64,000 bases of DNA, from contig BOKM01000001.1 of assembly GCA_016860985.1 (NCBI GenBank), positions 719,462 through 783,461 of the forward strand, read 5' to 3'. Position numbers and translations under genes: made by a program. The notes under the pieces were generated by a model. That model was given only the letters and a program-made list of their open reading frames with translations, was not told the origin of the DNA and made no database searches. Origin of the DNA: Patescibacteria group bacterium (GTDB taxonomy: Bacteria > Patescibacteriota > Dojkabacteria > GCA-002793355). Below are positions 1-64,000 of this stretch, one piece after another (position 1 is the stretch's first letter; the number at the start of each line of letters is the position of its first letter).

Positions 1-809
1 GTTGCTGCGGAGTAGATACCAAGTGTAAAGGCTGTTGTTAACCAAGGCATAATGACCTTGTCTATTTTCATATAGATGTTGGAGCCAAGCCCCGAAAGTA
101 TAAGTGGGAGCGTTTCACGAAATAGTTTTCTGACTTTAGTCTTATCGTAAACAAGTGAAGTAAGTGTAAAGGAAAAGTATTTTCGGGCGGTGATGTAAAC
201 AAAAATTCCTCCTAGTATCGAGTCAAGCGCGTATGTGAAGAGTACCGCAGCAAGTCCTAAGTCAAAGTATATAAAGGCAACTCGAAGTACTGATGTAAAG
301 AGAAAGCTAATCTGACTCGCGATGATTGGCTTTTTCTGTTGGTGTTTTGCAAGAAACCAGATTTCGATTGATTCCAAAAAATAGAAAAGGAACTGAACCG
401 TTGCGATAACAACTAAGAAAGGCTCATATTGTGGCTGGTTAGCAAAGAGTGCGAGCGATACAGCGAAAATAAAGGCAACTATTCCTCCAAAAAGTTTTAG
501 AAAGATTGCAGCATCAACGACTTTTCTTTCTTCTTCAGGGTGCGCAGCAACGTCCCTAATAATAAGGGAATTAACCCCCATGTTAGCGATTGGTCCAAAG
601 AGTGCAGCGTATGCCGTAAGCGCGCTTAATACACCATATTTTTCTGGCCCTAAGTAACGCGTAACGAGGGCACCTGTAAAAACGCTGATACCAAGCCGCA
701 CTATTTTATCGCCGGCAAGCCACGTTACACCTTTTAGCGCTAATTTTTTTGTACTAGATTGAGGGAGAACTTTCGCAACAAGATTCTGAATGGGAGAAAG
801 GATGTTCAT
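1..809 (-). CDS. Wzx-like polysaccharide flippase (MOP superfamily), N-terminal part; ORF runs off the window edge
   Basis: Minus-strand ATG at 809 and an open frame to position 1, absent from the ORF track because no stop lies in the window. The hand translation (MNILSPIQNLVAKVLPQSSTKKLALKGVTWLAGDKIVRLGISVFTGALVTRYLGPEKYGVLSALTAYAALFGPIANMGVNSLIIRDV...) is polytopic and resembles the N-terminus of polysaccharide biosynthesis (Wzx/RfbX) proteins. It sits 6 nt downstream of the stop of the 816..2147 gene. Confidence 0.55.
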   Translation of the reverse strand, partial: MNILSPIQNLVAKVLPQSSTKKLALKGVTWLAGDKIVRLGISVFTGALVTRYLGPEKYGVLSALTAYAALFGPIANMGVNSLIIRDVAAHPEEERKVVDAAIFLKLFGGIVAFIFAVSLALFANQPQYEPFLVVIATVQFLFYFLESIEIWFLAKHQQKKPIIASQISFLFTSVLRVAFIYFDLGLAAVLFTYALDSILGGIFVYITARKYFSFTLTSLVYDKTKVRKLFRETLPLILSGLGSNIYMKIDKVIMPWLTTAFTLGIYSAA

Positions 810-815
810 GTTTGA

Positions 816-2147
816 TTATACGATACTTTTGTTTGATCTGTGGAGCAAAGTTAAAAGATAAATACTTGGAAGAAGATGAAGAAGCAATCGACTAAACGAA
901 GTCGAGATATGCCAAACCATATCGTGTGGGGTAATAAGGTAGATGAGCATGTACAAAATGAATTGCCCTGCGATGAGTAACTGTGCAATATTTCGCTTTT
1001 GGTCTTTTCTTGGAATAAGGAGGAGAACAATAGCAGGAACGAGCAAAATTCCAAAACGATAACCATCGAGCAATCGAGGCATTACCTCTGTAATTAATAG
1101 GGGGATTCGTGTGATTACTTCAGAGAATAGTGGTGCCCCCACAACATCATTCTCTATACCAAGTTGCATTGTTGTAATTTTCCATGCAAGTAAGGGGAGC
1201 GAGAAGATTCCGGCACCGATTACTACAGGAAGGTATAGTTTGAACGAGCTTTTACTGAGTTTATGCGCTTGGAATATCTGCCACATTGCGAGCAGAGTAA
1301 CGATAATAAGAAATGGTTGCCCCTCGTTTTTGATTGTTGCTGCGAATAGTCCTGCTGCAATTGCAAGTAGTTGGGTCTTTGCTGTGTGGCTACTGGTTGC
1401 AAGCAGTGAGACCGAAACAAGAATCGCTAAGCTTAAAGGAACATCTGAAAGTCCGACCCATCCTTGGCGCAGATATTCTGGTGTTCCAACCAAAAGAAGC
1501 GCAAGGATAAGTGCAAATGGTCTTTTTACCGAGGTGTATGTAGTGATTGCCCAGAATAATCCCAACCCAAGCATGAAAAAGATGGTCATAGAAAAAATAC
1601 CCACCGCAGGTTCCCAAAAATGACCAATCGGACGCATTAAATCAGCGTAAAGTATAGGCATTGAAAGAGGATAGTCTTGGTGCGTGTAGGTAAAAATTGG
1701 ATTTTTTAGCTGTGCGAAAAATGCTTCGTGTCCTAAAAATATCCCTTTTGCCTTGAGCATCCATATCCCGCGCGCGTCGTTTGCAAGTATTGCGTGTGTA
1801 CTTACACTCAGTACGCTCACAATATATAAAACCGCAGTAACGACTTTGGCGAGAACATTTGTAAAAAATAATTTTGACAGGAACTTTTTTTCATAAATAA
1901 GAAAAAAGAGAATCGCAGCGATGGCTAAAACCCAAACAAGGAGAGTCGCAAAGGAGAGCTGCTTTAAGATGAGGCCAAATGTCAGGATACCTGCACTAAG
2001 TGCTGCACCCGCTGTAAAGCTATACACAGTAAAAAGCGATATTGGGAGGTTTTCTGTCAACATTTTTTTGCGTTGTGCAATTCGAATTCCAGTTGCGCCA
2101 ATAGCAAAATATTTTGCAATTCCAATTAACGTAAAGAGAACTTCCAT
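816..2147 (-). CDS. polytopic membrane protein, putative O-antigen polymerase/ligase-like or GT-C glycosyltransferase
   Basis: Open frame with at least 10 predicted TM helices and a large loop; no soluble domain recognised. The start is chosen at the internal ATG (MEVLF..., 2147), which leaves a 1-nt gap to the upstream gene's stop at 2149-2151. Flanked by the Wzx-like gene and the GT2/GtrA pair. Confidence 0.35.
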   Translation of the reverse strand: MEVLFTLIGIAKYFAIGATGIRIAQRKKMLTENLPISLFTVYSFTAGAALSAGILTFGLILKQLSFATLLVWVLAIAAILFFLIYEKKFLSKLFFTNVLAKVVTAVLYIVSVLSVSTHAILANDARGIWMLKAKGIFLGHEAFFAQLKNPIFTYTHQDYPLSMPILYADLMRPIGHFWEPAVGIFSMTIFFMLGLGLFWAITTYTSVKRPFALILALLLVGTPEYLRQGWVGLSDVPLSLAILVSVSLLATSSHTAKTQLLAIAAGLFAATIKNEGQPFLIIVTLLAMWQIFQAHKLSKSSFKLYLPVVIGAGIFSLPLLAWKITTMQLGIENDVVGAPLFSEVITRIPLLITEVMPRLLDGYRFGILLVPAIVLLLIPRKDQKRNIAQLLIAGQFILYMLIYLITPHDMVWHISTSFSRLLLHLLPSIYLLTLLHRSNKSIV

Positions 2148-2148
2148 G

Positions 2149-2640
2149 TTATTTTTTATTGATGAGGTAAAGATAATATTCTGCATGTGGGTGAAGCTCA
2201 ATACCTGAAGCTTTTAATGCGGGTTGTTGGAAGGGGCTAACGATAATGGCTTGTGTCTCGTTTTGGCTTAAGCGGGAAATTGCCTCTGCATGGTTTAGGT
2301 GGTCCAAGATAAAAACTTCCTTTGGATAGGCAAGATACGTTGTTTGAATTCGTTGCCAAGAGGTTACCGTTGCTGAAGAATCTGGGTTATCAGAAATAAA
2401 ATAGAGGAGTGCGTTTGGGTACTGTTCGATTGCTTGGGTTATTGGGTTGTATCGATCTGATTTTCGGTATGCAACAGAAAAAGATTGATTCGCTATAAGG
2501 CTTGTGGCAGTTTGAGCTAACGCTTTTGTTCGATTATATATAAAAGGAAGGAGACAAATGACAGCTAGCGCAAAAAGTGGGATATATTGAAAAAGCGTAC
2601 GCCATTTCGTTTTCATAAGAGAGTATAACAAAAATCCCAT
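2149..2640 (-). CDS. hypothetical membrane-anchored protein
   Basis: Internal start MGFLLYSLMKTKW at 2640, chosen because it avoids overlap with the divergent GT2 gene. One N-terminal TM helix; no recognisable motifs. Confidence 0.4.
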   Translation of the reverse strand: MGFLLYSLMKTKWRTLFQYIPLFALAVICLLPFIYNRTKALAQTATSLIANQSFSVAYRKSDRYNPITQAIEQYPNALLYFISDNPDSSATVTSWQRIQTTYLAYPKEVFILDHLNHAEAISRLSQNETQAIIVSPFQQPALKASGIELHPHAEYYLYLINKK

Positions 2641-2689
2641 AATTCGCGAAGGTAGACAGCTCCGAATAACATTGCTACTATACGGGAGT

Positions 2690-3406
2690 ATGAAACTCTC
2701 ACTTATTATGCCCGCACGCAACGAGCAACATACTCTTCGTGAAATTGTCGAAAAAGTTGTACAAACGCTCGCAGGGATAGACTTCGAATTGATTATGGTT
2801 AACGACGGTTCTACCGATGAAACGTTGTCCCTCATGAAGGAACTTCAAAATAAGTACGGCAGCCGGCTCGAAATTATTGATAAGGCTCACTCCGGAAAGT
2901 CGCAAACAGTTAAACAAGGAATTCTCGCAAGCAAAGGTGAATATGTCGTCATTCAAGATGCCGATATGGAATATGAACCAGCAGACTTATTAGTTATGCT
3001 CGAAAAGATTCAAAACGAAGGACTTGATGTGCTGTACGGCAATCGGTTCGGGCTTAAAAATGAAGTGGTCTACTTCCAAAACTGGCTTGGGAATACTGCA
3101 TTGAGTTTTTTGTCGGCAGTTATTACAGGTTTCCGTGCAAATATGTGGCCACGAGATATGGAAGTATGTTACAAAATGGCCAAAGGAGACCTCTTCCGTT
3201 CACTTGCAAAAGGTTTAGTCGCAACCACAAATTTTGGTTTTGAACCCGAGATAACCGCAAAATTCTCTAAAGTAAAAGGTGTTAAATTTGCGCAAGTACC
3301 GATACACTATTATCCAAGAACCATAGCAGAAGGAAAGAAAATGAACGCGTTAAAGCACGGTATTGAGGCATTGAAAGAGATTATTACCTACAATTTTGGC
3401 AAATAA
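2690..3406 (+). CDS. GT2 family polyprenol-phosphate glycosyltransferase (GtrB / DPM1 / ArnC-like)
   Basis: MKLSLIMPARNE...IMVNDGSTDET...VIQDADMEYEP is the typical GT-A DxD architecture of bactoprenol-phosphate sugar transferases. ATG at 2690 is preceded by GGGAG; the listed ORF starts at an upstream TTG (2672). Confidence 0.8.
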   Translation: MKLSLIMPARNEQHTLREIVEKVVQTLAGIDFELIMVNDGSTDETLSLMKELQNKYGSRLEIIDKAHSGKSQTVKQGILASKGEYVVIQDADMEYEPADLLVMLEKIQNEGLDVLYGNRFGLKNEVVYFQNWLGNTALSFLSAVITGFRANMWPRDMEVCYKMAKGDLFRSLAKGLVATTNFGFEPEITAKFSKVKGVKFAQVPIHYYPRTIAEGKKMNALKHGIEALKEIITYNFGK

Positions 3407-3868
3407 ATGAACCGTTCAATTCTTGGTCAGGTAAAAAACTTTGTAGTAAGCAAACGCTCATTCTTCCTTTATATTACGATTGGTTTTACAGGGCTCACAC
3501 TTGATCTTATCAGTTTTATATTGATGGTACGGTTTTTGCACGTCAGTGAATATGTTGCTAATCCGATTTCGATGTCTGTCGGTATTATCAACAATTTTTT
3601 CCTTAATGCATACTTTAATTTTAAACAAACTGACAAGCTACTCGCTCGTCTTGCTTCCTTTTATCTCGTTGGTTTAACGGGGATAGTGGTAGGCAACGTG
3701 TTTCTATGGCTATTCAATGACGTTTTGGGGCATTCTTTATTTGAAATTCTCTCCTTTTTCTCACCAATTTTGGCAAAGTACCAACTTGAGTTAGTTAAGG
3801 CAGCATCAATTGTTTTTATCGCAATTATGCAATATTTCTTGAATAAACGATTCTCTTTTAAGAAGTAG
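3407..3868 (+). CDS. GtrA-family small membrane protein (polyprenol-linked sugar translocation)
   Basis: 153 aa with 4 TM helices and a GtrA-like C-terminal motif (QYFLNKRFSFKK). It starts on the nucleotide immediately after the GT2 stop. Confidence 0.7.
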   Translation: MNRSILGQVKNFVVSKRSFFLYITIGFTGLTLDLISFILMVRFLHVSEYVANPISMSVGIINNFFLNAYFNFKQTDKLLARLASFYLVGLTGIVVGNVFLWLFNDVLGHSLFEILSFFSPILAKYQLELVKAASIVFIAIMQYFLNKRFSFKK

Positions 3869-3885
3869 TGTGCTATCGTTCTTAG

Positions 3886-4833
3886 ATGAATGCAGCGATT
3901 GAAGTTAGGAATCTGATAAAAAGATATGCAAAGTCTCCGGTGAATGCAGTAGATAATATTAGTTTTTCTGTAAAAGAAGGAGAATTCTTTGCATTTTTGG
4001 GTCCAAACGGTGCGGGAAAAACGACTGCTATTTCAGTTCTTACAACTACTTTGGCTAAAACATCTGGAGAAGTACAGGTGGCAGGGTATGATATTGCGAC
4101 ACAAGCAGCACAAGTGCGCCAAAACATTGGAATCATTTTTCAAAATCCGAGTCTCGACAAAAACCTTACGGCAGAAGAGAATATTAGATTTCATGCAGTT
4201 TTATATGGCCTATATCCCTTTAGCCCATTCTTTTCATGGATGCCAAATGAGTACAAACAAAAGGTAAAGGAACTATCAGAACTTATTGGAATTAGCGATG
4301 CCCTCGATAAACCAGTAAAAACTTTCTCGGGCGGAATGAAGCGAAAGCTAGAGATAGTACGAAGTTTGCTCCACAATCCTAAAGTACTTTTTCTGGATGA
4401 ACCAACAACAGGGTTAGATCCAGCAAGTAGAAAAAGTTTATGGGAATATATATTGCAAGTCAGAAAAACTCAGGGAACTACAATATTCCTTACCACTCAC
4501 TATTTAGATGAAGCCGAAGGTGCGGATAGAGTAGTGGTCATTAACAAGGGCAAAATCATTGCAGATGGCACGCCTCAGGCTTTAAAGCGCGAACTTACCA
4601 AAAATTTTATGCGAGTGACTCCAAAGACATTGTCAAAATTTGTAAAAGAGCTGCAATCTCTTGGAATTGAATACTCCGTAGAAGGGATTCATGTGAATAT
4701 TCCAATAAAGAATGCTGGTGTCGACGTCCAAAAACTCCTGAAAACAATAGAATCTGAGCTTGTTGATATCGATATTCACTCACCCTCTCTAAACGATGCC
4801 TACATTCAATTAATAACAACTGAACATGAATAG
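3886..4833 (+). CDS. ABC transporter ATP-binding protein (ABC-2 exporter type)
   Basis: Walker A GPNGAGKTT, signature FSGGMKRKLEI, Walker B LFLDEPTTGLD. Confidence 0.9.
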   Translation: MNAAIEVRNLIKRYAKSPVNAVDNISFSVKEGEFFAFLGPNGAGKTTAISVLTTTLAKTSGEVQVAGYDIATQAAQVRQNIGIIFQNPSLDKNLTAEENIRFHAVLYGLYPFSPFFSWMPNEYKQKVKELSELIGISDALDKPVKTFSGGMKRKLEIVRSLLHNPKVLFLDEPTTGLDPASRKSLWEYILQVRKTQGTTIFLTTHYLDEAEGADRVVVINKGKIIADGTPQALKRELTKNFMRVTPKTLSKFVKELQSLGIEYSVEGIHVNIPIKNAGVDVQKLLKTIESELVDIDIHSPSLNDAYIQLITTEHE

Positions 4834-5617
4834 ACTTAGAACACGGCTCTCTGTAATTGCCACCATTGCATATAGAGATGTGATGAAATTTTTGCGCGAC
4901 CGAATGAGAATAATTTTCAGTTTTGTTTTTCCCGTAATGTTTGTTGGTGTGTTGGGTGGAGGGCTTCAGTCCAGTTTAGGTGCAGCGTCTGGCAAAGACT
5001 TACTCACTATGACTTTTTTGGGAGTACTAGCACAAACACTTTTTCAATCGACAGCCTCTGGTATCATCTCGCTCATAAACGACCGCGAAAATGATTTTAG
5101 CCAAGAAATTTTCGTATCACCCACCAGCAGGTATGCAATTATTTTCGGGAAAATAGTAGGTGAGTCTACCATTTCATTTCTTCAGGTTGTGGGAATCCTT
5201 ATCTTTGGCGCAGTAATTGGAATTAAAATTACACTGGTTGGTTTGCTCGCAATATTTCCTGCGATGGTCGCAGCAGCGCTACTTGGGGGAGCCTTTGGTA
5301 TTTTAGTACTCGGTAATTTAAATAACGAACGGACAGCGAATCAAATCTTTCCTTTTCTTGTTATGCCTCAGCTCTTTTTATCTGGCGTATTTGTTCCTCT
5401 GGCAGGTACTTCTGGGTTATTACTTACGCTTGCAAAGTTTATGCCGCTCACATACGCAGTTGATTTAATGCGCGGAATGTATTTTCTTAATGACGTAAAT
5501 GCACAAAAAGATTTGCTCCATTCTCCTTTGGTGAATGCGCTCGTTATCGCTGCGATGTTTACTGTTTTCTTGACTATTGGTACCATTCTCTTTGTAAAAA
5601 AAGAGAAAGAACGATAG
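4826..5617 (+). CDS. ABC-2 type transporter permease
   Basis: Six TM helices and an 8-nt overlap with the ATPase gene, the typical ABC-2 operon arrangement. Confidence 0.75.
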   Translation: MNRLRTRLSVIATIAYRDVMKFLRDRMRIIFSFVFPVMFVGVLGGGLQSSLGAASGKDLLTMTFLGVLAQTLFQSTASGIISLINDRENDFSQEIFVSPTSRYAIIFGKIVGESTISFLQVVGILIFGAVIGIKITLVGLLAIFPAMVAAALLGGAFGILVLGNLNNERTANQIFPFLVMPQLFLSGVFVPLAGTSGLLLTLAKFMPLTYAVDLMRGMYFLNDVNAQKDLLHSPLVNALVIAAMFTVFLTIGTILFVKKEKER

Positions 5618-5624
5618 AAAACTA

Positions 5625-6230
5625 TTACTTATTTTGGTCAGTTTCTAAATAGCGTGAGTCAATGTTGTACAACTTGGCAATATAGGAGGAAACCGAGAGA
5701 AAGTTCCGTCCTTGTGGCGTTAGCATGTATTTTTCCTCTTGTTGTTTGATATTATTTGAAGCCAGTTGCTCATTTATTCGTCTTCCAACAGCGTCAAACT
5801 CGTTAACATATTCTTGGACAAATATCGTCTGCATCTGTTCTTTTGTGATGCCTTGTGAATTCTCCGAGCTATTCATTCTTGAGAGAAGAAAAGTCGAAAC
5901 TGAGCGGTCCAGAGTAACTGGCACCAGAATAAAAAAACAAAGATGTAGTGAGGCAACCGCAATAACAGAAGAAAAATATGTCTCTACAGAAGGTATCTGT
6001 GCAGTTTGAATACCTCGCTTCTTTAGTAACTGTACCGTAGCATAAAAGGATAATAAGGTAAGCAGTGTTGCGGTAACAATAATAATGATACCGCGGTAAA
6101 ACAAAATGACATGACCAAAAAAGGGTGTTTGGAAAAGAAGGAACACACATAATGTCAAAAATAGTGCAGCTAACATGTAACTGGCTAGAAGGGTAATCAC
6201 CCGCTGTTTGATGGTCATAGGTATGAACAA
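5625..6230 (-). CDS. hypothetical membrane protein (4 TM, cytoplasmic C-terminal domain)
   Basis: Open frame with an N-terminal hydrophobic block; no recognisable motifs. Confidence 0.4.
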   Translation of the reverse strand: MFIPMTIKQRVITLLASYMLAALFLTLCVFLLFQTPFFGHVILFYRGIIIIVTATLLTLLSFYATVQLLKKRGIQTAQIPSVETYFSSVIAVASLHLCFFILVPVTLDRSVSTFLLSRMNSSENSQGITKEQMQTIFVQEYVNEFDAVGRRINEQLASNNIKQQEEKYMLTPQGRNFLSVSSYIAKLYNIDSRYLETDQNK

Positions 6231-6312
6231 AATCTAATTGTATTTACACTATCATTTTTTCACTGAAGTATAAACTGCTTGGAAAACATGAGCATTTGAG
6301 TTACAGTAGAGT

Positions 6313-7764
6313 GTGAAAAAGCATTTGGCAACGGTACTTTTGGTAGTTGGAGCAATCGTTTACATGCTCTTGCTCACGAGAGGGTATGTCGGTTTGCATA
6401 GCGACTCAGTTGCCTACCTGTCGGCTGCTGAAAACCTTGTGACAGGAAGAGGGCTTACAATTTATCGATTGTTTGAGAACTCTACGCCACTTTCGAGTTT
6501 CCCTTTTTTGTATCCAATCCTACTTGCTCCTTTTCGTAGTATGCCACTCTTTGGTATTTTTCTTTTAAACTCGATTAGTTTTTTTATCTTCTCTCACTCA
6601 CTAATTAAAATAATTACATTACTGGTTAAGGATTCAAGTAAGTTGAAGACAGCCATTCTTTATGCACTAGTTGTTGTTGGAGCTCCAATAATTTACGCTT
6701 ACTCGATGGCATTAACGGAGCCACTTTTTCTGGCTGCAGTTTTCTTTTTATTACGTCTGATTCTAGAAGGGAAGTTAGAAGGCAAACGCTTGTTTGTCGT
6801 AGTCTTGCTCTCTTCGTTATTACCTCTTTTGCGCTATGCAGGTGTGTTTGTATGGCTTTTTGTCGGAGGTTTATTACTTGTTCAAGCAGATTCGCTAAAA
6901 CTCAAAATAAAGCATGTTGCAGTTTATAGTTCATCCTGTATTCCTTTGCTCTTATGGTTCTTGTACTTACGTTCTCTTGGTGCGGAATCAAGGCAGTTAG
7001 TTTCTGATCCCTTAACTCTTGATTTCTTAGTGGTTGCGGCAAAAACAATGTGGATGTGGGTGTTTCCTGCTGGAACTCTCGGACTTGGTATTGGCAGCGC
7101 GTTTTTAGTGGTGGCTGCCTACGGTATGTATTCCTCGTTGAAAAATAAGAATAGAGAAGCAGTAATTCTGCTCTGGTTTTTTACTTCGTATATTCTGTTT
7201 ATTATTGCGAGTTACGCCTTTTTTGATAGAGCAATTGCCTCTGATTTCCAGAGAATACTTACTCCACTTTTTCCAATTGTGATTATGCTTGTTGGCGCAG
7301 CGCTTTTTTCAATCACAAAGGTGTGGGTACGGCGTGTAGGAATAGTCCTGCTTTCGGTAATGGTAGTGTCGATTCATATGGGAACTGGCGTAAAATTGAT
7401 TCAAAATGGTCCACCGTTATCTTACAGAACTTGGCAGAAAAATGATTTGGTCGCGTATGTTAGGGAGAATAGAGAAAAATTCAATTTTGTAAGTAATGCG
7501 TGGGAACCACTGTATGTGTATGCAGGTGCTTATGTAGATAGAATACCCGTAAAAGGGCAAGAAAAACGAGATAAGACTACGGAATACTTTAAACGCGCAC
7601 TAGATCGAGATAAGCCCTTGGTCTTTGTGTTCGCAAAAAATCACCCAAAGTTTAATTATCTGAGTAGTCCCGAGTCGCTTGGGGAATTTTATGAGCTCTC
7701 GCTGCTCGAAGAGTTTCCTGAAGGGACGGTCTACCAAATTCAAGAGAAAAGAGATGTCCCGTAA
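6313..7764 (+). CDS. GT-C fold membrane glycosyltransferase-like protein (ArnT/PMT-like) with C-terminal soluble domain
   Basis: GTG start. The N-terminal segment LTRGYVGLHSDSVAYLSAAENLVTGRG resembles the first-loop acidic motif of lipid-carrier-dependent GT-C enzymes. Multiple TM helices precede a roughly 130-aa hydrophilic C-terminus. Confidence 0.4.
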   Translation: MKKHLATVLLVVGAIVYMLLLTRGYVGLHSDSVAYLSAAENLVTGRGLTIYRLFENSTPLSSFPFLYPILLAPFRSMPLFGIFLLNSISFFIFSHSLIKIITLLVKDSSKLKTAILYALVVVGAPIIYAYSMALTEPLFLAAVFFLLRLILEGKLEGKRLFVVVLLSSLLPLLRYAGVFVWLFVGGLLLVQADSLKLKIKHVAVYSSSCIPLLLWFLYLRSLGAESRQLVSDPLTLDFLVVAAKTMWMWVFPAGTLGLGIGSAFLVVAAYGMYSSLKNKNREAVILLWFFTSYILFIIASYAFFDRAIASDFQRILTPLFPIVIMLVGAALFSITKVWVRRVGIVLLSVMVVSIHMGTGVKLIQNGPPLSYRTWQKNDLVAYVRENREKFNFVSNAWEPLYVYAGAYVDRIPVKGQEKRDKTTEYFKRALDRDKPLVFVFAKNHPKFNYLSSPESLGEFYELSLLEEFPEGTVYQIQEKRDVP

Positions 7765-7768
7765 CACG

Positions 7769-7796
7769 TTGCGATTGCGCGTAACTGTGCTATAAT
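7769..7796 (+). promoter_or_regulatory. sigma70-like promoter upstream of rpsF (TTGCGA -16- TGcTATAAT)
   Basis: -35-like TTGCGA at 7769-7774 and an extended -10 TATAAT at 7791-7796. The -10 ends 7 nt before the ATG at 7804, so the transcript is leaderless unless the true start is the downstream GTG at 7842. Confidence 0.4.
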
Positions 7797-7803
7797 TCCC
7801 ACT

Positions 7804-8223
7804 ATGGCAAAGAGAAAAACAGAAGAAACAATTATCAATGTGGTTCGAAAACCAGTGCCATATGAAATGGTCGTCGTTTTCAAGCCTTTTTTACCCGATA
7901 AAGTCCGCAACGAAGCAGACTCAAAGGTAGAGCAGATCATTACTGATGCAAATGGATCAGTATCCCTCAGAGATATCTGGGGTAAGCGATATCTTGCATA
8001 CGAACTTGATAAGCATGTAGAAGGATACTATGTAATGTATCAATTCGAAGCACCTGCAGCATCAATGGATGGTATCAAGAAGTTGATGAACCGACATCAG
8101 GAGATCCTCCGATATTTGGTCATCAAAAAAGATGCAAAAGAAGGCACAGCAACAAAGATAAAAGTTAAAAAAACAATTACTCGCGAAGAGTCGGAAAGCA
8201 AAAAGAAAGTGAGTAAGTCATAG
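7804..8223 (+). CDS. rpsF: 30S ribosomal protein S6
   Basis: YEMVVVFKP...WGKRYLAYEL...GYYVMYQFEA matches the S6 core. The true start may be the GTG at 7842 (MVRKPVPYEM...). Confidence 0.85.
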   Translation: MAKRKTEETIINVVRKPVPYEMVVVFKPFLPDKVRNEADSKVEQIITDANGSVSLRDIWGKRYLAYELDKHVEGYYVMYQFEAPAASMDGIKKLMNRHQEILRYLVIKKDAKEGTATKIKVKKTITREESESKKKVSKS

Positions 8224-8277
8224 TTGCGACATCTTCATTCGAAGAGTACAGTAGAGTATAAACTAATTCTAAACAAT

Positions 8278-8775
8278 GTGAGATCTGTAAACAAAGTGAT
8301 TTTGGTAGGAAACGCAACTCGAGACGGAGAAGTTAGTTATACAAAAAGTGGTATTGCATTATGTAACTTTACAGTCGCCACAAACCGCGCATGGAAAGAT
8401 GCAAATGGAGAGTGGAAAGATGAAGCAAGCTTTCACAATGTAACGGCATGGGGTAAATTCGGTGAGAGTCTCTCAAAATCGTTGCAAAAAGGAATGAAGG
8501 TTTACGTAGAAGGTACCCTAACGTACTATGAAAAAAGAGATGAAGCAGGAAAATTGATTAGCAAAGATGCTCGTATTCGTGCAGACTCCGTTGTCTTACT
8601 TGATAAATCCGGAAGACCAGGTGCCAGTGAAGATTTTGAGGGTGGACAAAGTGAAAGCTCAAAACAAGGGGCTGACTTTGATGTCGATGCAGTTGCACAA
8701 GGTTTAGACGAAGCAAAATCTGCAGGTGGTAAGGCAGCACCTGCACCTATTTCTGATGACGATCTGCCATTTTAA
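8278..8775 (+). CDS. ssb: single-stranded DNA-binding protein
   Basis: The OB-fold begins at VNKVILVGNATRDGEV and the protein ends in the acidic tail DDDLPF. GTG at 8278 is chosen because homology starts there; the listed ORF opens at TTG 8224, directly after the rpsF stop. Confidence 0.85.
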   Translation: MRSVNKVILVGNATRDGEVSYTKSGIALCNFTVATNRAWKDANGEWKDEASFHNVTAWGKFGESLSKSLQKGMKVYVEGTLTYYEKRDEAGKLISKDARIRADSVVLLDKSGRPGASEDFEGGQSESSKQGADFDVDAVAQGLDEAKSAGGKAAPAPISDDDLPF

Positions 8776-8840
8776 GATTTGCGATTATTGCGAGCGAAAG
8801 CGAGCAGTGAAAGATATTATTTAAAAAGCCAAAAGATACT

Positions 8841-9221
8841 ATGGTTAAAAGAGTAAAAGACATGTCCGTATCTGTGGGAACAGATAGTGCTAAGGCCGAC
8901 ATTAAGCGCACACTTTCAGATGTCGCGCAGGTTGATACACTCGTGTCTATCGAGACGGAATCAGGAAGTGACGAACGTCGTCACGGACAACAGGCAATGG
9001 TGCCAGACACCTGCCCAGTGTGCGATATGAGATTAGGAAAGCATGACATTAAATATTATGATGTTGCTTTATTGAAAAAATTCATGTCGGTTCGTGGAAA
9101 AATTATCCCACGAAGCAAGTCTGGTGTTTGTGCATCACATCAGAGAGCACTGAAAGAAGCAATTAACAGAGCTCGATACCTCGCATTGTTGCCATACGTA
9201 GATTTGGGAACACAAGGCTAA
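8841..9221 (+). CDS. rpsR: 30S ribosomal protein S18 (conserved core from ATG 8997; upstream in-frame extension uncertain)
   Basis: [62 protein letters not shown] matches the S18 core. An ordinary-length S18 would begin at MVPDT (8997). The 52-codon in-frame N-terminal extension from 8841 has no S18 similarity. Confidence 0.8.
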
Positions 9222-9238
9222 TAGCTTTTAGTAAGGTT

Positions 9239-9278
9239 AAACGGCTGTACTTCGAAAATGAGGTGCAGCCGTTTTTTT
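9239..9278 (+). terminator. rho-independent terminator after rpsR
   Basis: aaaCGGCTG...CAGCCGttttttt: a GC-rich stem followed by a 7-T tract, 18 nt after the rpsR stop. Confidence 0.6.
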
Positions 9279-9344
9279 GTCTTGTAAAACATTGTCGGTC
9301 AAATTGTAAGGGAATCTATTTTGGAATTCTGATACAATGGACTC

Positions 9345-10616
9345 ATGGAATCTACTGCCCAGTCCAGTCGTAAAACAACGTTGTATCTTTCTGAATTGGC
9401 TAACGGATTGGTTTTTACGTTGGCTATAAAAGATACGAAAACTGGGGAGCATGAAAAGCATGTTTGGAAAACCTCATATCCTCTGCTCGATTTGCTCTAT
9501 CCACATTGGGTGCCGAAGCGATCAGTAAATACACCAATCAATTTTCTTTCTCAGGCAATTACTCAAGCTGGTGCTGCCTTTGGCTGGAAGTTAGTTACAG
9601 AAAGTGGTCGCTTTATAGTTCCTGAAAAGTCGTTTGGAGAAGGCTTAGACCGTGTTAGCATGCTACAGGAAAGTTCCACAAACGGGCTTGTTTCTGGAAT
9701 TGTGTCAGACAAGTTTGTCAGTACGGTAAAGCGAAAAGATCTTTCAATTGGAAAACTCCTTTTGCAGGATATCGAAGGGACCACTGAACCCGTGGTGGTC
9801 GTTGTTGCAAACTTTTATTCGATTGAAGTAATCGAATGTATTCCTAGAATAGTTGGGAAGATGCGGAAATGGGAATACAAATCGTCAAAAATTCAGTATG
9901 CAAACGAACAAGAATTTGTCGATATGCTTGCCACCAAAAAGTTTCTGCCTTTTGTTGGCGAACACATGCCAGAAGGGCAGATATTTAACACTTTGCTTAA
10001 CTATATCTACTGGAGACCTCTCACGACCTCATCTCAAATGGTTCGAGATATTTGGCGGGCATTATTAACGTCTCAACTCATCGAATTAGGCAAGTATTTA
10101 TCTGTACAGCAGTTTGATAAAGGGCATGTGTATGTCACGGGTGAGGTTCCGTTGTTTGTGCATGACAATCCTCGTTTGCAACTTGCCGTGGTTGATGGAC
10201 TTGGTTTATCGGGTGCGTGGACTGTTTTAGTAGACGAGCATTATCAGATGTTACCGTTTCTTGCCGAAGGAGAAGAGAATAACGTTTTCAATGAACTATC
10301 GGCTGAAAAATGTAGTTTGTGGATAATTCCTCAAATCAAAAAGCAAAAAAGTATCGTAAAAGTTAAGTCCGGAGATTCGGAATACCAAGGAGTTTACGGA
10401 AATTTGTATACATATAGTATCCGGAGTAAGTCCCACGCCTTTGAGTATGATATAGATGGCCAAAAATCGACATTCGAGCTCCCTAAATATTGTAACGTGG
10501 CATCTGTAACTATAGATACGCGAGAGTGGCCGGTGGTTTATGGCCCAAATACAGTTGCAAACAGTGTAAAAATTCCGCAATGGATTGATAGAATAAGAAA
10601 ACAGATAAAAACATAG
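9345..10616 (+). CDS. hypothetical protein (423 aa, soluble, no recognisable motifs)
   Basis: Long open frame with no TM segments; inserted between rpsR and rplI. Confidence 0.5.
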   Translation: MESTAQSSRKTTLYLSELANGLVFTLAIKDTKTGEHEKHVWKTSYPLLDLLYPHWVPKRSVNTPINFLSQAITQAGAAFGWKLVTESGRFIVPEKSFGEGLDRVSMLQESSTNGLVSGIVSDKFVSTVKRKDLSIGKLLLQDIEGTTEPVVVVVANFYSIEVIECIPRIVGKMRKWEYKSSKIQYANEQEFVDMLATKKFLPFVGEHMPEGQIFNTLLNYIYWRPLTTSSQMVRDIWRALLTSQLIELGKYLSVQQFDKGHVYVTGEVPLFVHDNPRLQLAVVDGLGLSGAWTVLVDEHYQMLPFLAEGEENNVFNELSAEKCSLWIIPQIKKQKSIVKVKSGDSEYQGVYGNLYTYSIRSKSHAFEYDIDGQKSTFELPKYCNVASVTIDTREWPVVYGPNTVANSVKIPQWIDRIRKQIKT

Positions 10617-10620
10617 GACT

Positions 10621-11535
10621 ATGGAAAGAGTAGTAACACGAAAAACAATACAAGTGGTCGGTGCTTTTACCTCTGCACAAAAAATTGGAAGTGTTATTAG
10701 ACCAAATGACACTCTAGGTCACACACGTGTGCCGGTCGTACTCGAGGTTCACTCTTTAGAGAATGGAAGGGTACTGGTAGACGACGGAGTCTTTGTAACA
10801 GCACAAACGCCTTTAGTTGAATACAAGAGAGGTTTTCGCCGTGAAATTGTTGGCTCAATGCATGAGGGTATCGTAAGGATTAGTAAAAATGCGGTCTCGC
10901 TTGTTGCAGAAGATACAGAAGAGCCAGTTGTAAGCACTTTGTGGGGGCGAGTGATGTCGGTCGCTGAAAACTCTTATACGGTCGAAGTTAAGTACTTAAA
11001 AATGCCGATTTTTGTCTCTCGAGGATTTAAAGTAGAGGCACCATTACACGGGTTATTGCAGAAGGGGGCAATAACTGCACCACATCATATAAATGATGAA
11101 GTTCGCGAAAAAATCGTATTACTGCCTGGAGCAGTAACCAAAGAAACATATCACGAGATTATGAATAGAGGAGCGATGGGTGTACTTGCTCCTTCGGTTG
11201 ATTGGAATGATTATCTTGATATCTTTTCCAATCCAAATGGGAACATCGGTATTTTACACGGCTTTGGGATGTTCCCCTTGTGGCGGTGGTACTATCACTT
11301 ACTCTCAAAGATGCACAACGTACTTGTTGAGGTAGATTATGCTAATTCGTATTTGTACATTCCTATCAGTGATATACTTATGGGAAGCTTAGAGCAGGAT
11401 TTACTCCTTTTCAAAGAGTATTGGTGGGGCAAACAGGTAAAATCGTTGCAACACGAATCGGGTGATTTAATTGCGACCTTAGAAACAGGCGAGCAAACTC
11501 CCGTTATGGCAGAAGAGCTTTTTAATATTAGGTAA
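10621..11535 (+). CDS. hypothetical protein (304 aa)
   Basis: Begins 4 nt after the previous gene. Beta-rich N-terminal half; no recognisable motifs. Confidence 0.5.
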   Translation: MERVVTRKTIQVVGAFTSAQKIGSVIRPNDTLGHTRVPVVLEVHSLENGRVLVDDGVFVTAQTPLVEYKRGFRREIVGSMHEGIVRISKNAVSLVAEDTEEPVVSTLWGRVMSVAENSYTVEVKYLKMPIFVSRGFKVEAPLHGLLQKGAITAPHHINDEVREKIVLLPGAVTKETYHEIMNRGAMGVLAPSVDWNDYLDIFSNPNGNIGILHGFGMFPLWRWYYHLLSKMHNVLVEVDYANSYLYIPISDILMGSLEQDLLLFKEYWWGKQVKSLQHESGDLIATLETGEQTPVMAEELFNIR

Positions 11536-11544
11536 CAATTCAAT

Positions 11545-12807
11545 ATGGAACAGAAAACAACCACGAAAACATCGTTTTTTGATAAAAAAGTTTCAGTATC
11601 CAACATTATTGTACTTACGGGAATCTCCCTTTTGTTTGGCGTTGGTATTGGAGCCTCGAGTACACCACTAAAAAACTATGTAAACGATAAGATGGTAACA
11701 GTCGTTCCATCCGGTGATCTCAGCAAAAAGAGTTTTAGCCTGTACTGGGAAGTGTATAACAAGCTTCGTGATTATTACGTTGACCCTGCAAAACTAGAAA
11801 CGAATGAACTCTTTTATGGCAGCATTAAAGGTATGGTTGAATCTCTTAGCGATGCCCCAACAGCTTTTTACACCCCAGAAGAAACAGCTGAATATAAAAA
11901 GGCACAAAGCGGTTCCTATTCTGGAATCGGTGCAGAGCTCGACTTTGTGAATAATAGCGTAGTAGTGGTTGCGCCCTTTGATGGTTCTCCAGCCCAGAAA
12001 GCGGGTATCGAGGCGCAAGATGTGATTTCAAAAGTTGATGATAAGTCAACTGCAAACAAAACAATAACTCAGGTTGTCTCTGAAATTAGAGGTCAAGCAG
12101 GTACAAAGGTTGCTCTGACTATTCTTCGGCCTCGTGAAAATTTCAAGGAACACGTAATTGAAATTATACGAGGGAATGTATCAGCACCAAGTATTGAAAT
12201 TAAAGAGGTAAAAGATAAGATTGCTGTTGTCAAAATAAGTCGATTTACCGAGAGCACAATGTCTGAGTGGGTAAGCAAATGGAATGTTGTATCAGACAAT
12301 ATTGCAACACAATACAAGAATGGAAGCGTGACGCATTTAGTGCTCGATCTTAGAAATAATCCCGGAGGCTTCTTTGATGCTGCCGTCGTGCTAGCTGGAG
12401 ATTTTCTTCCAAAAGGCTCAATCGTTGCCTACCAACGAGAAAGAGCAGGGGCAGATAAAGTATTCCCAACCGCCACCGAGCCACGCCTCGCAGACATCCC
12501 TGTCACAATTCTTGTAAATGGAAGCAGTGCATCTGCTTCAGAGATTTTTACTGGTGCTATGCAATACTATAAACGAGCCAAAGTGATTGGCGAACAAACG
12601 TATGGTAAGGGAACAGCTCAAGTAGTTCTGCCTGTTAGTGACGGTGCTTCGCTCCATGTCACAATAAGCAAGTGGTTGCTACCAGATAAAGAATGGTTAA
12701 ACCCAGAAAACACTATTGAACCAGACACAATCGTGAAGCTCGACTACGATCTACGCGCAAAAGGTATAGATAACCAGATGGAAGAAGCTCTTAAGCTCGC
12801 AAAATAG
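11545..12807 (+). CDS. S41 family C-terminal processing (tail-specific) peptidase with PDZ domain
   Basis: N-terminal TM helix, a PDZ-like segment, and the catalytic Ser/Lys region ...NGSSASASEIFTGAMQ...IGEQTYGKGTAQ. Confidence 0.8.
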   Translation: MEQKTTTKTSFFDKKVSVSNIIVLTGISLLFGVGIGASSTPLKNYVNDKMVTVVPSGDLSKKSFSLYWEVYNKLRDYYVDPAKLETNELFYGSIKGMVESLSDAPTAFYTPEETAEYKKAQSGSYSGIGAELDFVNNSVVVVAPFDGSPAQKAGIEAQDVISKVDDKSTANKTITQVVSEIRGQAGTKVALTILRPRENFKEHVIEIIRGNVSAPSIEIKEVKDKIAVVKISRFTESTMSEWVSKWNVVSDNIATQYKNGSVTHLVLDLRNNPGGFFDAAVVLAGDFLPKGSIVAYQRERAGADKVFPTATEPRLADIPVTILVNGSSASASEIFTGAMQYYKRAKVIGEQTYGKGTAQVVLPVSDGASLHVTISKWLLPDKEWLNPENTIEPDTIVKLDYDLRAKGIDNQMEEALKLAK

Positions 12808-12901
12808 CATTCAATCTTCTGTTAAAAAACGAGGGTTCCTTGCAATGGTATAATGTGTGCAATTACTATTTCTGTAATGAGATAATTTTGAAGGAACGCA
12901 T

Positions 12902-13432
12902 ATGGCAAAGGTTGTATTACTCGCGGATGTTCCGCAAATTGGCAAAAAAGGTATGATTGTAGATGTAAAAGAGGGCTATGCCTCAAACTTTCTATTTCCG
13001 AAAAAACTTGCTCGATTATCAGTAGCTGCAGACGAAAAGAAAATGTTGCAAATACAAGAGAACGCCCAATCAGCAGCAAAAAATAAGCAACGAATGATTA
13101 CAAAACTTATTTCCTACGCTTCGTCACAACTAATTAAGAAACCCATTAAAGTTTCTGTTAAAACGGCAGTTGGTGGAAGAGTATTCGGAAGCATTGACCC
13201 ACAGCAAGTGCTCGATGGATTATTTGAAGAAATGCCACAGTTAAAGGCACTAGATAGAAGCGAATTTCAGATTAAGATTCCACAACGCGTAGAATATGCC
13301 GGAAAATATGTATTCGAAATGCTTGTAAACGTTGATGGAGCTGAGCATAAAGATATGACAGTGGTTCCTTTGTATGTAGATATCGTTCCTCTAACCGAGG
13401 CACGCCAACATCACGGAGCAGGGAGGAAATAG
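12902..13432 (+). CDS. rplI: 50S ribosomal protein L9
   Basis: MAKVVLLADVPQIGKKGMIVDVKEGYASNFLFPKKLA is the canonical L9 N-domain. Confidence 0.85.
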   Translation: MAKVVLLADVPQIGKKGMIVDVKEGYASNFLFPKKLARLSVAADEKKMLQIQENAQSAAKNKQRMITKLISYASSQLIKKPIKVSVKTAVGGRVFGSIDPQQVLDGLFEEMPQLKALDRSEFQIKIPQRVEYAGKYVFEMLVNVDGAEHKDMTVVPLYVDIVPLTEARQHHGAGRK

Positions 13433-13568
13433 GTTCTTCTTTTTACGCAAACGTCAGTGTTCAAACGCTACACTTGGATAGAACTTCTTGAAAATTTCAC
13501 AATGGTCATGTTACCATGTGTGCACATGTACTTAGAAACCGCAGCTAGATAAGTTTACATACGTACAA

Positions 13569-14840
13569 ATGGAGTCAAAAGAAAAGCAACCAGTTGCGCC
13601 GACCACGGCGCAAAAAGAAACAGTAACCCCTAAAGTTGAAACCCCAGTAGCAGCGAAACCAGTTAAGAAAAAACGCCGAGGTGGCGCCATTTTGTTTGTA
13701 CTTTTTCTAATCTGTGGCTTTGGTACTTTATTCACGATTTTTGGTGTTTATGTCGCACGCTCTGTTGTTCCTGAAATTCAAAATTGGTTAGTGAGCCATA
13801 ACTTTGTGGCTACACCTAATACGAATAATGGCCAAGACAAATCTCCATTTGTTCCTCAGAATAATGATTCAATTGGAAAAACTGGTGATGCCCTTACAAT
13901 CCCGCAGGTAGTAAAGAAAGCTTCACCTAGTGTCGTGAGTATCGCAATTGCAGGTGAGCAAAATCCCGTTCCTGGAACAGAAGGGGAGTTCGACAAAATT
14001 GGTACCGGCTTTATCGTTGATGCAAAGGGAATTGTGGTAACAAATCAACATGTAGTTCGAGATTTAAAGGCAGAATATCAAGTAATTACACAAGATAATA
14101 AATCGTATAAGGCAAAAACAATCGTACGCGACGAAGTCAACGATATTGCAATTATTGTGGTAGATGCAAACGACCTTCCTGCTTTGCCAATTGGTAACTC
14201 CGCTTCAATTGAAGTAGGGGAGACCGTTATTGCCATAGGCACCCCACTTGGTGAGTATCCCGGAAGTGTAACCGTTGGCGTTATTAGTGGAGTAGGGCGA
14301 TCAGTCAGAACAGGGGACGGGTTTTGGGAAGCAGCGAAAGAGTACGAAAACGTATTACAGACAGACGCTGCAGTAAACCCAGGTAATTCTGGTGGTCCGT
14401 TATTGAACTTGTTTGGAGAAGTTGTTGGGGTAAACTTTGCGACCACAAGTGGCGCAGATAATATCTCATTTGCTTTACCGATTGATATCGTTGCACAACG
14501 AGTAAGTGAGTATAAACAATATGGAAAATTCAGAACACCGTACCTTGGAGTAAATTACCGAATGGTATTGGCACAAGAGGCAGAGTTCTACAATGTCGAG
14601 CCTGGTGCTTTGGTCAGAACTGTTGCAAAAGACTCCCCAGCAGAGAAAGCTGGCTTACGGGTTGGAGATATTATCACCAAAATAAACGGTAAAATGGTGA
14701 CAACAAGTCTTGCAGCAACACTCTCAAGAAATAATGTTGGCGACGAGATTAGTATTACGATAGTAAGAACGAGCATAACTGGTAACTCTGAAACCGTCAC
14801 GCTTAAGGCAACACTTTCAGAAAGACCAGCGTCAGAGTAG
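13569..14840 (+). CDS. HtrA/DegP-family serine protease with PDZ domain, membrane anchored
   Basis: N-terminal TM helix; trypsin-fold motifs TNQHVV (His), DIAII (Asp) and GNSGGPLLN (Ser); C-terminal PDZ. Confidence 0.85.
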   Translation: MESKEKQPVAPTTAQKETVTPKVETPVAAKPVKKKRRGGAILFVLFLICGFGTLFTIFGVYVARSVVPEIQNWLVSHNFVATPNTNNGQDKSPFVPQNNDSIGKTGDALTIPQVVKKASPSVVSIAIAGEQNPVPGTEGEFDKIGTGFIVDAKGIVVTNQHVVRDLKAEYQVITQDNKSYKAKTIVRDEVNDIAIIVVDANDLPALPIGNSASIEVGETVIAIGTPLGEYPGSVTVGVISGVGRSVRTGDGFWEAAKEYENVLQTDAAVNPGNSGGPLLNLFGEVVGVNFATTSGADNISFALPIDIVAQRVSEYKQYGKFRTPYLGVNYRMVLAQEAEFYNVEPGALVRTVAKDSPAEKAGLRVGDIITKINGKMVTTSLAATLSRNNVGDEISITIVRTSITGNSETVTLKATLSERPASE

Positions 14841-15641
14841 GTCGCTGATGCAATTCTGATCCTTATATTCTGTGCAAAAACGCTGAATCATTTTGCCTTC
14901 TGTATCGTTATACTCTAAGAAAAAACTGACACTCTTTTGGTTGCTCACCAAAGTATCAAGGTAGTGCAGCAAATTCTTAAGTAACAACGGTTGAACAAGT
15001 AATGCATGCTCGGGCTCATAATCTTTCACTGATGAAGGTAGAACGTCAAAGTGCTTCTGTTGAATATATGGAGGATTTGCGAGAACGACAATATGTGACG
15101 AGCTTGGAACTATAGGGATACTGCCATTTTTGGGAAAATCACTGCATTTTAAAAATTGGATTCTCTCTTTGACTCCGTAGAATACGGCATTCTCTTCCGC
15201 AGTTGCTACTGCTGTTTCCGAATCATCGATTGCAATTATTGGCGTGACATATAGTGTCGTTTCGAGTGCCATGGTAATTGCAATTGCTCCCGAACCCGTA
15301 CCGATGTCGATAACGGTAACATCTCCCTTGTTTGGGATTTCATCGAAGTGTAGGAGCGCTTGTTCAATCATTTTTTCTGTATCGAACCTGGGTATCAATA
15401 CATTTCGGTTAACATTAAAGTATCGTCCAAAAAACATCGCTTTCCCAACGATATATTCAATTGGCGTTTGCTGCGAAATAAGAAACAATAGGTATTGAAG
15501 TTTGCTTGATTGATTTGCGCTGAGTGGTTCGGTAGAGTAATCGAGGGCAAGGTGAGATATAAGTTCCTGTAGGTAACTTTGCGGATAATCGGCACTCTTT
15601 AGTGCAGCTGAGAGTACCCCAATAGCTTGGTTATTCGTCAT
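14832..15641 (-). CDS. prmC: release factor glutamine N5-methyltransferase PrmC/HemK
   Basis: SAM-binding IDIGTGSGAIAI and the NPPY motif (VLANPPYI). Start MTNNQ at 15641 overlaps the prfA end by 11 nt; the listed ORF extends to 15707. Confidence 0.8.
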   Translation of the reverse strand: MTNNQAIGVLSAALKSADYPQSYLQELISHLALDYSTEPLSANQSSKLQYLLFLISQQTPIEYIVGKAMFFGRYFNVNRNVLIPRFDTEKMIEQALLHFDEIPNKGDVTVIDIGTGSGAIAITMALETTLYVTPIIAIDDSETAVATAEENAVFYGVKERIQFLKCSDFPKNGSIPIVPSSSHIVVLANPPYIQQKHFDVLPSSVKDYEPEHALLVQPLLLKNLLHYLDTLVSNQKSVSFFLEYNDTEGKMIQRFCTEYKDQNCISDLL

Positions 15642-16734
15642 CGTCGCCACCTTCCTGAATGCCTTTTTCTGCAATAAGGTTTCGCACATCGGAGAGCACA
15701 GCTTCAATCTTTCCGTTCATTACTTCGTTGATGTTAAACCAAGATTTTTTTACACGATGGTCGGTTACTCTGCTTTGAGGAAAATTGTATGTTCGAATCT
15801 TTTCTGAGCGATCACCTGTTCCAATTTGTCCTCGGCGAAGGTCACCCATCTCTTTTGTTTGTGCTTCAAGTTGCGCTTGGTAGAGTTTTGACTTCAAAAT
15901 TCGCATTGCTGCGTCTTTGTTTTTAAGTTGTGAACGTTCGGTTTGCGAAGAAACGATAATCCCACTTGGAACATGTCGTAAACGAACTGCAGAAGAAACT
16001 TTATTGACGTTCTGCCCACCTGGTCCACTTGAACGGAATGCCTCCATTTCCACATCTCTTGGATCAAGCTTTACATCTACATCTTCAACTTCTGGAAGAA
16101 TTGCAACACTGATGGTTGAAGTATGAATTCTGCCTGAGCTTTCTGTTGCGGGAACTCGTTGTACTCGATGCACACCGCTCTCGTATTGCAGCCAGAAATA
16201 AGCATCATCACCTTCAATATATGCGTCTGCGTGGCGAAAACCACCTTGTTCGGATACTTCGCTGTCGGTTAATTCAACTTTCCACCCTCGTTCAACTCCA
16301 AATTGTTGGTACATTCGAAACACCTCTTGAGCAAAGAGTGCAGCTTCTTCACCGCCTGCTCCCGCGCGAATTTCCATGACTACGTTTTGGAATTTTGAGG
16401 TTTCGCTCATGTGAGAATCGTAGAGCTTTTGAATTTCAGGGTTTCTTTGCGCTACTTCTTGCTGAGCTAATTCAATGAGTAATGGATCAGTTGATGCTCC
16501 AGAGAGTATTTTTGTCGCGTCAAGATAAGCACTAACCGATGCGCCAAGAGATAGTAACCCTTCTTCTTGTTGAGAAATTTTACTCAATCTCTTGTGTCCC
16601 TGAATATAATCATCAGAAGAGAAGTCAGTAATGGATTCAAGCTTTTCAGTTAAATCCAATCGTTCTTGCTTGAGCTTTTTTGTTTTCTCATTAATCTGTG
16701 GTTCAAGGGCAACAATATCAGACTGCGTTAGCAT
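15631..16734 (-). CDS. prfA: peptide chain release factor 1
   Basis: GGQ motif (SGPGGQNVNK) and the RF1-type PAT tripeptide (VQRVPATESSGR). Confidence 0.9.
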   Translation of the reverse strand: MLTQSDIVALEPQINEKTKKLKQERLDLTEKLESITDFSSDDYIQGHKRLSKISQQEEGLLSLGASVSAYLDATKILSGASTDPLLIELAQQEVAQRNPEIQKLYDSHMSETSKFQNVVMEIRAGAGGEEAALFAQEVFRMYQQFGVERGWKVELTDSEVSEQGGFRHADAYIEGDDAYFWLQYESGVHRVQRVPATESSGRIHTSTISVAILPEVEDVDVKLDPRDVEMEAFRSSGPGGQNVNKVSSAVRLRHVPSGIIVSSQTERSQLKNKDAAMRILKSKLYQAQLEAQTKEMGDLRRGQIGTGDRSEKIRTYNFPQSRVTDHRVKKSWFNINEVMNGKIEAVLSDVRNLIAEKGIQEGGDDDE

Positions 16735-16755
16735 AGATGAACGACTGGAAATTAA

Positions 16756-16986
16756 TTATTTCTTTCCTGCTTTCATTGCCTCTGCTTTCTTTTGTCGTTC
16801 CATGAACTTTGATACTCGGTTGGCTGTGTCGATAATTGACTGTGCGCCGGTATAAGCTGGGTGACAATGTGAGCAAAGTGCCACGCTGAATCCTTTTGGT
16901 GCTGTTGTTCCGACAATAAAGTCTGTCCCGCAGTTTGAGCAGGTAAGTGTCATGACTTGGTACTGTGGATGCGTGTTCTGTTTCAT
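16756..16986 (-). CDS. rpmE: 50S ribosomal protein L31
   Basis: MKQNTHPQY...CSNCG...CSHCHPAYTG is the L31 zinc-ribbon signature. Confidence 0.85.
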   Translation of the reverse strand: MKQNTHPQYQVMTLTCSNCGTDFIVGTTAPKGFSVALCSHCHPAYTGAQSIIDTANRVSKFMERQKKAEAMKAGKK

Positions 16987-17006
16987 AGGTGAATTATATC
17001 ATATTA

Positions 17007-19040
17007 TCAAGACTCAAGACCAAGTGCTTGCTTGGCAATTGCTGCAACTTCTTCTTGAGGGACGCCGTCACAATTTTTATCGACGGTTTGCATTCCAAGA
17101 GATCTGCATGCATCAATTAATCCATACTTCCAGTCAACGTACTGCCAGTATCGAGAAGGTCGCTGCCCTTGAAGGTAGTCAAATTTCACATGAACGCGTT
17201 CGTTTGTTTCTTGAAGATGTATTCGTACGAGTTCTTCTAACGCTGCAAGGCTCTCTGCTTTTCCGAAGGTTTCCTTGATTGCCTCAATCGCTGCTTGTGA
17301 TAGTAACCCGCCCTCGAACTGAAAGTAAGAAGTAATGAGCGATGGTGCATTGTTGAGAACGAGGCTTTCGTGAACATCTTTTTCTACAACTGGTAGTTGT
17401 TGTAAGGCGTTACGAATGAACTGCGCGATTTGGCGTACTGCAGCTGTGTGTTCAGTTGGAATCATTCCAAGAGTTTCATTGCCGGTTGCGAGTACGTCTT
17501 GAATAAAAGACTGAACCGCTTTGTCTGGTTGAAGCGAACTCGCTTCGACTATTGTGGTGAGTCGCTCTTTTGCAGCATCAGAGAGTTTTCCGGTTTCCGG
17601 ATTAATTTCTACAAGTGCCGCTAGGGTAGGTGCGTTAGAAAAATCAATGCCGACTAGTTCATCTGCGCGAATATCACCTTTTGTTTTAAAACTAAAGGCA
17701 GCACGACCTAAGGTTCGTACCGCTGCTGTCTGTTCAGAAATCATTTGATAGAACAATCCGCCGAGCTTTTCTTTGTCTAAGTATTGGAATAGGTATTCTG
17801 CCTGTTGTTTATTTCTTGGAGCGCCGTCAAGTACGATAGGTTCGTGAATCCTGCCTTGCTCGTCAAGTTTGCGTCTTGTTTCAAGCATGATATCGGCAAA
17901 CATAACCGTAAGCACTTTATTCGGAATCTGAACGCCACGGCTTCTTGGTCTGTCAAAGCCCCGCATATAGTGTTCGTACTGATCATACCAACTCATTTTC
18001 TCAATAAATTCTATTGGTGAGGGCTCTCGCTCTGTACTGTCGTTTTCTGGTTCCCCCCATCGCAATTCTTGCCCATCCATCATTTGTACTTTGATTCGTT
18101 TTCGGAGTACTTCGTCTAGGTCTGCAACCTCGTCGCGTGTTTTTGTGAATGTTTGGCCGTCTTTTTCTATGACGACTTTTTCAATTCCTCTGCCTGCGCC
18201 ACCTTCTGTACCTGATGCGGCGATTACAAGTTGTAAAATATCTCCTGTTGTTCCTTTTCCTGCTGCTGGTGGGCCAGAAATAACGGCAATATTTTTTTTA
18301 CGGGGAATGTATTCGCCGGATTCTGGGTTGTAGGCATAGTCAAGTGCAAAACTCATTTGTTTCAAGTGTTCTTGAAGTTTTGCTTCGTCGATAGAAGCAT
18401 CTAATTCTCGATAATATTGAAGTTGTAATTCGGTAGCAATATCTTCACACAGTTTATAAAGTGGCGTATTCTTTTTGATGTTTACAGGAGGATATTTATC
18501 TGTTGTTGCGGTATTGTCGAGTGCAAAACCTACTTCTCGCGCAATGTATTGAAGTGCAAGTACTCGTTCTTCCGGTACTTCAGTTGCCCTCCATATTGGT
18601 TTGATTATTTCTTCACCAAGCTGAATGTTGTTTACGTAATCCGTTACAGGAAGCCCAATCATGTCGGCTTCGCTAAGGTCAGGAATGGCAGAAACCATTT
18701 GTGCACGTTCTCGGACTGCTCGAAGTAGTGCAGCGTACGCGGTTGCTATAGAATCTGCGGTGAATCTTGATTCAGGCGTTTTTTCATCATTTGATAACCC
18801 ATTCGTTGTTTCCCATAATAACGTGAATTTTCGTGACCGTGATTCTTTTATTGAATAAAAGGGGAGTTTGCCACCAAATAGTGTTTCTTGTCGAGTTAAT
18901 GGATCCAAAACGATTCCAATCGCCTCTCTTGCCGTATATGGCGCTGGTTTGCTGTTAGCGTCAGAACTAAACGGCGAGTGTGTTACACCGTCGTAGACAT
19001 TTTCGCTGTGGGCAGTGGCTGTTTTCTTTGTACTTAACAT
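17007..19040 (-). CDS. large hypothetical protein with embedded adenylate-kinase-like (NMP kinase) P-loop domain
   Basis: 677 aa. The central segment NIAVISGPPAAGKGTTGDIL matches the ADK P-loop GPPGAGKGT, and IVLDGAPRNKQQAEYL about 150 aa later resembles the ADK LDGFPR motif. Long N- and C-terminal regions are unrecognised. First gene of the rpmE-prfA-prmC co-directional array. Confidence 0.45.
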   Translation of the reverse strand: MLSTKKTATAHSENVYDGVTHSPFSSDANSKPAPYTAREAIGIVLDPLTRQETLFGGKLPFYSIKESRSRKFTLLWETTNGLSNDEKTPESRFTADSIATAYAALLRAVRERAQMVSAIPDLSEADMIGLPVTDYVNNIQLGEEIIKPIWRATEVPEERVLALQYIAREVGFALDNTATTDKYPPVNIKKNTPLYKLCEDIATELQLQYYRELDASIDEAKLQEHLKQMSFALDYAYNPESGEYIPRKKNIAVISGPPAAGKGTTGDILQLVIAASGTEGGAGRGIEKVVIEKDGQTFTKTRDEVADLDEVLRKRIKVQMMDGQELRWGEPENDSTEREPSPIEFIEKMSWYDQYEHYMRGFDRPRSRGVQIPNKVLTVMFADIMLETRRKLDEQGRIHEPIVLDGAPRNKQQAEYLFQYLDKEKLGGLFYQMISEQTAAVRTLGRAAFSFKTKGDIRADELVGIDFSNAPTLAALVEINPETGKLSDAAKERLTTIVEASSLQPDKAVQSFIQDVLATGNETLGMIPTEHTAAVRQIAQFIRNALQQLPVVEKDVHESLVLNNAPSLITSYFQFEGGLLSQAAIEAIKETFGKAESLAALEELVRIHLQETNERVHVKFDYLQGQRPSRYWQYVDWKYGLIDACRSLGMQTVDKNCDGVPQEEVAAIAKQALGLES

Positions 19041-19170
19041 ACGCCACTTTGATTGAATTCAGTCGGTAATTATACCCGTATTACTATGATATTGCAACGC
19101 GTGAATTGTTATGTCTTGACGGTGCAAACCTGTACGCTGGGCCTGTTTTGTGGGGTTTTGAGGTTTAGTG

Positions 19171-19199
19171 TTGGCAATCACTGACAAATCAGATATACT
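19171..19199 (+). promoter_or_regulatory. sigma70-like promoter TTGGCA -17- TATACT, leaderless transcript for the TrmB-family gene
   Basis: -35 at 19171-19176 and -10 at 19194-19199, with the ATG at 19206 only 7 nt downstream. Confidence 0.45.
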
Positions 19200-19205
19200 G
19201 TTTTT

Positions 19206-19973
19206 ATGAAATCACTGCTCATGCTTTTATCTCAATTAGGTTTTGATGAAGCTCAGTCTCAGTTGTTCACTGAAATTGCTTCTACCGGACCGCTAACTGT
19301 TCTTGAGCTGTCACGGACAACCAACATTAAACGTACGACAGTCCATTTTCATGTAGAACAGCTTATCTCAAAGGGGTTGGTAACCGAAGGCGTACGCCGT
19401 GGAAGACGAGTACTTGTTGCTGTGAATACAGACCGCCTTGCTGAGATTGTCGAAGGGCATAAAATGCAGGTCGCCGCAATGGAAAAGTCTCTCGCACGTG
19501 TACTGCGCGATGCAACTGAAGCTGGAACGGGCGATCAGTCGTATGGTGTTGGGTTCGTGGTCGAAGATGGAGTTAATGCTTTAGAAAGAATATATAAAGA
19601 GGCGCTAGAAAGTGGTGAAGTTCTTTCATATCTTGATGTTGCAAAGCTTGATGGCCTACATGATATTCGAATGGAACACATTAACGATATTTCTCTCCGT
19701 TCCTCTTTGTATTCATTTAAGGAGCTCTTTTATGCTCGGGATCCAGGTCAGCCAGAATATGTGAAAAAATTAAAGGCGTACAAACCTTTTCAATGTATAC
19801 GTTCTTCTGTCAAATTATCTGGGAATGTCGTCAATATTCTAGTGTTCGAAAAAACAGTAGCTTTTATTGTCAGAGATACTGAATGGAAGGTCATTAGAGT
19901 AACCCAGGGCTTACTTGCTCCGTTTGTCGCAAATATGCTGGAATTGTGTATGAAACCTGTAGTGTCGAATTGA
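19206..19973 (+). CDS. TrmB-family transcriptional regulator
   Basis: N-terminal wHTH (LGFDEAQSQLFTEIASTGPLTVLELSRTTNIKRTTVHFHVEQLISKGLV) followed by a TrmB-type C-terminal domain. Confidence 0.6.
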   Translation: MKSLLMLLSQLGFDEAQSQLFTEIASTGPLTVLELSRTTNIKRTTVHFHVEQLISKGLVTEGVRRGRRVLVAVNTDRLAEIVEGHKMQVAAMEKSLARVLRDATEAGTGDQSYGVGFVVEDGVNALERIYKEALESGEVLSYLDVAKLDGLHDIRMEHINDISLRSSLYSFKELFYARDPGQPEYVKKLKAYKPFQCIRSSVKLSGNVVNILVFEKTVAFIVRDTEWKVIRVTQGLLAPFVANMLELCMKPVVSN

Positions 19974-20014
19974 AGAGGGCTGTAAAAAGTACGAAAAAGT
20001 GGTAGAATCCATTC

Positions 20015-21082
20015 ATGAAGCGTCTTTCGTTAAAACAGCTACTTGCCGGTGGCATTATTATATCTCTGAGCGTTGTAAGTATATTTGGTACTTCGTCAAT
20101 TCCTCAGTATAAAACAACAACATTACAGTCTGCAGTTGTAAAAAAAGAAGTTGATTTTACCTCCTATTGGTACCCCCAGGGGTATGCAAAAGTTGCGGTC
20201 GGTTCGTCATCTTTAGATGTAAAGCACGTTAAGGTAAAAGAAGGGGATTCGGTCGACAAAGGTGAAGTGCTTGTGCAGCTTGTTGATGATACAGAATACA
20301 ATCAGTATAAAGCGGCTCAGGCTTCATATTATGCGGCAATTAAAGCGAAAAAGAATGCCGAAGCAACCCCAATGACACCACAATCAACGATTGATACTTT
20401 ACAAGGGCAGATAAATAGTGCTTACTACCAAGTCAAGAATGCAGAGGTAAACCTCAATAGAAAAAAAGTTAAGTCCCCAATCACCGGAAAAGTAGTAGAA
20501 ATCGATATTACGGATTATTCAACAACGACAACCAGTGCATTATCTGCCTCTGTGAGTACATTGGGCAATTATATTGTGATTGCAAATGTGAAAGATGCTT
20601 CTTTTACCGCAACAGTAGGGGAACGAGATGTCGCAAAACTGAAAACTGGCATGGAAGTATCAATAACTACAAGAGTGTCTGAGAATGTGTATCGTGCAAA
20701 AATTGTAAAGATTTCGAAATCACCAGTTACTTCAACAACTGCAGATGCAGAATATCAAATTGTTGTTAAGTTTGATACGTACCCATCAGAGCTTGCCTAC
20801 GGAACCAAACTTGAAGGTGCAATTATTACAGCCAACAAAGAAGGTGCGTCAGCTGTTCAATACGATGCGCTTACAATCGACTCAGCCACAACGGGGTCTG
20901 TTTTAATTCTTAATAACGATCAAGTAACACCACGGAATGTCACTATCGGAGTGGTCGGTGACGATTCAGTTGAAGTACTTAGCGGTATTAACGAAAATGA
21001 ACAAATTGTGATTGATCAACTTCCAGATAAAAAAGTAATTACAGTGAGACCATGGCTGAAAAAGCTCTTCGGAAGCAAGTAA
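20015..21082 (+). CDS. efflux periplasmic adaptor (HlyD/MacA membrane-fusion family)
   Basis: N-terminal TM helix, lipoyl-like hairpin VKVKEGDSVDKGEVLVQL, coiled-coil and beta-barrel segments. Lies upstream of the MacB-type ABC pair. Confidence 0.7.
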   Translation: MKRLSLKQLLAGGIIISLSVVSIFGTSSIPQYKTTTLQSAVVKKEVDFTSYWYPQGYAKVAVGSSSLDVKHVKVKEGDSVDKGEVLVQLVDDTEYNQYKAAQASYYAAIKAKKNAEATPMTPQSTIDTLQGQINSAYYQVKNAEVNLNRKKVKSPITGKVVEIDITDYSTTTTSALSASVSTLGNYIVIANVKDASFTATVGERDVAKLKTGMEVSITTRVSENVYRAKIVKISKSPVTSTTADAEYQIVVKFDTYPSELAYGTKLEGAIITANKEGASAVQYDALTIDSATTGSVLILNNDQVTPRNVTIGVVGDDSVEVLSGINENEQIVIDQLPDKKVITVRPWLKKLFGSK

Positions 21083-21732
21083 TCAAAATTGAGCACCTGC
21101 ATAAATGGTACCGGAACGATGGATTGGAGTTTCATGCGCTTGATGATGTTTCTTTGCAGATCGATAAGGGCGAATTCGTTGCTATTGTAGGCCCTTCGGG
21201 AAGTGGAAAATCAACACTCATGAATGTTATCGGATGTTTAGACAGATACGAACAGGGCAACTACTTTCTTGCAGGGCAAGACGTCGCAAAACTTTCTGAT
21301 ACTGAACTTGCGCACTATCGTGGCAAGGTAATTGGTTTTGTATTCCAGTCCTTTAATTTGCTAGAAAGGTATACTGTTCTGGACAACGTAATGCTTCCTT
21401 CCTTTTACGTTCCTGTCGAAAATGCAAGAAAGCACGCGATGGAATTACTTGAAATGCTCGATATTGCAGATAAGGCTTTAAATCTTCCTTCGCAAATCTC
21501 AGGTGGACAAAAACAGCGAGTCGCAATTGCTCGTGCACTAATGACAGACCCAGAACTTATTCTTGCCGACGAGCCTACTGGTAACCTAGATTCTAAAACA
21601 GGAAAGGTTGTGCTTGAAATTTTTGAAAAACTACACCACATGGGAAAGACCCTTGTGCTGATTACACACGACGCGAATATTGCGGAATACGCTCATAGAC
21701 AGATTAAGATTCTTGACGGAAAAATAGCATGA
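21052..21732 (+). CDS. ABC transporter ATP-binding protein (MacB/LolD family)
   Basis: [25 protein letters not shown] and [11 protein letters not shown] motifs. The start is uncertain because it overlaps the adaptor gene by 31 nt. Confidence 0.85.
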
Positions 21733-22949
21733 TTACAAAATTTGTAAAAGGCGCACTCCGTGATGTATTAGTTAATAAAGTACGATCTTTTTTGACCGTA
21801 CTCGGTATACTTATCGGCATTGCAAGTGTCACGATGATGGTAAGCATCGGTGGAAGTGCACAAGAATATATCAGCCAGAGCATTACCAGTCGGTTAGGAA
21901 AAAATCTGATTATCGTGCAACCTGGAGGGCAGAGCAATGGGAGAGGTGGAGTGAGTTTTAATTTTAGTTCAGTTCTTTCAAGCTTTACCGACGATGAATA
22001 CAATGCAGTTAAAAAGCTTGACTCGGAACAACTTGATTACGTTTCTCGTCGTTTGATTGCTTCACAAAGTGTGAGCTATGCGGGTGCAGAAGCGGACTCC
22101 TTGCTTTACGCAGTTGATCCCGAATATTTTAAAATTGTAGATATTCCTTTGGCCTCTGGTCGATATTTTCGAATTGCGGGCGACAACAACCAAGAGGTAA
22201 TTCTGGGGCAAGGTTTAGCAAAAAAGTTATTCAAATTACAAAGTCCACTTAATCGGCAAATTTCAATAGACGGAAGAGATTTCACCGTAATTGGTGTAGT
22301 CGAAGATGTCGCAGGAGCAGCGTTTGGATCGGAAACACTTGAGGTTTATATGGATATTCGAACATATAGAAATGCATTTAATAAACCTGAACGTGTAAAT
22401 GCGGTGGTTATTGCTGCAAATAACAATGCCTCAATGGACTTGGTCGAGAAGCAACTGGAGCGTGCGCTCAGAAATGCGAGAGACTTAGCACCATCAGAAG
22501 ATGCCGATTTTTCAATTACAACACAATCAGATATTATTGAAACTTCAACAACAATTCTTGGAACTGTAACTCTCTTTATCGCCGTTATTTCTGCCATCTC
22601 ACTTATTGTTGGAGGTATTGGTGTCATGAATATTATGTTGGTTTCAGTAAAAGAAAGAGTTAAGGAGATAGGTCTTAGAAAGGCGATTGGAGCAACAAAT
22701 CAGGATATACAAACGCAAATTTTAGTAGAAGCAGTACTTTTCTCTCTAATTGGTGGTTTGTTGGGAATTCTTGTTGGAGCTGCAGGAGCTTTGTTAATAG
22801 AACAAGTTGGCGGACTTCCGTTATATATTTCAACAAACGCTATTTTGACATCAATCGGAGTATCGTCTTTTGTTGGTATTGTTTTTGGATTGTATCCTGC
22901 AATTCAGGCGGGTAGGTTATCACCGATTGAGGCGTTAAGGAGTAATTAA
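21729..22949 (+). CDS. ABC transporter permease, FtsX-like / MacB permease
   Basis: N-terminal TM helix, a large periplasmic domain, then 3 C-terminal TM helices. Overlaps the ATPase gene by 4 nt. Confidence 0.8.
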   Translation: MITKFVKGALRDVLVNKVRSFLTVLGILIGIASVTMMVSIGGSAQEYISQSITSRLGKNLIIVQPGGQSNGRGGVSFNFSSVLSSFTDDEYNAVKKLDSEQLDYVSRRLIASQSVSYAGAEADSLLYAVDPEYFKIVDIPLASGRYFRIAGDNNQEVILGQGLAKKLFKLQSPLNRQISIDGRDFTVIGVVEDVAGAAFGSETLEVYMDIRTYRNAFNKPERVNAVVIAANNNASMDLVEKQLERALRNARDLAPSEDADFSITTQSDIIETSTTILGTVTLFIAVISAISLIVGGIGVMNIMLVSVKERVKEIGLRKAIGATNQDIQTQILVEAVLFSLIGGLLGILVGAAGALLIEQVGGLPLYISTNAILTSIGVSSFVGIVFGLYPAIQAGRLSPIEALRSN

Positions 22950-23010
22950 ATCTTCATCATTTGTGTTTTTGTTGTCTTGCGTCGATAGATTTGTAGGTAT
23001 ACGATTGTGT

Positions 23011-23913
23011 ATGGCAGAAAATACACAACATTTTCCTGAAAAGAAATACGCGGCCTTCGCTTTTGTTGGCGGAATGGTCGTTATTGGAGTACTTTGGTTT
23101 GGCAGTTCACTCGTATTGCCAGCAACTAGTTACCGAAACTACAGCGAAAGCAGTGGTGGGTTTTATTCAGCAATGGGAAACGTTGCTTATGATACGGTCA
23201 AAATGGCAGCTCCTGTATCTGAGGTCGTAGGAAATATGACCCAAGATCGCAAAGTGACCAATAACTATGTGAGTGTTCATGTTAAAAGTGTAAAAGATTT
23301 TCATAATACTATTACGATGTTTGTTGATTCGGTCGAAGGAAAGGTTATGAATGAATATGTAACTGTTTCTTCAGATGATCAGGCAGAATCGGGAACCATG
23401 ACTGTACTTGTTCCAAACAAAAACTCGCAGCAATTTTTTGAAGCTGCAGCAAAGGCCGCCATAAAGATTGTTGATAGGCAGGTCAATTCTTACGAAATTT
23501 CTCAAGAATATACCGACCTAGGTAGAAAGCTAGCCCAATACGAAGCAACGTACGAAAAGGTACTCAAGTACTATGACAAGGCCGTTTCTGTCGAAGAATT
23601 ACTAAAAGTACAAAATCAACTCGATCAGTTGCAACAGCAAATAGACTCTGTAAAGGGCCGAAAAATGGCTTTAGAAGAGCTCTCGAATAATACGCAATAC
23701 ACCCTCTACTCGAGCACGAATGAATACAATTTGCCATATGTTCCTCAAGGAACGTTCGAAGTCGCAAAAACCTTTAAGTTGGCTGTTCGGTCGTTAGTAC
23801 TAACGGCAGACAAAGTAGTTGCCGGAGCTATTTACGTATTGGTGTATGTACCATTTATACTCGTTCTTGGTGGAATTGCACTACTCGTAAAGAAGTATCT
23901 TGTAAAAAGATAA
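23011..23913 (+). CDS. membrane protein with coiled coil, DUF4349-like architecture
   Basis: N-terminal TM helix, a central coiled coil (LKVQNQLDQLQQQIDSVKGRKMALEEL) and a C-terminal TM helix. The family assignment is from memory of domain architecture only. Confidence 0.35.
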   Translation: MAENTQHFPEKKYAAFAFVGGMVVIGVLWFGSSLVLPATSYRNYSESSGGFYSAMGNVAYDTVKMAAPVSEVVGNMTQDRKVTNNYVSVHVKSVKDFHNTITMFVDSVEGKVMNEYVTVSSDDQAESGTMTVLVPNKNSQQFFEAAAKAAIKIVDRQVNSYEISQEYTDLGRKLAQYEATYEKVLKYYDKAVSVEELLKVQNQLDQLQQQIDSVKGRKMALEELSNNTQYTLYSSTNEYNLPYVPQGTFEVAKTFKLAVRSLVLTADKVVAGAIYVLVYVPFILVLGGIALLVKKYLVKR

Positions 23914-23920
23914 TCAGCAA

Positions 23921-24283
23921 TTATGTTTCTGTGGGCTCGGTCTCTGATGCTGGAATCTGTTTGCCGATAAGCTCAAAAACTGTTTGCTGTAACAACTGTG
24001 GCTCTTGAATGCCCATGTATTGCTTTGCAATCTGTTCTTTGTAGAAAATCAGGGTAGTGGGGATGGTAATTATGCTAAAACGCTCAGTGAGTTCTTTTTC
24101 TACATCAATATCAACAAAGCCGAATATTGCATCCTCACCACAAAGTTCAACTGCGTCGACGATTCGATCACGATACATAAGGCAGGCGACACTCCAGGGG
24201 GCTTCGAATACAACTACGACTGGTTTTTCGGTCTGATGTATTGCTTGTTCAAACCCTTCGTTTGTAAATGCTTGTGGTTCCAT
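23921..24283 (-). CDS. thioredoxin-fold protein with monothiol WSVAC active-site variant
   Basis: FEAPWSVAC...ITIPTTLIFYKEQ follows the thioredoxin pattern, but the WCGPC site is replaced by WSVAC (SxxC). Confidence 0.55.
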   Translation of the reverse strand: MEPQAFTNEGFEQAIHQTEKPVVVVFEAPWSVACLMYRDRIVDAVELCGEDAIFGFVDIDVEKELTERFSIITIPTTLIFYKEQIAKQYMGIQEPQLLQQTVFELIGKQIPASETEPTET

Positions 24284-24329
24284 ATTTAATACTAGTGATT
24301 TTTATGCCGCCTGTCTAGTATACTGTACG

Positions 24330-25550
24330 ATGCAGCGCGCGCGACGATTTGGAAAACCTCAAACAAAGAATGTGTGGACTCCACAGAAAAACGTTGATCT
24401 TAGGGGATTGCGGTCTACAGCGAACTTTGCACGAGAACGTGGAGCAAAAATAGCGGCAACAAAGGCAGCACGTTTTTTTAAAGCGCTAGTAGTTGTAGTC
24501 GTTGTCGGAGTACTTTTTATAGGAGCAATTGGGTTTGCCGGTATGATTGCGTACTCAATAAAAAGTGGCGAGGAGTTGAACTTAAAAAAACAATTTACCG
24601 AATTGGTAAAAAAAACACCGTTGAGATCATTCTTAGGTGAGCAGCCTTCAGAGCAACAGTCACTTCAGGTTATTGGTTTGCAGAATATACCTGAATATCC
24701 CGAAAGCACCTTTGTTTTTGCGGATTATGTCGAAAGAATAGGAAGTGATGGATATCAGATTAAGGAAAAAGTTTTGTCGGCAAACGACGCTCAAGCGCTT
24801 TACACATTTCTTGCAAGTGGGCAGAGTGTATATAGGTTGCCCTTGAACGCTGAGTGGGAAGATATCCAAAGCTTTTATCGAGCTAAATTGTCCGAATTAG
24901 GATGGAAGACAGAACGTTCTGTGGCAGTTTCAGAAACAGAATATATTCCTGGTGACTATTACACAAAAGATGGAAAAGGGTTGCATGTGTATTCGGTCGC
25001 TTCTGATATATGGTATGAGGTTATTACTCAAGCGCAGGCGGAACAAGGTCTGCACGATAAAATCGTTGCGTATAAGGCAAAACAGGAACTTGTTGCTGCA
25101 GCTTCTGGTAAAGACCTGCCTGTTTCGGCAGAATGGCAACTTCGGTACTCAAGGGATTGGGAGGTCGAGTTGCAAAAAAATCCAATTTTTGGTGTAAACA
25201 ATGTCATCTTTACACATGATTCATCAAAAGAGAGGTTATTCATGTTGGTCGTAGATAGATACCGTGAGAATGTTGCGGATATCACCTATAAACAGCTAGA
25301 AACCTATGGGGTTAACTATATTTCAACCTGGCTTACAACGCAGCAAACAACTGTAACATTGCAAGGTTTTACCCGCACCGAACGTGAAGTGGCCAGCATA
25401 AAGGCGATGGAGTTTAGTGACGTTAAACAATCTGCGCACTTTCTAGTACTTGTGAATCCCAAGAACAGTATGGTGTATGTATTTCAATACATTGGAAAAG
25501 AGAACCCAGAGTTTTTTGAATATGTGAAGGGAAACCTAAAAATCAGGTAA
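24330..25550 (+). CDS. hypothetical membrane-anchored protein (basic N-terminus, 1 TM, large extracytoplasmic domain)
   Basis: Long open frame; hydrophobic segment ALVVVVVVGVLFIGAIGFAGMIAY. Confidence 0.45.
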   Translation: MQRARRFGKPQTKNVWTPQKNVDLRGLRSTANFARERGAKIAATKAARFFKALVVVVVVGVLFIGAIGFAGMIAYSIKSGEELNLKKQFTELVKKTPLRSFLGEQPSEQQSLQVIGLQNIPEYPESTFVFADYVERIGSDGYQIKEKVLSANDAQALYTFLASGQSVYRLPLNAEWEDIQSFYRAKLSELGWKTERSVAVSETEYIPGDYYTKDGKGLHVYSVASDIWYEVITQAQAEQGLHDKIVAYKAKQELVAAASGKDLPVSAEWQLRYSRDWEVELQKNPIFGVNNVIFTHDSSKERLFMLVVDRYRENVADITYKQLETYGVNYISTWLTTQQTTVTLQGFTRTEREVASIKAMEFSDVKQSAHFLVLVNPKNSMVYVFQYIGKENPEFFEYVKGNLKIR

Positions 25551-25553
25551 ATG

Positions 25554-25970
25554 CTATTCTTTTTCAGCTGTAATCTCTTGGTACGCTTTTTTATCTCCGT
25601 ATTCTAAAAAGGATTCGTGATGAGTGGGAGCTTTAAAAGAAGCATCCGACTTATGCTTGATGCTGCACCAATATTTTTCAGTCTCTGCTGCGACTTGAAC
25701 TGCATAAGCGAATAAGCCATTGACGTATCCGCAATACATGCAGTTAAGCTTCTCCATAAATGTAAGATACTCGAGTTTTTGTCGGTCGATTCTTATGTAA
25801 TTTTTTCGTTTTACGTATGCGATACCATATAGTGGGAAGCAAATTGTGTGATATACCTCCAAGGTTAGGTCGAGCACTAGCGCGGGGAGAATCATGCCAT
25901 AGATAAAAGGCATTGAGAGTAAGTGGCGAATTTTTCTTTCAGGATAAAGTTTGAATTTCATAATACGCAC
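25554..25970 (-). CDS. hypothetical small membrane protein with Cys-rich segment
   Basis: 138 aa containing CMYCGYVNG...YWC; not recognised. Confidence 0.35.
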   Translation of the reverse strand: MRIMKFKLYPERKIRHLLSMPFIYGMILPALVLDLTLEVYHTICFPLYGIAYVKRKNYIRIDRQKLEYLTFMEKLNCMYCGYVNGLFAYAVQVAAETEKYWCSIKHKSDASFKAPTHHESFLEYGDKKAYQEITAEKE

Positions 25971-26041
25971 ATTCTAACAGTGAATATAAAATAAGCAACA
26001 CGGACATATGACGTGTAAGTGCGGGTAGTGTAGAATGAATA

Positions 26042-27589
26042 ATGCGACGAGTACCAGGCCCCGTGGTCCTACTAATATTAGATGGTGTTGCAAGCAACGA
26101 ACCTTACAGTGGTAATGCTGTTGCAGCTGCACGAACTCCTTTTCTTGAAAGTTTGTGGGATTCATACCCTCATGGGCTTTTGCACGCCTCTGCAGAGCAT
26201 GTTGGCTTACCTGTTAATGTCAAAGGGAATAGTGAGGTAGGTCACACGAATATTGGCGCAGGGCAGGTTGTATACCAATATCTTCCTCGAATTAACGCAG
26301 CTATCGAAAAAGGAGCTTTCTTTATGAACGATGCCTTAAAGCAAGTTGTCGAACAAACTAAAGTTAAAGGTACCTCGTTGCATATTATCGGATGTTTAAG
26401 TGATGGCAATGTTCATACTGCACTTGGGCATTTTAGGGCGATGTTGGAGTTTTGTTCCAAGCATGGTTTAAGAAAAGTTTTCGTCCACGCATCGACAGAT
26501 GGTCGTGATACTGAGCCAAAGGCTGCTTCAAAATATTTTGAACAATTAGATCAATGGCTTAAGGAACTTGGCGTAGGAAAACTAGCAACAGTGATCGGTC
26601 GACAGTATTCAATGGATAGAAATAAAACATGGGTAAGAACCAAAAAAGCGTACGATATGTTAACTCAGCATGAAGGTACCCCCATTGCACATTGGAGCGA
26701 AGCTCTCGCAAAATCTTATGCACAAAATATAACCGATGAATTTTTAGAGCCGTATATTCTAAACGACAGCGAAGTGCAAGCAGATGGGTTTATTAAAGAT
26801 GGTGATGGGGTAGTGTTCTTGAACTATCGACCTGACCGTGCGCTGCAGCTTACACAAGCGTTTGTATTGGAGGATTTTGTAGGATTTGAGCGAGTAAAAA
26901 AGCCAAAAGATTTATCGTTTGCAACAATGGTTAGGTACCAAAAAGATTTACCTACAAAAATTGCATTCCCTCCTATGGATGTAAAAATGCCACTTGGTCG
27001 AGTCGTTTCTATGGCCGGTATGCGACAACTCCGACTAACCGAGTCACAAAAATTTCCTCATGTAACGTATTTCATTAACGGTGGCGTTAATACTGTTTAC
27101 CCTGGAGAAATGCGAGTTTGTATTCCCTCACCCGATGTTCCTACATTTGATATGAAGCCTGAAATGAGTATTTACGAAATAACCGAAACATTTAAAAAGA
27201 ACCTTGATTACGGTATTTATGATTTATTCATTATGAACTTTGCAAACGGCGATATGGTTGGTCATAGTGGAGTTTTTGATGCAGGAGTTAAGGCAGTGGA
27301 GCATGTTGATACATGCGCAGCTCAAGTAGTTAAGCAGGTACTTGCACGCAATGGAGCGGTATTTGTGACTGCCGATCACGGTAACGTAGACGAAATGACC
27401 AACGAGACCACAGGCGAAATTGATACGGAGCACTCGATATATCCTGTGCCTTTTGTCAGCGTGTACAAAGGCGCAAAAAATAACTATCAGTTTCCGTTAG
27501 GTAGCCTGCAAGATATCGCCCCAACAGTATTAGATTTTCTTGGGTTAGAAATTCCATCCGATATGACAGGGAGAGTGTTAATTGATTAG
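26042..27589 (+). CDS. gpmI: 2,3-bisphosphoglycerate-independent phosphoglycerate mutase
   Basis: LLILDGV...HTNIGAGQVVYQ...IIGCLSDGNVHT...ASTDGRDT are iPGM signatures. Confidence 0.9.
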   Translation: MRRVPGPVVLLILDGVASNEPYSGNAVAAARTPFLESLWDSYPHGLLHASAEHVGLPVNVKGNSEVGHTNIGAGQVVYQYLPRINAAIEKGAFFMNDALKQVVEQTKVKGTSLHIIGCLSDGNVHTALGHFRAMLEFCSKHGLRKVFVHASTDGRDTEPKAASKYFEQLDQWLKELGVGKLATVIGRQYSMDRNKTWVRTKKAYDMLTQHEGTPIAHWSEALAKSYAQNITDEFLEPYILNDSEVQADGFIKDGDGVVFLNYRPDRALQLTQAFVLEDFVGFERVKKPKDLSFATMVRYQKDLPTKIAFPPMDVKMPLGRVVSMAGMRQLRLTESQKFPHVTYFINGGVNTVYPGEMRVCIPSPDVPTFDMKPEMSIYEITETFKKNLDYGIYDLFIMNFANGDMVGHSGVFDAGVKAVEHVDTCAAQVVKQVLARNGAVFVTADHGNVDEMTNETTGEIDTEHSIYPVPFVSVYKGAKNNYQFPLGSLQDIAPTVLDFLGLEIPSDMTGRVLID

Positions 27590-27637
27590 TTGGTCGTGTA
27601 TGATGGTTTGGATGTTTAAATTTTGTTATAATTCGGG

Positions 27638-28255
27638 ATGTTATTACACCGTCAGGTGCAGCGTAAGAGAATACAACGGCTGGTGCTTTCAACGGTAATT
27701 GTAGGTTTCATCTTTTTTTCAGTTTTTGGATATGGGCTCTATAAATGGACAAATGAGCAGGGCGAAGAGCATGTACAAATGTTGCAAACAATGGCACTTT
27801 ACACAAATGTAATTGCCACTGAATCTGAAATCGTTATTCCTGATAAATACGACGTTACGGTCGCCGATCCTCGAAAAACAGAGTTGTTTTTAAAAAAGGT
27901 CGCAGCAGTTAAGTCTTTTTTTAAGAAGTACGGCGCTCCTTTACAAAAAAATGCTGAAGATTTTGTTCGAGCTGCGGATATGTACGGGATAGATTATCGC
28001 TTGGTTCCTTCTATTTCGATGATAGAGTCAAGTGGTGGAAAGGTCCTGTTTAGGCCGTATAATCCCTTTGGATGGGGGAGATCAGGGTATCCTTCGTTTA
28101 CTGCCGCCATTTATGATGTATCAAGAGGAATGTCTCGATATTACGCTGGAGGTCTCAAACAATGTGAGCGAATTGCGTACCGCTATAATCCGGTTACCCC
28201 AGAATCGTGGGGGAGAAAATGCCGCTCTTTCACGAACCAGATGCCTGCGCTATAA
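27638..28255 (+). CDS. membrane-anchored protein with GH73-like (glucosaminidase) peptidoglycan hydrolase motifs
   Basis: N-terminal TM helix. MIESSGG...YNPFGWG...YPSFTAAIYDVSRGMS resembles the GH73 E-S-G-W-G / NNLFG / F..Y.S blocks. Confidence 0.4.
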   Translation: MLLHRQVQRKRIQRLVLSTVIVGFIFFSVFGYGLYKWTNEQGEEHVQMLQTMALYTNVIATESEIVIPDKYDVTVADPRKTELFLKKVAAVKSFFKKYGAPLQKNAEDFVRAADMYGIDYRLVPSISMIESSGGKVLFRPYNPFGWGRSGYPSFTAAIYDVSRGMSRYYAGGLKQCERIAYRYNPVTPESWGRKCRSFTNQMPAL

Positions 28256-28261
28256 TGGGGA

Positions 28262-29098
28262 ATGGAATTTGCAACACTTCTACAAAAAAGAATTGCGATT
28301 GTCGCAATATTAGGTATTAGCGCATTTATTGGCTTGGCCTGGACCGTCGGTGATGGTGTAGTGGAATATGCCTCCTGGTATGTTCGACCCGAAGGCGGCA
28401 CACAAGTGCTCGGTGAAAAAACGGAATCCCCAGCCAGTTGTCTTCCGAAAGAAACGATGGAGCAGTTTTTTATAGATACGCAAAAAACAATTACTTTATA
28501 TTCACCCGATAAAACAGTAATTTTTCCGCTAGATTCTTTAAAGTCCTGTTATGTTGCAAAAGGATGTGGGACCGAAGGGTTTACATGTAAAGAGGGAACA
28601 ATCTCACTCGATTCGGCATGTGTAGCAGCTTTTTTCAAAAAAGCACCTCTCGGAGTAGAACAAACCAAATTGGTTGCAGGAGAAACTGTAGTTGCTCAGG
28701 TTAAGGTACAAGATTGGTCGGTAAATTACGATAATCTTGCAGAACAGTTAACAAAAGCGATTGAAAATGAGATTAAATATTGCCAAGTAATAAAAGAGGA
28801 AGAGCAAACGAGACAAAATATCGGTAACTTACAATTGGTGGTTTCAGATGAACTTCCTGGTATGGTTGGTGGCGATTTTACACTACGCTTTTTAGAAGTG
28901 GATATTTCGAAAGGAAAGGGGTATTTTTGGAACGACGGAGTGTATCAGGTACTCTCAACTATTCCTGGAGCGCGCTTGCCAAAAGAAGGTATCTATACCG
29001 TTTCGTCACTTGAGCTTTCCAAATACTTTAGTAGCGCGGACCTTTCTTACATTAACCGAAACGCGCAAGGAAGCGATTACGTAGTTGTCCACAAATAG
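28262..29098 (+). CDS. hypothetical secreted or membrane-anchored protein
   Basis: Signal peptide or TM-like N-terminus with 5 Cys in the mature part; no recognised domain. Confidence 0.4.
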   Translation: MEFATLLQKRIAIVAILGISAFIGLAWTVGDGVVEYASWYVRPEGGTQVLGEKTESPASCLPKETMEQFFIDTQKTITLYSPDKTVIFPLDSLKSCYVAKGCGTEGFTCKEGTISLDSACVAAFFKKAPLGVEQTKLVAGETVVAQVKVQDWSVNYDNLAEQLTKAIENEIKYCQVIKEEEQTRQNIGNLQLVVSDELPGMVGGDFTLRFLEVDISKGKGYFWNDGVYQVLSTIPGARLPKEGIYTVSSLELSKYFSSADLSYINRNAQGSDYVVVHK

Positions 29099-29134
29099 CA
29101 TTTACGGGAATCGAGCGTAGTCACGCAAGGAATT

Positions 29135-29734
29135 CTAGAGCTTTGTCAGTACTTTTTGCCCAACAGTAATTCCGTTTTGTTGCGCACTTTTTGCGTTAAT
29201 TTCGAGCACGCTTCGGTATGGTTTTGAAGGAACATAGGTAGGGCAGGTACGTTGCTCAGGATCACTTTCTTTACAGGGGCGAACGTTTTCACGGATATCG
29301 ATAATAACGCCATTAGAATCTATAAAAAGCATGTCGAGTGGTATTTCACAATTCTTCATCCAGAAGCCATGGAAAACGTCTTGATCGTAAACAAAATACA
29401 TGCCGCTATATTGAGGAAGTGACGTTCTATACATAAGTCCGACCGCTTGCGAAGTCTGGTCTGCTGCAATTTCTGCAGTAAAGGTTATATCACCTTTTTC
29501 TGTTTGAATTGTGACTTTTGTTGATTCTGGGAGCGTTGGAACAATGGTCGTTGTTGGTGTTCCTGTAAACGAAGGAATAGCAGGGAGGGTAATACTTGGG
29601 AGTAGAGCTCCGATTGGTGAATTTTTTACTGTTTGATATTGGGTAACGACTGCATAAGCCAATGCAAGAACAAGTACAAGCGAGATGATCCAACGGGCAT
29701 TTTTGAGTAACGCAAAAAATAGTTTGAATAACAT
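29135..29734 (-). CDS. DUF192 domain protein
   Basis: AVGLMYRTSLPQYSGMYFVYDQDVFHGFWMKNCEIPLDMLFIDSNGVIIDI matches the DUF192 core (GLM.R...GMLF.F......FWMKNT.IPLD..F.D); N-terminal TM helix. Confidence 0.6.
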   Translation of the reverse strand: MLFKLFFALLKNARWIISLVLVLALAYAVVTQYQTVKNSPIGALLPSITLPAIPSFTGTPTTTIVPTLPESTKVTIQTEKGDITFTAEIAADQTSQAVGLMYRTSLPQYSGMYFVYDQDVFHGFWMKNCEIPLDMLFIDSNGVIIDIRENVRPCKESDPEQRTCPTYVPSKPYRSVLEINAKSAQQNGITVGQKVLTKL

Positions 29735-29735
29735 G

Positions 29736-30473
29736 CTACAGTTTTTTAAGTACTTCAGTTTCTACATTGTAGATAAACATATCTTTGCCAAGCTCTTGCA
29801 TCTCTTCTGCTTCCCATTCGTTGTGGAGAAAAATGCTCGCACCACTTGGAACCTGCATTGCTCCGGTAACTAATTGTAGAAAAACTGTTGTAATGTCAGT
29901 TGTTTTCATGAACTCGTCTCGTTCGGCAACTGCCTCTGGGCCAACCGCTTCAATGATTGGAGTGTCGACACCACTTGGGTGAAGGTTATATACGGTAATT
30001 TCAGGATTCTCCGTCGCAAATGACTTCATATGAAGCCAAAGTGCTGCTTTTGGCGCTCCGTAAAGTCCATACCTCGGCCATCCTATATGTGTAGAATCTG
30101 TGAGAGTAGAAATAACCATTCCTCCATTAAGTTTTTGAGATAGGTGACATACGAGCTCCATAGGTCTTGCGTAATGTACGGAAAAAATCTGCTGATAATT
30201 CGCTTCATCCCACACATTCGCATCTTGCATAATAACCATACCTGCATTGTTTACGAGTAAATCAATATGCGCTTCTCCAACTGCATTGGTAAGTAATCTT
30301 TTGTCCAGAGGTTTAGAAAGGTCGATTAACAATTGCCTAAAGTTCTTGTGTGCAACCAGTTCTTTATTTTCTCGACGAGAAATGCCGTAAACTTTCCATC
30401 CGAGCTCGAGAAGTTGTCGGGCGAAGTCTTCTCCGATGCCGGAACTAGTACCTGTAATAATTGCAGTCTTCAT
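29736..30473 (-). CDS. SDR family oxidoreductase
   Basis: TGTSSGIG Rossmann motif, a catalytic Tyr-x3-Lys region, and NNAG. Confidence 0.8.
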   Translation of the reverse strand: MKTAIITGTSSGIGEDFARQLLELGWKVYGISRRENKELVAHKNFRQLLIDLSKPLDKRLLTNAVGEAHIDLLVNNAGMVIMQDANVWDEANYQQIFSVHYARPMELVCHLSQKLNGGMVISTLTDSTHIGWPRYGLYGAPKAALWLHMKSFATENPEITVYNLHPSGVDTPIIEAVGPEAVAERDEFMKTTDITTVFLQLVTGAMQVPSGASIFLHNEWEAEEMQELGKDMFIYNVETEVLKKL

Positions 30474-30486
30474 AGAGGAGTATACC

Positions 30487-30514
30487 GCGGATTTTTGCTA
30501 AGCAAAAATCCGCG
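30487..30514. other. perfect 13-bp-stem hairpin between thrS and the SDR gene
   Basis: CGCGGATTTTTGC taa GCAAAAATCCGCG; no flanking T-tract on either strand. Confidence 0.5.
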
Positions 30515-30532
30515 ATACAACAACCTGACAAT

Positions 30533-32314
30533 CTAAAGATCAATTGCCTTAGTGGCAATCTTCTCTTTGATTCGACTAATAGCGTCTTCAAGCGCTAAAC
30601 CATTGAGGTTCTCTCCTGTTCGAAGTCGTACACTAACCGTATTATTGGCAACTTCTTGCTTTCCAAGAATAAGCATGTACGGAATTTTTTGCTGCTGAGA
30701 AACCAGAATTCGTTTACCAAGTGTATTGTTATCCTCGTCAATTGATAATCTTACGCCGGGGATTGCCTCTTTAATTGCAGTGGCAACTTGTGCTGCATAT
30801 GCCTTTTGGTCTTCTCCTATTGGGATAATTACCACCTGTTCTGGGTGTAGCCAGACGGGGAAGTTGCCTGCATAGTGTTCAATTAAGAAAGCCATGACAC
30901 GTTCAATCGCGCCAATTGAGGATCGGTGGATAACGATTGCTTCTTTTTCTTGTCCATCTTCTGCGATGTAGTTCAGCTTAAATCGCTTTGGCATAACAAA
31001 GTCGTATTGCACTGTAAATGCCGTGTCTTCTTTGCCCAGTACATTCTTCATCTGCACGTCAATTTTTGGTCCGTAGAAAGCAGCTTCGTGTTCAGCTTCG
31101 TAGTACTCTGCGTGTCGTTCGTCTAACACTTCACGTAAGACGTTTTCAGCAAAATCCCATGCTGTGTCATCTTTGAAGTATTTCTTTTCGTCTGCACGAT
31201 CACCGAGTGAGAGCCTAAATCGGAAATTCTTTCCAGGTTCAAGCCCGAATGTCTTTGCGATGTCTTCGATTAGGTCAAGTACTTCAGAAATCATCTGCTT
31301 CGCTTGGTCAGGTTTGGCCACGATGTGTGCGTCTGCAAGACAAAAAGTTCTCACACGCATCAACCCAGAAAGTTCGCCCGATTTTTCGTAGCGATACAAC
31401 TGTGCAAGCTCAGCAATTCTCATTGGAAGTTCTCTGTAGCTTCGCTGTTTGCTCAAATACAACTCAAAATGATGTGGGCACGTCATGGGGCGAAGCATAA
31501 AGCGTTCTCCTTCATCTTCGATTGGTGCATACATACTTTCCTTGTAGTAAGGGTAATGCCCCGACTTCTCATACAACTGAATGCGAGCAATATCTGGAGT
31601 ATTAACATGAAGATAACCCCTTCTTATCTCTTCATCTACGATGTATCGTTCCAATTCACGTCGAACTGTTGCTCCACGTGGCGTCCAGAGTGGGAGACCT
31701 TTTCCAACGACTTCTGAGAATACAAAAAGGTCCAAATCTTTGCCGAGTTTTCGGTGATCTCTCATTTTTGCCTCCTCTAATCGCTTCAGGTAATCATCAA
31801 GTTCCTCTTGAGATTTAAACGAAACACCGTAAATACGTGTAAGCATTTCATTCTTTTCGTCGGCTCTCCAGTACGCACCGCCAATTGAAAGAAGTTTAAA
31901 GGCTTTTATTTCGCCCGTACTTTCGACATGTGGTCCTTTGCATAAGTCGACGTACTCGTCGCCAGTCCAATAAACTGTTACTTCTTTATCTGCTTGCGCA
32001 ATTTCTTCGAGCCATTCAAGTTTAAAGGGGTTATCTTTGAACAGTTCTTTAGCTTTTTCGTAAGTCACTACCTCTTTGCGGATTGGAAGATTTCGCTCAA
32101 TAATTTTCTTCATCTCTTTTTCAATTTTTTCGAGATCTTCAATAACTGGGGCCGTGTCCCAATGTGCATCGTTTGCGAAGCCATCTTCATCGATATGTGC
32201 GACGGCAAGCTTAATTTTGCCTGGGTAAAGTTTGGTTATGGCGTGGGCAAGTACGTGTTCACTGGAGTGCCAGAGTTTGTAGTGATACGAGTCTTCGAAT
32301 TTTTCTTGTTTCAT
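30533..32314 (-). CDS. thrS: threonine--tRNA ligase (lacks the N-terminal TGS domain)
   Basis: RDHRKLGKDLDLF, class II motifs (MTCPHH Zn-site region, YRYEKSGELSGLMRVRTFCLADAHI) and the anticodon-binding domain FPVWLHPEQVVIIPI. Confidence 0.9.
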   Translation of the reverse strand: MKQEKFEDSYHYKLWHSSEHVLAHAITKLYPGKIKLAVAHIDEDGFANDAHWDTAPVIEDLEKIEKEMKKIIERNLPIRKEVVTYEKAKELFKDNPFKLEWLEEIAQADKEVTVYWTGDEYVDLCKGPHVESTGEIKAFKLLSIGGAYWRADEKNEMLTRIYGVSFKSQEELDDYLKRLEEAKMRDHRKLGKDLDLFVFSEVVGKGLPLWTPRGATVRRELERYIVDEEIRRGYLHVNTPDIARIQLYEKSGHYPYYKESMYAPIEDEGERFMLRPMTCPHHFELYLSKQRSYRELPMRIAELAQLYRYEKSGELSGLMRVRTFCLADAHIVAKPDQAKQMISEVLDLIEDIAKTFGLEPGKNFRFRLSLGDRADEKKYFKDDTAWDFAENVLREVLDERHAEYYEAEHEAAFYGPKIDVQMKNVLGKEDTAFTVQYDFVMPKRFKLNYIAEDGQEKEAIVIHRSSIGAIERVMAFLIEHYAGNFPVWLHPEQVVIIPIGEDQKAYAAQVATAIKEAIPGVRLSIDEDNNTLGKRILVSQQQKIPYMLILGKQEVANNTVSVRLRTGENLNGLALEDAISRIKEKIATKAIDL

Positions 32315-32537
32315 ATTGGCTTGTAATAATTAATCAGTTTTCACCATATCTTCTCACACTTTTGCCTTTCTCGTAAGGTAGTGGAGTAACCCTAGAAATT
32401 TTTGTTGAAAATTTGCAACGATAAAAAGATTAACCCCGAAGGGTAGTGAACACGGTTGAAAATGTGACCCATGTTTGTTGCATTTGTAATTATACGCGCA
32501 TTCTGTATTTAAAAGCAAGTAAACGGTATAATACACT

Positions 32538-33599
32538 ATGGGGCAATCAGGAAGGGGAGAGTTAGACGACAAAACACTTTCAGTCAACGCTTTTTACGAA
32601 CAAGCAATAGAAAGGCAAGAAGACGGCACCTTGCTCATTATGAATGCGATAGAACCATGGATGAGCAAGCACGATGATATTGATGGGCAAATACTTCATA
32701 ATGCACTCTCTCGTATTACAGGCAAAGATACAACAATAGCCTTTTGGCCAACAGGTGGGAGCGAATCATTTGTTAGTGGAAAACTTCCACAACGAAATGC
32801 TCTGTTTGGGCTGAGTTATCCGTTTATTGTAGGTGCAAACATTAAACAGAACGGAACGAGTATCGGCGTAACGTACAGACATGAGGGGATTGCTGCTTAT
32901 GGTGTTGCTAGAGATCCCCGAAACAAAAGGAAGAGAGCAGAGGTCAAATCTTTACCTCGCTCAGTTATTGAAAGGCAAAGCCGTGGTTGCGAGATTACGG
33001 TTTCAGGAATCCCTGGATTCAGTGAAAACAACCTCCCACTTATTGTTCTTCGTGGCGCAACCAACCCTGAGGAGAATCATAAAGTCGTACTCGAGTCTGT
33101 CGTTGCTACAGAATGCCTAAAGGATATACCTTATGTAATCGAACGGACATACAGCAAAGTTGGTAATACTATGCGGTTGCAAGCCCTTCGCTTCATTCAC
33201 ACAGAGGCATATAAAACAAGCGATTTTAGTGAATATATCTCACTCTCAAACCCTGCGCGCGGCATGGTATTTCGCGGTAAAGAGGTTCAGTCGACAAACG
33301 GTACTATCTTGCTTGCAAAACATAAATCAGTACATGGAGAGTTTCTTGTTCCCATGGATTGTGATGTAGTAATTGCTAATGTAAACGAACAAGAAAACAA
33401 CCTGGCTTTGGAGGTGCGTTTTGAGCAATTTGAATGTCCTTCTCATACTCAAAATTTTAGTATTCCACTCTCTATTAGTCTTGAGTCTGCGCTGGTTCGG
33501 ACCTTTGCAGAATACGATCTTTGGAAGAATAAAGGGGTAGAGGGGTTGGCAACTTCAGTTTCTCAGATGTGGTCTGCTGTAGAGCTTGTTGCGCCATAG
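32538..33599 (+). CDS. hypothetical protein (353 aa, soluble)
   Basis: Long open frame with no recognisable motifs, divergent from thrS across a 223-bp spacer. Confidence 0.45.
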   Translation: MGQSGRGELDDKTLSVNAFYEQAIERQEDGTLLIMNAIEPWMSKHDDIDGQILHNALSRITGKDTTIAFWPTGGSESFVSGKLPQRNALFGLSYPFIVGANIKQNGTSIGVTYRHEGIAAYGVARDPRNKRKRAEVKSLPRSVIERQSRGCEITVSGIPGFSENNLPLIVLRGATNPEENHKVVLESVVATECLKDIPYVIERTYSKVGNTMRLQALRFIHTEAYKTSDFSEYISLSNPARGMVFRGKEVQSTNGTILLAKHKSVHGEFLVPMDCDVVIANVNEQENNLALEVRFEQFECPSHTQNFSIPLSISLESALVRTFAEYDLWKNKGVEGLATSVSQMWSAVELVAP

Positions 33600-33638
33600 A
33601 ATTGTTGTGTGTAGTGTCACTTCCAGCTATACTGGCGC

Positions 33639-34577
33639 ATGTCTGTTTTGTTTGAACTTCTTTTAATATTGGGCGGTATAGCAATTATGCTATACGGTGC
33701 AAATCTACTTGTTGGAAAAGCAGCCAAATTTGGAAGAGCAAAAAATTGGCCACCCGTGTTGGTAGGTATTACTGTTCTTGCCATGGGAACGTCTCTTCCT
33801 GAGCTTATTGTGAGTGTGCTTGCTGCCATTCAAGGGCACCCGTTGCTTGCTGCCGGAAATATCATTGGTAGTAACATTACAAATATTGGGTTAATCGTTG
33901 GTTTAGCAGCCACCTTGGGCGAAATCAAGTTGAGTAAAAAAACCGTAAATTACGATATCCCATTGAGTATTGCCCCTCTTGGGGTACTGGTGTTCGGCTT
34001 TATTCTCAAATCGACTCTAACAAGTTACTTTGGAATACTGCTTATTCTTGCGTACTTTGCATACGTAGGGATTACTGCAAAAGAATATGAAAGGCAAGAA
34101 CAAACAGCAGTAAAACGCCCACGCTTTACCATCCTCGATTTCGGTATTTTGCTTGCAGGACTTGCCATGTTACTTTCAGGTGGAGAACTCACGCTCCACT
34201 ATTCCGAGATATTCTTTACAAGGATTGGAGTATCAGAAACAGTTGTTGGGGCAGTACTTCTTGCTTTTGGAACATCCTTTCCTGAACTTGTGGCAACACT
34301 TACTGGGGTAGTCAAAAAAAATCCACAGATTGCGATTGGTAACATCTTGGGGTCAAACGTGTTTAATTCACTTTTCGTGCTTGGGTCTACCGCACTTTTT
34401 GCTCCTGTGCAGGTGAATAAGCTTCTCCCTGAAATTATATTTCTTGGCTTGATGTCTGGTTTATTCGTGCTTGCTGCAAAATTGGGGAGAAAGCATATAC
34501 TCTCAAAGAGTGAGGGGATAGCCCTCTTTTTTGCCTACATCGTTTATGTCTGCATTATGACTTTAATTATTAACTAA
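33639..34577 (+). CDS. CaCA-family cation/Ca2+ exchanger (YrbG-like)
   Basis: Two alpha-repeat motifs (GTSLPELIVSVLAA...GNIIGSNITNI and GTSFPELVATLTG...GNILGSNVFN). Confidence 0.8.
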   Translation: MSVLFELLLILGGIAIMLYGANLLVGKAAKFGRAKNWPPVLVGITVLAMGTSLPELIVSVLAAIQGHPLLAAGNIIGSNITNIGLIVGLAATLGEIKLSKKTVNYDIPLSIAPLGVLVFGFILKSTLTSYFGILLILAYFAYVGITAKEYERQEQTAVKRPRFTILDFGILLAGLAMLLSGGELTLHYSEIFFTRIGVSETVVGAVLLAFGTSFPELVATLTGVVKKNPQIAIGNILGSNVFNSLFVLGSTALFAPVQVNKLLPEIIFLGLMSGLFVLAAKLGRKHILSKSEGIALFFAYIVYVCIMTLIIN

Positions 34578-34584
34578 ACACGCA

Positions 34585-35148
34585 ATGGAAACGATTCAAC
34601 TTCTTTTGGGATTACTACTTGTGCTACTGGTGAGTGCTTTTTTTCTTCGCTCTTTTCTTCAACGGTTTCTTACGTATTTTGCATACATCCTCCTTGCAAT
34701 TGGAGGTGTCGGTGCCATACTCGGAGTATTTGCCACAAGACCTTTTGAGGCAATGGCATACCGAACACTACAAAAAAATGGCACGATAGAAACGATAAAA
34801 ACAATTGATTCGTATCTGAAGTTAGAAAGTGCAGTTGTGCCTGTTACGAATCTTGTTGAAAACATTAAAAATTGGTGGAACAAAACACCGTCTGCCGAAG
34901 TTGAAGATGTCGAAAAGATTGATGCTGCTAACGCTCCGCTGCTTGAGAAGAATCTTGTACCCGGATTAGTTACATCACTCATGAGTATTTATAAAAGTGT
35001 CACGCTTGTTTTGTCATTCGCACTTTTAGTCCTTGCCGTGTATTTGAATTACTTAAATGCTTCGGCTTCTGAAATCGCCGCACTTACCCGTAAGTATCAA
35101 CAACTGGAAGCAAAAATTTCTCAGTATGAAAAAGAAGGTCCAAAATAA
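34585..35148 (+). CDS. hypothetical membrane protein with C-terminal coiled coil
   Basis: Two or three TM helices; the C-terminus overlaps the umuD start. Confidence 0.4.
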   Translation: METIQLLLGLLLVLLVSAFFLRSFLQRFLTYFAYILLAIGGVGAILGVFATRPFEAMAYRTLQKNGTIETIKTIDSYLKLESAVVPVTNLVENIKNWWNKTPSAEVEDVEKIDAANAPLLEKNLVPGLVTSLMSIYKSVTLVLSFALLVLAVYLNYLNASASEIAALTRKYQQLEAKISQYEKEGPK

Positions 35149-35560
35149 GCAAAATATACCAATTGTTGCGGGAATCCCTGCAGGATTCCCGCTTCCTGCC
35201 TCATCGTTTTCTGAGTCATTAATGAATTTAAACGACTTGGTTGTTGAACATCCTGCAGCAACATATTTTATTCAAGTACAGGGGAGTTCAATGACAGGCG
35301 CCGGTATTAGCAGCGGGGATATTCTCGTTGTTGATCGGTCGCTGGAGTTTCGCAACAATGATATCGTTGTTGCAGTTCTTGATGGCGAATTTACCGTCAA
35401 GAGAGTTGGCTCACAAGGAGGAAAATCGTTTTTGATTGCCGAAAACAAGGAGTACAATCCTATCGAACTGCGTGAAGGAATGTCAGTACAGGTATGGGGC
35501 GTTGTTACCTTTGTGATTCACCGCGTTTCTGGCGCGAAACCTCTTGTCCGTAAAGAATAG
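35126..35560 (+). CDS. umuD: UmuD-like S24 self-cleaving peptidase (translesion polymerase accessory subunit)
   Basis: Cleavage-site AG (IVAGIPAG), Ser in VQGSSMTGAGI and Lys in EFTVKRV, with an S24 C-terminal beta-domain. Start MKKKVQNK at 35126. Confidence 0.7.
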   Translation: MKKKVQNKQNIPIVAGIPAGFPLPASSFSESLMNLNDLVVEHPAATYFIQVQGSSMTGAGISSGDILVVDRSLEFRNNDIVVAVLDGEFTVKRVGSQGGKSFLIAENKEYNPIELREGMSVQVWGVVTFVIHRVSGAKPLVRKE

Positions 35561-36722
35561 TAAAGATACCCATTCCAAGCAATAAGAATACTCCGAACAT
35601 AGATGCAAACGTATTTACCGAGGTCGCATCGATTATACGTCCACCAAAAAATACAACGAGAGTATAGGGGAGTGTGTAGAGCAGAGAAAAGGTTGAGAGC
35701 GCTGTAGCGCGGTTTTTTGAGGAAATTTCGTTATTCAGGAGTACGCTTCTAATATTTGCAAAGGTCGACGAAGAACTGATACGTCCCATAATGAGGGTCA
35801 TTCCGACAATTGGAGAAACAAACATTGCAGCAAGGTACGAGAGTAACATGAAACACCCTGCGGTTAAAGCAATACCAATATGAGAAAACTTATTTTGAAG
35901 CTTAGCAAAAAACTGAGCAAGTACTGCAGAAACAATGTAACCTCCGGTGAATAATAAACTGACCTGTGTCGCAGATAAATTGAACCCTTTTCCTTGAGAA
36001 ACTCCAAGAAATTCTGATGCGGTGTAATATCCCAATGTTCCGACCAAAAGCAGTAAAACCATGTATGCGATTCGACGTGTTTTAAATAGCTCGTGAAAGC
36101 CCGACATTGTTTGCTGTAGATACTGTTTGAAAGTAAAGCCTTTTTCGGTATCAACCGAGGGTTCGCGGAGTGCAAACAGAATAAGTAGAAGTGAGAGAAA
36201 ATAGAAGCCTGCCAGAAGTAAATAGGGGAGCCGATATGAATAGTCATATAACGCGCCTCCTGCAATGCCAGCGATTATGTAGGCAACCCAAGAGAGTGAC
36301 GTAATTTTTGCATTGACTACTCCATATTCTTTTTCCCTTCCGGCTCCTGCAAGCGAGTCGTAGGTTAAAGCTTCAAACGTACCCGAAGAGAGGGACTTAG
36401 CAATACCTTTAAGAAACTCGAGAACGAAAAATATCCAAAAATGTGTAAAGAATGGAGTAAGCGCAAGGCTAATCGTATAAAGCAGGTAACTTATCGCAAG
36501 CGTTTTCTTTTTTCCGAGAAGGTCGGCAATAGCTCCGGTTGGGATTTCGAATACAAGTTGCACAACTTGCTGCATTACCACTAATGTTGTAATTTCAGAG
36601 AAGGTAAGATATCGAGTGTAGAAAAATAGCCACACTGCCATGGTTAGGTAACACTCACCAAGAAAGGTTATAAGATAAATCCACTTGATATTGGTGGCCG
36701 AGTTTCCGTTTGTCGATTGCAT
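35505..36722 (-). CDS. MFS transporter
   Basis: 12 TM helices and an MFS-like loop motif GAIADLLGKKKTL. Confidence 0.75.
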   Translation of the reverse strand: MQSTNGNSATNIKWIYLITFLGECYLTMAVWLFFYTRYLTFSEITTLVVMQQVVQLVFEIPTGAIADLLGKKKTLAISYLLYTISLALTPFFTHFWIFFVLEFLKGIAKSLSSGTFEALTYDSLAGAGREKEYGVVNAKITSLSWVAYIIAGIAGGALYDYSYRLPYLLLAGFYFLSLLLILFALREPSVDTEKGFTFKQYLQQTMSGFHELFKTRRIAYMVLLLLVGTLGYYTASEFLGVSQGKGFNLSATQVSLLFTGGYIVSAVLAQFFAKLQNKFSHIGIALTAGCFMLLSYLAAMFVSPIVGMTLIMGRISSSSTFANIRSVLLNNEISSKNRATALSTFSLLYTLPYTLVVFFGGRIIDATSVNTFASMFGVFLLLGMGIFTILYGQEVSRQKRGESQR

Positions 36723-36759
36723 AAAGTATTTTACTCTACTTTCACAGTATAATCAGGTA

Positions 36760-37944
36760 ATGTATGCGGTTTTTGATGCAAACAACTTTTACGTGTCGTG
36801 TGAACGGGTGGTTCAACCATACTTGCAGAAAGTTCCCCTTGTCGTGGCGAATCCAGGAGGAATTGTTTTAGCGCGATCTAACGAAGCAAAGGCACTTGGT
36901 GTCAAAATGGCGGAACCACTTTTCAAAATTCAGGAGTTAGTAAAAGAAAAGGGAATTCATGTAGCGGAAACTCGTTTTGCGCTTTATACTGACCTCTCAA
37001 ATCGGATTGCATCGATACTTCACCTACATTTTTCTGAAGTAGAAGAGTACTCGATTGATGAAAGCTTCGTTCATTTTTCTTCTGTCTTTTCGGATGAAAA
37101 ATTAGAGTCAATTTGCCGTATGGTGAGAAAGCAAATATTAGATTGGGTCGGGGTTCCGGTATCTGTTGGCATTGCCCCAACTAAAACACTCGCAAAAGTG
37201 GCAGTTAAGCTCGCCAAAAAAGATGAATCTGGGGTAAAAGTTCTGTCAAACAAATCTGACATCGAAAATCAATTAAAAGCGTTACCCGTTGGGGATGTTT
37301 GGGGAATAGGAAGAGCGTTGAGTAAAAAATTGCCGGTGTATAACATTACAACCGCAGCGCACCTTGCTGCGCAAGACCCACTCCAAATTCGAAAGCAATT
37401 TTCTGTGACGTTGGCTTATACGATAAATGAACTTAATTGCCTGCCGTGTTTTACCCAGACCGTGTCACCAAAACCAGCCCAATCCCTTATGTGCACAGAG
37501 TCTTATCACGCCGAGATTACAGAGGTAGAAAATATAAGAGAAAAACTAAAGCACCTTGCAGAGAGAGCGGGTAGGCAACTACGTAAGCAAAAAGAAGTAG
37601 CGGGTGTCATGGGAATCTTTACGCGAGGAAATCGTTTTCACAAAGAGCGTGGGTACTTGGCCCTTCAGGCGATTACAACCTTTGCCCCGGCTTCTGCGGA
37701 TACTTCTGATTTTCTTGGATTTATCGACGAATCGATTGATAAGGTTTTTCCTTATGGTGCTCGTGTTAAGCGCGCGGGCGTATTCTTTTATAACCTTATC
37801 CCCGAAAAAGAAAGGCAAATGGGGCTTTTTGAAGCAGAAAACTCAATGAATCGTCAAAAAAGAGAACGTGCTCAAGCCGTTATTGATGAGATTGAAAAAA
37901 AGTGGGGTAAGAAACCAGCACCATTTCTAACCATTACAGTGTAG
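36760..37944 (+). CDS. umuC: Y-family DNA polymerase (UmuC/DinB-like)
   Basis: MYAVFDANNFYVSCERV...SIDESF...GIAPTKTLAKVA matches the Y-family palm and fingers motifs. Start at ATG 36760. Confidence 0.75.
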   Translation: MYAVFDANNFYVSCERVVQPYLQKVPLVVANPGGIVLARSNEAKALGVKMAEPLFKIQELVKEKGIHVAETRFALYTDLSNRIASILHLHFSEVEEYSIDESFVHFSSVFSDEKLESICRMVRKQILDWVGVPVSVGIAPTKTLAKVAVKLAKKDESGVKVLSNKSDIENQLKALPVGDVWGIGRALSKKLPVYNITTAAHLAAQDPLQIRKQFSVTLAYTINELNCLPCFTQTVSPKPAQSLMCTESYHAEITEVENIREKLKHLAERAGRQLRKQKEVAGVMGIFTRGNRFHKERGYLALQAITTFAPASADTSDFLGFIDESIDKVFPYGARVKRAGVFFYNLIPEKERQMGLFEAENSMNRQKRERAQAVIDEIEKKWGKKPAPFLTITV

Positions 37945-37981
37945 TATTTCGAAAAATTGGGCAAAATTGATATAATTCAGC

Positions 37982-38824
37982 ATGGCATTACGACAAGCCG
38001 AAACGGCAGTAGAACAATTTAGGCAGAATATTGGGTTAGTTCCTCAGCTGCAAAATTTTTATGAGTCAGGCTGCGATGAATGGGTCGGTGACGATAAGGA
38101 AAGCGGCGCGATGTATATCGGAAGAACGTATATTGGGTACCTTAAATGCCTCAAGGCCGTTGCAACTCTTTCAAATGCGGACGTAAAAAAAATAATAAAA
38201 ATCGAGCGCTTAATAGACGAAGACGATGCAAAAAGAGCAGCAGATGCAGGGCTAGAAGTTAATAAAGGATCTGCCGCAAAATTCTCTCATGGCGAGGTCC
38301 TTCGAATGCTCAACTCAAAAAAAAGGAACGAGTTGTTTGATCTCGCTCTTGCCGGCGCAGATGCCTCTTCTCCGATTTTTGCTGGTGCGGTACATGAATG
38401 TACTACACGTCTAGTAAAAGGGAGTGAATTAGTAGCGGCAGGTGAAAAACCTGGCGACGATAACCCGCTTTTTGATGCAGCGTATAGTGGTCATACAAGA
38501 GGTATTGCGCCGCGTACGATGGTACATTTTATTATTAGTCACTATCTTACGCGGACATTTCAAGCACGATATGACGGAGATCGAAAACTCGGGGAGCTTG
38601 CGTTTGATAAAGACGCGATGCATGGCTTGTTAAGTGTCGGCATTCGAATTCTGGTTGCTCGTGGGCAGTGTCCCCCTGAAATTGTTGAAATGTGGAATAG
38701 AACGAGAGCAGAGGGTGGATTACAGTGGCACAATGATAAGTATGATCCGAATAACAAACAGGACCCAAAGCAGCACTTTTACAATAAAGCGTTCCTAAAG
38801 AAGAAAAAGGAGGGTAAAAAATGA
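37982..38824 (+). CDS. hypothetical protein (280 aa)
   Basis: Soluble with a lysine-rich C-terminus; its stop overlaps the mnmA start (ATGA). Confidence 0.45.
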   Translation: MALRQAETAVEQFRQNIGLVPQLQNFYESGCDEWVGDDKESGAMYIGRTYIGYLKCLKAVATLSNADVKKIIKIERLIDEDDAKRAADAGLEVNKGSAAKFSHGEVLRMLNSKKRNELFDLALAGADASSPIFAGAVHECTTRLVKGSELVAAGEKPGDDNPLFDAAYSGHTRGIAPRTMVHFIISHYLTRTFQARYDGDRKLGELAFDKDAMHGLLSVGIRILVARGQCPPEIVEMWNRTRAEGGLQWHNDKYDPNNKQDPKQHFYNKAFLKKKKEGKK

Positions 38825-40026
38825 TACCTAGAATCTACGTCGCATTGTCAGGAGGTGTTGACAGTGCGGTAGCTGCTGCCTTACTCAAACGACAAGGTTA
38901 TGAGGTCGTAGGTGTGTACATGAAAAACTGGGCGGACGATTTTGGTATATCCGCAGATTGCCCGTGGGAAAAAGATGTAGAAGACGTAAAAAAAGTTGCT
39001 GAGCATTTAGGTATAGAATGGAAAGTCTTTAACTTTGAAAAGGAGTATAAAGAACGGATACTTGATTACTTTTTTGCAGAGTATAAAGCAGGTCGAACTC
39101 CTAATCCCGACATTCTTTGTAATAACCTAATCAAATTCGACCTCTTTGCGCAAAGAGCCTTTGCAGAGGGAGCGACTCACATTGCAACTGGGCACTATGC
39201 CCGAAGGCAAAGTAGCCAAGGGTTTCCTTGGGAAACACAAGGTGAGTTAGGGCTATTTACTGCGCTTGATCCGCAAAAAGATCAGTGTTACTTCTTGCAG
39301 CGATTGTCCAGCGACCAACTGAATCGTGCATTGTTCCCACTTGGGGGGTATTATAAGCAAGAGGTCCGTGCCATGGCACTTGACTTAGGGCTCCCTAACG
39401 CACAAAAGAAGGACAGCCAAGGTATTTGTTTTATCGGTGATATCGATGTAAGAGATTTCATTCGGCAACATTTGAGCAATAACCCAGGGAATATTATTGA
39501 AAGCGAGTCGGGTAGAGTAGTCGGAAAACATCAAGGTTTGTGGTTTTATACGATTGGTCAGCGTCAAGGAATCGGAGTAAGCAGCCCTGATATTCCATAT
39601 TATGTAGTAGAAAAACGTAAGGAGACAAACGAATTAGTAATTGCCAAAGGAAGAGAAAATAAACTCTTGCGAAAGCAGAAGCTTACACTTGGGGCATTGC
39701 ATTCGATTTCGGGGCAATTTCACGAGGGGCAAGCGGTTCAAGTATCTCTTCGCTATAGAGAGAATCCTATTCCGGCCGTTATCGAAGAAATTAACAACAG
39801 TAACGCAGTCATTGTTTCACAATCCAATAAGGGGTTTTGGGCTCCTGCTCTGGGACAAGGAGGGCTTTTCTATAAAAATGAAAATGTAGACAAACTTGCT
39901 GAGAAATCGGACGTTGAGAAAAATTCCGATGTCCTCTATAAATATTTCACAGACAGTGGAACAAGATCTCGTGTGCGATGCTTACAAGTACTCGGATCTG
40001 GAGTAGTAGAGGGGGCAAATGAGTAA
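38821..40026 (+). CDS. mnmA: tRNA 2-thiouridine(34) synthase MnmA with C-terminal extension
   Basis: PP-loop IYVALSGGVDSAVAA; catalytic Cys regions (DILCNNLIKF, CFIGDID). Confidence 0.85.
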   Translation: MIPRIYVALSGGVDSAVAAALLKRQGYEVVGVYMKNWADDFGISADCPWEKDVEDVKKVAEHLGIEWKVFNFEKEYKERILDYFFAEYKAGRTPNPDILCNNLIKFDLFAQRAFAEGATHIATGHYARRQSSQGFPWETQGELGLFTALDPQKDQCYFLQRLSSDQLNRALFPLGGYYKQEVRAMALDLGLPNAQKKDSQGICFIGDIDVRDFIRQHLSNNPGNIIESESGRVVGKHQGLWFYTIGQRQGIGVSSPDIPYYVVEKRKETNELVIAKGRENKLLRKQKLTLGALHSISGQFHEGQAVQVSLRYRENPIPAVIEEINNSNAVIVSQSNKGFWAPALGQGGLFYKNENVDKLAEKSDVEKNSDVLYKYFTDSGTRSRVRCLQVLGSGVVEGANE

Positions 40027-41245
40027 CCACGAAGTACCGAATATTCATCTTGAGGGTAAAGATAGCGTCGGAAAGGGTGATGCAGCAAAAAACACGGTCG
40101 CATCGCTACTATTTTCAAAAGAGATTCACTTTGAAGGGAGGAGTTATTCACCACAAGATGTTGTCGTTTTGCAAACGGATTTCCCTCAATATTGGGGTTT
40201 AGGGGCATTGATTAGAAAAATGAACAGCAGGCAAGTAGGAGGCAAATATTTTGCAGAAAAAAGCTACTCGCCAGAGGAGACCCTCCATTTAAGAAAGGCA
40301 ATGTACGCGATTGATAGGTTAGTGACCTTGCTTGTGATGGAAAGTATTCCAAAAAATCCTAACAAGCTGTATATTCATATTTCAGATAGAGGTCCATATT
40401 CTCAAACAGTTACCCATGCAGTTTGTTTTACAGAGAAAAATAGATATCTTCATTCGTTAGAATCTGTTGTCGATGCCGATGAATGTTATGTCTCGAGAGT
40501 AAACCCGAGAAGTATCCTTCTTGATGCAGCCGAATCGGGGATAGGTGGAAATGGCGGAAGAGGCGAGCTTGATGAGCTCGAAAAACCACTGTATCAGCAA
40601 CTTTCAGAAAAAGGTTTTGAATGGTTTCTTGAACAACCCGAAGCACATATGACGAAGGTAGTAACTCGAAAAGGGAAGCAGTGGCGACCAAGACAGGAAA
40701 TAGCCACTGAAATACTTGATTCAATTGGCGTTGAATGTACAGAAATGCCAGATTTTGAAAAGTTAAAAGCTAGGGACTTTGCAGGAAAGCGAAGAAGTGG
40801 CAATCTTGTTCAAATTGGAGCAACGGAATTAATGAATTACCTTTATCCGTCGATTTCTCCGGAAGAAAATCTAGAACTTAGCGGTATTCATAATTTTGAT
40901 TTGTGGCGCAAAGTTGCTTATTTTTCAAATGGTGACGATATTTCTCCAATTGTCGGCAATGCTCATGCGGATAAAAAAGAAATTATTGTTAATCACGAGG
41001 AGCTGAATTCCAAACAAATTGGTAGATTTCTCCTAAAAAATCCTCTTGCTCCACGAGCTATACCCGAAGATATTCGATCGTATGCATATTACTTGATTAC
41101 CGAATACACTGGGGGAGAGCTGCTGGAATTAGTACATTATCTTGATAAGCTTCATGCACACGGAAGAGTGTATAGCGAAAGTGAGAGGAGTGGGTATGTA
41201 GAGTTGCTCAGAACCTTATTTGTGCCAGAAGTTAGGTACTGGTGA
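40019..41245 (+). CDS. hypothetical protein with degenerate P-loop-like N-terminus
   Basis: IHLEGKDSVGKGDAAKN loosely resembles the PPK2 / dTMP-kinase Walker A (EG.D..GKG.), but the T/S is replaced by D. Overlaps mnmA by 8 nt. Confidence 0.4.
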   Translation: MSNHEVPNIHLEGKDSVGKGDAAKNTVASLLFSKEIHFEGRSYSPQDVVVLQTDFPQYWGLGALIRKMNSRQVGGKYFAEKSYSPEETLHLRKAMYAIDRLVTLLVMESIPKNPNKLYIHISDRGPYSQTVTHAVCFTEKNRYLHSLESVVDADECYVSRVNPRSILLDAAESGIGGNGGRGELDELEKPLYQQLSEKGFEWFLEQPEAHMTKVVTRKGKQWRPRQEIATEILDSIGVECTEMPDFEKLKARDFAGKRRSGNLVQIGATELMNYLYPSISPEENLELSGIHNFDLWRKVAYFSNGDDISPIVGNAHADKKEIIVNHEELNSKQIGRFLLKNPLAPRAIPEDIRSYAYYLITEYTGGELLELVHYLDKLHAHGRVYSESERSGYVELLRTLFVPEVRYW

Positions 41246-41759
41246 GCGTGCCTTTTATAAATGGAGCCTTCTTCTGTGTATAAAACCCCATTCGTTTTAT
41301 CAGTATTCGCAGGTATTTTTTTGCTTTCTTTTTTGAAGAGAACTCTGTTGCGAGTGCTACATTCGTTTCCTCAGAGGTAAAAAATCGTTTGAGTACTTTT
41401 TGGTAGGGCTTGGGGTAGATCTGGTAGGCACGTTTTACTTCAATTCTTTTTGCTAGAAGAGTTGTCGATAGCTGTAATAGCTCCATTTTATCAAAGCTTT
41501 TCGACTGTGTAGCCAAATCAGGAGAGGTAAATAGAGCAACAAGGTGGGCAAGCGTAGGCAGCGTCAAAGATTGTACTTTTTGCATACCGAAGATTATGGT
41601 TTTGGGCACAGTTTCTAGCATATCTTGCTCATCAAAGGCTAGGGTTGGGTATTTTTTTTCAAAATAATTTTTTAGCTCAAGCAAAACTGCATCTGCAGGA
41701 AGTGTTCCTTCTTTAAATTCTTTCTTTCTTTTTGTTTGAAAGGGCACGAGTTCCGTCAT
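41232..41759 (-). CDS. hypothetical protein
   Basis: Internal start MTELVPFQ at 41759, chosen to avoid overlap with the CsoR-like gene. Confidence 0.35.
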   Translation of the reverse strand: MTELVPFQTKRKKEFKEGTLPADAVLLELKNYFEKKYPTLAFDEQDMLETVPKTIIFGMQKVQSLTLPTLAHLVALFTSPDLATQSKSFDKMELLQLSTTLLAKRIEVKRAYQIYPKPYQKVLKRFFTSEETNVALATEFSSKKKAKKYLRILIKRMGFYTQKKAPFIKGTLTST

Positions 41760-41834
41760 GTTCGTATTGTACGCCAAGTCAGAAATATTCGCAAAACGTT
41801 GACGGAGATACCCCTGGGGGTATATACTGAAGGC

Positions 41835-42065
41835 ATGAAACAAGAGGTCCGGGACCAACTCATTAACCGTCTAAAACGTATCGAAGGTCAGGTAAAAGCA
41901 GTACAGCGAATGATTGAAGAGGAATCAAACGAACCAAAACAGGTACTGACGCAACTGACTGCGGTTATCTCATCTTTAGAAACTACAAAAATCGCCTTGG
42001 TCGAAGAATATACTAAGGAAAAGATTATGGCTTCGCTTGATAGTCTTTCCGACCTTTTGAAATAG
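41835..42065 (+). CDS. CsoR/RcnR/FrmR-family (DUF156) transcriptional repressor-like protein lacking the canonical Cys
   Basis: LINRLKRIEGQVKAVQRMIEEE...QLTAVISSLETTKIALVEEY matches the RL.RIEGQ.RGI..M fingerprint. The usual metal-ligand Cys is absent. Confidence 0.6.
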   Translation: MKQEVRDQLINRLKRIEGQVKAVQRMIEEESNEPKQVLTQLTAVISSLETTKIALVEEYTKEKIMASLDSLSDLLK

Positions 42066-42097
42066 TAGGGCGCTCTTGTGGGTGCTATAATCACGGT

Positions 42098-42691
42098 ATG
42101 CAACTGTCAAAACTCAAGAAAATTAATGCGATTCAATTAGAGGTTCGCGATACAAAGGTTATCTGGCTAATAGATACCGTTATGACTCCCTCGGATATCG
42201 ACGGAAAAATTCCAGAAGGTACTGATGTCTTTTTAGTTAACCGTACAGAGCCCTTTACCTCTGCCTCCGAAGTAGAGAAGTGGGATTTATATTCACAAAG
42301 AATCAAGTCTGAAAGAAATACAGTTATCATCTTTTCAGCCGGAGAGTATCGAGTAAAAGATGTTCACCTAAAAGGTAGTAGCCTTGATCCAAAGGTCCAC
42401 TTTGTTGTTGAAACCCCAGAAGGCAGTGTTGGATTCTTTCAATCTGAACCAAGTGATTCATTTATTAAACAATATGCACCAATCGATGTCATCGTTGGAA
42501 GAGACATGGCATTAGCAGGTGTCCAGCTCGATTTTGAGCCTTTCTATGTTGTACTTGCTACGTTCTCCGAAGAATACCAAAAGAAGAGTGGCGTGAGCGA
42601 AGTAACCTCAAACGACAAGCTTTCGGTAAAGAAGATTGACCAAGCGGCACGAGAAGGTACCGTGAGTATGTCAGTTTATTCGTTGGCATAA
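42098..42691 (+). CDS. hypothetical protein (197 aa)
   Basis: Open frame with no recognised motifs. Confidence 0.4.
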   Translation: MQLSKLKKINAIQLEVRDTKVIWLIDTVMTPSDIDGKIPEGTDVFLVNRTEPFTSASEVEKWDLYSQRIKSERNTVIIFSAGEYRVKDVHLKGSSLDPKVHFVVETPEGSVGFFQSEPSDSFIKQYAPIDVIVGRDMALAGVQLDFEPFYVVLATFSEEYQKKSGVSEVTSNDKLSVKKIDQAAREGTVSMSVYSLA

Positions 42692-43743
42692 TGTCGAGCG
42701 CAGACTTACTCTCATTCGAAAATAAAACGTCTCCAAACTCTTTATTCGCTATTACCGCTGCCATAGTTACAGAATTGGAAGGGGAACGTTTTGCTGAAAC
42801 AAAAAAATACGAACCTGCCGCAGTGGCTCCAGCAGAAAAAGTAATAAAAGAGAAGCTACAACTCCCAGAGTTCGACCAAGATGAAGTACCGTTTGCCGAG
42901 TATACACAAGGATTGCTCCACGAAGAAGATGAGTATACAGACGAAAAACCATGGAAATTACGTTGGAAATTGGGCGAGGGGCATATACCAGTTTTAAATG
43001 CAAACTCCGCTCTTCCACAAGCGCTTTCTGCAAAAAGCGCAAAAGAGGTTCACAATACTCTCTACTTTAGAAACAAACTTGGTGCAGTGCTCGACGCCTT
43101 TGAAATGAACACTCCCGAGCGTGAGCAAATGCTTGCCTTTTGGGATGGCAAACCCGGATTTGCGGCAGGTTTTACGAAAAGCATTGTGCCACTTTTGGCG
43201 TTACGAGAACTTGCCTCCAAAGAACGAACGGAGGATATTGACCATTACATGGACGACTATTACTGGAGAGTATCGCTTGCAAAATCAGAGAAAACACGTG
43301 ATCCAGTTAATTACCGAGTTGCTGCCGTTTTATCGGTGCTCGCGCGTCAAAAAGAGACTGGTTTTACACTAGATACAGTGGAGGATATATTCGATACTTT
43401 CAAGCTTGTAGATAAAGATGGCGAAATACAACACAGAACAAAAGCACGAGAGTTACTCACTCGCTGTGTTGCGGAGCAGTCGCTTGTACCGATGTTCGAA
43501 GAAAACGCCAGAATAGTGGGGAGATTGATATTGCAAGGGTATTATAATTCGCGCAAAAAAGACTTACTCTCTGGATTTATTGATGTACCTGAACATGAAT
43601 TATACAAACGAATTCTTAACGAAATGGTGGTACTGGCATTGCTCAAGGTTACTCCAACTCATCCTGTATTTGAAAGATTGCAGAATATGGATTCGGAAAA
43701 ATTGGACGCGATTGTAGACGGCTTGTTTACTGTGGCGAAATAA
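42691..43743 (+). CDS. hypothetical protein (350 aa, soluble)
   Basis: Open frame starting on the nucleotide after the previous stop. Confidence 0.45.
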   Translation: MSSADLLSFENKTSPNSLFAITAAIVTELEGERFAETKKYEPAAVAPAEKVIKEKLQLPEFDQDEVPFAEYTQGLLHEEDEYTDEKPWKLRWKLGEGHIPVLNANSALPQALSAKSAKEVHNTLYFRNKLGAVLDAFEMNTPEREQMLAFWDGKPGFAAGFTKSIVPLLALRELASKERTEDIDHYMDDYYWRVSLAKSEKTRDPVNYRVAAVLSVLARQKETGFTLDTVEDIFDTFKLVDKDGEIQHRTKARELLTRCVAEQSLVPMFEENARIVGRLILQGYYNSRKKDLLSGFIDVPEHELYKRILNEMVVLALLKVTPTHPVFERLQNMDSEKLDAIVDGLFTVAK

Positions 43744-43759
43744 GTGATACACTATAGGT

Positions 43760-45076
43760 ATGGTTCAGAAGATTCCTCCACAGAATATCGAAGTTGAAAA
43801 AAGTCTTTTAGGAGCGATCTTGTTAGATCGAGATGCGCTTGTTCGTGTGCTTACTTTTTTGCGTGCAGAGCATTTTTACGAGAAGCGACATGCCGTAATT
43901 TACGAGGCTATGAAGTCTCTTTTTATGGCTTCAATTTCGATCGATCAGCTTACGTTAACCGACTATTTACAAAAGCAGCATACACTCCAAGAGGTCGGGG
44001 GTCGTTCTTATTTAGTCGAGTTAGTTGAAGGTGTACCAACTTCTGCACACGCAGAGCAATATGCCAAAACAATCAAAGAAAAGGCCCTTAGGCGTAATTT
44101 GATTACCGCAGCAGCAACCATTACCGATCTCGCGTTTGACGAAGAAAAGCCCACAAACGACGTTGTAAATCAATCTCAACACGAGCTGTTTCAGGTTTCT
44201 GTGCAGGGTGTAGACAAAGGTTTTACACATATTAAAGATGTTCTAGCACAGGTTTACGAAGAAGCAGCTGCAGTAGATCCGTCTCAAGGTTCAATGCTCG
44301 GAGTTCCCACGGGATTCCGTGATTTAGATGCAATGTTGGGTGGTTTGCAAAAGTCTGACTTGGTTATTCTTGCAGCTCGACCATCAATGGGTAAAACCTC
44401 TTTGGCACTCGATATGGTCCGAAATATTGCACTTGAAAGTAAAAAAGTTGCATTCTTTTCTCTTGAAATGTCTCAACAACAGCTTGCCTCGAGGCTTCTT
44501 GCGTCACAAAGTGGGGTAGGACTATGGCAGATGCGAACTGGAGGGCTTACAGAAGATGAATTTGCAAAATTATCAGAAGGAACGGGTATTCTTTCTGATT
44601 TGGATATTTCTATCGACGACTCTCCTGGTGCTAATATCGTAGAAATCCGAACAAAAGCCCGAAGATTGTATATGGAGCAGGGTATAGATGCCATATTTAT
44701 TGACTACTTGCAGTTAATCCAAGGGAATGCCCGCGAAGGACGTGTGCAAGAAGTGTCCCAAATCTCACAGGAATTAAAGAACATGGCGCGTGAGCTTAAG
44801 GTTCCTGTTGTGGCGTTGTCACAGCTTTCGCGTAAGACCGAAGATAGACCCGACAAAATGCCACAATTGTCAGATTTACGTGATTCGGGTTCTATCGAAC
44901 AAGATGCAGACGTTGTGATGTTTATCCATCGTGAAGATTATTATGATCCTGAGAGCGAGAAGAAGGGTATCGCAGAGATTAAGATATCAAAGCATCGAAA
45001 TGGTCCAACTGGCTCAGTTGATCTCGCGTGGGTTAAGGAAATGGCCAGCTTTAGGAATCTTGCAAAAGATCAATAG
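43760..45076 (+). CDS. dnaB: replicative DNA helicase DnaB
   Basis: N-terminal domain (EKSLLGAIL), Walker A ARPSMGKTSLAL, Walker B IFIDYLQL, and an Arg-finger region. Confidence 0.9.
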   Translation: MVQKIPPQNIEVEKSLLGAILLDRDALVRVLTFLRAEHFYEKRHAVIYEAMKSLFMASISIDQLTLTDYLQKQHTLQEVGGRSYLVELVEGVPTSAHAEQYAKTIKEKALRRNLITAAATITDLAFDEEKPTNDVVNQSQHELFQVSVQGVDKGFTHIKDVLAQVYEEAAAVDPSQGSMLGVPTGFRDLDAMLGGLQKSDLVILAARPSMGKTSLALDMVRNIALESKKVAFFSLEMSQQQLASRLLASQSGVGLWQMRTGGLTEDEFAKLSEGTGILSDLDISIDDSPGANIVEIRTKARRLYMEQGIDAIFIDYLQLIQGNAREGRVQEVSQISQELKNMARELKVPVVALSQLSRKTEDRPDKMPQLSDLRDSGSIEQDADVVMFIHREDYYDPESEKKGIAEIKISKHRNGPTGSVDLAWVKEMASFRNLAKDQ

Positions 45077-45151
45077 GTATAGGTAGTATCTCATTTAGTC
45101 GATTAGTGCACTTTTTTCTTATGGGACATTCTACCATCTTGTGCTTTTTCT

Positions 45152-45160
45152 TGCTATAAT
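45152..45160 (+). promoter_or_regulatory. extended -10 element TGcTATAAT upstream of tRNA-Leu
   Basis: TGCTATAAT lies 12 nt before the tRNA 5' end; the -35 is weak. Confidence 0.4.
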
Positions 45161-45171
45161 TCCTAATCTTT

Positions 45172-45257
45172 GGGCAGGTGGTGGAATGGCAGACACGGAA
45201 GACTCAAAATCTTCTGCGGGTTACCCCCGCGTGAGGGTTCGACTCCCTCTCTGCCCA
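45172..45257 (+). tRNA. tRNA-Leu (anticodon CAA), class II with long variable arm
   Basis: Hand-folded cloverleaf: acceptor GGGCAGG/TCTGCCC, anticodon stem GAAGA/TCTTC with loop CTCAAAA, variable arm GCGGGttacCCCGC, T-arm GAGGGttcgactCCCTC, discriminator A. Confidence 0.8.
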
Positions 45258-45278
45258 AAGTAGTTCACTTGAAAAATT

Positions 45279-46034
45279 TTGAGTATGTATACACTCCTCG
45301 CACAGGCAGGAACCCCTGCAACAGATATTGGCACCTACTTACAAAGTATGTTTCAACAGGCAATTGGTATTGATGTTATGCTTGCCTTTAAAATGCTTGG
45401 TTTATGGGTTTTTATTATCTGGCTGGTCTTTGCGTTGTGGGTTGCAGTCGATGCAAGTGCACGATACAAACAGTGGCAAGTCGCCGTTTTATGGTTCCTT
45501 TTCGTTCTTCCGTTTAACGTCTTGGGCTTTGTCGGATATTTGTTTATGCGACCTCCAGTTACTATCGATGAGCATCAATGGACCAAACTCGAAAGCAAGT
45601 ATTTAATGCACGAACTTAGTTCTGTAAACGACTGTCCGACTTGTGGGACACTTGTTCCTGTATCGCATAATTTTTGTCCTGTTTGTGGAACTCAAATGAA
45701 TGTAACCTGTGCTAAGTGCGAAGCAACTCAGAGCATTTACCATATTCACTGTACAAATTGTGGCGAAAAGATTGGAGAAGAGCAAAAGCAGGTGTCAAAG
45801 TTAAAGATCGTCTCACACAAGCAGGATATTTTTCAGAAAATCGGCGAAGCAGTAATTGGTACCAAAAATGGATTAGTTCAGAAGTTACGCGATATTCGTA
45901 CAAAAATTACAACTCGTAAGCCAAAAGCACCAAAAGTTGCCCCCGAAGTTACCGCAACCGAAGCAAAGATTGAAGAAAAGTCGCCGGAAACACCAACAGA
46001 AAAAGAAAATACTTCGACCCAAGAAAAAGCATAA
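45279..46034 (+). CDS. membrane protein with PLDc_N-like TM domain and two zinc-ribbon motifs
   Basis: VDASARYKQW...VGYLFMRP resembles the small PLD-N membrane domain. Two CPxCG ribbons follow (CPTCG...CPVCG and CAKCE...CTNCG), then a K-rich tail. Confidence 0.5.
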   Translation: MSMYTLLAQAGTPATDIGTYLQSMFQQAIGIDVMLAFKMLGLWVFIIWLVFALWVAVDASARYKQWQVAVLWFLFVLPFNVLGFVGYLFMRPPVTIDEHQWTKLESKYLMHELSSVNDCPTCGTLVPVSHNFCPVCGTQMNVTCAKCEATQSIYHIHCTNCGEKIGEEQKQVSKLKIVSHKQDIFQKIGEAVIGTKNGLVQKLRDIRTKITTRKPKAPKVAPEVTATEAKIEEKSPETPTEKENTSTQEKA

Positions 46035-46036
46035 TT

Positions 46037-46537
46037 ATGCTGCTTACTGTTGCGCTTATTTGTATCGGTTTCGTGGTACTTTATACAGTGTGGCGTGTTT
46101 TTATATCGACGTGGGGAAGACTTTCTGAATTAGGTATTACACACCGCAACTCTTCCGTAACATATTTCGACAAGATTCTTTACTCAGGACTGTTTGGGTT
46201 GTTGATTTCTCGGATCGTATGGATGGTAATGAATAGAGCAGTGTACGCAGATGTACCTTGGGGAATCTTGCCGTATAGCAGAAGCGCAACTGAGTTTATT
46301 TGGTTCACACTCTTTCCATGGCGCTTTTTTAGAATAACAGAAGGAATTATGCTCCCCCTCCTTTGGGGTTTAATGTGCGCGGGTATTGTATGGCTTATCT
46401 CTATTCCTACGTTCAGGCTGGTTCGTACCTTAAAAATTGAGAAGCGTGGTGTAATGCGAGCTTTTCTTTTGAGAATAGTGGCAGGCACCTTGCTTATGAT
46501 TGGCTATTTTGCTGTATTGATTTATTTTGCCGTATAA
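46037..46537 (+). CDS. hypothetical membrane protein (4-5 TM)
   Basis: Hydrophobic open frame beginning 3 nt after the previous stop. Confidence 0.4.
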   Translation: MLLTVALICIGFVVLYTVWRVFISTWGRLSELGITHRNSSVTYFDKILYSGLFGLLISRIVWMVMNRAVYADVPWGILPYSRSATEFIWFTLFPWRFFRITEGIMLPLLWGLMCAGIVWLISIPTFRLVRTLKIEKRGVMRAFLLRIVAGTLLMIGYFAVLIYFAV

Positions 46538-47620
46538 TTGCGTATGAGATTAGACATGTATCTACAAGAAGCGATAGAGAAGGGATATGGAATTAAGCTC
46601 TCTCGCTCCTATATTGAACGAATTTTAGAAAGTGGAGCAGTCTTATTTAACGACGAAGTTATCAAGAAGAAAGGCTTTGATTTTGATCCTGCTAAGCAGC
46701 TTCCTGTATTGATCGAAGACAAAGTAAAAAACATTATCTCAGTCTACCGTACTGGCAAGAAGCAAGATGAAGAAGCTGGCGCTTGGGATGCAAGCGAAAT
46801 GGGGATCGAATTAGACGAATATAGAGTTCAAAAAGCAGCTGATATACGTCCACGAATCATTTTGGAAACAGACGATATTATCGCGGTCGATAAACCCCAG
46901 GGGGTATCAAGTCACCCCGGAAAGGGAGACCGTGGTGCAGACAGTATGGTGTATCAATTTATCAAATACATGCGCGAAGCTCATAAATATATTCCTCGTG
47001 CAGGTTTACTTCACCGTTTAGATAAAGATACACAAGGCATCCTCCTGTTTGCAAAGAATATGGAAACCTATAATGAGGTAAAATCTCAATTTGAAACTCG
47101 CGGGATTAGTAAATATTACCTTGCTGTTTGTGAAAAAACACCGCGAATGCACGCTTCTTTGACTCAACATCTTTCCTACTTAAAAAAAGCGACGAAAGGT
47201 TCCAAAACCTACAGTGAATACGCAACGACAGAAGAATTGGTTGCAGAAGTAACCTCTTCGCAACGATCCCTTAAGCTAGAAGGGTATATAGGAAGGCGAA
47301 AAGGAACTCCATATATGGTTTATACCCCAGATTCTCACACCGCTCGTGCTCTTGTTGGATCCAAATCGTGTGTAAGTGAAGTATTTGTTATTTCCGAATC
47401 TGACTCTGAAGTACAACTCTTATTCAAACCACATACAGGCAGAACACATCAAATCAGAGCGCAGGCAAGATACCTTGGTGCACCAGTGCAAAACGACCGT
47501 GTATATGGGAACAAAGATACCCTTGGGGGTACAATGAAGCTGTGTGCAATTGCTGTTTCATTGACTCTAAAAGGAGAACAGCAGCAAATCTCGTTGCCGC
47601 TTCAGAAAATCTTCTCGTAA
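46538..47620 (+). CDS. RluA-family pseudouridine synthase (RluD-like, with S4 domain)
   Basis: S4-like N-terminus and the catalytic motif RAGLLHRLDKDTQGILLFAKN. Confidence 0.8.
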   Translation: MRMRLDMYLQEAIEKGYGIKLSRSYIERILESGAVLFNDEVIKKKGFDFDPAKQLPVLIEDKVKNIISVYRTGKKQDEEAGAWDASEMGIELDEYRVQKAADIRPRIILETDDIIAVDKPQGVSSHPGKGDRGADSMVYQFIKYMREAHKYIPRAGLLHRLDKDTQGILLFAKNMETYNEVKSQFETRGISKYYLAVCEKTPRMHASLTQHLSYLKKATKGSKTYSEYATTEELVAEVTSSQRSLKLEGYIGRRKGTPYMVYTPDSHTARALVGSKSCVSEVFVISESDSEVQLLFKPHTGRTHQIRAQARYLGAPVQNDRVYGNKDTLGGTMKLCAIAVSLTLKGEQQQISLPLQKIFS

Positions 47621-48066
47621 ATAAGAATTTTTTATCTTTTAGAGTGTTTTTCTCTAGTCACAGTGTAATAACTATAGGCTAATGTGCGCTGTCATATCAT
47701 AGCGTTGACTCGCTTTATTGAGCGGAATTTCAAGTATTGTTGCACGACGTCAAATAACCGCTATTGAACAAAAAAGGTGTTCGCCAAGTAAGTTCGTTAG
47801 GTTAGAGAAAAATGAGATTTTCTATCTTACTGCATTGATATGGAACAACACGTGGTAAGTATTATGATATTTAAGTGGAAAACCAGAGGAGAAAAATTTG
47901 GAAAACATTGAAAATATAGTGCAAAGCAGGATAAAAAAACGTATCATAAAAGAGTCATTGCGTGTGGCGTTGAAATGATTGGTTATATCAACAGAAATTA
48001 GAAGCATACTATTGTTACTTGTATAGTCGAAAAAGGAATGTACAAAGAAGGTGTTATAATGTACCA

Positions 48067-48693
48067 ATGATTGGGTATCTAAAAGGTAAAGTCCTTCAAA
48101 AGTTTAAAACAGGCAAAAATGTTGTAACGCTCACGCTGCAAGTGACCCCGGAGGGAGAATATGGAATTGGATACGCAGTGCTAGTAACAGAAATGTGTGG
48201 GTCTACTATTCCTGTGCAGTCATTCACCGAACTTTGGACGTATGCGGTTCATTCTGAGAATGATTCTTACCTCATTGGTTTTTCAACTCCAGATAAAATG
48301 AATATATTCTTGGATTTACTAAGTGTTTCTGGGGTCGGTCCGAGAACTGCAATGCTCATTGTTGATTCTGTTGGCGTAGAGCAGATACGGCATGCGCTTG
48401 TGGCCAAAGATGTAAATGTATTTTCGAAGGTTCCAGGAATCGGCCATAAAACTGCTGCAAAAATTGTTGTCGAGCTTTCAGGTCGCGGAGTTGACGTTGC
48501 AAACATGCTGTACCAGTCAAATGTTCAGAACGATTTATCCTCCAACTATGCAGATGTGTATGCAACCTTGCTCAAGTTAGGTTATTCCACGAGTGCGGCC
48601 AAAGAGGCCTTGCAAAGGGCTGCACCGTTACTTCAGGCGAACGAAAACAAAACGACGGCAGAAAAAGTAACGTTAATTCTTGCTAATTCATAA
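48067..48693 (+). CDS. ruvA: Holliday junction DNA helicase subunit RuvA
   Basis: MIGYLKGKV...GIGYAV for the OB domain and two HhH motifs (GVGPRTA, GIGHKTAAKI). Start at ATG 48067. Confidence 0.85.
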   Translation: MIGYLKGKVLQKFKTGKNVVTLTLQVTPEGEYGIGYAVLVTEMCGSTIPVQSFTELWTYAVHSENDSYLIGFSTPDKMNIFLDLLSVSGVGPRTAMLIVDSVGVEQIRHALVAKDVNVFSKVPGIGHKTAAKIVVELSGRGVDVANMLYQSNVQNDLSSNYADVYATLLKLGYSTSAAKEALQRAAPLLQANENKTTAEKVTLILANS

Positions 48694-48695
48694 GT

Positions 48696-49757
48696 ATGAT
48701 TCAGGCTAATTCTGCAGAAAAGGGGCATCTTTTAATAAAGAAACTCGCTAAGGTAGATTCACTCGGCAGCCAGCAGGTGACTACTGATTTTTCACTCAGG
48801 CCAAAGCATCTGAAGGAATTAATTGGACGGGAGAAAGAAAAGCACATACTTTCTTTACTCATTCGCGCAACAAAGAAAAAGTGGGAAAAAGGGGAGAAAG
48901 CAGCAGCAGATCATGTGTTAGTATACGGACCTCCAGGTTTGGGGAAGACTACAATTGCGCATATCTTGTCAAACGAGCTCGGGGTTACAGTAAAAGTAAC
49001 CTCCGGACCAGCAATTGAACGTCAGGCTGATTTAATCGCTATTTTAACCAACCTTGCTGCTGGGGATGTTCTATTTATTGATGAGATTCATAGGCTTCGT
49101 AAGCCCGTTGAAGAACTATTGTACCCAGCAATGGAGGACTTTCAGGTAGATATTATTGTAGGGCAGGGGACTGCTTCGCAATCGGTACGTTTTACCCTTC
49201 CTCCTTTCACGCTCATTGGCGCAACAACCAGAATTGGGCTCCTTTCCTCTCCTTTGCGTGATCGATTTGGCGTATTGTTGCATTTGGATTTTTATTCTGT
49301 TGATGAATTGTCGGCAATGCTACTACGAATCGCGACACACGAAGGTGTTGGAACCGATGCAGACGCTCTGCACGAAATTGCATCTCGAGCACGGGGTACT
49401 GCCCGAATTGCTGTGCGTTTATACAAAAGGGTTAAAGAATATAATGCAGTACACGGTGCAGTAGAACAGTTAACTGCAAATCAAGCTGCAGAAGCACTTG
49501 ATTTGCTCGGAATCGATTCACTTGGATTAGATAGCTTGGATCGTCTGATACTTTCGACCATGATTACCAAATATAATGGCGGACCTTTGGGACTTAAAAC
49601 ACTCGCTGCAGCGGTTGCTGAAGACGAAGAAACCATCGAAACGGTGTACGAACCCTTTTTGATGAGGCAAGGCTTAATAAAAAGAACCCCGCGCGGACGA
49701 GTGGTCACCTCAAAAGCGTACGAACACCTTGGGATTCCCGTAATTTCTGATATATAA
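48696..49757 (+). CDS. ruvB: Holliday junction branch-migration ATPase RuvB
   Basis: Walker A GPPGLGKTT, Walker B FIDEIHRL, sensor and winged-helix regions. Confidence 0.9.
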   Translation: MIQANSAEKGHLLIKKLAKVDSLGSQQVTTDFSLRPKHLKELIGREKEKHILSLLIRATKKKWEKGEKAAADHVLVYGPPGLGKTTIAHILSNELGVTVKVTSGPAIERQADLIAILTNLAAGDVLFIDEIHRLRKPVEELLYPAMEDFQVDIIVGQGTASQSVRFTLPPFTLIGATTRIGLLSSPLRDRFGVLLHLDFYSVDELSAMLLRIATHEGVGTDADALHEIASRARGTARIAVRLYKRVKEYNAVHGAVEQLTANQAAEALDLLGIDSLGLDSLDRLILSTMITKYNGGPLGLKTLAAAVAEDEETIETVYEPFLMRQGLIKRTPRGRVVTSKAYEHLGIPVISDI

Positions 49758-49763
49758 TAACAA

Positions 49764-50753
49764 ATGGTTAAAGAACAACGCCGAATAACGAAAGGAGCGG
49801 AGCGAGTAGCCACAGTTTCAGACTCACTAGATTTATTACGAAGCAAAGATTCTCCTCTAACGAAGATAAGTGATCAACTTTCACAAATTCGGGCTAATTT
49901 TCAGGTTTTGCTATCTCCTGGGGATAAGCAATTTAAAGATTTGCCCAAGCGCGTAAGGCTTATGATTGTGTCGTTTCTCGTCCCTGCGTTGTTTGCAGCA
50001 AGTAAATTACTGCTCTTTACCTCTACAACGTCACCCCTTATCTGGAGCTTAATCGCCTTGGCGCTTGCAATTTTAACGTATGGAGGGATGTATTGGGGGG
50101 TAAAAGGTCAAATTCGTCGTGATTCTCTAACGTCTGTTTTGCCTTTGCCATCGCTTTTTGTCTTTGCAAATGTTCTCTTTTTAAGCACTGTTTTTGTGGG
50201 CGAAGTTAATAGGCTCTATTTATGGGGGCTTTTCTCTCTTGCGCTGATTACCTTTATGATTTTATTATATGTGCTTTCACTCGCTGTAAATATATTAAAT
50301 GTTACATTGTTTTACACCATACCACTCAGCAGACTAGGCGAGTCAGTTGCCTACTTATCTAGCCTTATTACGCTGTTTTTGTTCACCTATGCTGCAGGCG
50401 CAACCGCAGTTTCTCTGTTTGCAACCTCGTTTTGGCTCTGGTTATTACTTCTTGGTGTTATTGCGTTTTTATTCATCTTTATACTCACATATTCGTTGTG
50501 GCGTTATTTCATCGCAAGCGCCCAAGCGGTCGGACCTTTTTCGCTAGGGATTTCTGTGCTTTTGTTCGTTGTTTGGGGCTTTTTCGTCTTCGGATTGCCC
50601 CATATTTGGCTTAGTGCTGTTATGACTGGGCTTTCTGCCTACATTGTGTACGGATTTGTTATTCACAAAGAACAAAACACATTAAAAAGCGTGGTTAATA
50701 TCGAATATATGGTACTTTTGCTGCTTGCGTTTTTCGTCATCCTAGGTGCATAG
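49764..50753 (+). CDS. hypothetical polytopic membrane protein
   Basis: About 8 TM helices, directly after ruvB. Confidence 0.4.
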   Translation: MVKEQRRITKGAERVATVSDSLDLLRSKDSPLTKISDQLSQIRANFQVLLSPGDKQFKDLPKRVRLMIVSFLVPALFAASKLLLFTSTTSPLIWSLIALALAILTYGGMYWGVKGQIRRDSLTSVLPLPSLFVFANVLFLSTVFVGEVNRLYLWGLFSLALITFMILLYVLSLAVNILNVTLFYTIPLSRLGESVAYLSSLITLFLFTYAAGATAVSLFATSFWLWLLLLGVIAFLFIFILTYSLWRYFIASAQAVGPFSLGISVLLFVVWGFFVFGLPHIWLSAVMTGLSAYIVYGFVIHKEQNTLKSVVNIEYMVLLLLAFFVILGA

Positions 50754-51251
50754 GGTAGAGGGGTGTGGATAAGTATAGACCTATAGTGTACATATCCCAT
50801 AGTAATCAGTCTGGCTATTTGTATCTTTTATACAAATATATGGAGGAGTGGCTATTCCTTCGATGTTCTTTCAGAAATATAAGGAAATTCCAAAAGAAAA
50901 GAGTGATAATTTTTCATATTCTACTCTAAATGTTGTGCCTTACTTCATATCGGTGCATGCAGTGCTAAAGTGCCAAAATTGTAAGCGCTTTTAGATTGAG
51001 TATAATCTCCCTTATACGCAGTCGAAACCTGTCAAGGTGGGAGTAGTGCCCTATTTACGGTTGTTACAAACAAAAAACTTATTTCAAAATATTTTCGCAG
51101 TAATTCTCTATTATGTTTATTAAATTTGTAATTTTTTCTGAATTTCGACGGAAAGTCGCCTTTTCTTCGGTTCTCCCTCTCGCGGCCGGCTGTTTATCTT
51201 TTGACTCCCCTGCCTCACACTTTGGCTGAATCTGCGCTATACTGTGAAGGA

Positions 51252-52382
51252 ATGAGAAAAATATCCATACAACAGCTGATGGAAGGCGATAAAACGCCCA
51301 AACTTGAGCGACAAAACGAGTACCTGTTATCTCTTTATAACGACGATTACAGCGACGAAACCGTTTATAATTACAATAGGGATCTATCTTTCTTTGCAGA
51401 ATATCTTTTACTTTCTAATACATCTTTTGAAAATATCTCAAAGTTAACGATTACGTATTACAAAGGATGGCTTAAGGAGAGAAATCATATTCACCAGAAG
51501 GTTCACGAACAAGAAATGGCAAAACAAGATGGTGATGGTAAGAAAAAGCCCCAGAATACCGTTGAAACGCGTAAAAACGCCTCAAAATCAAACGATGTAG
51601 CTTCAGTTGATCAAAAGGACGTTAAAAAACTGCAAAAAGGAGGCTTTGTGAAGAATAACAACCCAGAACAGCTTGATGCACTTTCTATTAATAGAATTCT
51701 AGTTGCTCTTAGAAATTATCTTCGATTTTTAGTCGAGTATGATTATCCAGCTCCAATTGCACCCGACGCAGTCACCTTGGTTCGACTTGCAAAAAAGAAA
51801 CCTCAGGTTCCAAGCCTAGATGAAGTAGTCGCTTTGGTAGAAGCTCCAACACATTACGAGGCTGTTTCTATCATTGCCCTGAGAAACAGAGCAGCGCTTG
51901 AACTTTTACTTGCTACGGGTATGCGTATATCAGAAGTAGTGAGTATAAACAGAGATCAAATAAACGGCGAGGGAAAACTTTTGGTTAGGGGTAAAGGGCG
52001 CAAAGATAGGTTTGTGTATCTAACGCCACGAGCAGTGGGGCACGTTCAGGAATACCTGAAAAATAGAGTAGACTCCTACCCTGCTCTTTTTTTACCAACG
52101 AGTGGAAGGCGCTTAAAGGGCAATGATCCCCGAATTTCAACCAATTATCTGCAAATGAAAATCGCCTATTATCGACGGATGCTTGAGATCGTTGTTCCAA
52201 TTAGCGCGCATACAATTCGTCATGCATACGCAACGTATTTGGTCGAAAATGGCGCCAATCCTGCAGCAATTCAGATCTTGCTTGGGCACGAAAGCCTTCA
52301 AACAACGACAAAGTATGTACATGCAAGCGATAAATATGCAGAGGAAACACACAAAGAGTTTCATCCAGCAATGGATGAGTAG
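51252..52382 (+). CDS. tyrosine site-specific recombinase, XerC/XerD-like, with lysine-rich insertion in the N-terminal domain
   Basis: GMRISEVVSINRDQI...VRGKGRKDRFVYL...HTIRHAYATYLVENGANPAAIQILLGHESLQTTTKYVH gives the R..HxxR..Y catalytic signature. Start MRKISIQQ at 51252 follows GAAGGA. Confidence 0.8.
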   Translation: MRKISIQQLMEGDKTPKLERQNEYLLSLYNDDYSDETVYNYNRDLSFFAEYLLLSNTSFENISKLTITYYKGWLKERNHIHQKVHEQEMAKQDGDGKKKPQNTVETRKNASKSNDVASVDQKDVKKLQKGGFVKNNNPEQLDALSINRILVALRNYLRFLVEYDYPAPIAPDAVTLVRLAKKKPQVPSLDEVVALVEAPTHYEAVSIIALRNRAALELLLATGMRISEVVSINRDQINGEGKLLVRGKGRKDRFVYLTPRAVGHVQEYLKNRVDSYPALFLPTSGRRLKGNDPRISTNYLQMKIAYYRRMLEIVVPISAHTIRHAYATYLVENGANPAAIQILLGHESLQTTTKYVHASDKYAEETHKEFHPAMDE

Positions 52383-52430
52383 ACTCTATATGATGTTACT
52401 GTAATATCGCCGGCCAGCAAACTGTTGTTG

Positions 52431-53435
52431 TTAGTTGCGACTTACGGGCGTAGGAACGTATTCTCCTAAATACCCAAGGGTTATCTTTATCTTTTCTGCG
52501 TTCTTAATTCTTTCGACATAACCGAATGTCGTATTGCTTTCGTATTCGTTTCTGTGAGGTGTAATGTAGGGGGTAATACCTTTTTCAAGGTAAAGCTCAG
52601 TTAAACTATACTTTGGTTCCTCCGATGGAACTGTCCGATCTGGAATGGGAGTAAACGTTCCTTTAAAGTTCAATTGTTCGGGCACAAAAACAATGAGTTC
52701 TTGAAACCCTGTTGACCACAATGAAGTATCGACATCTTCTGGTGCGTCGTATTCAGCTGGGAAACTTGGTTCTTCCTGTTCGGAATATATCTCAACAACC
52801 ATTTTGCCATATGGATTGCTTGTTTTCTCAGTAGTCGTTTTGAGTTTGTAATTTGGACTGCCTGTAAATTGAATAAATACTTCTTCGTCTTTTAAATCTC
52901 GCCCGTGGTACACATAGACCGTTCTCATGTTTTTGGCTGGAAAAATAACTTCGAGTTCTTGGGCTTTATTGCCTTTTGTAACTGTCCATTTGGAGCGGAG
53001 TTCTTCTTGTGCTACGTTTGAATATCTACCTTCTGGTGTGGTTACGGTAAGATAGAGGTTTCGTGCAGCAACTGAAATTCCACTAAGTAAAGCAATAACT
53101 ACTGCACCTTGGAGAAGTTTTACCCCGAGTTGACGGTAACCAACGGTAGCTCCAAGAAGTGGGAGTTCGATTAGCTTTGGCACATTAAAATCTTTGACCA
53201 GATCTTGTACCTTTCCTAACGTTTCGAGAATAGTTTTTGCCTCTGCAAAATTGATTGTACTTGAGGCCGATTTTTCAGTTTTCTCCGTGATATGTGCGAG
53301 AATTTCTTCTCGTAAACCAGTGTAAGTCGCCTCTGGAAGATACACTTTGAAAAGGTCAAAATCTTCTAGGTATTTAGAGAATAGACGCGCAGCATCTTTC
53401 TCGATTTTGGGGCTTTGGAAAATGTTTTTTTCCAT
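52431..53435 (-). CDS. DUF1700-like N-terminal domain / DUF4097-like beta-rich C-terminal domain membrane protein (PadR operon partner)
   Basis: N-terminus LPEATYTGLREEILAHITEK...ILETLGKVQDLVKDF has a DUF1700-like pattern, followed by a TM helix and a beta-rich C-terminus. Begins 3 nt after the padR stop. Confidence 0.45.
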   Translation of the reverse strand: MEKNIFQSPKIEKDAARLFSKYLEDFDLFKVYLPEATYTGLREEILAHITEKTEKSASSTINFAEAKTILETLGKVQDLVKDFNVPKLIELPLLGATVGYRQLGVKLLQGAVVIALLSGISVAARNLYLTVTTPEGRYSNVAQEELRSKWTVTKGNKAQELEVIFPAKNMRTVYVYHGRDLKDEEVFIQFTGSPNYKLKTTTEKTSNPYGKMVVEIYSEQEEPSFPAEYDAPEDVDTSLWSTGFQELIVFVPEQLNFKGTFTPIPDRTVPSEEPKYSLTELYLEKGITPYITPHRNEYESNTTFGYVERIKNAEKIKITLGYLGEYVPTPVSRN

Positions 53436-53437
53436 TT

Positions 53438-53767
53438 TTATGTATATTTATGTGAGATTATTGTATTTACAATGGCAACGTATTCTTTCCATTGTTTTAT
53501 GCTTTCTGTAAGCATTTGTGTTCCCTTTTCTGTAATTTCATAGTATTTTCGTGGCCTTCCCTGTTCTGATTCTTCCCACGTTGCAACCAAGTAGCCATCA
53601 GTTCGCAGCCGGATTAGGATTGGATATAACGTACCCTCTGTGATAATCATTCCGAGTACTTTGAGTTGCTCGACAAGATCATAACCATATTTACGCTCCT
53701 TTTGAACAAGGGCCAAGATGCAGAGCTCTAGTGTCCCCTTTTTTAATTGTGTATCTAATTCGGCCAT
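53438..53767 (-). CDS. PadR family transcriptional regulator
   Basis: KGTLELCILALVQKERKYGYDLVEQL...EGTLYPILIRLRTDGYLVATWEE...PRKYYEITEKG is a canonical PadR wHTH. Confidence 0.85.
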   Translation of the reverse strand: MAELDTQLKKGTLELCILALVQKERKYGYDLVEQLKVLGMIITEGTLYPILIRLRTDGYLVATWEESEQGRPRKYYEITEKGTQMLTESIKQWKEYVAIVNTIISHKYT

Positions 53768-53793
53768 ACCTTATATTTTGTATTACAAGGTAT

Positions 53794-53822
53794 ATTGTAC
53801 TGCACTATCCTCTCGATGTCAA
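53794..53822 (-). promoter_or_regulatory. sigma70 consensus promoter TTGACA -17- TACAAT driving the padR operon
   Basis: On the minus strand, TTGACA (53817-53822) and TACAAT (53794-53799) are 17 nt apart, about 27 nt upstream of the padR ATG. Confidence 0.55.
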
Positions 53823-53953
53823 ATCAATTGACGATAATGCACAAAATAGTAAGGTTATTTATCTGTTTATAAAGATTCATGATTCAAGAGAGTACCGAGA
53901 AACAAACTGAATACTCTACTCTCTCGAACTGCGTGCCGATAACGATGCTCCAA

Positions 53954-55003
53954 TTAGAAAAGGTCATTGAAGAGGTAGTCCCCTTTTTGGCAGATTTGTG
54001 TTTTAAACAATGGAATGCTGACCATTTCGGGCTCACTCTCTCGTATTGAGGTAACTACCGATTCCCAAGTCGATTCTGCATTAAAAACTACAGGAATTTG
54101 ATATTTTGATTGAAGTTCTGCAAGTTGTTCGTCCGTTTGTGCGACCATAATTCTAACTGAATCCGAACCTTTCATTATTTCTGAATTGTAGTTCGTCGCT
54201 GTCATTATGACCTGAATGGGAGTTAACCATAAGGGCAGTCTACCGTTTGCCTCAATAATGCTAGCAATAATTCGTTCTGCCCCACCGAGGGTAAAGTCTA
54301 CAAGTATGCTCGCTTTGTTGCCAATCTCAACGTTAAATAATTCTAGCGCAGAAAGTTCAATTATTTTTCCGTTCGGAAGGGAAATGTTGAAGTCGAGTGC
54401 AAGCACAGCCTCCTCTTCAGAAGACAAGTTAATTTCGAATTTCTCTCCCCAGGCTTTTTCTAACTCTTCCCACGAAATAAGGGAATTGTCTTTTACATGA
54501 CATTTAACTGAGAACTTAACATTCCAATCGTTTTCGAAGCTACGGATACACTTCATCAACCCAATTACGTCGCTAAGCGCCTGATCTTTGTTTATTGTGA
54601 AAGAGTGAACATCAGTAACCTGAAATGCCGTCTGGCGTGTAAACGGTGTAAGTCTTGATTTTTCTTCTCCTCTAAACAGTATTCCTTGTTCTACAAATGT
54701 AAGTGGGAATTGTTCATTCGGTATGTCTTTGTCTTTGAGCGTCTTAAAGTAATAATGGTGAAATGTGTGTCTCATTGAACCCTCTGGGGATATTGAAATT
54801 GCTTCTTTCGAATGAGTAAGGTTGTCTTGGATTAAGGGGCTGTCTACGTAAATGGGATTATTAAAGTATTTGAATACTGCGCCAATACAGTATCTCTTTA
54901 TCAAATCAACGGTTGTTTTACCAAAAGGAGTAAATTTTAATGAAAGAAAATCGTCGACCGCATAGGGCTCTGCAAGAGTATTAAGAATATTTAGACTATT
55001 CAT
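53954..55003 (-). CDS. truncated threonyl-tRNA synthetase paralog (class II catalytic core plus partial anticodon-binding domain; zinc-site Cys lost)
   Basis: It aligns by eye with this window's own ThrS. PLTFVEQGILFRGEEKSRLTPFTRQTAFQVTDVHSFTINKDQA corresponds to [42 protein letters not shown] (motif 2). LPLWLTPIQVIMTA corresponds to FPVWLHPEQVVIIPI. The ThrS MTCPHH zinc-ligand segment reads MRHTFHH here. There is no N-terminal editing or TGS region, and the protein is 349 aa. Confidence 0.6.
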   Translation of the reverse strand: MNSLNILNTLAEPYAVDDFLSLKFTPFGKTTVDLIKRYCIGAVFKYFNNPIYVDSPLIQDNLTHSKEAISISPEGSMRHTFHHYYFKTLKDKDIPNEQFPLTFVEQGILFRGEEKSRLTPFTRQTAFQVTDVHSFTINKDQALSDVIGLMKCIRSFENDWNVKFSVKCHVKDNSLISWEELEKAWGEKFEINLSSEEEAVLALDFNISLPNGKIIELSALELFNVEIGNKASILVDFTLGGAERIIASIIEANGRLPLWLTPIQVIMTATNYNSEIMKGSDSVRIMVAQTDEQLAELQSKYQIPVVFNAESTWESVVTSIRESEPEMVSIPLFKTQICQKGDYLFNDLF

Positions 55004-56181
55004 TGTTTTATAATTTCTTTAATTAAATTTACACAAGACTCAATTTGTTCCTTGGTATTGTAATAATGTGGAGAAATTCTTAGGATGCTTTCATCACCTA
55101 TCTCCCGCGCAGCTAAAACAATCCTGTAATTATGTAATTTTGCAACGATCTCTGAAGGTTTTTTCCCTTCGATTTTGAAAGAGACGATTGATGTTCTCTT
55201 CGCAAGATCATTGACTCCTAATATTGATACTCCCGGTATATCGTTAAGTAGTTGAATTGTTAACGCAATTAATTCTTTGTTCTTCTTTGCAACTTCGCTA
55301 ATACCAACTCGATTCAACAATTCAATCGCCTTGAGTAGGCCCACAACTCCCGTATAATTTCTAAAACCGTTTTCAAATTTATATGGTCCAGGCTTTACAG
55401 TATAATCATCATTTGAAAAATTTAGCTTAACTTGAACCCCATCTGATATTGCCTCTAAAATTCTAACATCCATACCGTAGTAATTAATTAGTTTTTGTGT
55501 TTCTTTGCTAATATACAGAATCCCAATGCCTGGAGGAGCACAGAGCCATTTGTATCCAGAAAAAACCATATAATCGCAGCCAAGAGCTTTCACGTTAACA
55601 GGCAAGCAACCAACTGTTTGTGCAGCGTCGACGAGCACGGTGTAGCTATATTTTTTTGCAAGAAGTGCTATGGATTCTACGTCGAGGACTGTTCCAAGGT
55701 TGTAAAGTGCGTGCGCAATCGCAACTATACCCCCTGGTTTTTCTTTCATGAGCAGCTCAATCTTTTGAAGGTCTGGGTTGCCAAATTCGTCAGAGCCGGT
55801 GATTTGTAAATCAAGATTTTTCTCTTTTGCAATTTTTAGCCAAGGCAAGAAGTTAGCCACATGTTCCTTTGATGATTCTCTCAGGATAATTCTGTCATTT
55901 TCTTTCCAAGAATAACCTTCAGCGATGATATTGATTCCATGTGTAATACTTTGGGTAAAAATGACTTCCTCAGGGGAACACCCAATTAGTCCTGCAACTG
56001 CATTACGCGTTTCTTCAAAATACGCTTCCTTTTTTACAAAAGGTGAGTCGGGACCATTATGTGAGTATTCTTGCAAGTAAGCATGAGTATCATTTAATAT
56101 GCTTTCAGGAACCGGCCCGAATGCTGCGTTATTTAAATAGTTCGTCGTATTATTTATCGCAAAATCATCTGCTTCTATCAT
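55000..56181 (-). CDS. class V (fold type I) PLP-dependent aminotransferase/desulfurase-family enzyme lacking the desulfurase catalytic Cys
   Basis: The PLP-lysine region is FSGYKWLCAPPGIG. The C-terminal region is SufS/IscS-like (...ISPHYYNTKEQIESCVNLI), but the active-site loop reads AAREIGDES with no Cys. ATGA overlap with the downstream ThrRS-like gene. Confidence 0.65.
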   Translation of the reverse strand: MIEADDFAINNTTNYLNNAAFGPVPESILNDTHAYLQEYSHNGPDSPFVKKEAYFEETRNAVAGLIGCSPEEVIFTQSITHGINIIAEGYSWKENDRIILRESSKEHVANFLPWLKIAKEKNLDLQITGSDEFGNPDLQKIELLMKEKPGGIVAIAHALYNLGTVLDVESIALLAKKYSYTVLVDAAQTVGCLPVNVKALGCDYMVFSGYKWLCAPPGIGILYISKETQKLINYYGMDVRILEAISDGVQVKLNFSNDDYTVKPGPYKFENGFRNYTGVVGLLKAIELLNRVGISEVAKKNKELIALTIQLLNDIPGVSILGVNDLAKRTSIVSFKIEGKKPSEIVAKLHNYRIVLAAREIGDESILRISPHYYNTKEQIESCVNLIKEIIKQ

Positions 56182-56251
56182 TAACTAGTAAAAAAAGTTA
56201 GTATATTGCCTCGATTTCCGGTATTCTCTTCTCTTTTCATTTTGCTGTCAA

Positions 56252-56278
56252 GCCTAAGTAGTACGTTACTGCTTAGGC
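56252..56278. promoter_or_regulatory. 27-bp imperfect palindrome (candidate operator) in the divergent intergenic region
   Basis: GCCTAAGTAGTAC g TTACTGCTTAGGC: the two 13-nt arms match at 11 of 13 positions. It overlaps the predicted -35 region of the kinase promoter. Confidence 0.5.
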
Positions 56279-56293
56279 AATGCCGAATTAGAA

Positions 56294-56302
56294 TGTTATA
56301 AT
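56294..56302 (+). promoter_or_regulatory. extended -10 element TGtTATAAT for the kinase gene
   Basis: TGTTATAAT lies 26 nt upstream of the ATG at 56329. Confidence 0.4.
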
Positions 56303-56328
56303 ACGCGCATAATTCTACTCATACGTAC

Positions 56329-57246
56329 ATGACTACATTGGAGCCAGAAACAATTGAAAAAAATGAACTCGCAATAAAAAGGATTCAAGAAATTGTTGGT
56401 GCTGATTATGCTGTTAAGCCCCTGGATGGCGGCTTTTCTGGAGCCGGTAAGTTTACAGCAGAGAGCCCTAGTGGTTCGGAAAAGTTGTTCGTCAAATATA
56501 GTGAAGTAGATAACAGCCTGGCTCCACCGAGAAAATATGTTGATTGGCTAAATCAAGAAATTGATGTTATGGCGTCGATGGGTGAACAACCTTTCGTACC
56601 AAGTGTAATAAAGGCTTACAAGGGTGACGAATATAGCGTACTCGCAATTAATCAACTGGAGTGGCCCAATAAACAAATAACATGGACGATGGAAAATGTT
56701 CAAAAGGTTTTGAAGGTAGTTCGGCAACTAAAAGATGTCCGCACCTCAGACAAACCAGCAATACCTCCTCCAGATGCTGGTGAGCAAAATCCCTGGAAAG
56801 ATGTATTTGAACAAATTAAGTCATCGGATCCTTCCCCATATGCTTCAAGAGCTTGGTTAGAGCAAATTAGAACTCGAGTTTTGGCTCTTGACCCAACCGA
56901 GCTTCTTACTCCAAAAGATTTTGTTCACGGTGATTTAAGGAGCGATAATATTCGTCTTGGAGACGGGTTGCCTACCGTACTTGTTGACTGGACTTTTGCT
57001 GGAATGGGGAACCATGATTTAGATATCGCGTATTGGTTGCCCAGTGTGAAAATGGAGGGTGGACCAGAACCGTGGGAAATCATGCCAAATAGACCTGACC
57101 TTGCCATGATGGTTGTAGGTTACTTCTTTGCACGAGCGATGTTACCGGAAATACCTGATGCTCCAATGGTACGAACGATTCAAAGAAAACAACTAATAGC
57201 GGCACTCCCTTGGCTCGCTCACGAGTTGAATGTTCCGCTGCAATAA
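56329..57246 (+). CDS. APH-like phosphotransferase (aminoglycoside / homoserine-kinase-II / AmgK fold) kinase
   Basis: Catalytic loop VHGDLRSDNIRL, and VDWTFAGMGNHDLDIAYWL, corresponding to the DWE..G.G....D motif. Confidence 0.75.
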   Translation: MTTLEPETIEKNELAIKRIQEIVGADYAVKPLDGGFSGAGKFTAESPSGSEKLFVKYSEVDNSLAPPRKYVDWLNQEIDVMASMGEQPFVPSVIKAYKGDEYSVLAINQLEWPNKQITWTMENVQKVLKVVRQLKDVRTSDKPAIPPPDAGEQNPWKDVFEQIKSSDPSPYASRAWLEQIRTRVLALDPTELLTPKDFVHGDLRSDNIRLGDGLPTVLVDWTFAGMGNHDLDIAYWLPSVKMEGGPEPWEIMPNRPDLAMMVVGYFFARAMLPEIPDAPMVRTIQRKQLIAALPWLAHELNVPLQ

Positions 57247-57248
57247 CC

Positions 57249-58244
57249 CTAGTGTGTAAGAATTGTTATTTTCGCAGAATTTTCAATCGCTTTTACTTCG
57301 CACGTGCCTCCGATTGGAATTGTTGCATTCGGGGTTGTATGCCCAAAATCAACATTTGCTACAATCGGAATGTTACTCAGCTCTGGGTGAGATAGGAAAA
57401 TCTGCTCAAGCAATTTAGGTGTTATTCCTGAAATATTATGGAATCGACCAATTACAATTGCCTTGATTTCTGATGAGTAGGATCTATTCATAAACGATTC
57501 AAAAAGTCCTGCGAATGACTGCGCATGTATATCACTAGTCGCTTCGAGAAAAAGAATCGCATTGTGTAATGGTCTTTCGTACTCAGTTCCGGCGTTTAAT
57601 ACATAAGTAGAAGTATTTCCACCATATATCGTTCCGGTTGCTTTCCCCTCACGAATAACCCAATACCCCTCATTTCTGATATAAGAACGATTCTCCTGGT
57701 CTTTGAACCAAGTGTCGTCACTCCATTCTTCCGAGGGGAGTAACTCATATGGAAGTTTCTCGCTGCAACATTTAATAAAATATTCTAGAGAGTAATTAAA
57801 CCCATATTTCATTCCCCAGCTTGTGAAGTGTGGTCCTAAATAGGTAATTAGTCCGGTCTTTGCGTAGATACCGTTAAGGATTGAAGTAATATCAGAATAG
57901 CCACAAATGACCTTTGGATTTGCCGCAATCAAATCGTAATCTAAATATTTTAATAGTTGATTTGAAGTATAGCCTCCCAAAACGGTAAGTATGCCATCAA
58001 CGGTTGAGTCCGAAAAAGCAGCATGTATGTCATCTACGCGAGATTTTATTGAGGAGGAGTCAAAAGAATCCCTTTCATATACATGCTCCCCAAAAGATAT
58101 TGTAAAGCCAGTATCTTCGAGTCGTTGCTGTGCCAATGGAATGATATCTTGCTTGATAAATGCGAGCGAGCGTGCAGGGGCAATGATTCTCAAGTGGGCA
58201 AGCGGATTCAATCGCTTAGCAATCAAAATTTTTCCCAAAAACAA
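57249..58244 (-). CDS. S66 family peptidase (LD-carboxypeptidase LdcA / microcin C immunity MccF-like)
   Basis: LRIIAPARS...TVLGGYTSNQLL...VICGYSDITSI (Ser nucleophile in GYSD)...VDFGHTTPN (His). Confidence 0.8.
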   Translation of the reverse strand: MFLGKILIAKRLNPLAHLRIIAPARSLAFIKQDIIPLAQQRLEDTGFTISFGEHVYERDSFDSSSIKSRVDDIHAAFSDSTVDGILTVLGGYTSNQLLKYLDYDLIAANPKVICGYSDITSILNGIYAKTGLITYLGPHFTSWGMKYGFNYSLEYFIKCCSEKLPYELLPSEEWSDDTWFKDQENRSYIRNEGYWVIREGKATGTIYGGNTSTYVLNAGTEYERPLHNAILFLEATSDIHAQSFAGLFESFMNRSYSSEIKAIVIGRFHNISGITPKLLEQIFLSHPELSNIPIVANVDFGHTTPNATIPIGGTCEVKAIENSAKITILTH

Positions 58245-58318
58245 ATAATCTCAGTACAAGAAATCATGCACTATTATACTATGCCTTATTGTCGCTACTC
58301 AAGAAGCATTTAATATCA

Positions 58319-58327
58319 TGCTATAAT
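58319..58327 (+). promoter_or_regulatory. extended -10 element TGcTATAAT for the AlaRS-like/methyltransferase gene
   Basis: TGCTATAAT lies 27 nt upstream of the ATG at 58354. Confidence 0.4.
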
Positions 58328-58353
58328 TACGTTCAAAGTTAGGCAACAACTAC

Positions 58354-60276
58354 ATGCAAACAAAAGAAATAAATAGCTATGGGTTTCAAAATTTTGATAT
58401 TGATGCACCAAACGTAGCTAGTGAATCAAGACACTATGTAACCGAATTGCTTGACAAGTTTAGAAACTATTTCACAAAACTCGGTTACTTTGACCAGCCA
58501 CCTGCTCCAATAAGTTCGGGGATCGATCCTACCGTGCGTCTTATTGGCTCTGGTATTTCGACATTAAAAAGATTTATACCTCCCTTTGGGAATGATAGCC
58601 TTCCTTATCCAGGTGCATTTATTCTTCAACGTGCCGTCAGGACTCGAAATCGTTCAATACTTATGGACGATGAGAAAGTACCAAACTGGGGGTCATTGTT
58701 CACTAATATTGTTTGGATTACTTCTCCAAAACGGTTAAAAGAAGCAACTGAAGAAACATTTCATTTCTTTCTTGATGAATTAGGGATTAAAAAAGAAAAT
58801 TTGATGATTCGAGTCAAGAGTAGCGACTACCAGAATCTATGGATGTATGCGGAAAAGTTTGTAGAGAATATCGAAATCGATTCAAAACCGGATAAATATT
58901 ACACTCATCAACTCGGCACGGATATTCTTTATGCAAATAGTTATAATCTAGCGTTGAAGGACCCTGACCCAAGTTCAAAAAATTTCCAAGATATCGGCAA
59001 TATTATTTTACACAGAGACAAGAATGGCAAAGAGGTGCTAGTAGAAATCGGTTTTGGGGATAGTACAATTTTGCGAGCAATGCGAGGAGGGCATGTTATT
59101 GACTGGCGCTTTGTTCCGGGTTTGATGACAGTTGATCCGAACATACGTTTGAAGATGGCAGATGAATTAATAACTTCTGTTGAATTAGCACGTGAAGGCC
59201 TAGTACCCTCTTCAAAGGATAATAGGACAAAGCTATTTAAAGCATACTTGCACGCGCTTCTTCGTCACCAAGCGATTACTGGGATTTCAATGGCGAAACT
59301 TGAGGATATCATAAACGAATATGAGCGTCTTGAGTTCCCTAATAGCGTGCTAAATGCAGGAAGTCTTGTTACAGGTTATTTGAACATGTTAATGAAGAAG
59401 GTTCAGATGAAAAAATTGAGTGAACTCTCTCCAGATGAACTAAAATTGAAGGAAATTTTTGATAGATATCCTGTTCTTGGAAATTATCAAATAGAAGTAA
59501 AACAAGCACATATGAAACTTTCGGGTGAAAAAACAACCGAGGCACTAATACCTGTAATTGAGAGATTTAATACGTCAATAATCGTTGAAAAATATAAAGA
59601 TGCTATTGAGAATGTAGGAATATGGGAATCTGAAAGTATCGTTGCAAACGCCTATTTAAACAAAGATGATAGGATTCTAGAGCTTGGATGCGGTACAGGG
59701 AGATTCACGTTTGGTCTATACAAACTTGGGTTCCATCATATTACGGGGATAGATTTAGCAAAGGAGTTGATTATGGTCGCGAAAGATTATGCAAAAAAGC
59801 ATAACCTCCGCGTCGCATTTTCTTACCAAGACGCTCGTAAGCTTCAGTTCCCTAATGAATCATTTGACGGTATCGTTTTTCCCTTTAATGGCCTAATGAC
59901 CATTCCACTTGAAGAAAACAGAAAGCAGGTACTTTCCGAAATAGCGCGAGTGCTTAGACCTTCTGGTTATTTCATATTTACTACTCACGACAGATTAATC
60001 AATAAAAATTATTCAGAATTTTGGAAAAAGCAAAGAAGCAACTTCCGGAGTGGAAAACGGGAACTGGGGCAATACGAATATGGTGATTTACCATTAAAAG
60101 GTGCGGAAGATGACGCTTTTATTCATATCCCTAGTATGAGCGAGGTCCGAAGTTTATTGAAATCGTATGGCTTCAAAATTGTCTATACTCGAATGCGAAG
60201 CAAAATTGCGACCGAATCAGAAAATACTATGAAATTCTCCGCGGACTGCCGTTTTTGGGTTGTACAGAAATTGTAA
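58354..60276 (+). CDS. fusion protein: N-terminal alanyl-tRNA-synthetase-catalytic-core-like domain + C-terminal class I SAM-dependent methyltransferase
   Basis: The N-terminus (LLDKFRNYFTKLGYFDQPPAPISSGIDPTVRLIGSGISTLKRFI...ILQRAVRTRN...EETFHFFLDELGIKKENLMIRVKSSD) parallels E. coli AlaRS (FLDFFHSKGHQVV...DPTLLFTNAGMNQFKDVF...SQRCVRAGG...AIQFAWELLT...ERLWVTVYESD). The C-terminus has MTase motif I ILELGCGTGRFTFGL, motif II-III (FDGIVFPFNGLMTI) and LRPSGYFIFT. Confidence 0.5.
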   Translation: MQTKEINSYGFQNFDIDAPNVASESRHYVTELLDKFRNYFTKLGYFDQPPAPISSGIDPTVRLIGSGISTLKRFIPPFGNDSLPYPGAFILQRAVRTRNRSILMDDEKVPNWGSLFTNIVWITSPKRLKEATEETFHFFLDELGIKKENLMIRVKSSDYQNLWMYAEKFVENIEIDSKPDKYYTHQLGTDILYANSYNLALKDPDPSSKNFQDIGNIILHRDKNGKEVLVEIGFGDSTILRAMRGGHVIDWRFVPGLMTVDPNIRLKMADELITSVELAREGLVPSSKDNRTKLFKAYLHALLRHQAITGISMAKLEDIINEYERLEFPNSVLNAGSLVTGYLNMLMKKVQMKKLSELSPDELKLKEIFDRYPVLGNYQIEVKQAHMKLSGEKTTEALIPVIERFNTSIIVEKYKDAIENVGIWESESIVANAYLNKDDRILELGCGTGRFTFGLYKLGFHHITGIDLAKELIMVAKDYAKKHNLRVAFSYQDARKLQFPNESFDGIVFPFNGLMTIPLEENRKQVLSEIARVLRPSGYFIFTTHDRLINKNYSEFWKKQRSNFRSGKRELGQYEYGDLPLKGAEDDAFIHIPSMSEVRSLLKSYGFKIVYTRMRSKIATESENTMKFSADCRFWVVQKL

Positions 60277-60339
60277 TCATTCTTCAAGATTCATACTTGC
60301 TAGAAATTTCTGACTAGTATTTATAAATTGTTAGTTATG

Positions 60340-63264
60340 CTAACTCGCCAACCCCGTCACTTCGTCTCCTTCTGCAATTCGGAATACTTTTACTCCATAG
60401 GTTTGTCTGTTTGCAAGTACCGGAATGCTTTGGAAGTTGGTTTTGATTACTTGCCCCTGTTTGGAGATAAGTATTACCTCTTTGTCTTCGGTTCTTTCGG
60501 CATCAGGGAATATTCGGGCTACCCGCAGGTTACCTGTTTTGCCTCCAATCTTTGCAGCAAAGATGCCTGTGCCACCTCTGTGTTGTTGCTTAAACTCAGA
60601 CAATGCGGTGCATTTACCAAAACCTTGTGCAGACACAGTAAGGAGTAAGTCGGTCTCGCTAGAGACAACGTCGAAGGAGATAACTTCGTCATCTTTCTTC
60701 ATGCTAATGCCTTTTACGCCCATTGTGTTTCGGCCACTTTCTTTCACTTCTTTTTCGGCAAAGCGGATAGATTTTCCTTTTTGTGTGACAAGAATAAGCT
60801 CGTCTTTTGCTGTAGTAAGTTGGGCCTGTACCAATCGGTCCCCTTCTTTAAGAATTATGGATACGAGACCGTTCTTTCGGATGTTCTCATATTCATCGAG
60901 TGCGGTTTTCTTTACGATTCCGTTGGCAGTTGCCATTGCAATATATTTGCCATCAGCTCGGCTTTGTAACGAGAGCAATGAGCTGACCACTGTATTTGGA
61001 GTGATTTGCAATAAGTTCACAATTGGAAGACCCTTTGCAATTTTCTTTGCTTCTGGAATCTCATAGCCACGTAGTTTAAAGACTTTACCATCGGACATAA
61101 ATACAAGGAGCCAGTCGTGAGTATTACACAATAACGCATGGTTAACGTAATCATTTTCTTTGAGTTTTGCACCGATGCTTCCTTTTCCGCCTCTGTGCTG
61201 TAAGCGGTATTCTTCTGGAGATACTCGCTTGATATAGCCGGACTTGCTGATGGTTACAAAGGTTTGTTCGTTTGCTACCAAATCTTCTTCTTGTGGTTCG
61301 TCGACGTCACCTTTGTAGACTTTTGTACGTCGCTTATCTGCGTATTTCTCTTTGACTTCGAGTAGGTCGGTTTTTACTAACTCAAGAATTTTAATCTCTT
61401 CTGCGAGGTAAGACTCGTGATGTTTGATATTCTCAAGAAGACCGTTGTATTCATCTTGAATCTTTTGTCGTTCGAGTGCTGCCAACTTTCTAAGTTGCAT
61501 ATCGAGAATCGCTTGTGCCTGAACATCGGTTAGGTCAAAGCGTTCCATAAGCCCAATTTTTGCTTCGTCTGCATTCTTGGCTGCACGAATGAGTTTGATT
61601 ACTTCTTCAATAAAGTCGAGCGCTTTGAGTAAACCTTCTAAAATGTGAGCGTCGTATTTGTTTCTTGCGAGTTCGAATTCCAGTTTACGGATAATAACGG
61701 TCATTCGATGATCAAGATACAATTCCAAGATTCGCTTGAGGTTGAGTGTACGAGGCTGATCATCAACCAACGCAATCATGTTTGAGTTAAAGTTCATTTG
61801 CAGTGGCGTGTATTTGAACAGCTTCTGCATAATGATCTGTGGTGAGAAGCCAGACTTTACTTCGATGTAAATACGAATTTCGTTCTTCGAGGATTCGTCG
61901 CGGAGATCTTTTACGCCTTCAATCTTTCCGTCGTGGATTAGCTGTGCAATTTGCTCCATAAGTACAGCTTTGTTTACTTGGAATGGAATCTCAGTAATAA
62001 TAATTGCTTGTTTTCCACTGTTTGTTTCTTCGACAGTCATGACTCCGCGCATCTTTACCCGACCATTGCCGGTTTCGTACATGCTCAGGATATCTTTCTG
62101 GTTATAAATAACGCCACCGGTTGGGAAGTCAGGACCTTTAACGAATTGCATTAACTCTTGCGTGGTAACCTGCGAAATGAACTTTGGGTACAACGAAAGT
62201 ATCGGTGCTCCGTCAAATCCCTCTGCAAGTTTGGCTAAACTCTCTGTGTTTAACCCTAATTCGGCTGCGTTTTCAACTAATGTTCCTTCTTTGATAAAGA
62301 GTTCGAGCGCTGCGACTTTTTCTTTGAACAATGGGTCATTTGGCGCAATGTAATTGTCCCAGTACGTAAATGGCTCTGAGCTTAACAATTGAGGTACTCG
62401 TGTGTTTTGTTCTCTAAAGCTTCGAAGTAAATTGTATGCAGATTTTCCACCCCAGGTATTCCCTTGGTCGATCATGGAGATAAGCGCATCGATAAGTTCT
62501 CCGAGGTTATGTGGTGGAATTTTTGTCGCCATACCTACGGCAATACCACTCGTTCCGTTTGCAAGTAGGTTTGGAAACGCTGCAGGTAAAGCTACAGGTT
62601 CGTTTCGGGTTCCGTCGTAGTTGACACGGTATAGTACAGTTCCTTTGTCGATATCTTTTATTAATTCAACAGCTATTTTTGAATATTTTGCTTCGGTATA
62701 ACGCATGCTTGCTGCAACATCTCCGTCGATTGAACCGAAGTTCCCTTGGCCATGAACCAACGGATATCGCATGGTAAAAGGCTGTACCATGTTTACGAGA
62801 GTTTGATAGATTGCTTGGTCACCGTGTGGATGATAGTTACCCATTGCTTCACCAACGATTTTTGCGGATTTACGGGTTGCTCCAGTTGGCCAAAGGGTTA
62901 AATCTTTCATTGCAACGGTTACACGTCGCTGCGAGGGTTTAACGCCGTCTTTTACATCTGGAATGGCTCGATCAACAATTACGCTCATGGCGTAGTCGAT
63001 AAAGTCTTTCTTTAATTCGTCGGTGATTGATACAGATACTGTTTCTCCCGCTTTGAAGCCTGCACCGGTCGTGAGCATGTCACTAATGCCTTCGTTTGAT
63101 TCTTCGCCAATTTCAAGGTCACCAGTGGCAGTTTTATAGTCGTCTGACTCGAGCGAGTCTTGAGGTGCACTTTCTAAAGAGGTCGGCTCAGCAGCAGATT
63201 CTTTTATCTGTTCATCAATGAGGTTCTTTACGTCTTCTGGAATTGGTGTTTTGTCTTTTGCCAT
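60340..63264 (-). CDS. gyrA: DNA gyrase subunit A with acidic N-terminal extension
   Basis: DYAMSVIVDRAIPDVKDGVKPSQRRV, active-site AASMRYTEAK, and C-terminal beta-pinwheel repeats. A roughly 70-aa acidic low-complexity N-terminus precedes the conserved start. Confidence 0.9.
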   Translation of the reverse strand: MAKDKTPIPEDVKNLIDEQIKESAAEPTSLESAPQDSLESDDYKTATGDLEIGEESNEGISDMLTTGAGFKAGETVSVSITDELKKDFIDYAMSVIVDRAIPDVKDGVKPSQRRVTVAMKDLTLWPTGATRKSAKIVGEAMGNYHPHGDQAIYQTLVNMVQPFTMRYPLVHGQGNFGSIDGDVAASMRYTEAKYSKIAVELIKDIDKGTVLYRVNYDGTRNEPVALPAAFPNLLANGTSGIAVGMATKIPPHNLGELIDALISMIDQGNTWGGKSAYNLLRSFREQNTRVPQLLSSEPFTYWDNYIAPNDPLFKEKVAALELFIKEGTLVENAAELGLNTESLAKLAEGFDGAPILSLYPKFISQVTTQELMQFVKGPDFPTGGVIYNQKDILSMYETGNGRVKMRGVMTVEETNSGKQAIIITEIPFQVNKAVLMEQIAQLIHDGKIEGVKDLRDESSKNEIRIYIEVKSGFSPQIIMQKLFKYTPLQMNFNSNMIALVDDQPRTLNLKRILELYLDHRMTVIIRKLEFELARNKYDAHILEGLLKALDFIEEVIKLIRAAKNADEAKIGLMERFDLTDVQAQAILDMQLRKLAALERQKIQDEYNGLLENIKHHESYLAEEIKILELVKTDLLEVKEKYADKRRTKVYKGDVDEPQEEDLVANEQTFVTISKSGYIKRVSPEEYRLQHRGGKGSIGAKLKENDYVNHALLCNTHDWLLVFMSDGKVFKLRGYEIPEAKKIAKGLPIVNLLQITPNTVVSSLLSLQSRADGKYIAMATANGIVKKTALDEYENIRKNGLVSIILKEGDRLVQAQLTTAKDELILVTQKGKSIRFAEKEVKESGRNTMGVKGISMKKDDEVISFDVVSSETDLLLTVSAQGFGKCTALSEFKQQHRGGTGIFAAKIGGKTGNLRVARIFPDAERTEDKEVILISKQGQVIKTNFQSIPVLANRQTYGVKVFRIAEGDEVTGLAS

Positions 63265-63408
63265 AGTAACAATGTCGATTTGAGTTTTTCTTGCGTTTAA
63301 CGCGAATTTTATTACTCCTTTAGAGGAGAATTCCCTCTAGTGAGAAAGCTGTTATGCTGACCCGTGAGTATCGCTATATTATACGAAAAAATGGGGCGAG
63401 TCAATCAT

Positions 63409-63900
63409 TTAAGCGCAGATTTTTTCTACCCAGAATTGTGTGATGTGACCCAAGGCGAAGGACTGTAAGTCGGCGCTATTTTTTGAAACCCACCGTATGG
63501 TTTCAAAATCATTCTGATTCCAACGTAATGGCTCATTATGCCAATCCACAAGGTACATCTGAGCGAATTCTGATTGAGTGTCATACTGAAAGAAGGCTTT
63601 TCCTATTAGCTGCCAAGTTGTAGGCAGAAATCCGAATTCTTCTTTTACTCCTCGCTGCAATGCAGTTTCGTAAGTTTCTCCCGTAACTACATGTTCGCCT
63701 GCAAACATGAATTTCCCTGCATCGCCTTCTTTGTTGATGGGGCGTTTGGTAAGTAGAACTTGGTCATGTTGCCGGTCGTACAGCGTGAAGTGTGTGCATC
63801 GATGAAACAAAGAGCTATTGCGGTGGCACTCTTCTCTGGTTGCGGTTCCGATAACAATATCATCGCTATCAACGACATCCACAATTTCAGATGCCGGCAT
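63409..63900 (-). CDS. NUDIX hydrolase
   Basis: Nudix box GEHVVTGETYETALQRGVKEEFGF. Confidence 0.8.
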   Translation of the reverse strand: MPASEIVDVVDSDDIVIGTATREECHRNSSLFHRCTHFTLYDRQHDQVLLTKRPINKEGDAGKFMFAGEHVVTGETYETALQRGVKEEFGFLPTTWQLIGKAFFQYDTQSEFAQMYLVDWHNEPLRWNQNDFETIRWVSKNSADLQSFALGHITQFWVEKICA

Positions 63901-63906
63901 ATTTAT

Positions 63907-64000
63907 CTACTTAAACGAAATCATTTCGACTTCGAAAATCAGTGTTGCGTTTGGTGGAATAATTCCGCCTGCTCCTGCTGACCCGTAGCCTAAGGATGCT
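63907..64000 (-). CDS. FKBP-type peptidyl-prolyl cis-trans isomerase, C-terminal end (partial at window edge)
   Basis: The minus-strand frame ends ...GYGSAGAGGIIPPNATLIFEVEMISFK-stop, the typical FKBP C-terminus. It is absent from the ORF track because the start lies beyond the window. Confidence 0.6.
   Translation of the reverse strand, partial: ASLGYGSAGAGGIIPPNATLIFEVEMISFK

Follow-up and report, generated by a model that had tools for sequence, protein, structure and literature searches.

An AlaRS-like core fused to a class I SAM-dependent methyltransferase in Patescibacteria and its possible role in aminoacyl-nucleotide synthesis

Background

Alanyl-tRNA synthetase (AlaRS) is usually seen as the aminoacyl-tRNA synthetase (aaRS) whose prototype architecture is the most conserved. 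The sole characterised paralog of its catalytic core that we met in the literature searched is AcmF, the primary study of which is reportedly that of Zheng et al. (ACS Catal 2024). As described in PMC12945691, AcmF (GenBank KJ817374), from ascamycin biosynthesis in Streptomyces sp. 80H647/JCM9888, is 370 aa long and resembles a truncated AlaRS; it lacks the residues for ATP and alanine activation, cannot activate alanine, and N-alanylates sulfamoyl-adenosine using Ala-tRNA. E232 is described as essential, and contacts with R93, W100, F104, E216 and Q219 were modelled (PMC12945691).

Other described systems in which amino acids are joined to nucleotides are agrocin 84, where AgnA is the proposed former of the phosphoramidate bond, and microcin C. 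MccF hydrolyses aminoacyl- and peptidyl-adenylate mimics, and immunity to microcin C is known in three chemistries, those of S66 (MccF), GNAT (MccE2) and HIT (MccH) enzymes. Moreover, in the cytidylating MccB enzymes a bond-forming enzyme carries a C-terminal methyltransferase (MTase), which is a precedent for the type of fusion reported here. Patescibacteria are regarded as having little secondary metabolism.

We report on a 64,000-nucleotide stretch of DNA from a Patescibacteria group bacterium (referred to as the window), in which one gene encodes an AlaRS-like (ARL) module together with a class I SAM-dependent MTase, and we compare this gene and its surroundings with the systems above and with related loci.

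Results

The fusion gene and its product

The gene and its parts are as follows:

58354..60276, plus strand: fusion gene encoding an AlaRS-like core, a linker and a class I SAM MTase; 640 aa, unbroken frame
58426..59463, plus strand: ARL module, residues ~25-370; class II catalytic core and a shortened helical domain of the tRNA-recognition type
59464..59628, plus strand: interdomain linker, residues ~371-425; helical, low confidence
59629..60273, plus strand: class I SAM-dependent MTase domain, residues ~426-640; motif I LELGCGTG at 442-449
58319..58327, plus strand: extended -10 element TGcTATAAT, ~25 nt upstream of the fusion ATG, read from the sequence

The open reading frame is uninterrupted (640 codons plus stop), an identical copy of the protein is present on three other contigs (one of which is a 1.05-Mb NCBI contig), and a 627-aa protein from an unrelated sample, P0002, is an ortholog with 59% identity and the same two-domain architecture. 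The fusion is therefore not an artefact of assembly or frameshift. This agrees with the initial annotation, in which an AlaRS-like N-terminus joined to a class I SAM MTase had been recognised with the caveat that the frame might split into two genes on resequencing; on the three other contigs the protein is the same and in one piece. The architecture had also been called unusual, and the ARL-MTase fusions, of which this protein and P0002 are examples, are indeed rare. In contrast, the length given for the AlaRS-like part (about 420 aa) was too long: the module stops at approximately residue 370 and is followed by the linker, which has pLDDT values of 40-60 in both structure models and is conserved only between the fusion protein and P0002. 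The MTase domain and the interdomain geometry are unresolved in the full-length AF2 model because the alignment is only two sequences deep there. As for expression, the fusion gene and the divergent kinase gene share an extended -10 element, as first noted (TGcTATAAT, and TGtTATAAT at 56294-56302); the former was not listed by the consensus promoter scan because of its poor -35.

The MTase domain was readily assigned: Methyltransf_25 covers residues 441-538 with E=7.5e-22 (78.3 bits vs a cutoff of 27), E-values for Pfam Methyltransf_25/31/11 range from 1e-20 to 1e-22, and four more MTase families besides Methyltransf_25 are above their cutoffs. Its nearest relatives in the PDB are small-molecule MTases (1VE3, 2.5e-19), while among cluster MTases it is most similar to AgnB1 of pAgK84 (2e-12) and next to a Streptomyces MTase (locus L006, 4e-10).

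The ARL module is a homolog of the AlaRS aminoacylation core

The N-terminal module is a homolog of the aminoacylation core of AlaRS and not of its editing domain, as the initial annotation had it: it has the homology and fold of the AlaRS catalytic fragment, i.e. a class II catalytic fold of the AlaRS type, and Pfam gave no match to the tRNA_SAD editing domain in the fusion protein. Family profiles were needed for the homology to emerge, single-sequence searches with the N-terminal half being no more than suggestive (PF01411, E=0.03; PDB, 0.04). Against PF01411 (tRNA-synt_2c) the ARL module scores 13.3-15.5 bits, which is below the curated cutoff of 30.3, and against TIGR00344 13.8 bits (cutoff 457, likewise below threshold), and some ARL relatives barely clear PF01411 with 33-35 bits. 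The search against tRNA-synt_2c that had been proposed thus fell short of threshold, and the assignment was borne out by fold and family-profile homology. The motif strings quoted at the outset were approximate: F...F...G, DPT....G and QRAVR were found; "EFAW" is absent, the homologous block being present as ETFHFFLDELGIKKENLMIRV.

Compared with the canonical catalytic fragment (E. coli AlaRS 1-441/461, PDB 3HXU; 9JC7), the ARL module lacks approximately half of the helical tRNA-recognition domain, and it has neither the editing domain nor the C-Ala domain of canonical AlaRS. Differences in the active site were scored among 118 ARL family members with E. coli AlaRS numbering as reference. Several pocket residues are kept: the motif 2 Arg (R69 in E. 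coli, R96 in the fusion protein) is Arg in 110 of 118, the adenine-stacking Phe (F90, F116) is retained in 113, and the position of H86 (W112) is aromatic in 112. E209 corresponds to D213 (100/118) and N212 to N216 (N in 110, V in 5 and A in 3, with no Gln), while the ligand of the alanine alpha-amino group, D235, corresponds to E231 (E in 110, Q in 7 and D in 1). Further key residues listed for ARL are I218 and G235. Other residues are lost. The motif 3 Arg (GxGxER, R242 in E. coli), which in AlaRS binds the gamma-phosphate of ATP, is T238 in the fusion protein and is Arg in none of the 118 sequences (T in 71, V in 13, N in 9, A in 6 and S in 6); the triphosphate-binding K73/H74/D76 of the motif 2 loop, which is altered in ARL, are not conserved in the family; and the readers of G3:U70 are gone (N303 is replaced by S287 at a variable position, and the D400 region is missing in most members). 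Judged by these residues, the ARL core is degenerate, with a predicted adenosine and aminoacyl pocket that is kept and ATP-activating residues that are lost.

This pattern bears on the suggestion made at the outset that the core adenylates a substrate, i.e. that, with ATP, it would activate a carboxylate such as alanine and pass this on to a substrate, which the MTase then methylates. Of the residues singled out for checking, the motif 2 Arg and the Phe are present, and together with the E209/N212 equivalents they would be compatible with adenylation, which the aaRS paralogs AsnA, EpmA and AgnA do carry out; however, the loss of the motif 3 Arg, the unconserved triphosphate loop and the change of D235 to Glu argue against it. 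Two basic residues conserved in the family, K72 (115/118) and R195 (104/118), could in principle stand in for the lost Arg, but the fusion protein itself departs from the family here (A194-N195 vs G-R at two conserved positions) and has no R195. Moreover, AcmF has the same residue pattern and is described as lacking activation activity, and ARL-related loci nearly always hold a further class II core (an AgnA-like one or, in the window, the ThrRS-like one), whose motifs are intact and which can adenylate. We consider an adenylating ARL core improbable.

Comparison with AcmF

Set against the published description of AcmF, both proteins have a truncated core of ~350-370 aa with just the aminoacylation and tRNA-recognition-type domains, and in both the ATP/alanine-activation residues and the Asp/Asn readers of G3:U70 are lost. 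Both have Glu at the position of the Asp that binds the alpha-amino group (E232 in AcmF, E231 in ARL), and the Arg, the W-x3-F aromatic pair and the acid-x2-amide spacing of the pocket are shared. AcmF differs in having Gln (Q219) where ARL has Asn (N216), and its motif 2 loop is ~9 residues shorter than that of the fusion protein, which in addition carries the MTase. The gene contexts differ as well: AcmF is described together with genes for sulfamate biosynthesis, the alpha/beta-hydrolase AcmE and the complete AlaRS AcmD, in contrast to the fusion gene, which is accompanied by an S66 peptidase of the MccF-like kind and by further aaRS-like cores. A homolog search with the 118-sequence ARL profile returned only 8 proteins, with no named AcmF among them.

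Genes near the fusion in the window

The genes upstream of the fusion gene are:

57249..58244, minus strand: MccF-like S66 serine peptidase, divergent from the fusion gene (Pfam Peptidase_S66 and S66C)
56329..57246, plus strand: APH-family small-molecule kinase (Pfam APH, 1.1e-10), with promoter TGtTATAAT; kept in the P0002 locus
55000..56181, minus strand: class V aminotransferase/cysteine-desulfurase-like PLP enzyme (Pfam Aminotran_5, 5e-67; SspA/DndA-like according to PADLOC); kept in the P0002 locus
53954..55003, minus strand: ThrRS-like class IIa aaRS core, 349 aa (Pfam tRNA-synt_2b, 1.2e-5); kept in the P0002 locus
53438..53767, minus strand: PadR-family regulator (Pfam PadR, 1e-21)
52431..53435, minus strand: 334-aa protein of a family without assignment, same orientation as the PadR gene; no Pfam or PADLOC match
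51201..52382, plus strand: phage-type integrase flanking the cluster (Pfam Phage_integrase, 6e-29)

The S66 peptidase belongs to the MccF branch and not to the LdcA branch. It is ~55% identical to the "MccF-like" BA_5613 of B. anthracis (4E5S, 1e-97), matches MccF (4e-36) and AgnC5 (6e-33) better than LdcA (5e-19), and has the catalytic motifs GYSDIT, FLE and GHTTP. The ThrRS-like core has intact motifs 2 (FRGEE) and 3 (GGAER), and its gene overlaps that of the PLP enzyme by 4 nt; all PDB sequence matches with E<0.02 are ThrRS (best 5e-7), and neither AgnC1 nor any other plasmid cluster provided a relative. The PadR-family gene is probably the regulator of the cluster, and it is uncertain whether the 334-aa protein, the gene for which is absent from the P0002 locus, is a cluster member. 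The P0002 locus has no S66 gene. The GC content of the cluster is 0.390 vs 0.415 for the remainder of the window.

With respect to agrocin 84, the likeness is that AgnB1 and AgnC3, both SAM MTases, and the MccF-like AgnC5 surround AgnA, an aaRS-derived bond-former; on the other hand, the agn cluster of pAgK84 has no AlaRS-like gene, and the window lacks an AgnA homolog as well as a full-length resistant aaRS of the kind of AgnB2. Likenesses to microcin C are the fusion of a bond-former to a C-terminal tailoring MTase (some MccB), the decoration of an aminoacyl-nucleotide by an enzyme with a class I MTase fold (MccD), and the S66, GNAT and HIT enzymes linked to ARL loci. MccB, however, is of the ThiF/E1 type and acts on a ribosomal peptide, whereas the bond-former of the ARL system is aaRS-derived, and both MccB and an MccA-like precursor are absent here. 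The window contains neither an AgnA-like nor an MccB-like gene, but the intact ThrRS-like core is present; among the genes between 52431 and 60276 there is no exporter and no obvious resistant target aaRS.

The ARL family and its conserved neighbours

ARL modules make up a family of considerable size, with at least 330 sequence clusters, which has so far gone unstudied and is almost always accompanied by a microcin-C-type immunity peptidase. Most members are standalone proteins of ~350 aa (303-410 aa, median 351), and the family is concentrated in Patescibacteria. Linkage was counted in 35 independent ARL loci. The MccF-like S66 peptidase adjoins ARL in 32 of these, a separate SAM MTase gene (the operon or A4 type) in 28, an AgnA-like truncated AsnRS is found in 24 and an HD/HAD hydrolase in 20. 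In two more loci, giving 30/35 for MTases altogether, the MTase is of another lineage, i.e. the fused domain of P0002 and the adjacent gene in Streptomyces L006. Since an MTase gene neighbours ARL in related loci, the fusion gene joins two operon partners, and it is not the isolated oddity that one would take it for from the initial annotation, where this context was left out. The MTase usually found in the ARL operons is not an ortholog of the fused one. A phmmer search with the MTase of the fusion protein, which recovered few neighbours, had pointed to a rare accessory; positional analysis and Pfam showed instead that the operons regularly include a class I MTase of a different lineage.

The AsnRS-like partner is a homolog of AgnA (4e-59; 32% identity over 94% of the length). 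Operons of the canonical HD-MTase-ARL-S66-AgnA-like type are found in, e.g., L012 and the Calothrix plasmid locus L032. Other fusions are ARL-S66 (L027, a clean ORF of 692 aa), ARL-HD and GNAT-ARL, HIT genes are also among the neighbours, and in an archaeal locus (L036) S66 is missing and a GNAT of the MccE/RimL type follows ARL. The distribution of the loci is patchy and includes plasmids, an integrase-flanked island and an archaeon without murein. No consistent linkage to tRNA genes was seen in the ARL loci, and a tblastn search of plasmids and phages with the ARL module gave no match. PADLOC had no match for ARL or S66, which are therefore not part of a catalogued defence system; its mad2 and SspA/DndA matches were set aside as generic MTase and cysteine-desulfurase similarity.

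Discussion

In the reading that we consider the best, which draws on the analogy with AcmF, the fusion protein would be a non-adenylating, probably aminoacyl-tRNA-dependent transferase joined to an MTase that tailors an aminoacyl-nucleotide, with the S66 peptidase providing immunity; we regard the chances for and against this proposal as balanced. The AlaRS-derived module would no longer activate an amino acid with ATP, while the old aminoacyl-adenylate pocket would still bind an adenosine-containing ligand and a small aminoacyl group. The latter, of the size of Ala, Gly or Ser, would come from a charged tRNA and be held at its alpha-amino group by E231; the acceptor, presumably the amine of a 5'-modified adenosine nucleoside or nucleotide of the sulfamate or phosphoramidate type, would be held by R96, W112, F116, D213 and N216. 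The product is predicted to be a non-hydrolysable mimic of an aminoacyl-adenylate, and the fused class I MTase may methylate either this product or the acceptor as a tailoring step. Cleavage of the aminoacyl-nucleotide amide bond by the MccF-like S66 could protect the producer or process the product, and the intact ThrRS-like core, the PLP enzyme and the APH kinase might build the acceptor or supply the donor.

The same gene set can be read as a resistance cassette, in which the AlaRS core would be a decoy that catches antibiotics mimicking aminoacyl-adenylates and hands them to S66, with further inactivation by MTase, HD and GNAT enzymes. A pocket preserved without catalysis fits with this, as do the very tight linkage to S66 and the ARL-S66 fusion, the better conservation of S66 relative to ARL and its occurrence alone as a resistance-type gene, and the GNAT and HIT neighbours, which are resistance enzymes. 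Most loci, however, hold a catalytically intact AgnA-like synthetase, which in agrocin 84 is biosynthetic, a hydrolase would not usually require a stoichiometric binding partner, and AcmF, as described, shows that such cores are catalysts; hence, a mere resistance role seems unlikely to us. Less credible still is a pseudoenzyme or regulatory subunit comparable to HisZ and Pol-gamma-B, which would sense charged or uncharged tRNA or a nucleotide and regulate the MTase or other partners, given that the pocket set, with E231, N216 and R96 among its residues, shows strong conservation in 118 or more diverse sequences, as is more typical of a catalytic site, and that ARL is fused to enzymes of one chemistry and not to signalling modules. 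Finally, a role in cell-wall or peptide recycling, with S66 as an LD-carboxypeptidase on murein peptides and ARL adding alanine to a peptidoglycan precursor in a tRNA-dependent manner, has in its favour that S66 is of the LdcA family and that Ala-tRNA-dependent additions to peptidoglycan are known for other (Fem-type) enzyme families, but it was rejected as very improbable because of the placement of S66 far nearer to MccF-type enzymes than to LdcA and the patchy distribution, the AgnA-like, HD, HIT and MTase genes having no role in murein recycling either.

Returning to the transferase-MTase proposal, an AcmF-like degenerate AlaRS core is not confined to Streptomyces and its MccF-like partner is near-invariant. 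More tentatively, and with doubts that outweigh our confidence, the loci might represent an unrecognised widespread pathway, in which degenerate AlaRS cores would act as tRNA-dependent N-aminoacyl transferases and make methylated aminoacyl-phosphoramidate or -sulfamate adenosines, i.e. adenylate mimics that poison aaRSs. It would consist of ARL together with a SAM MTase and an MccF-like S66, to which an AgnA-like synthetase and an HD/HAD hydrolase are often added; its carriers would be Patescibacteria (CPR), scattered Proteobacteria, cyanobacterial plasmids, Streptomyces, Clostridia and archaea; and the ARL-MTase fusion would combine both central steps on a single polypeptide. The family data suggest that many bacteria with tiny genomes make or handle antibiotic-like aminoacyl-nucleotides, and were the pathway real, a peptide-independent, aaRS-derived "mini microcin C/agrocin" chemistry would be a common weapon of ultra-small bacteria. 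If the chemistry proposed here is true, it would be a new and readily testable route to antibiotics that mimic aminoacyl-adenylates, and would offer compact enzymes, including a natural transferase-MTase fusion, for the chemoenzymatic synthesis of aaRS inhibitors. It would also give a physiological substrate to many orphan MccF-like peptidases, e.g. BA_5613 of B. anthracis and Lmo1638 of Listeria.

Among individual ARL loci, L005 and L006 contain MFS transporters, and L038 has a full class IIa aaRS. The S66 subfamily is also found without ARL, in Firmicutes and on Bradyrhizobium plasmids, and S66 is therefore not dependent on ARL.

A single reading frame encodes an AlaRS-like module and a methyltransferase

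58354-60276 (+), fusion of the AlaRS-like (ARL) module and a methyltransferase (MTase); single uninterrupted frame of 640 codons plus stop
58319-58327, extended -10 TGcTATAAT
56294-56302, extended -10 TGtTATAAT

The initial annotation read this region as one gene, and the sequences bear this out: three further contigs, one of them a 1.05-Mb NCBI contig, carry an identical protein, and a 59%-identical ortholog with the same architecture (P0002, 627 aa) comes from an unrelated run; the fusion is therefore genuine. Both promoters, that of the fusion and that of the divergent kinase gene, have the extended -10 as originally noted. The C-terminal ≈215 residues constitute the class I SAM methyltransferase that had been recognised from the sequence (Methyltransf_25, _31 and _11, E=1e-20 to 1e-22), with motif I LELGCGTG and small-molecule MTases as the nearest solved structures. 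It belongs to another class I lineage than the MTase common in ARL operons, and its closest relatives among cluster MTases are AgnB1 (2e-12) of the agrocin 84 cluster and the neighbour MTase of a Streptomyces ARL locus (4e-10).

As a single query the N-terminal half gives AlaRS matches below threshold only (tRNA-synt_2c, PF01411, E=0.03; 1RIQ, E=0.04), but all five members of a five-sequence ARL set match PF01411, and the profile of this set retrieved AlaRS as its sole matches in the PDB (2.2e-7). Using hhalign, a 118-sequence ARL profile aligned with AlaRS over 365 columns (probability 99.3%, E=1.2e-20), pairing window residues 25-404 with E. coli AlaRS 1-419, and with an AlphaFold2 model (pLDDT 89.4) the top 25 Foldseek matches were AlaRS catalytic fragments (E=4e-15). 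For AlaRS homology this family-level evidence is decisive. The module is the aminoacylation domain and part of the helical tRNA-recognition domain, and not AlaX, as first suggested; its length had been overestimated at about 420 aa, since the boundary lies near residue 370 and residues 371-425 form a poorly predicted linker.

The active site has kept the adenosine and aminoacyl pockets

Residues of E. coli AlaRS were mapped to the window protein and then counted in 118 family members.

Conservation of AlaRS active-site residues in the ARL family (mature-protein numbering; E. coli residue, window residue, count among 118 members)
R69 (motif 2 Arg), R96, R in 110
F90 (adenine stack), F116, F in 113
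H86, W112, aromatic in 112
E209, D213, D in 100
N212, N216, N in 110
V214, I218, I in 98
D235 (alpha-amino ligand), E231, E in 110, Q in 7, D in 1
G239, G235, G in 107
R242 (motif 3 Arg), T238, T in 71, V in 13, N in 9, A in 6, S in 6, never Arg

K73, H74 and D76 of the motif 2 loop show no conservation across the 118 members, the counterpart of N303 is variable, and the D400 region is absent from most members (N303 and D400 count the initiator Met as residue 1). Judged from this residue pattern, the family has retained those parts of the adenylate pocket that hold adenosine and the aminoacyl group, but neither the residues that handle the triphosphate nor the readers of G3:U70. Of the motif arginines, that of motif 2 is in place and that of motif 3 is gone. 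Adenylation of a substrate by the core, as had been proposed, is therefore unlikely. The window protein has Ala-Asn at residues 194-195 (nt 58933-58938), positions with Gly (110/118) and Arg (104/118) in the family and Ala-Arg in P0002; should R195 replace the missing motif 3 Arg, the window enzyme would be more degenerate still.

The closest characterised relative in kind is AcmF of the ascamycin cluster, which is 370 aa long (PMC4257720). AcmF is a truncated AlaRS-like protein with aminoacylation and tRNA-recognition domains only, most residues for ATP binding and alanine activation are missing, as is the Asp-plus-Asn architecture for G3:U70, and it carries the substitutions D to E (E232, essential) and N to Q (Q219) (PMC12945691, 2026 review). 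It uses Ala-tRNA(Ala) as donor for the N-alanylation of 5'-O-sulfamoyl-2-chloroadenosine, with modelled contacts by R93, W100, F104, E216, Q219 and E232 (PMC12945691). In size, in the Glu and the Arg, and in the W-x3-F and acid-x2-amide pairs, AcmF agrees with the ARL family and the window module, whereas ARL keeps Asn in place of Q219 and has a longer motif 2 loop. Since AcmF was compared by its published description, the argument is that ARL may work like it, and membership is not implied.

ARL proteins are widespread and have regular operon partners

An exhaustive HMMER search for ARL gave 943 representatives at E≤1e-3 and 330 at E≤1e-30; among the matches listed, nearly all are standalone proteins of 300-410 aa. 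No dedicated ARL family is present in Pfam, NCBIfam or PADLOC. Loci were retrieved from many lineages of Patescibacteria, from MAGs of Alpha- and Gammaproteobacteria, from one MAG each of Methanosarcinales and Clostridium, from a Calothrix plasmid and from a Streptomyces. Genes were called in 35 independent loci and neighbours counted within 3 kb of ARL. The usual same-strand order is HD/HAD (≈215 aa), class I SAM MTase (≈260 aa), ARL (≈370 aa), an MccF-like S66 peptidase (≈330 aa) and an AsnRS-like core (≈372 aa). S66 was found in 32/35 loci, the common (A4-type) MTase in 28, the AsnRS-like core in 24 and HD/HAD in 20; MTases of another lineage in P0002 (fused) and Streptomyces L006 (adjacent) bring the MTase total to 30/35.

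Besides ARL-MTase (window and P0002), the family includes ARL-HD (P0130), GNAT-ARL (P0074) and an ARL-S66 fusion in Parcubacteria OLB19:

L027, 5245-7323, ARL-S66 fusion; clean 692-aa ORF

Fusion of ARL with MTase, S66, HD and GNAT confirms functional coupling, and with the MTase as a regular member of the operon, the window gene therefore joins two operon partners in a Rosetta-stone fusion. In P0130 the HD phosphohydrolase is C-terminal to ARL, and P0094 has a response-regulator receiver domain N-terminal to it.

Apart from AcmF, neither the ARL family nor its operon was described in the literature searched. New here are the fusion of an AcmF-like degenerate AlaRS core with an MTase and a widely distributed gene context that unites agrocin-type and microcin-C-type components.

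Partner genes resemble those of agrocin 84 and microcin C

The window S66 is ≈55% identical to the B. anthracis 'MccF-like' BA_5613 (4E5S, 1e-97) and has the Ser, Glu and His motifs; processed microcin C and related adenylate mimics are substrates of MccF, which cuts their aminoacyl-N bond (PMC8323819). Immunity to microcin C is known to use three chemistries, S66, GNAT and HIT. Some ARL loci have HIT-domain neighbours, and the only full-length locus that lacks both S66 and MTase is archaeal and has a GNAT in the place of S66:

L036 (Methanosarcinales MAG), 7989-11499, ARL, then an Acetyltransf_3 (RimL/MccE-type) GNAT, an unknown gene and a MoaA-like radical SAM enzyme

In microcin C systems the cytidylating MccB enzymes end in an MTase domain, and the phosphoramidate is decorated by MccD, which has a class I MTase fold.

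The ≈372-aa partner lacks an anticodon domain and has motif 2 and motif 3 (GFGLGIER) intact. Its nearest match is AsnRS (1X54, 1e-39), and it is homologous to AgnA (4e-59, 32% identity over 94% of length), a truncated AsnRS that is proposed to form the acyl-phosphoramidate bond in agrocin 84 (PMC4392301, PMC8323819). Besides agnA, the agn cluster of pAgK84 encodes two MTases (agnB1, a SAM MTase, and agnC3), the resistant LeuRS agnB2 and the 'MccF-like' agnC5. Bradyrhizobium symbiosis plasmids have S66, AgnA-like, HAD and MTase genes without ARL; on pS05J the AgnA-like protein is 51% identical to those of CPR:

L041 (Bradyrhizobium elkanii plasmid pS05J), 5907-9692, S66, AgnA-like, HAD and class I MTase operon without ARL, adjoining nodU

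On Pantoea agglomerans plasmids (H10-H15) the AgnA-like region lies within a gene annotated 'GNAT family N-acetyltransferase', suggesting that GNAT and AgnA-like domains are fused there.

Two further loci encode synthetases:

L038 (Clostridium MAG), 6892-11291, radical SAM enzyme, ARL, complete class IIa aaRS with HGTP anticodon domain (458 aa) and S66
L006 (Streptomyces sp. NPDC059349), 7787-7936, 49-aa ORF just upstream of ARL-MTase-S66
L006, 12105-13988, 627-aa ThrRS, 3 kb downstream of ARL-MTase-S66

By analogy with AcmD or AgnB2, the Clostridium aaRS may be a synthetase dedicated to charging the donor, or a resistant one, and the Streptomyces ThrRS could be a resistance copy. The latter locus looks like a larger BGC; upstream are genes for a GT2, a radical SAM enzyme and an MFS transporter.

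A possible pathway to adenylate mimics

From homology, fold, residue pattern and linkage we infer a scheme in which ARL would hold a 5'-modified adenosine acceptor at the usual aa-AMP site and move a small aminoacyl group to it, probably from aminoacyl-tRNA as in AcmF, yielding a stable N-acyl aminoacyl-adenylate mimic. The fused MTase would tailor acceptor or product, S66 would cut the aminoacyl-N bond in self-protection or processing, and the intact class II core with its neighbours would make acceptor or donor. We regard the general scheme as close to an even call, and tRNA dependence, argued from AcmF, with less confidence. Against the scheme stand the Ala-Asn of the window protein, the lack of an exporter or resistant aaRS in the window and of a tRNA gene consistently linked to ARL loci, the occurrence of S66 also without ARL, and the P0002 locus, which has no S66.

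True adenylation by the ARL core is improbable: the adenine-stacking Phe is kept, but the motif 3 Arg is found in no member. A resistance cassette of decoy plus hydrolase is on a par with it; S66 is the most frequent neighbour in the 35 loci. That ARL is a pseudoenzyme or regulator is less probable again, given the conserved pocket residues (R96, N216 and E231). Murein recycling is very improbable, as the window S66 is far nearer to MccF proteins (4e-36) than to LdcA (5e-19).

The window cluster has exchanged its accessory enzymes

51201-52382 (+), phage-type integrase, directly flanking the cluster
52431-53435 (-), 334-aa protein, co-oriented with the PadR and ThrRS-like genes
53954-56181 (-), ThrRS-like class IIa core and class V PLP enzyme, overlapping by 4 nt
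57249-58244, S66 peptidase

The cluster (52431-60276), downstream of the integrase, comprises the 334-aa protein, PadR, the ThrRS-like core, the PLP enzyme, an APH kinase, S66 and the fusion. The 334-aa protein has no Pfam or PADLOC match and is absent at the P0002 locus. In the ThrRS-like core motif 2 (FRGEE) and motif 3 (GGAER) are intact, and its short anticodon-domain-like tail begins PLWLTPIQVIM. The ThrRS-like/PLP pair and the kinase could make a modified Thr/Ser-type building block. This trio is common only to the window and P0002 loci, and HD, AgnA-like or common-type MTase genes are found nowhere else in the window; accessory enzymes have therefore been swapped in the window lineage, which has kept ARL, an MTase, S66 and an intact class II core.

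Flanked by the integrase and with a GC content of 0.390, compared to 0.415 in the rest of the window, the cluster may be an island integrated between ruvB-side genes and gyrA. In the adjacent GyrA (60340-63264, -; 974 aa) the conserved start is preceded by an acidic N-terminal extension of ≈75 aa.
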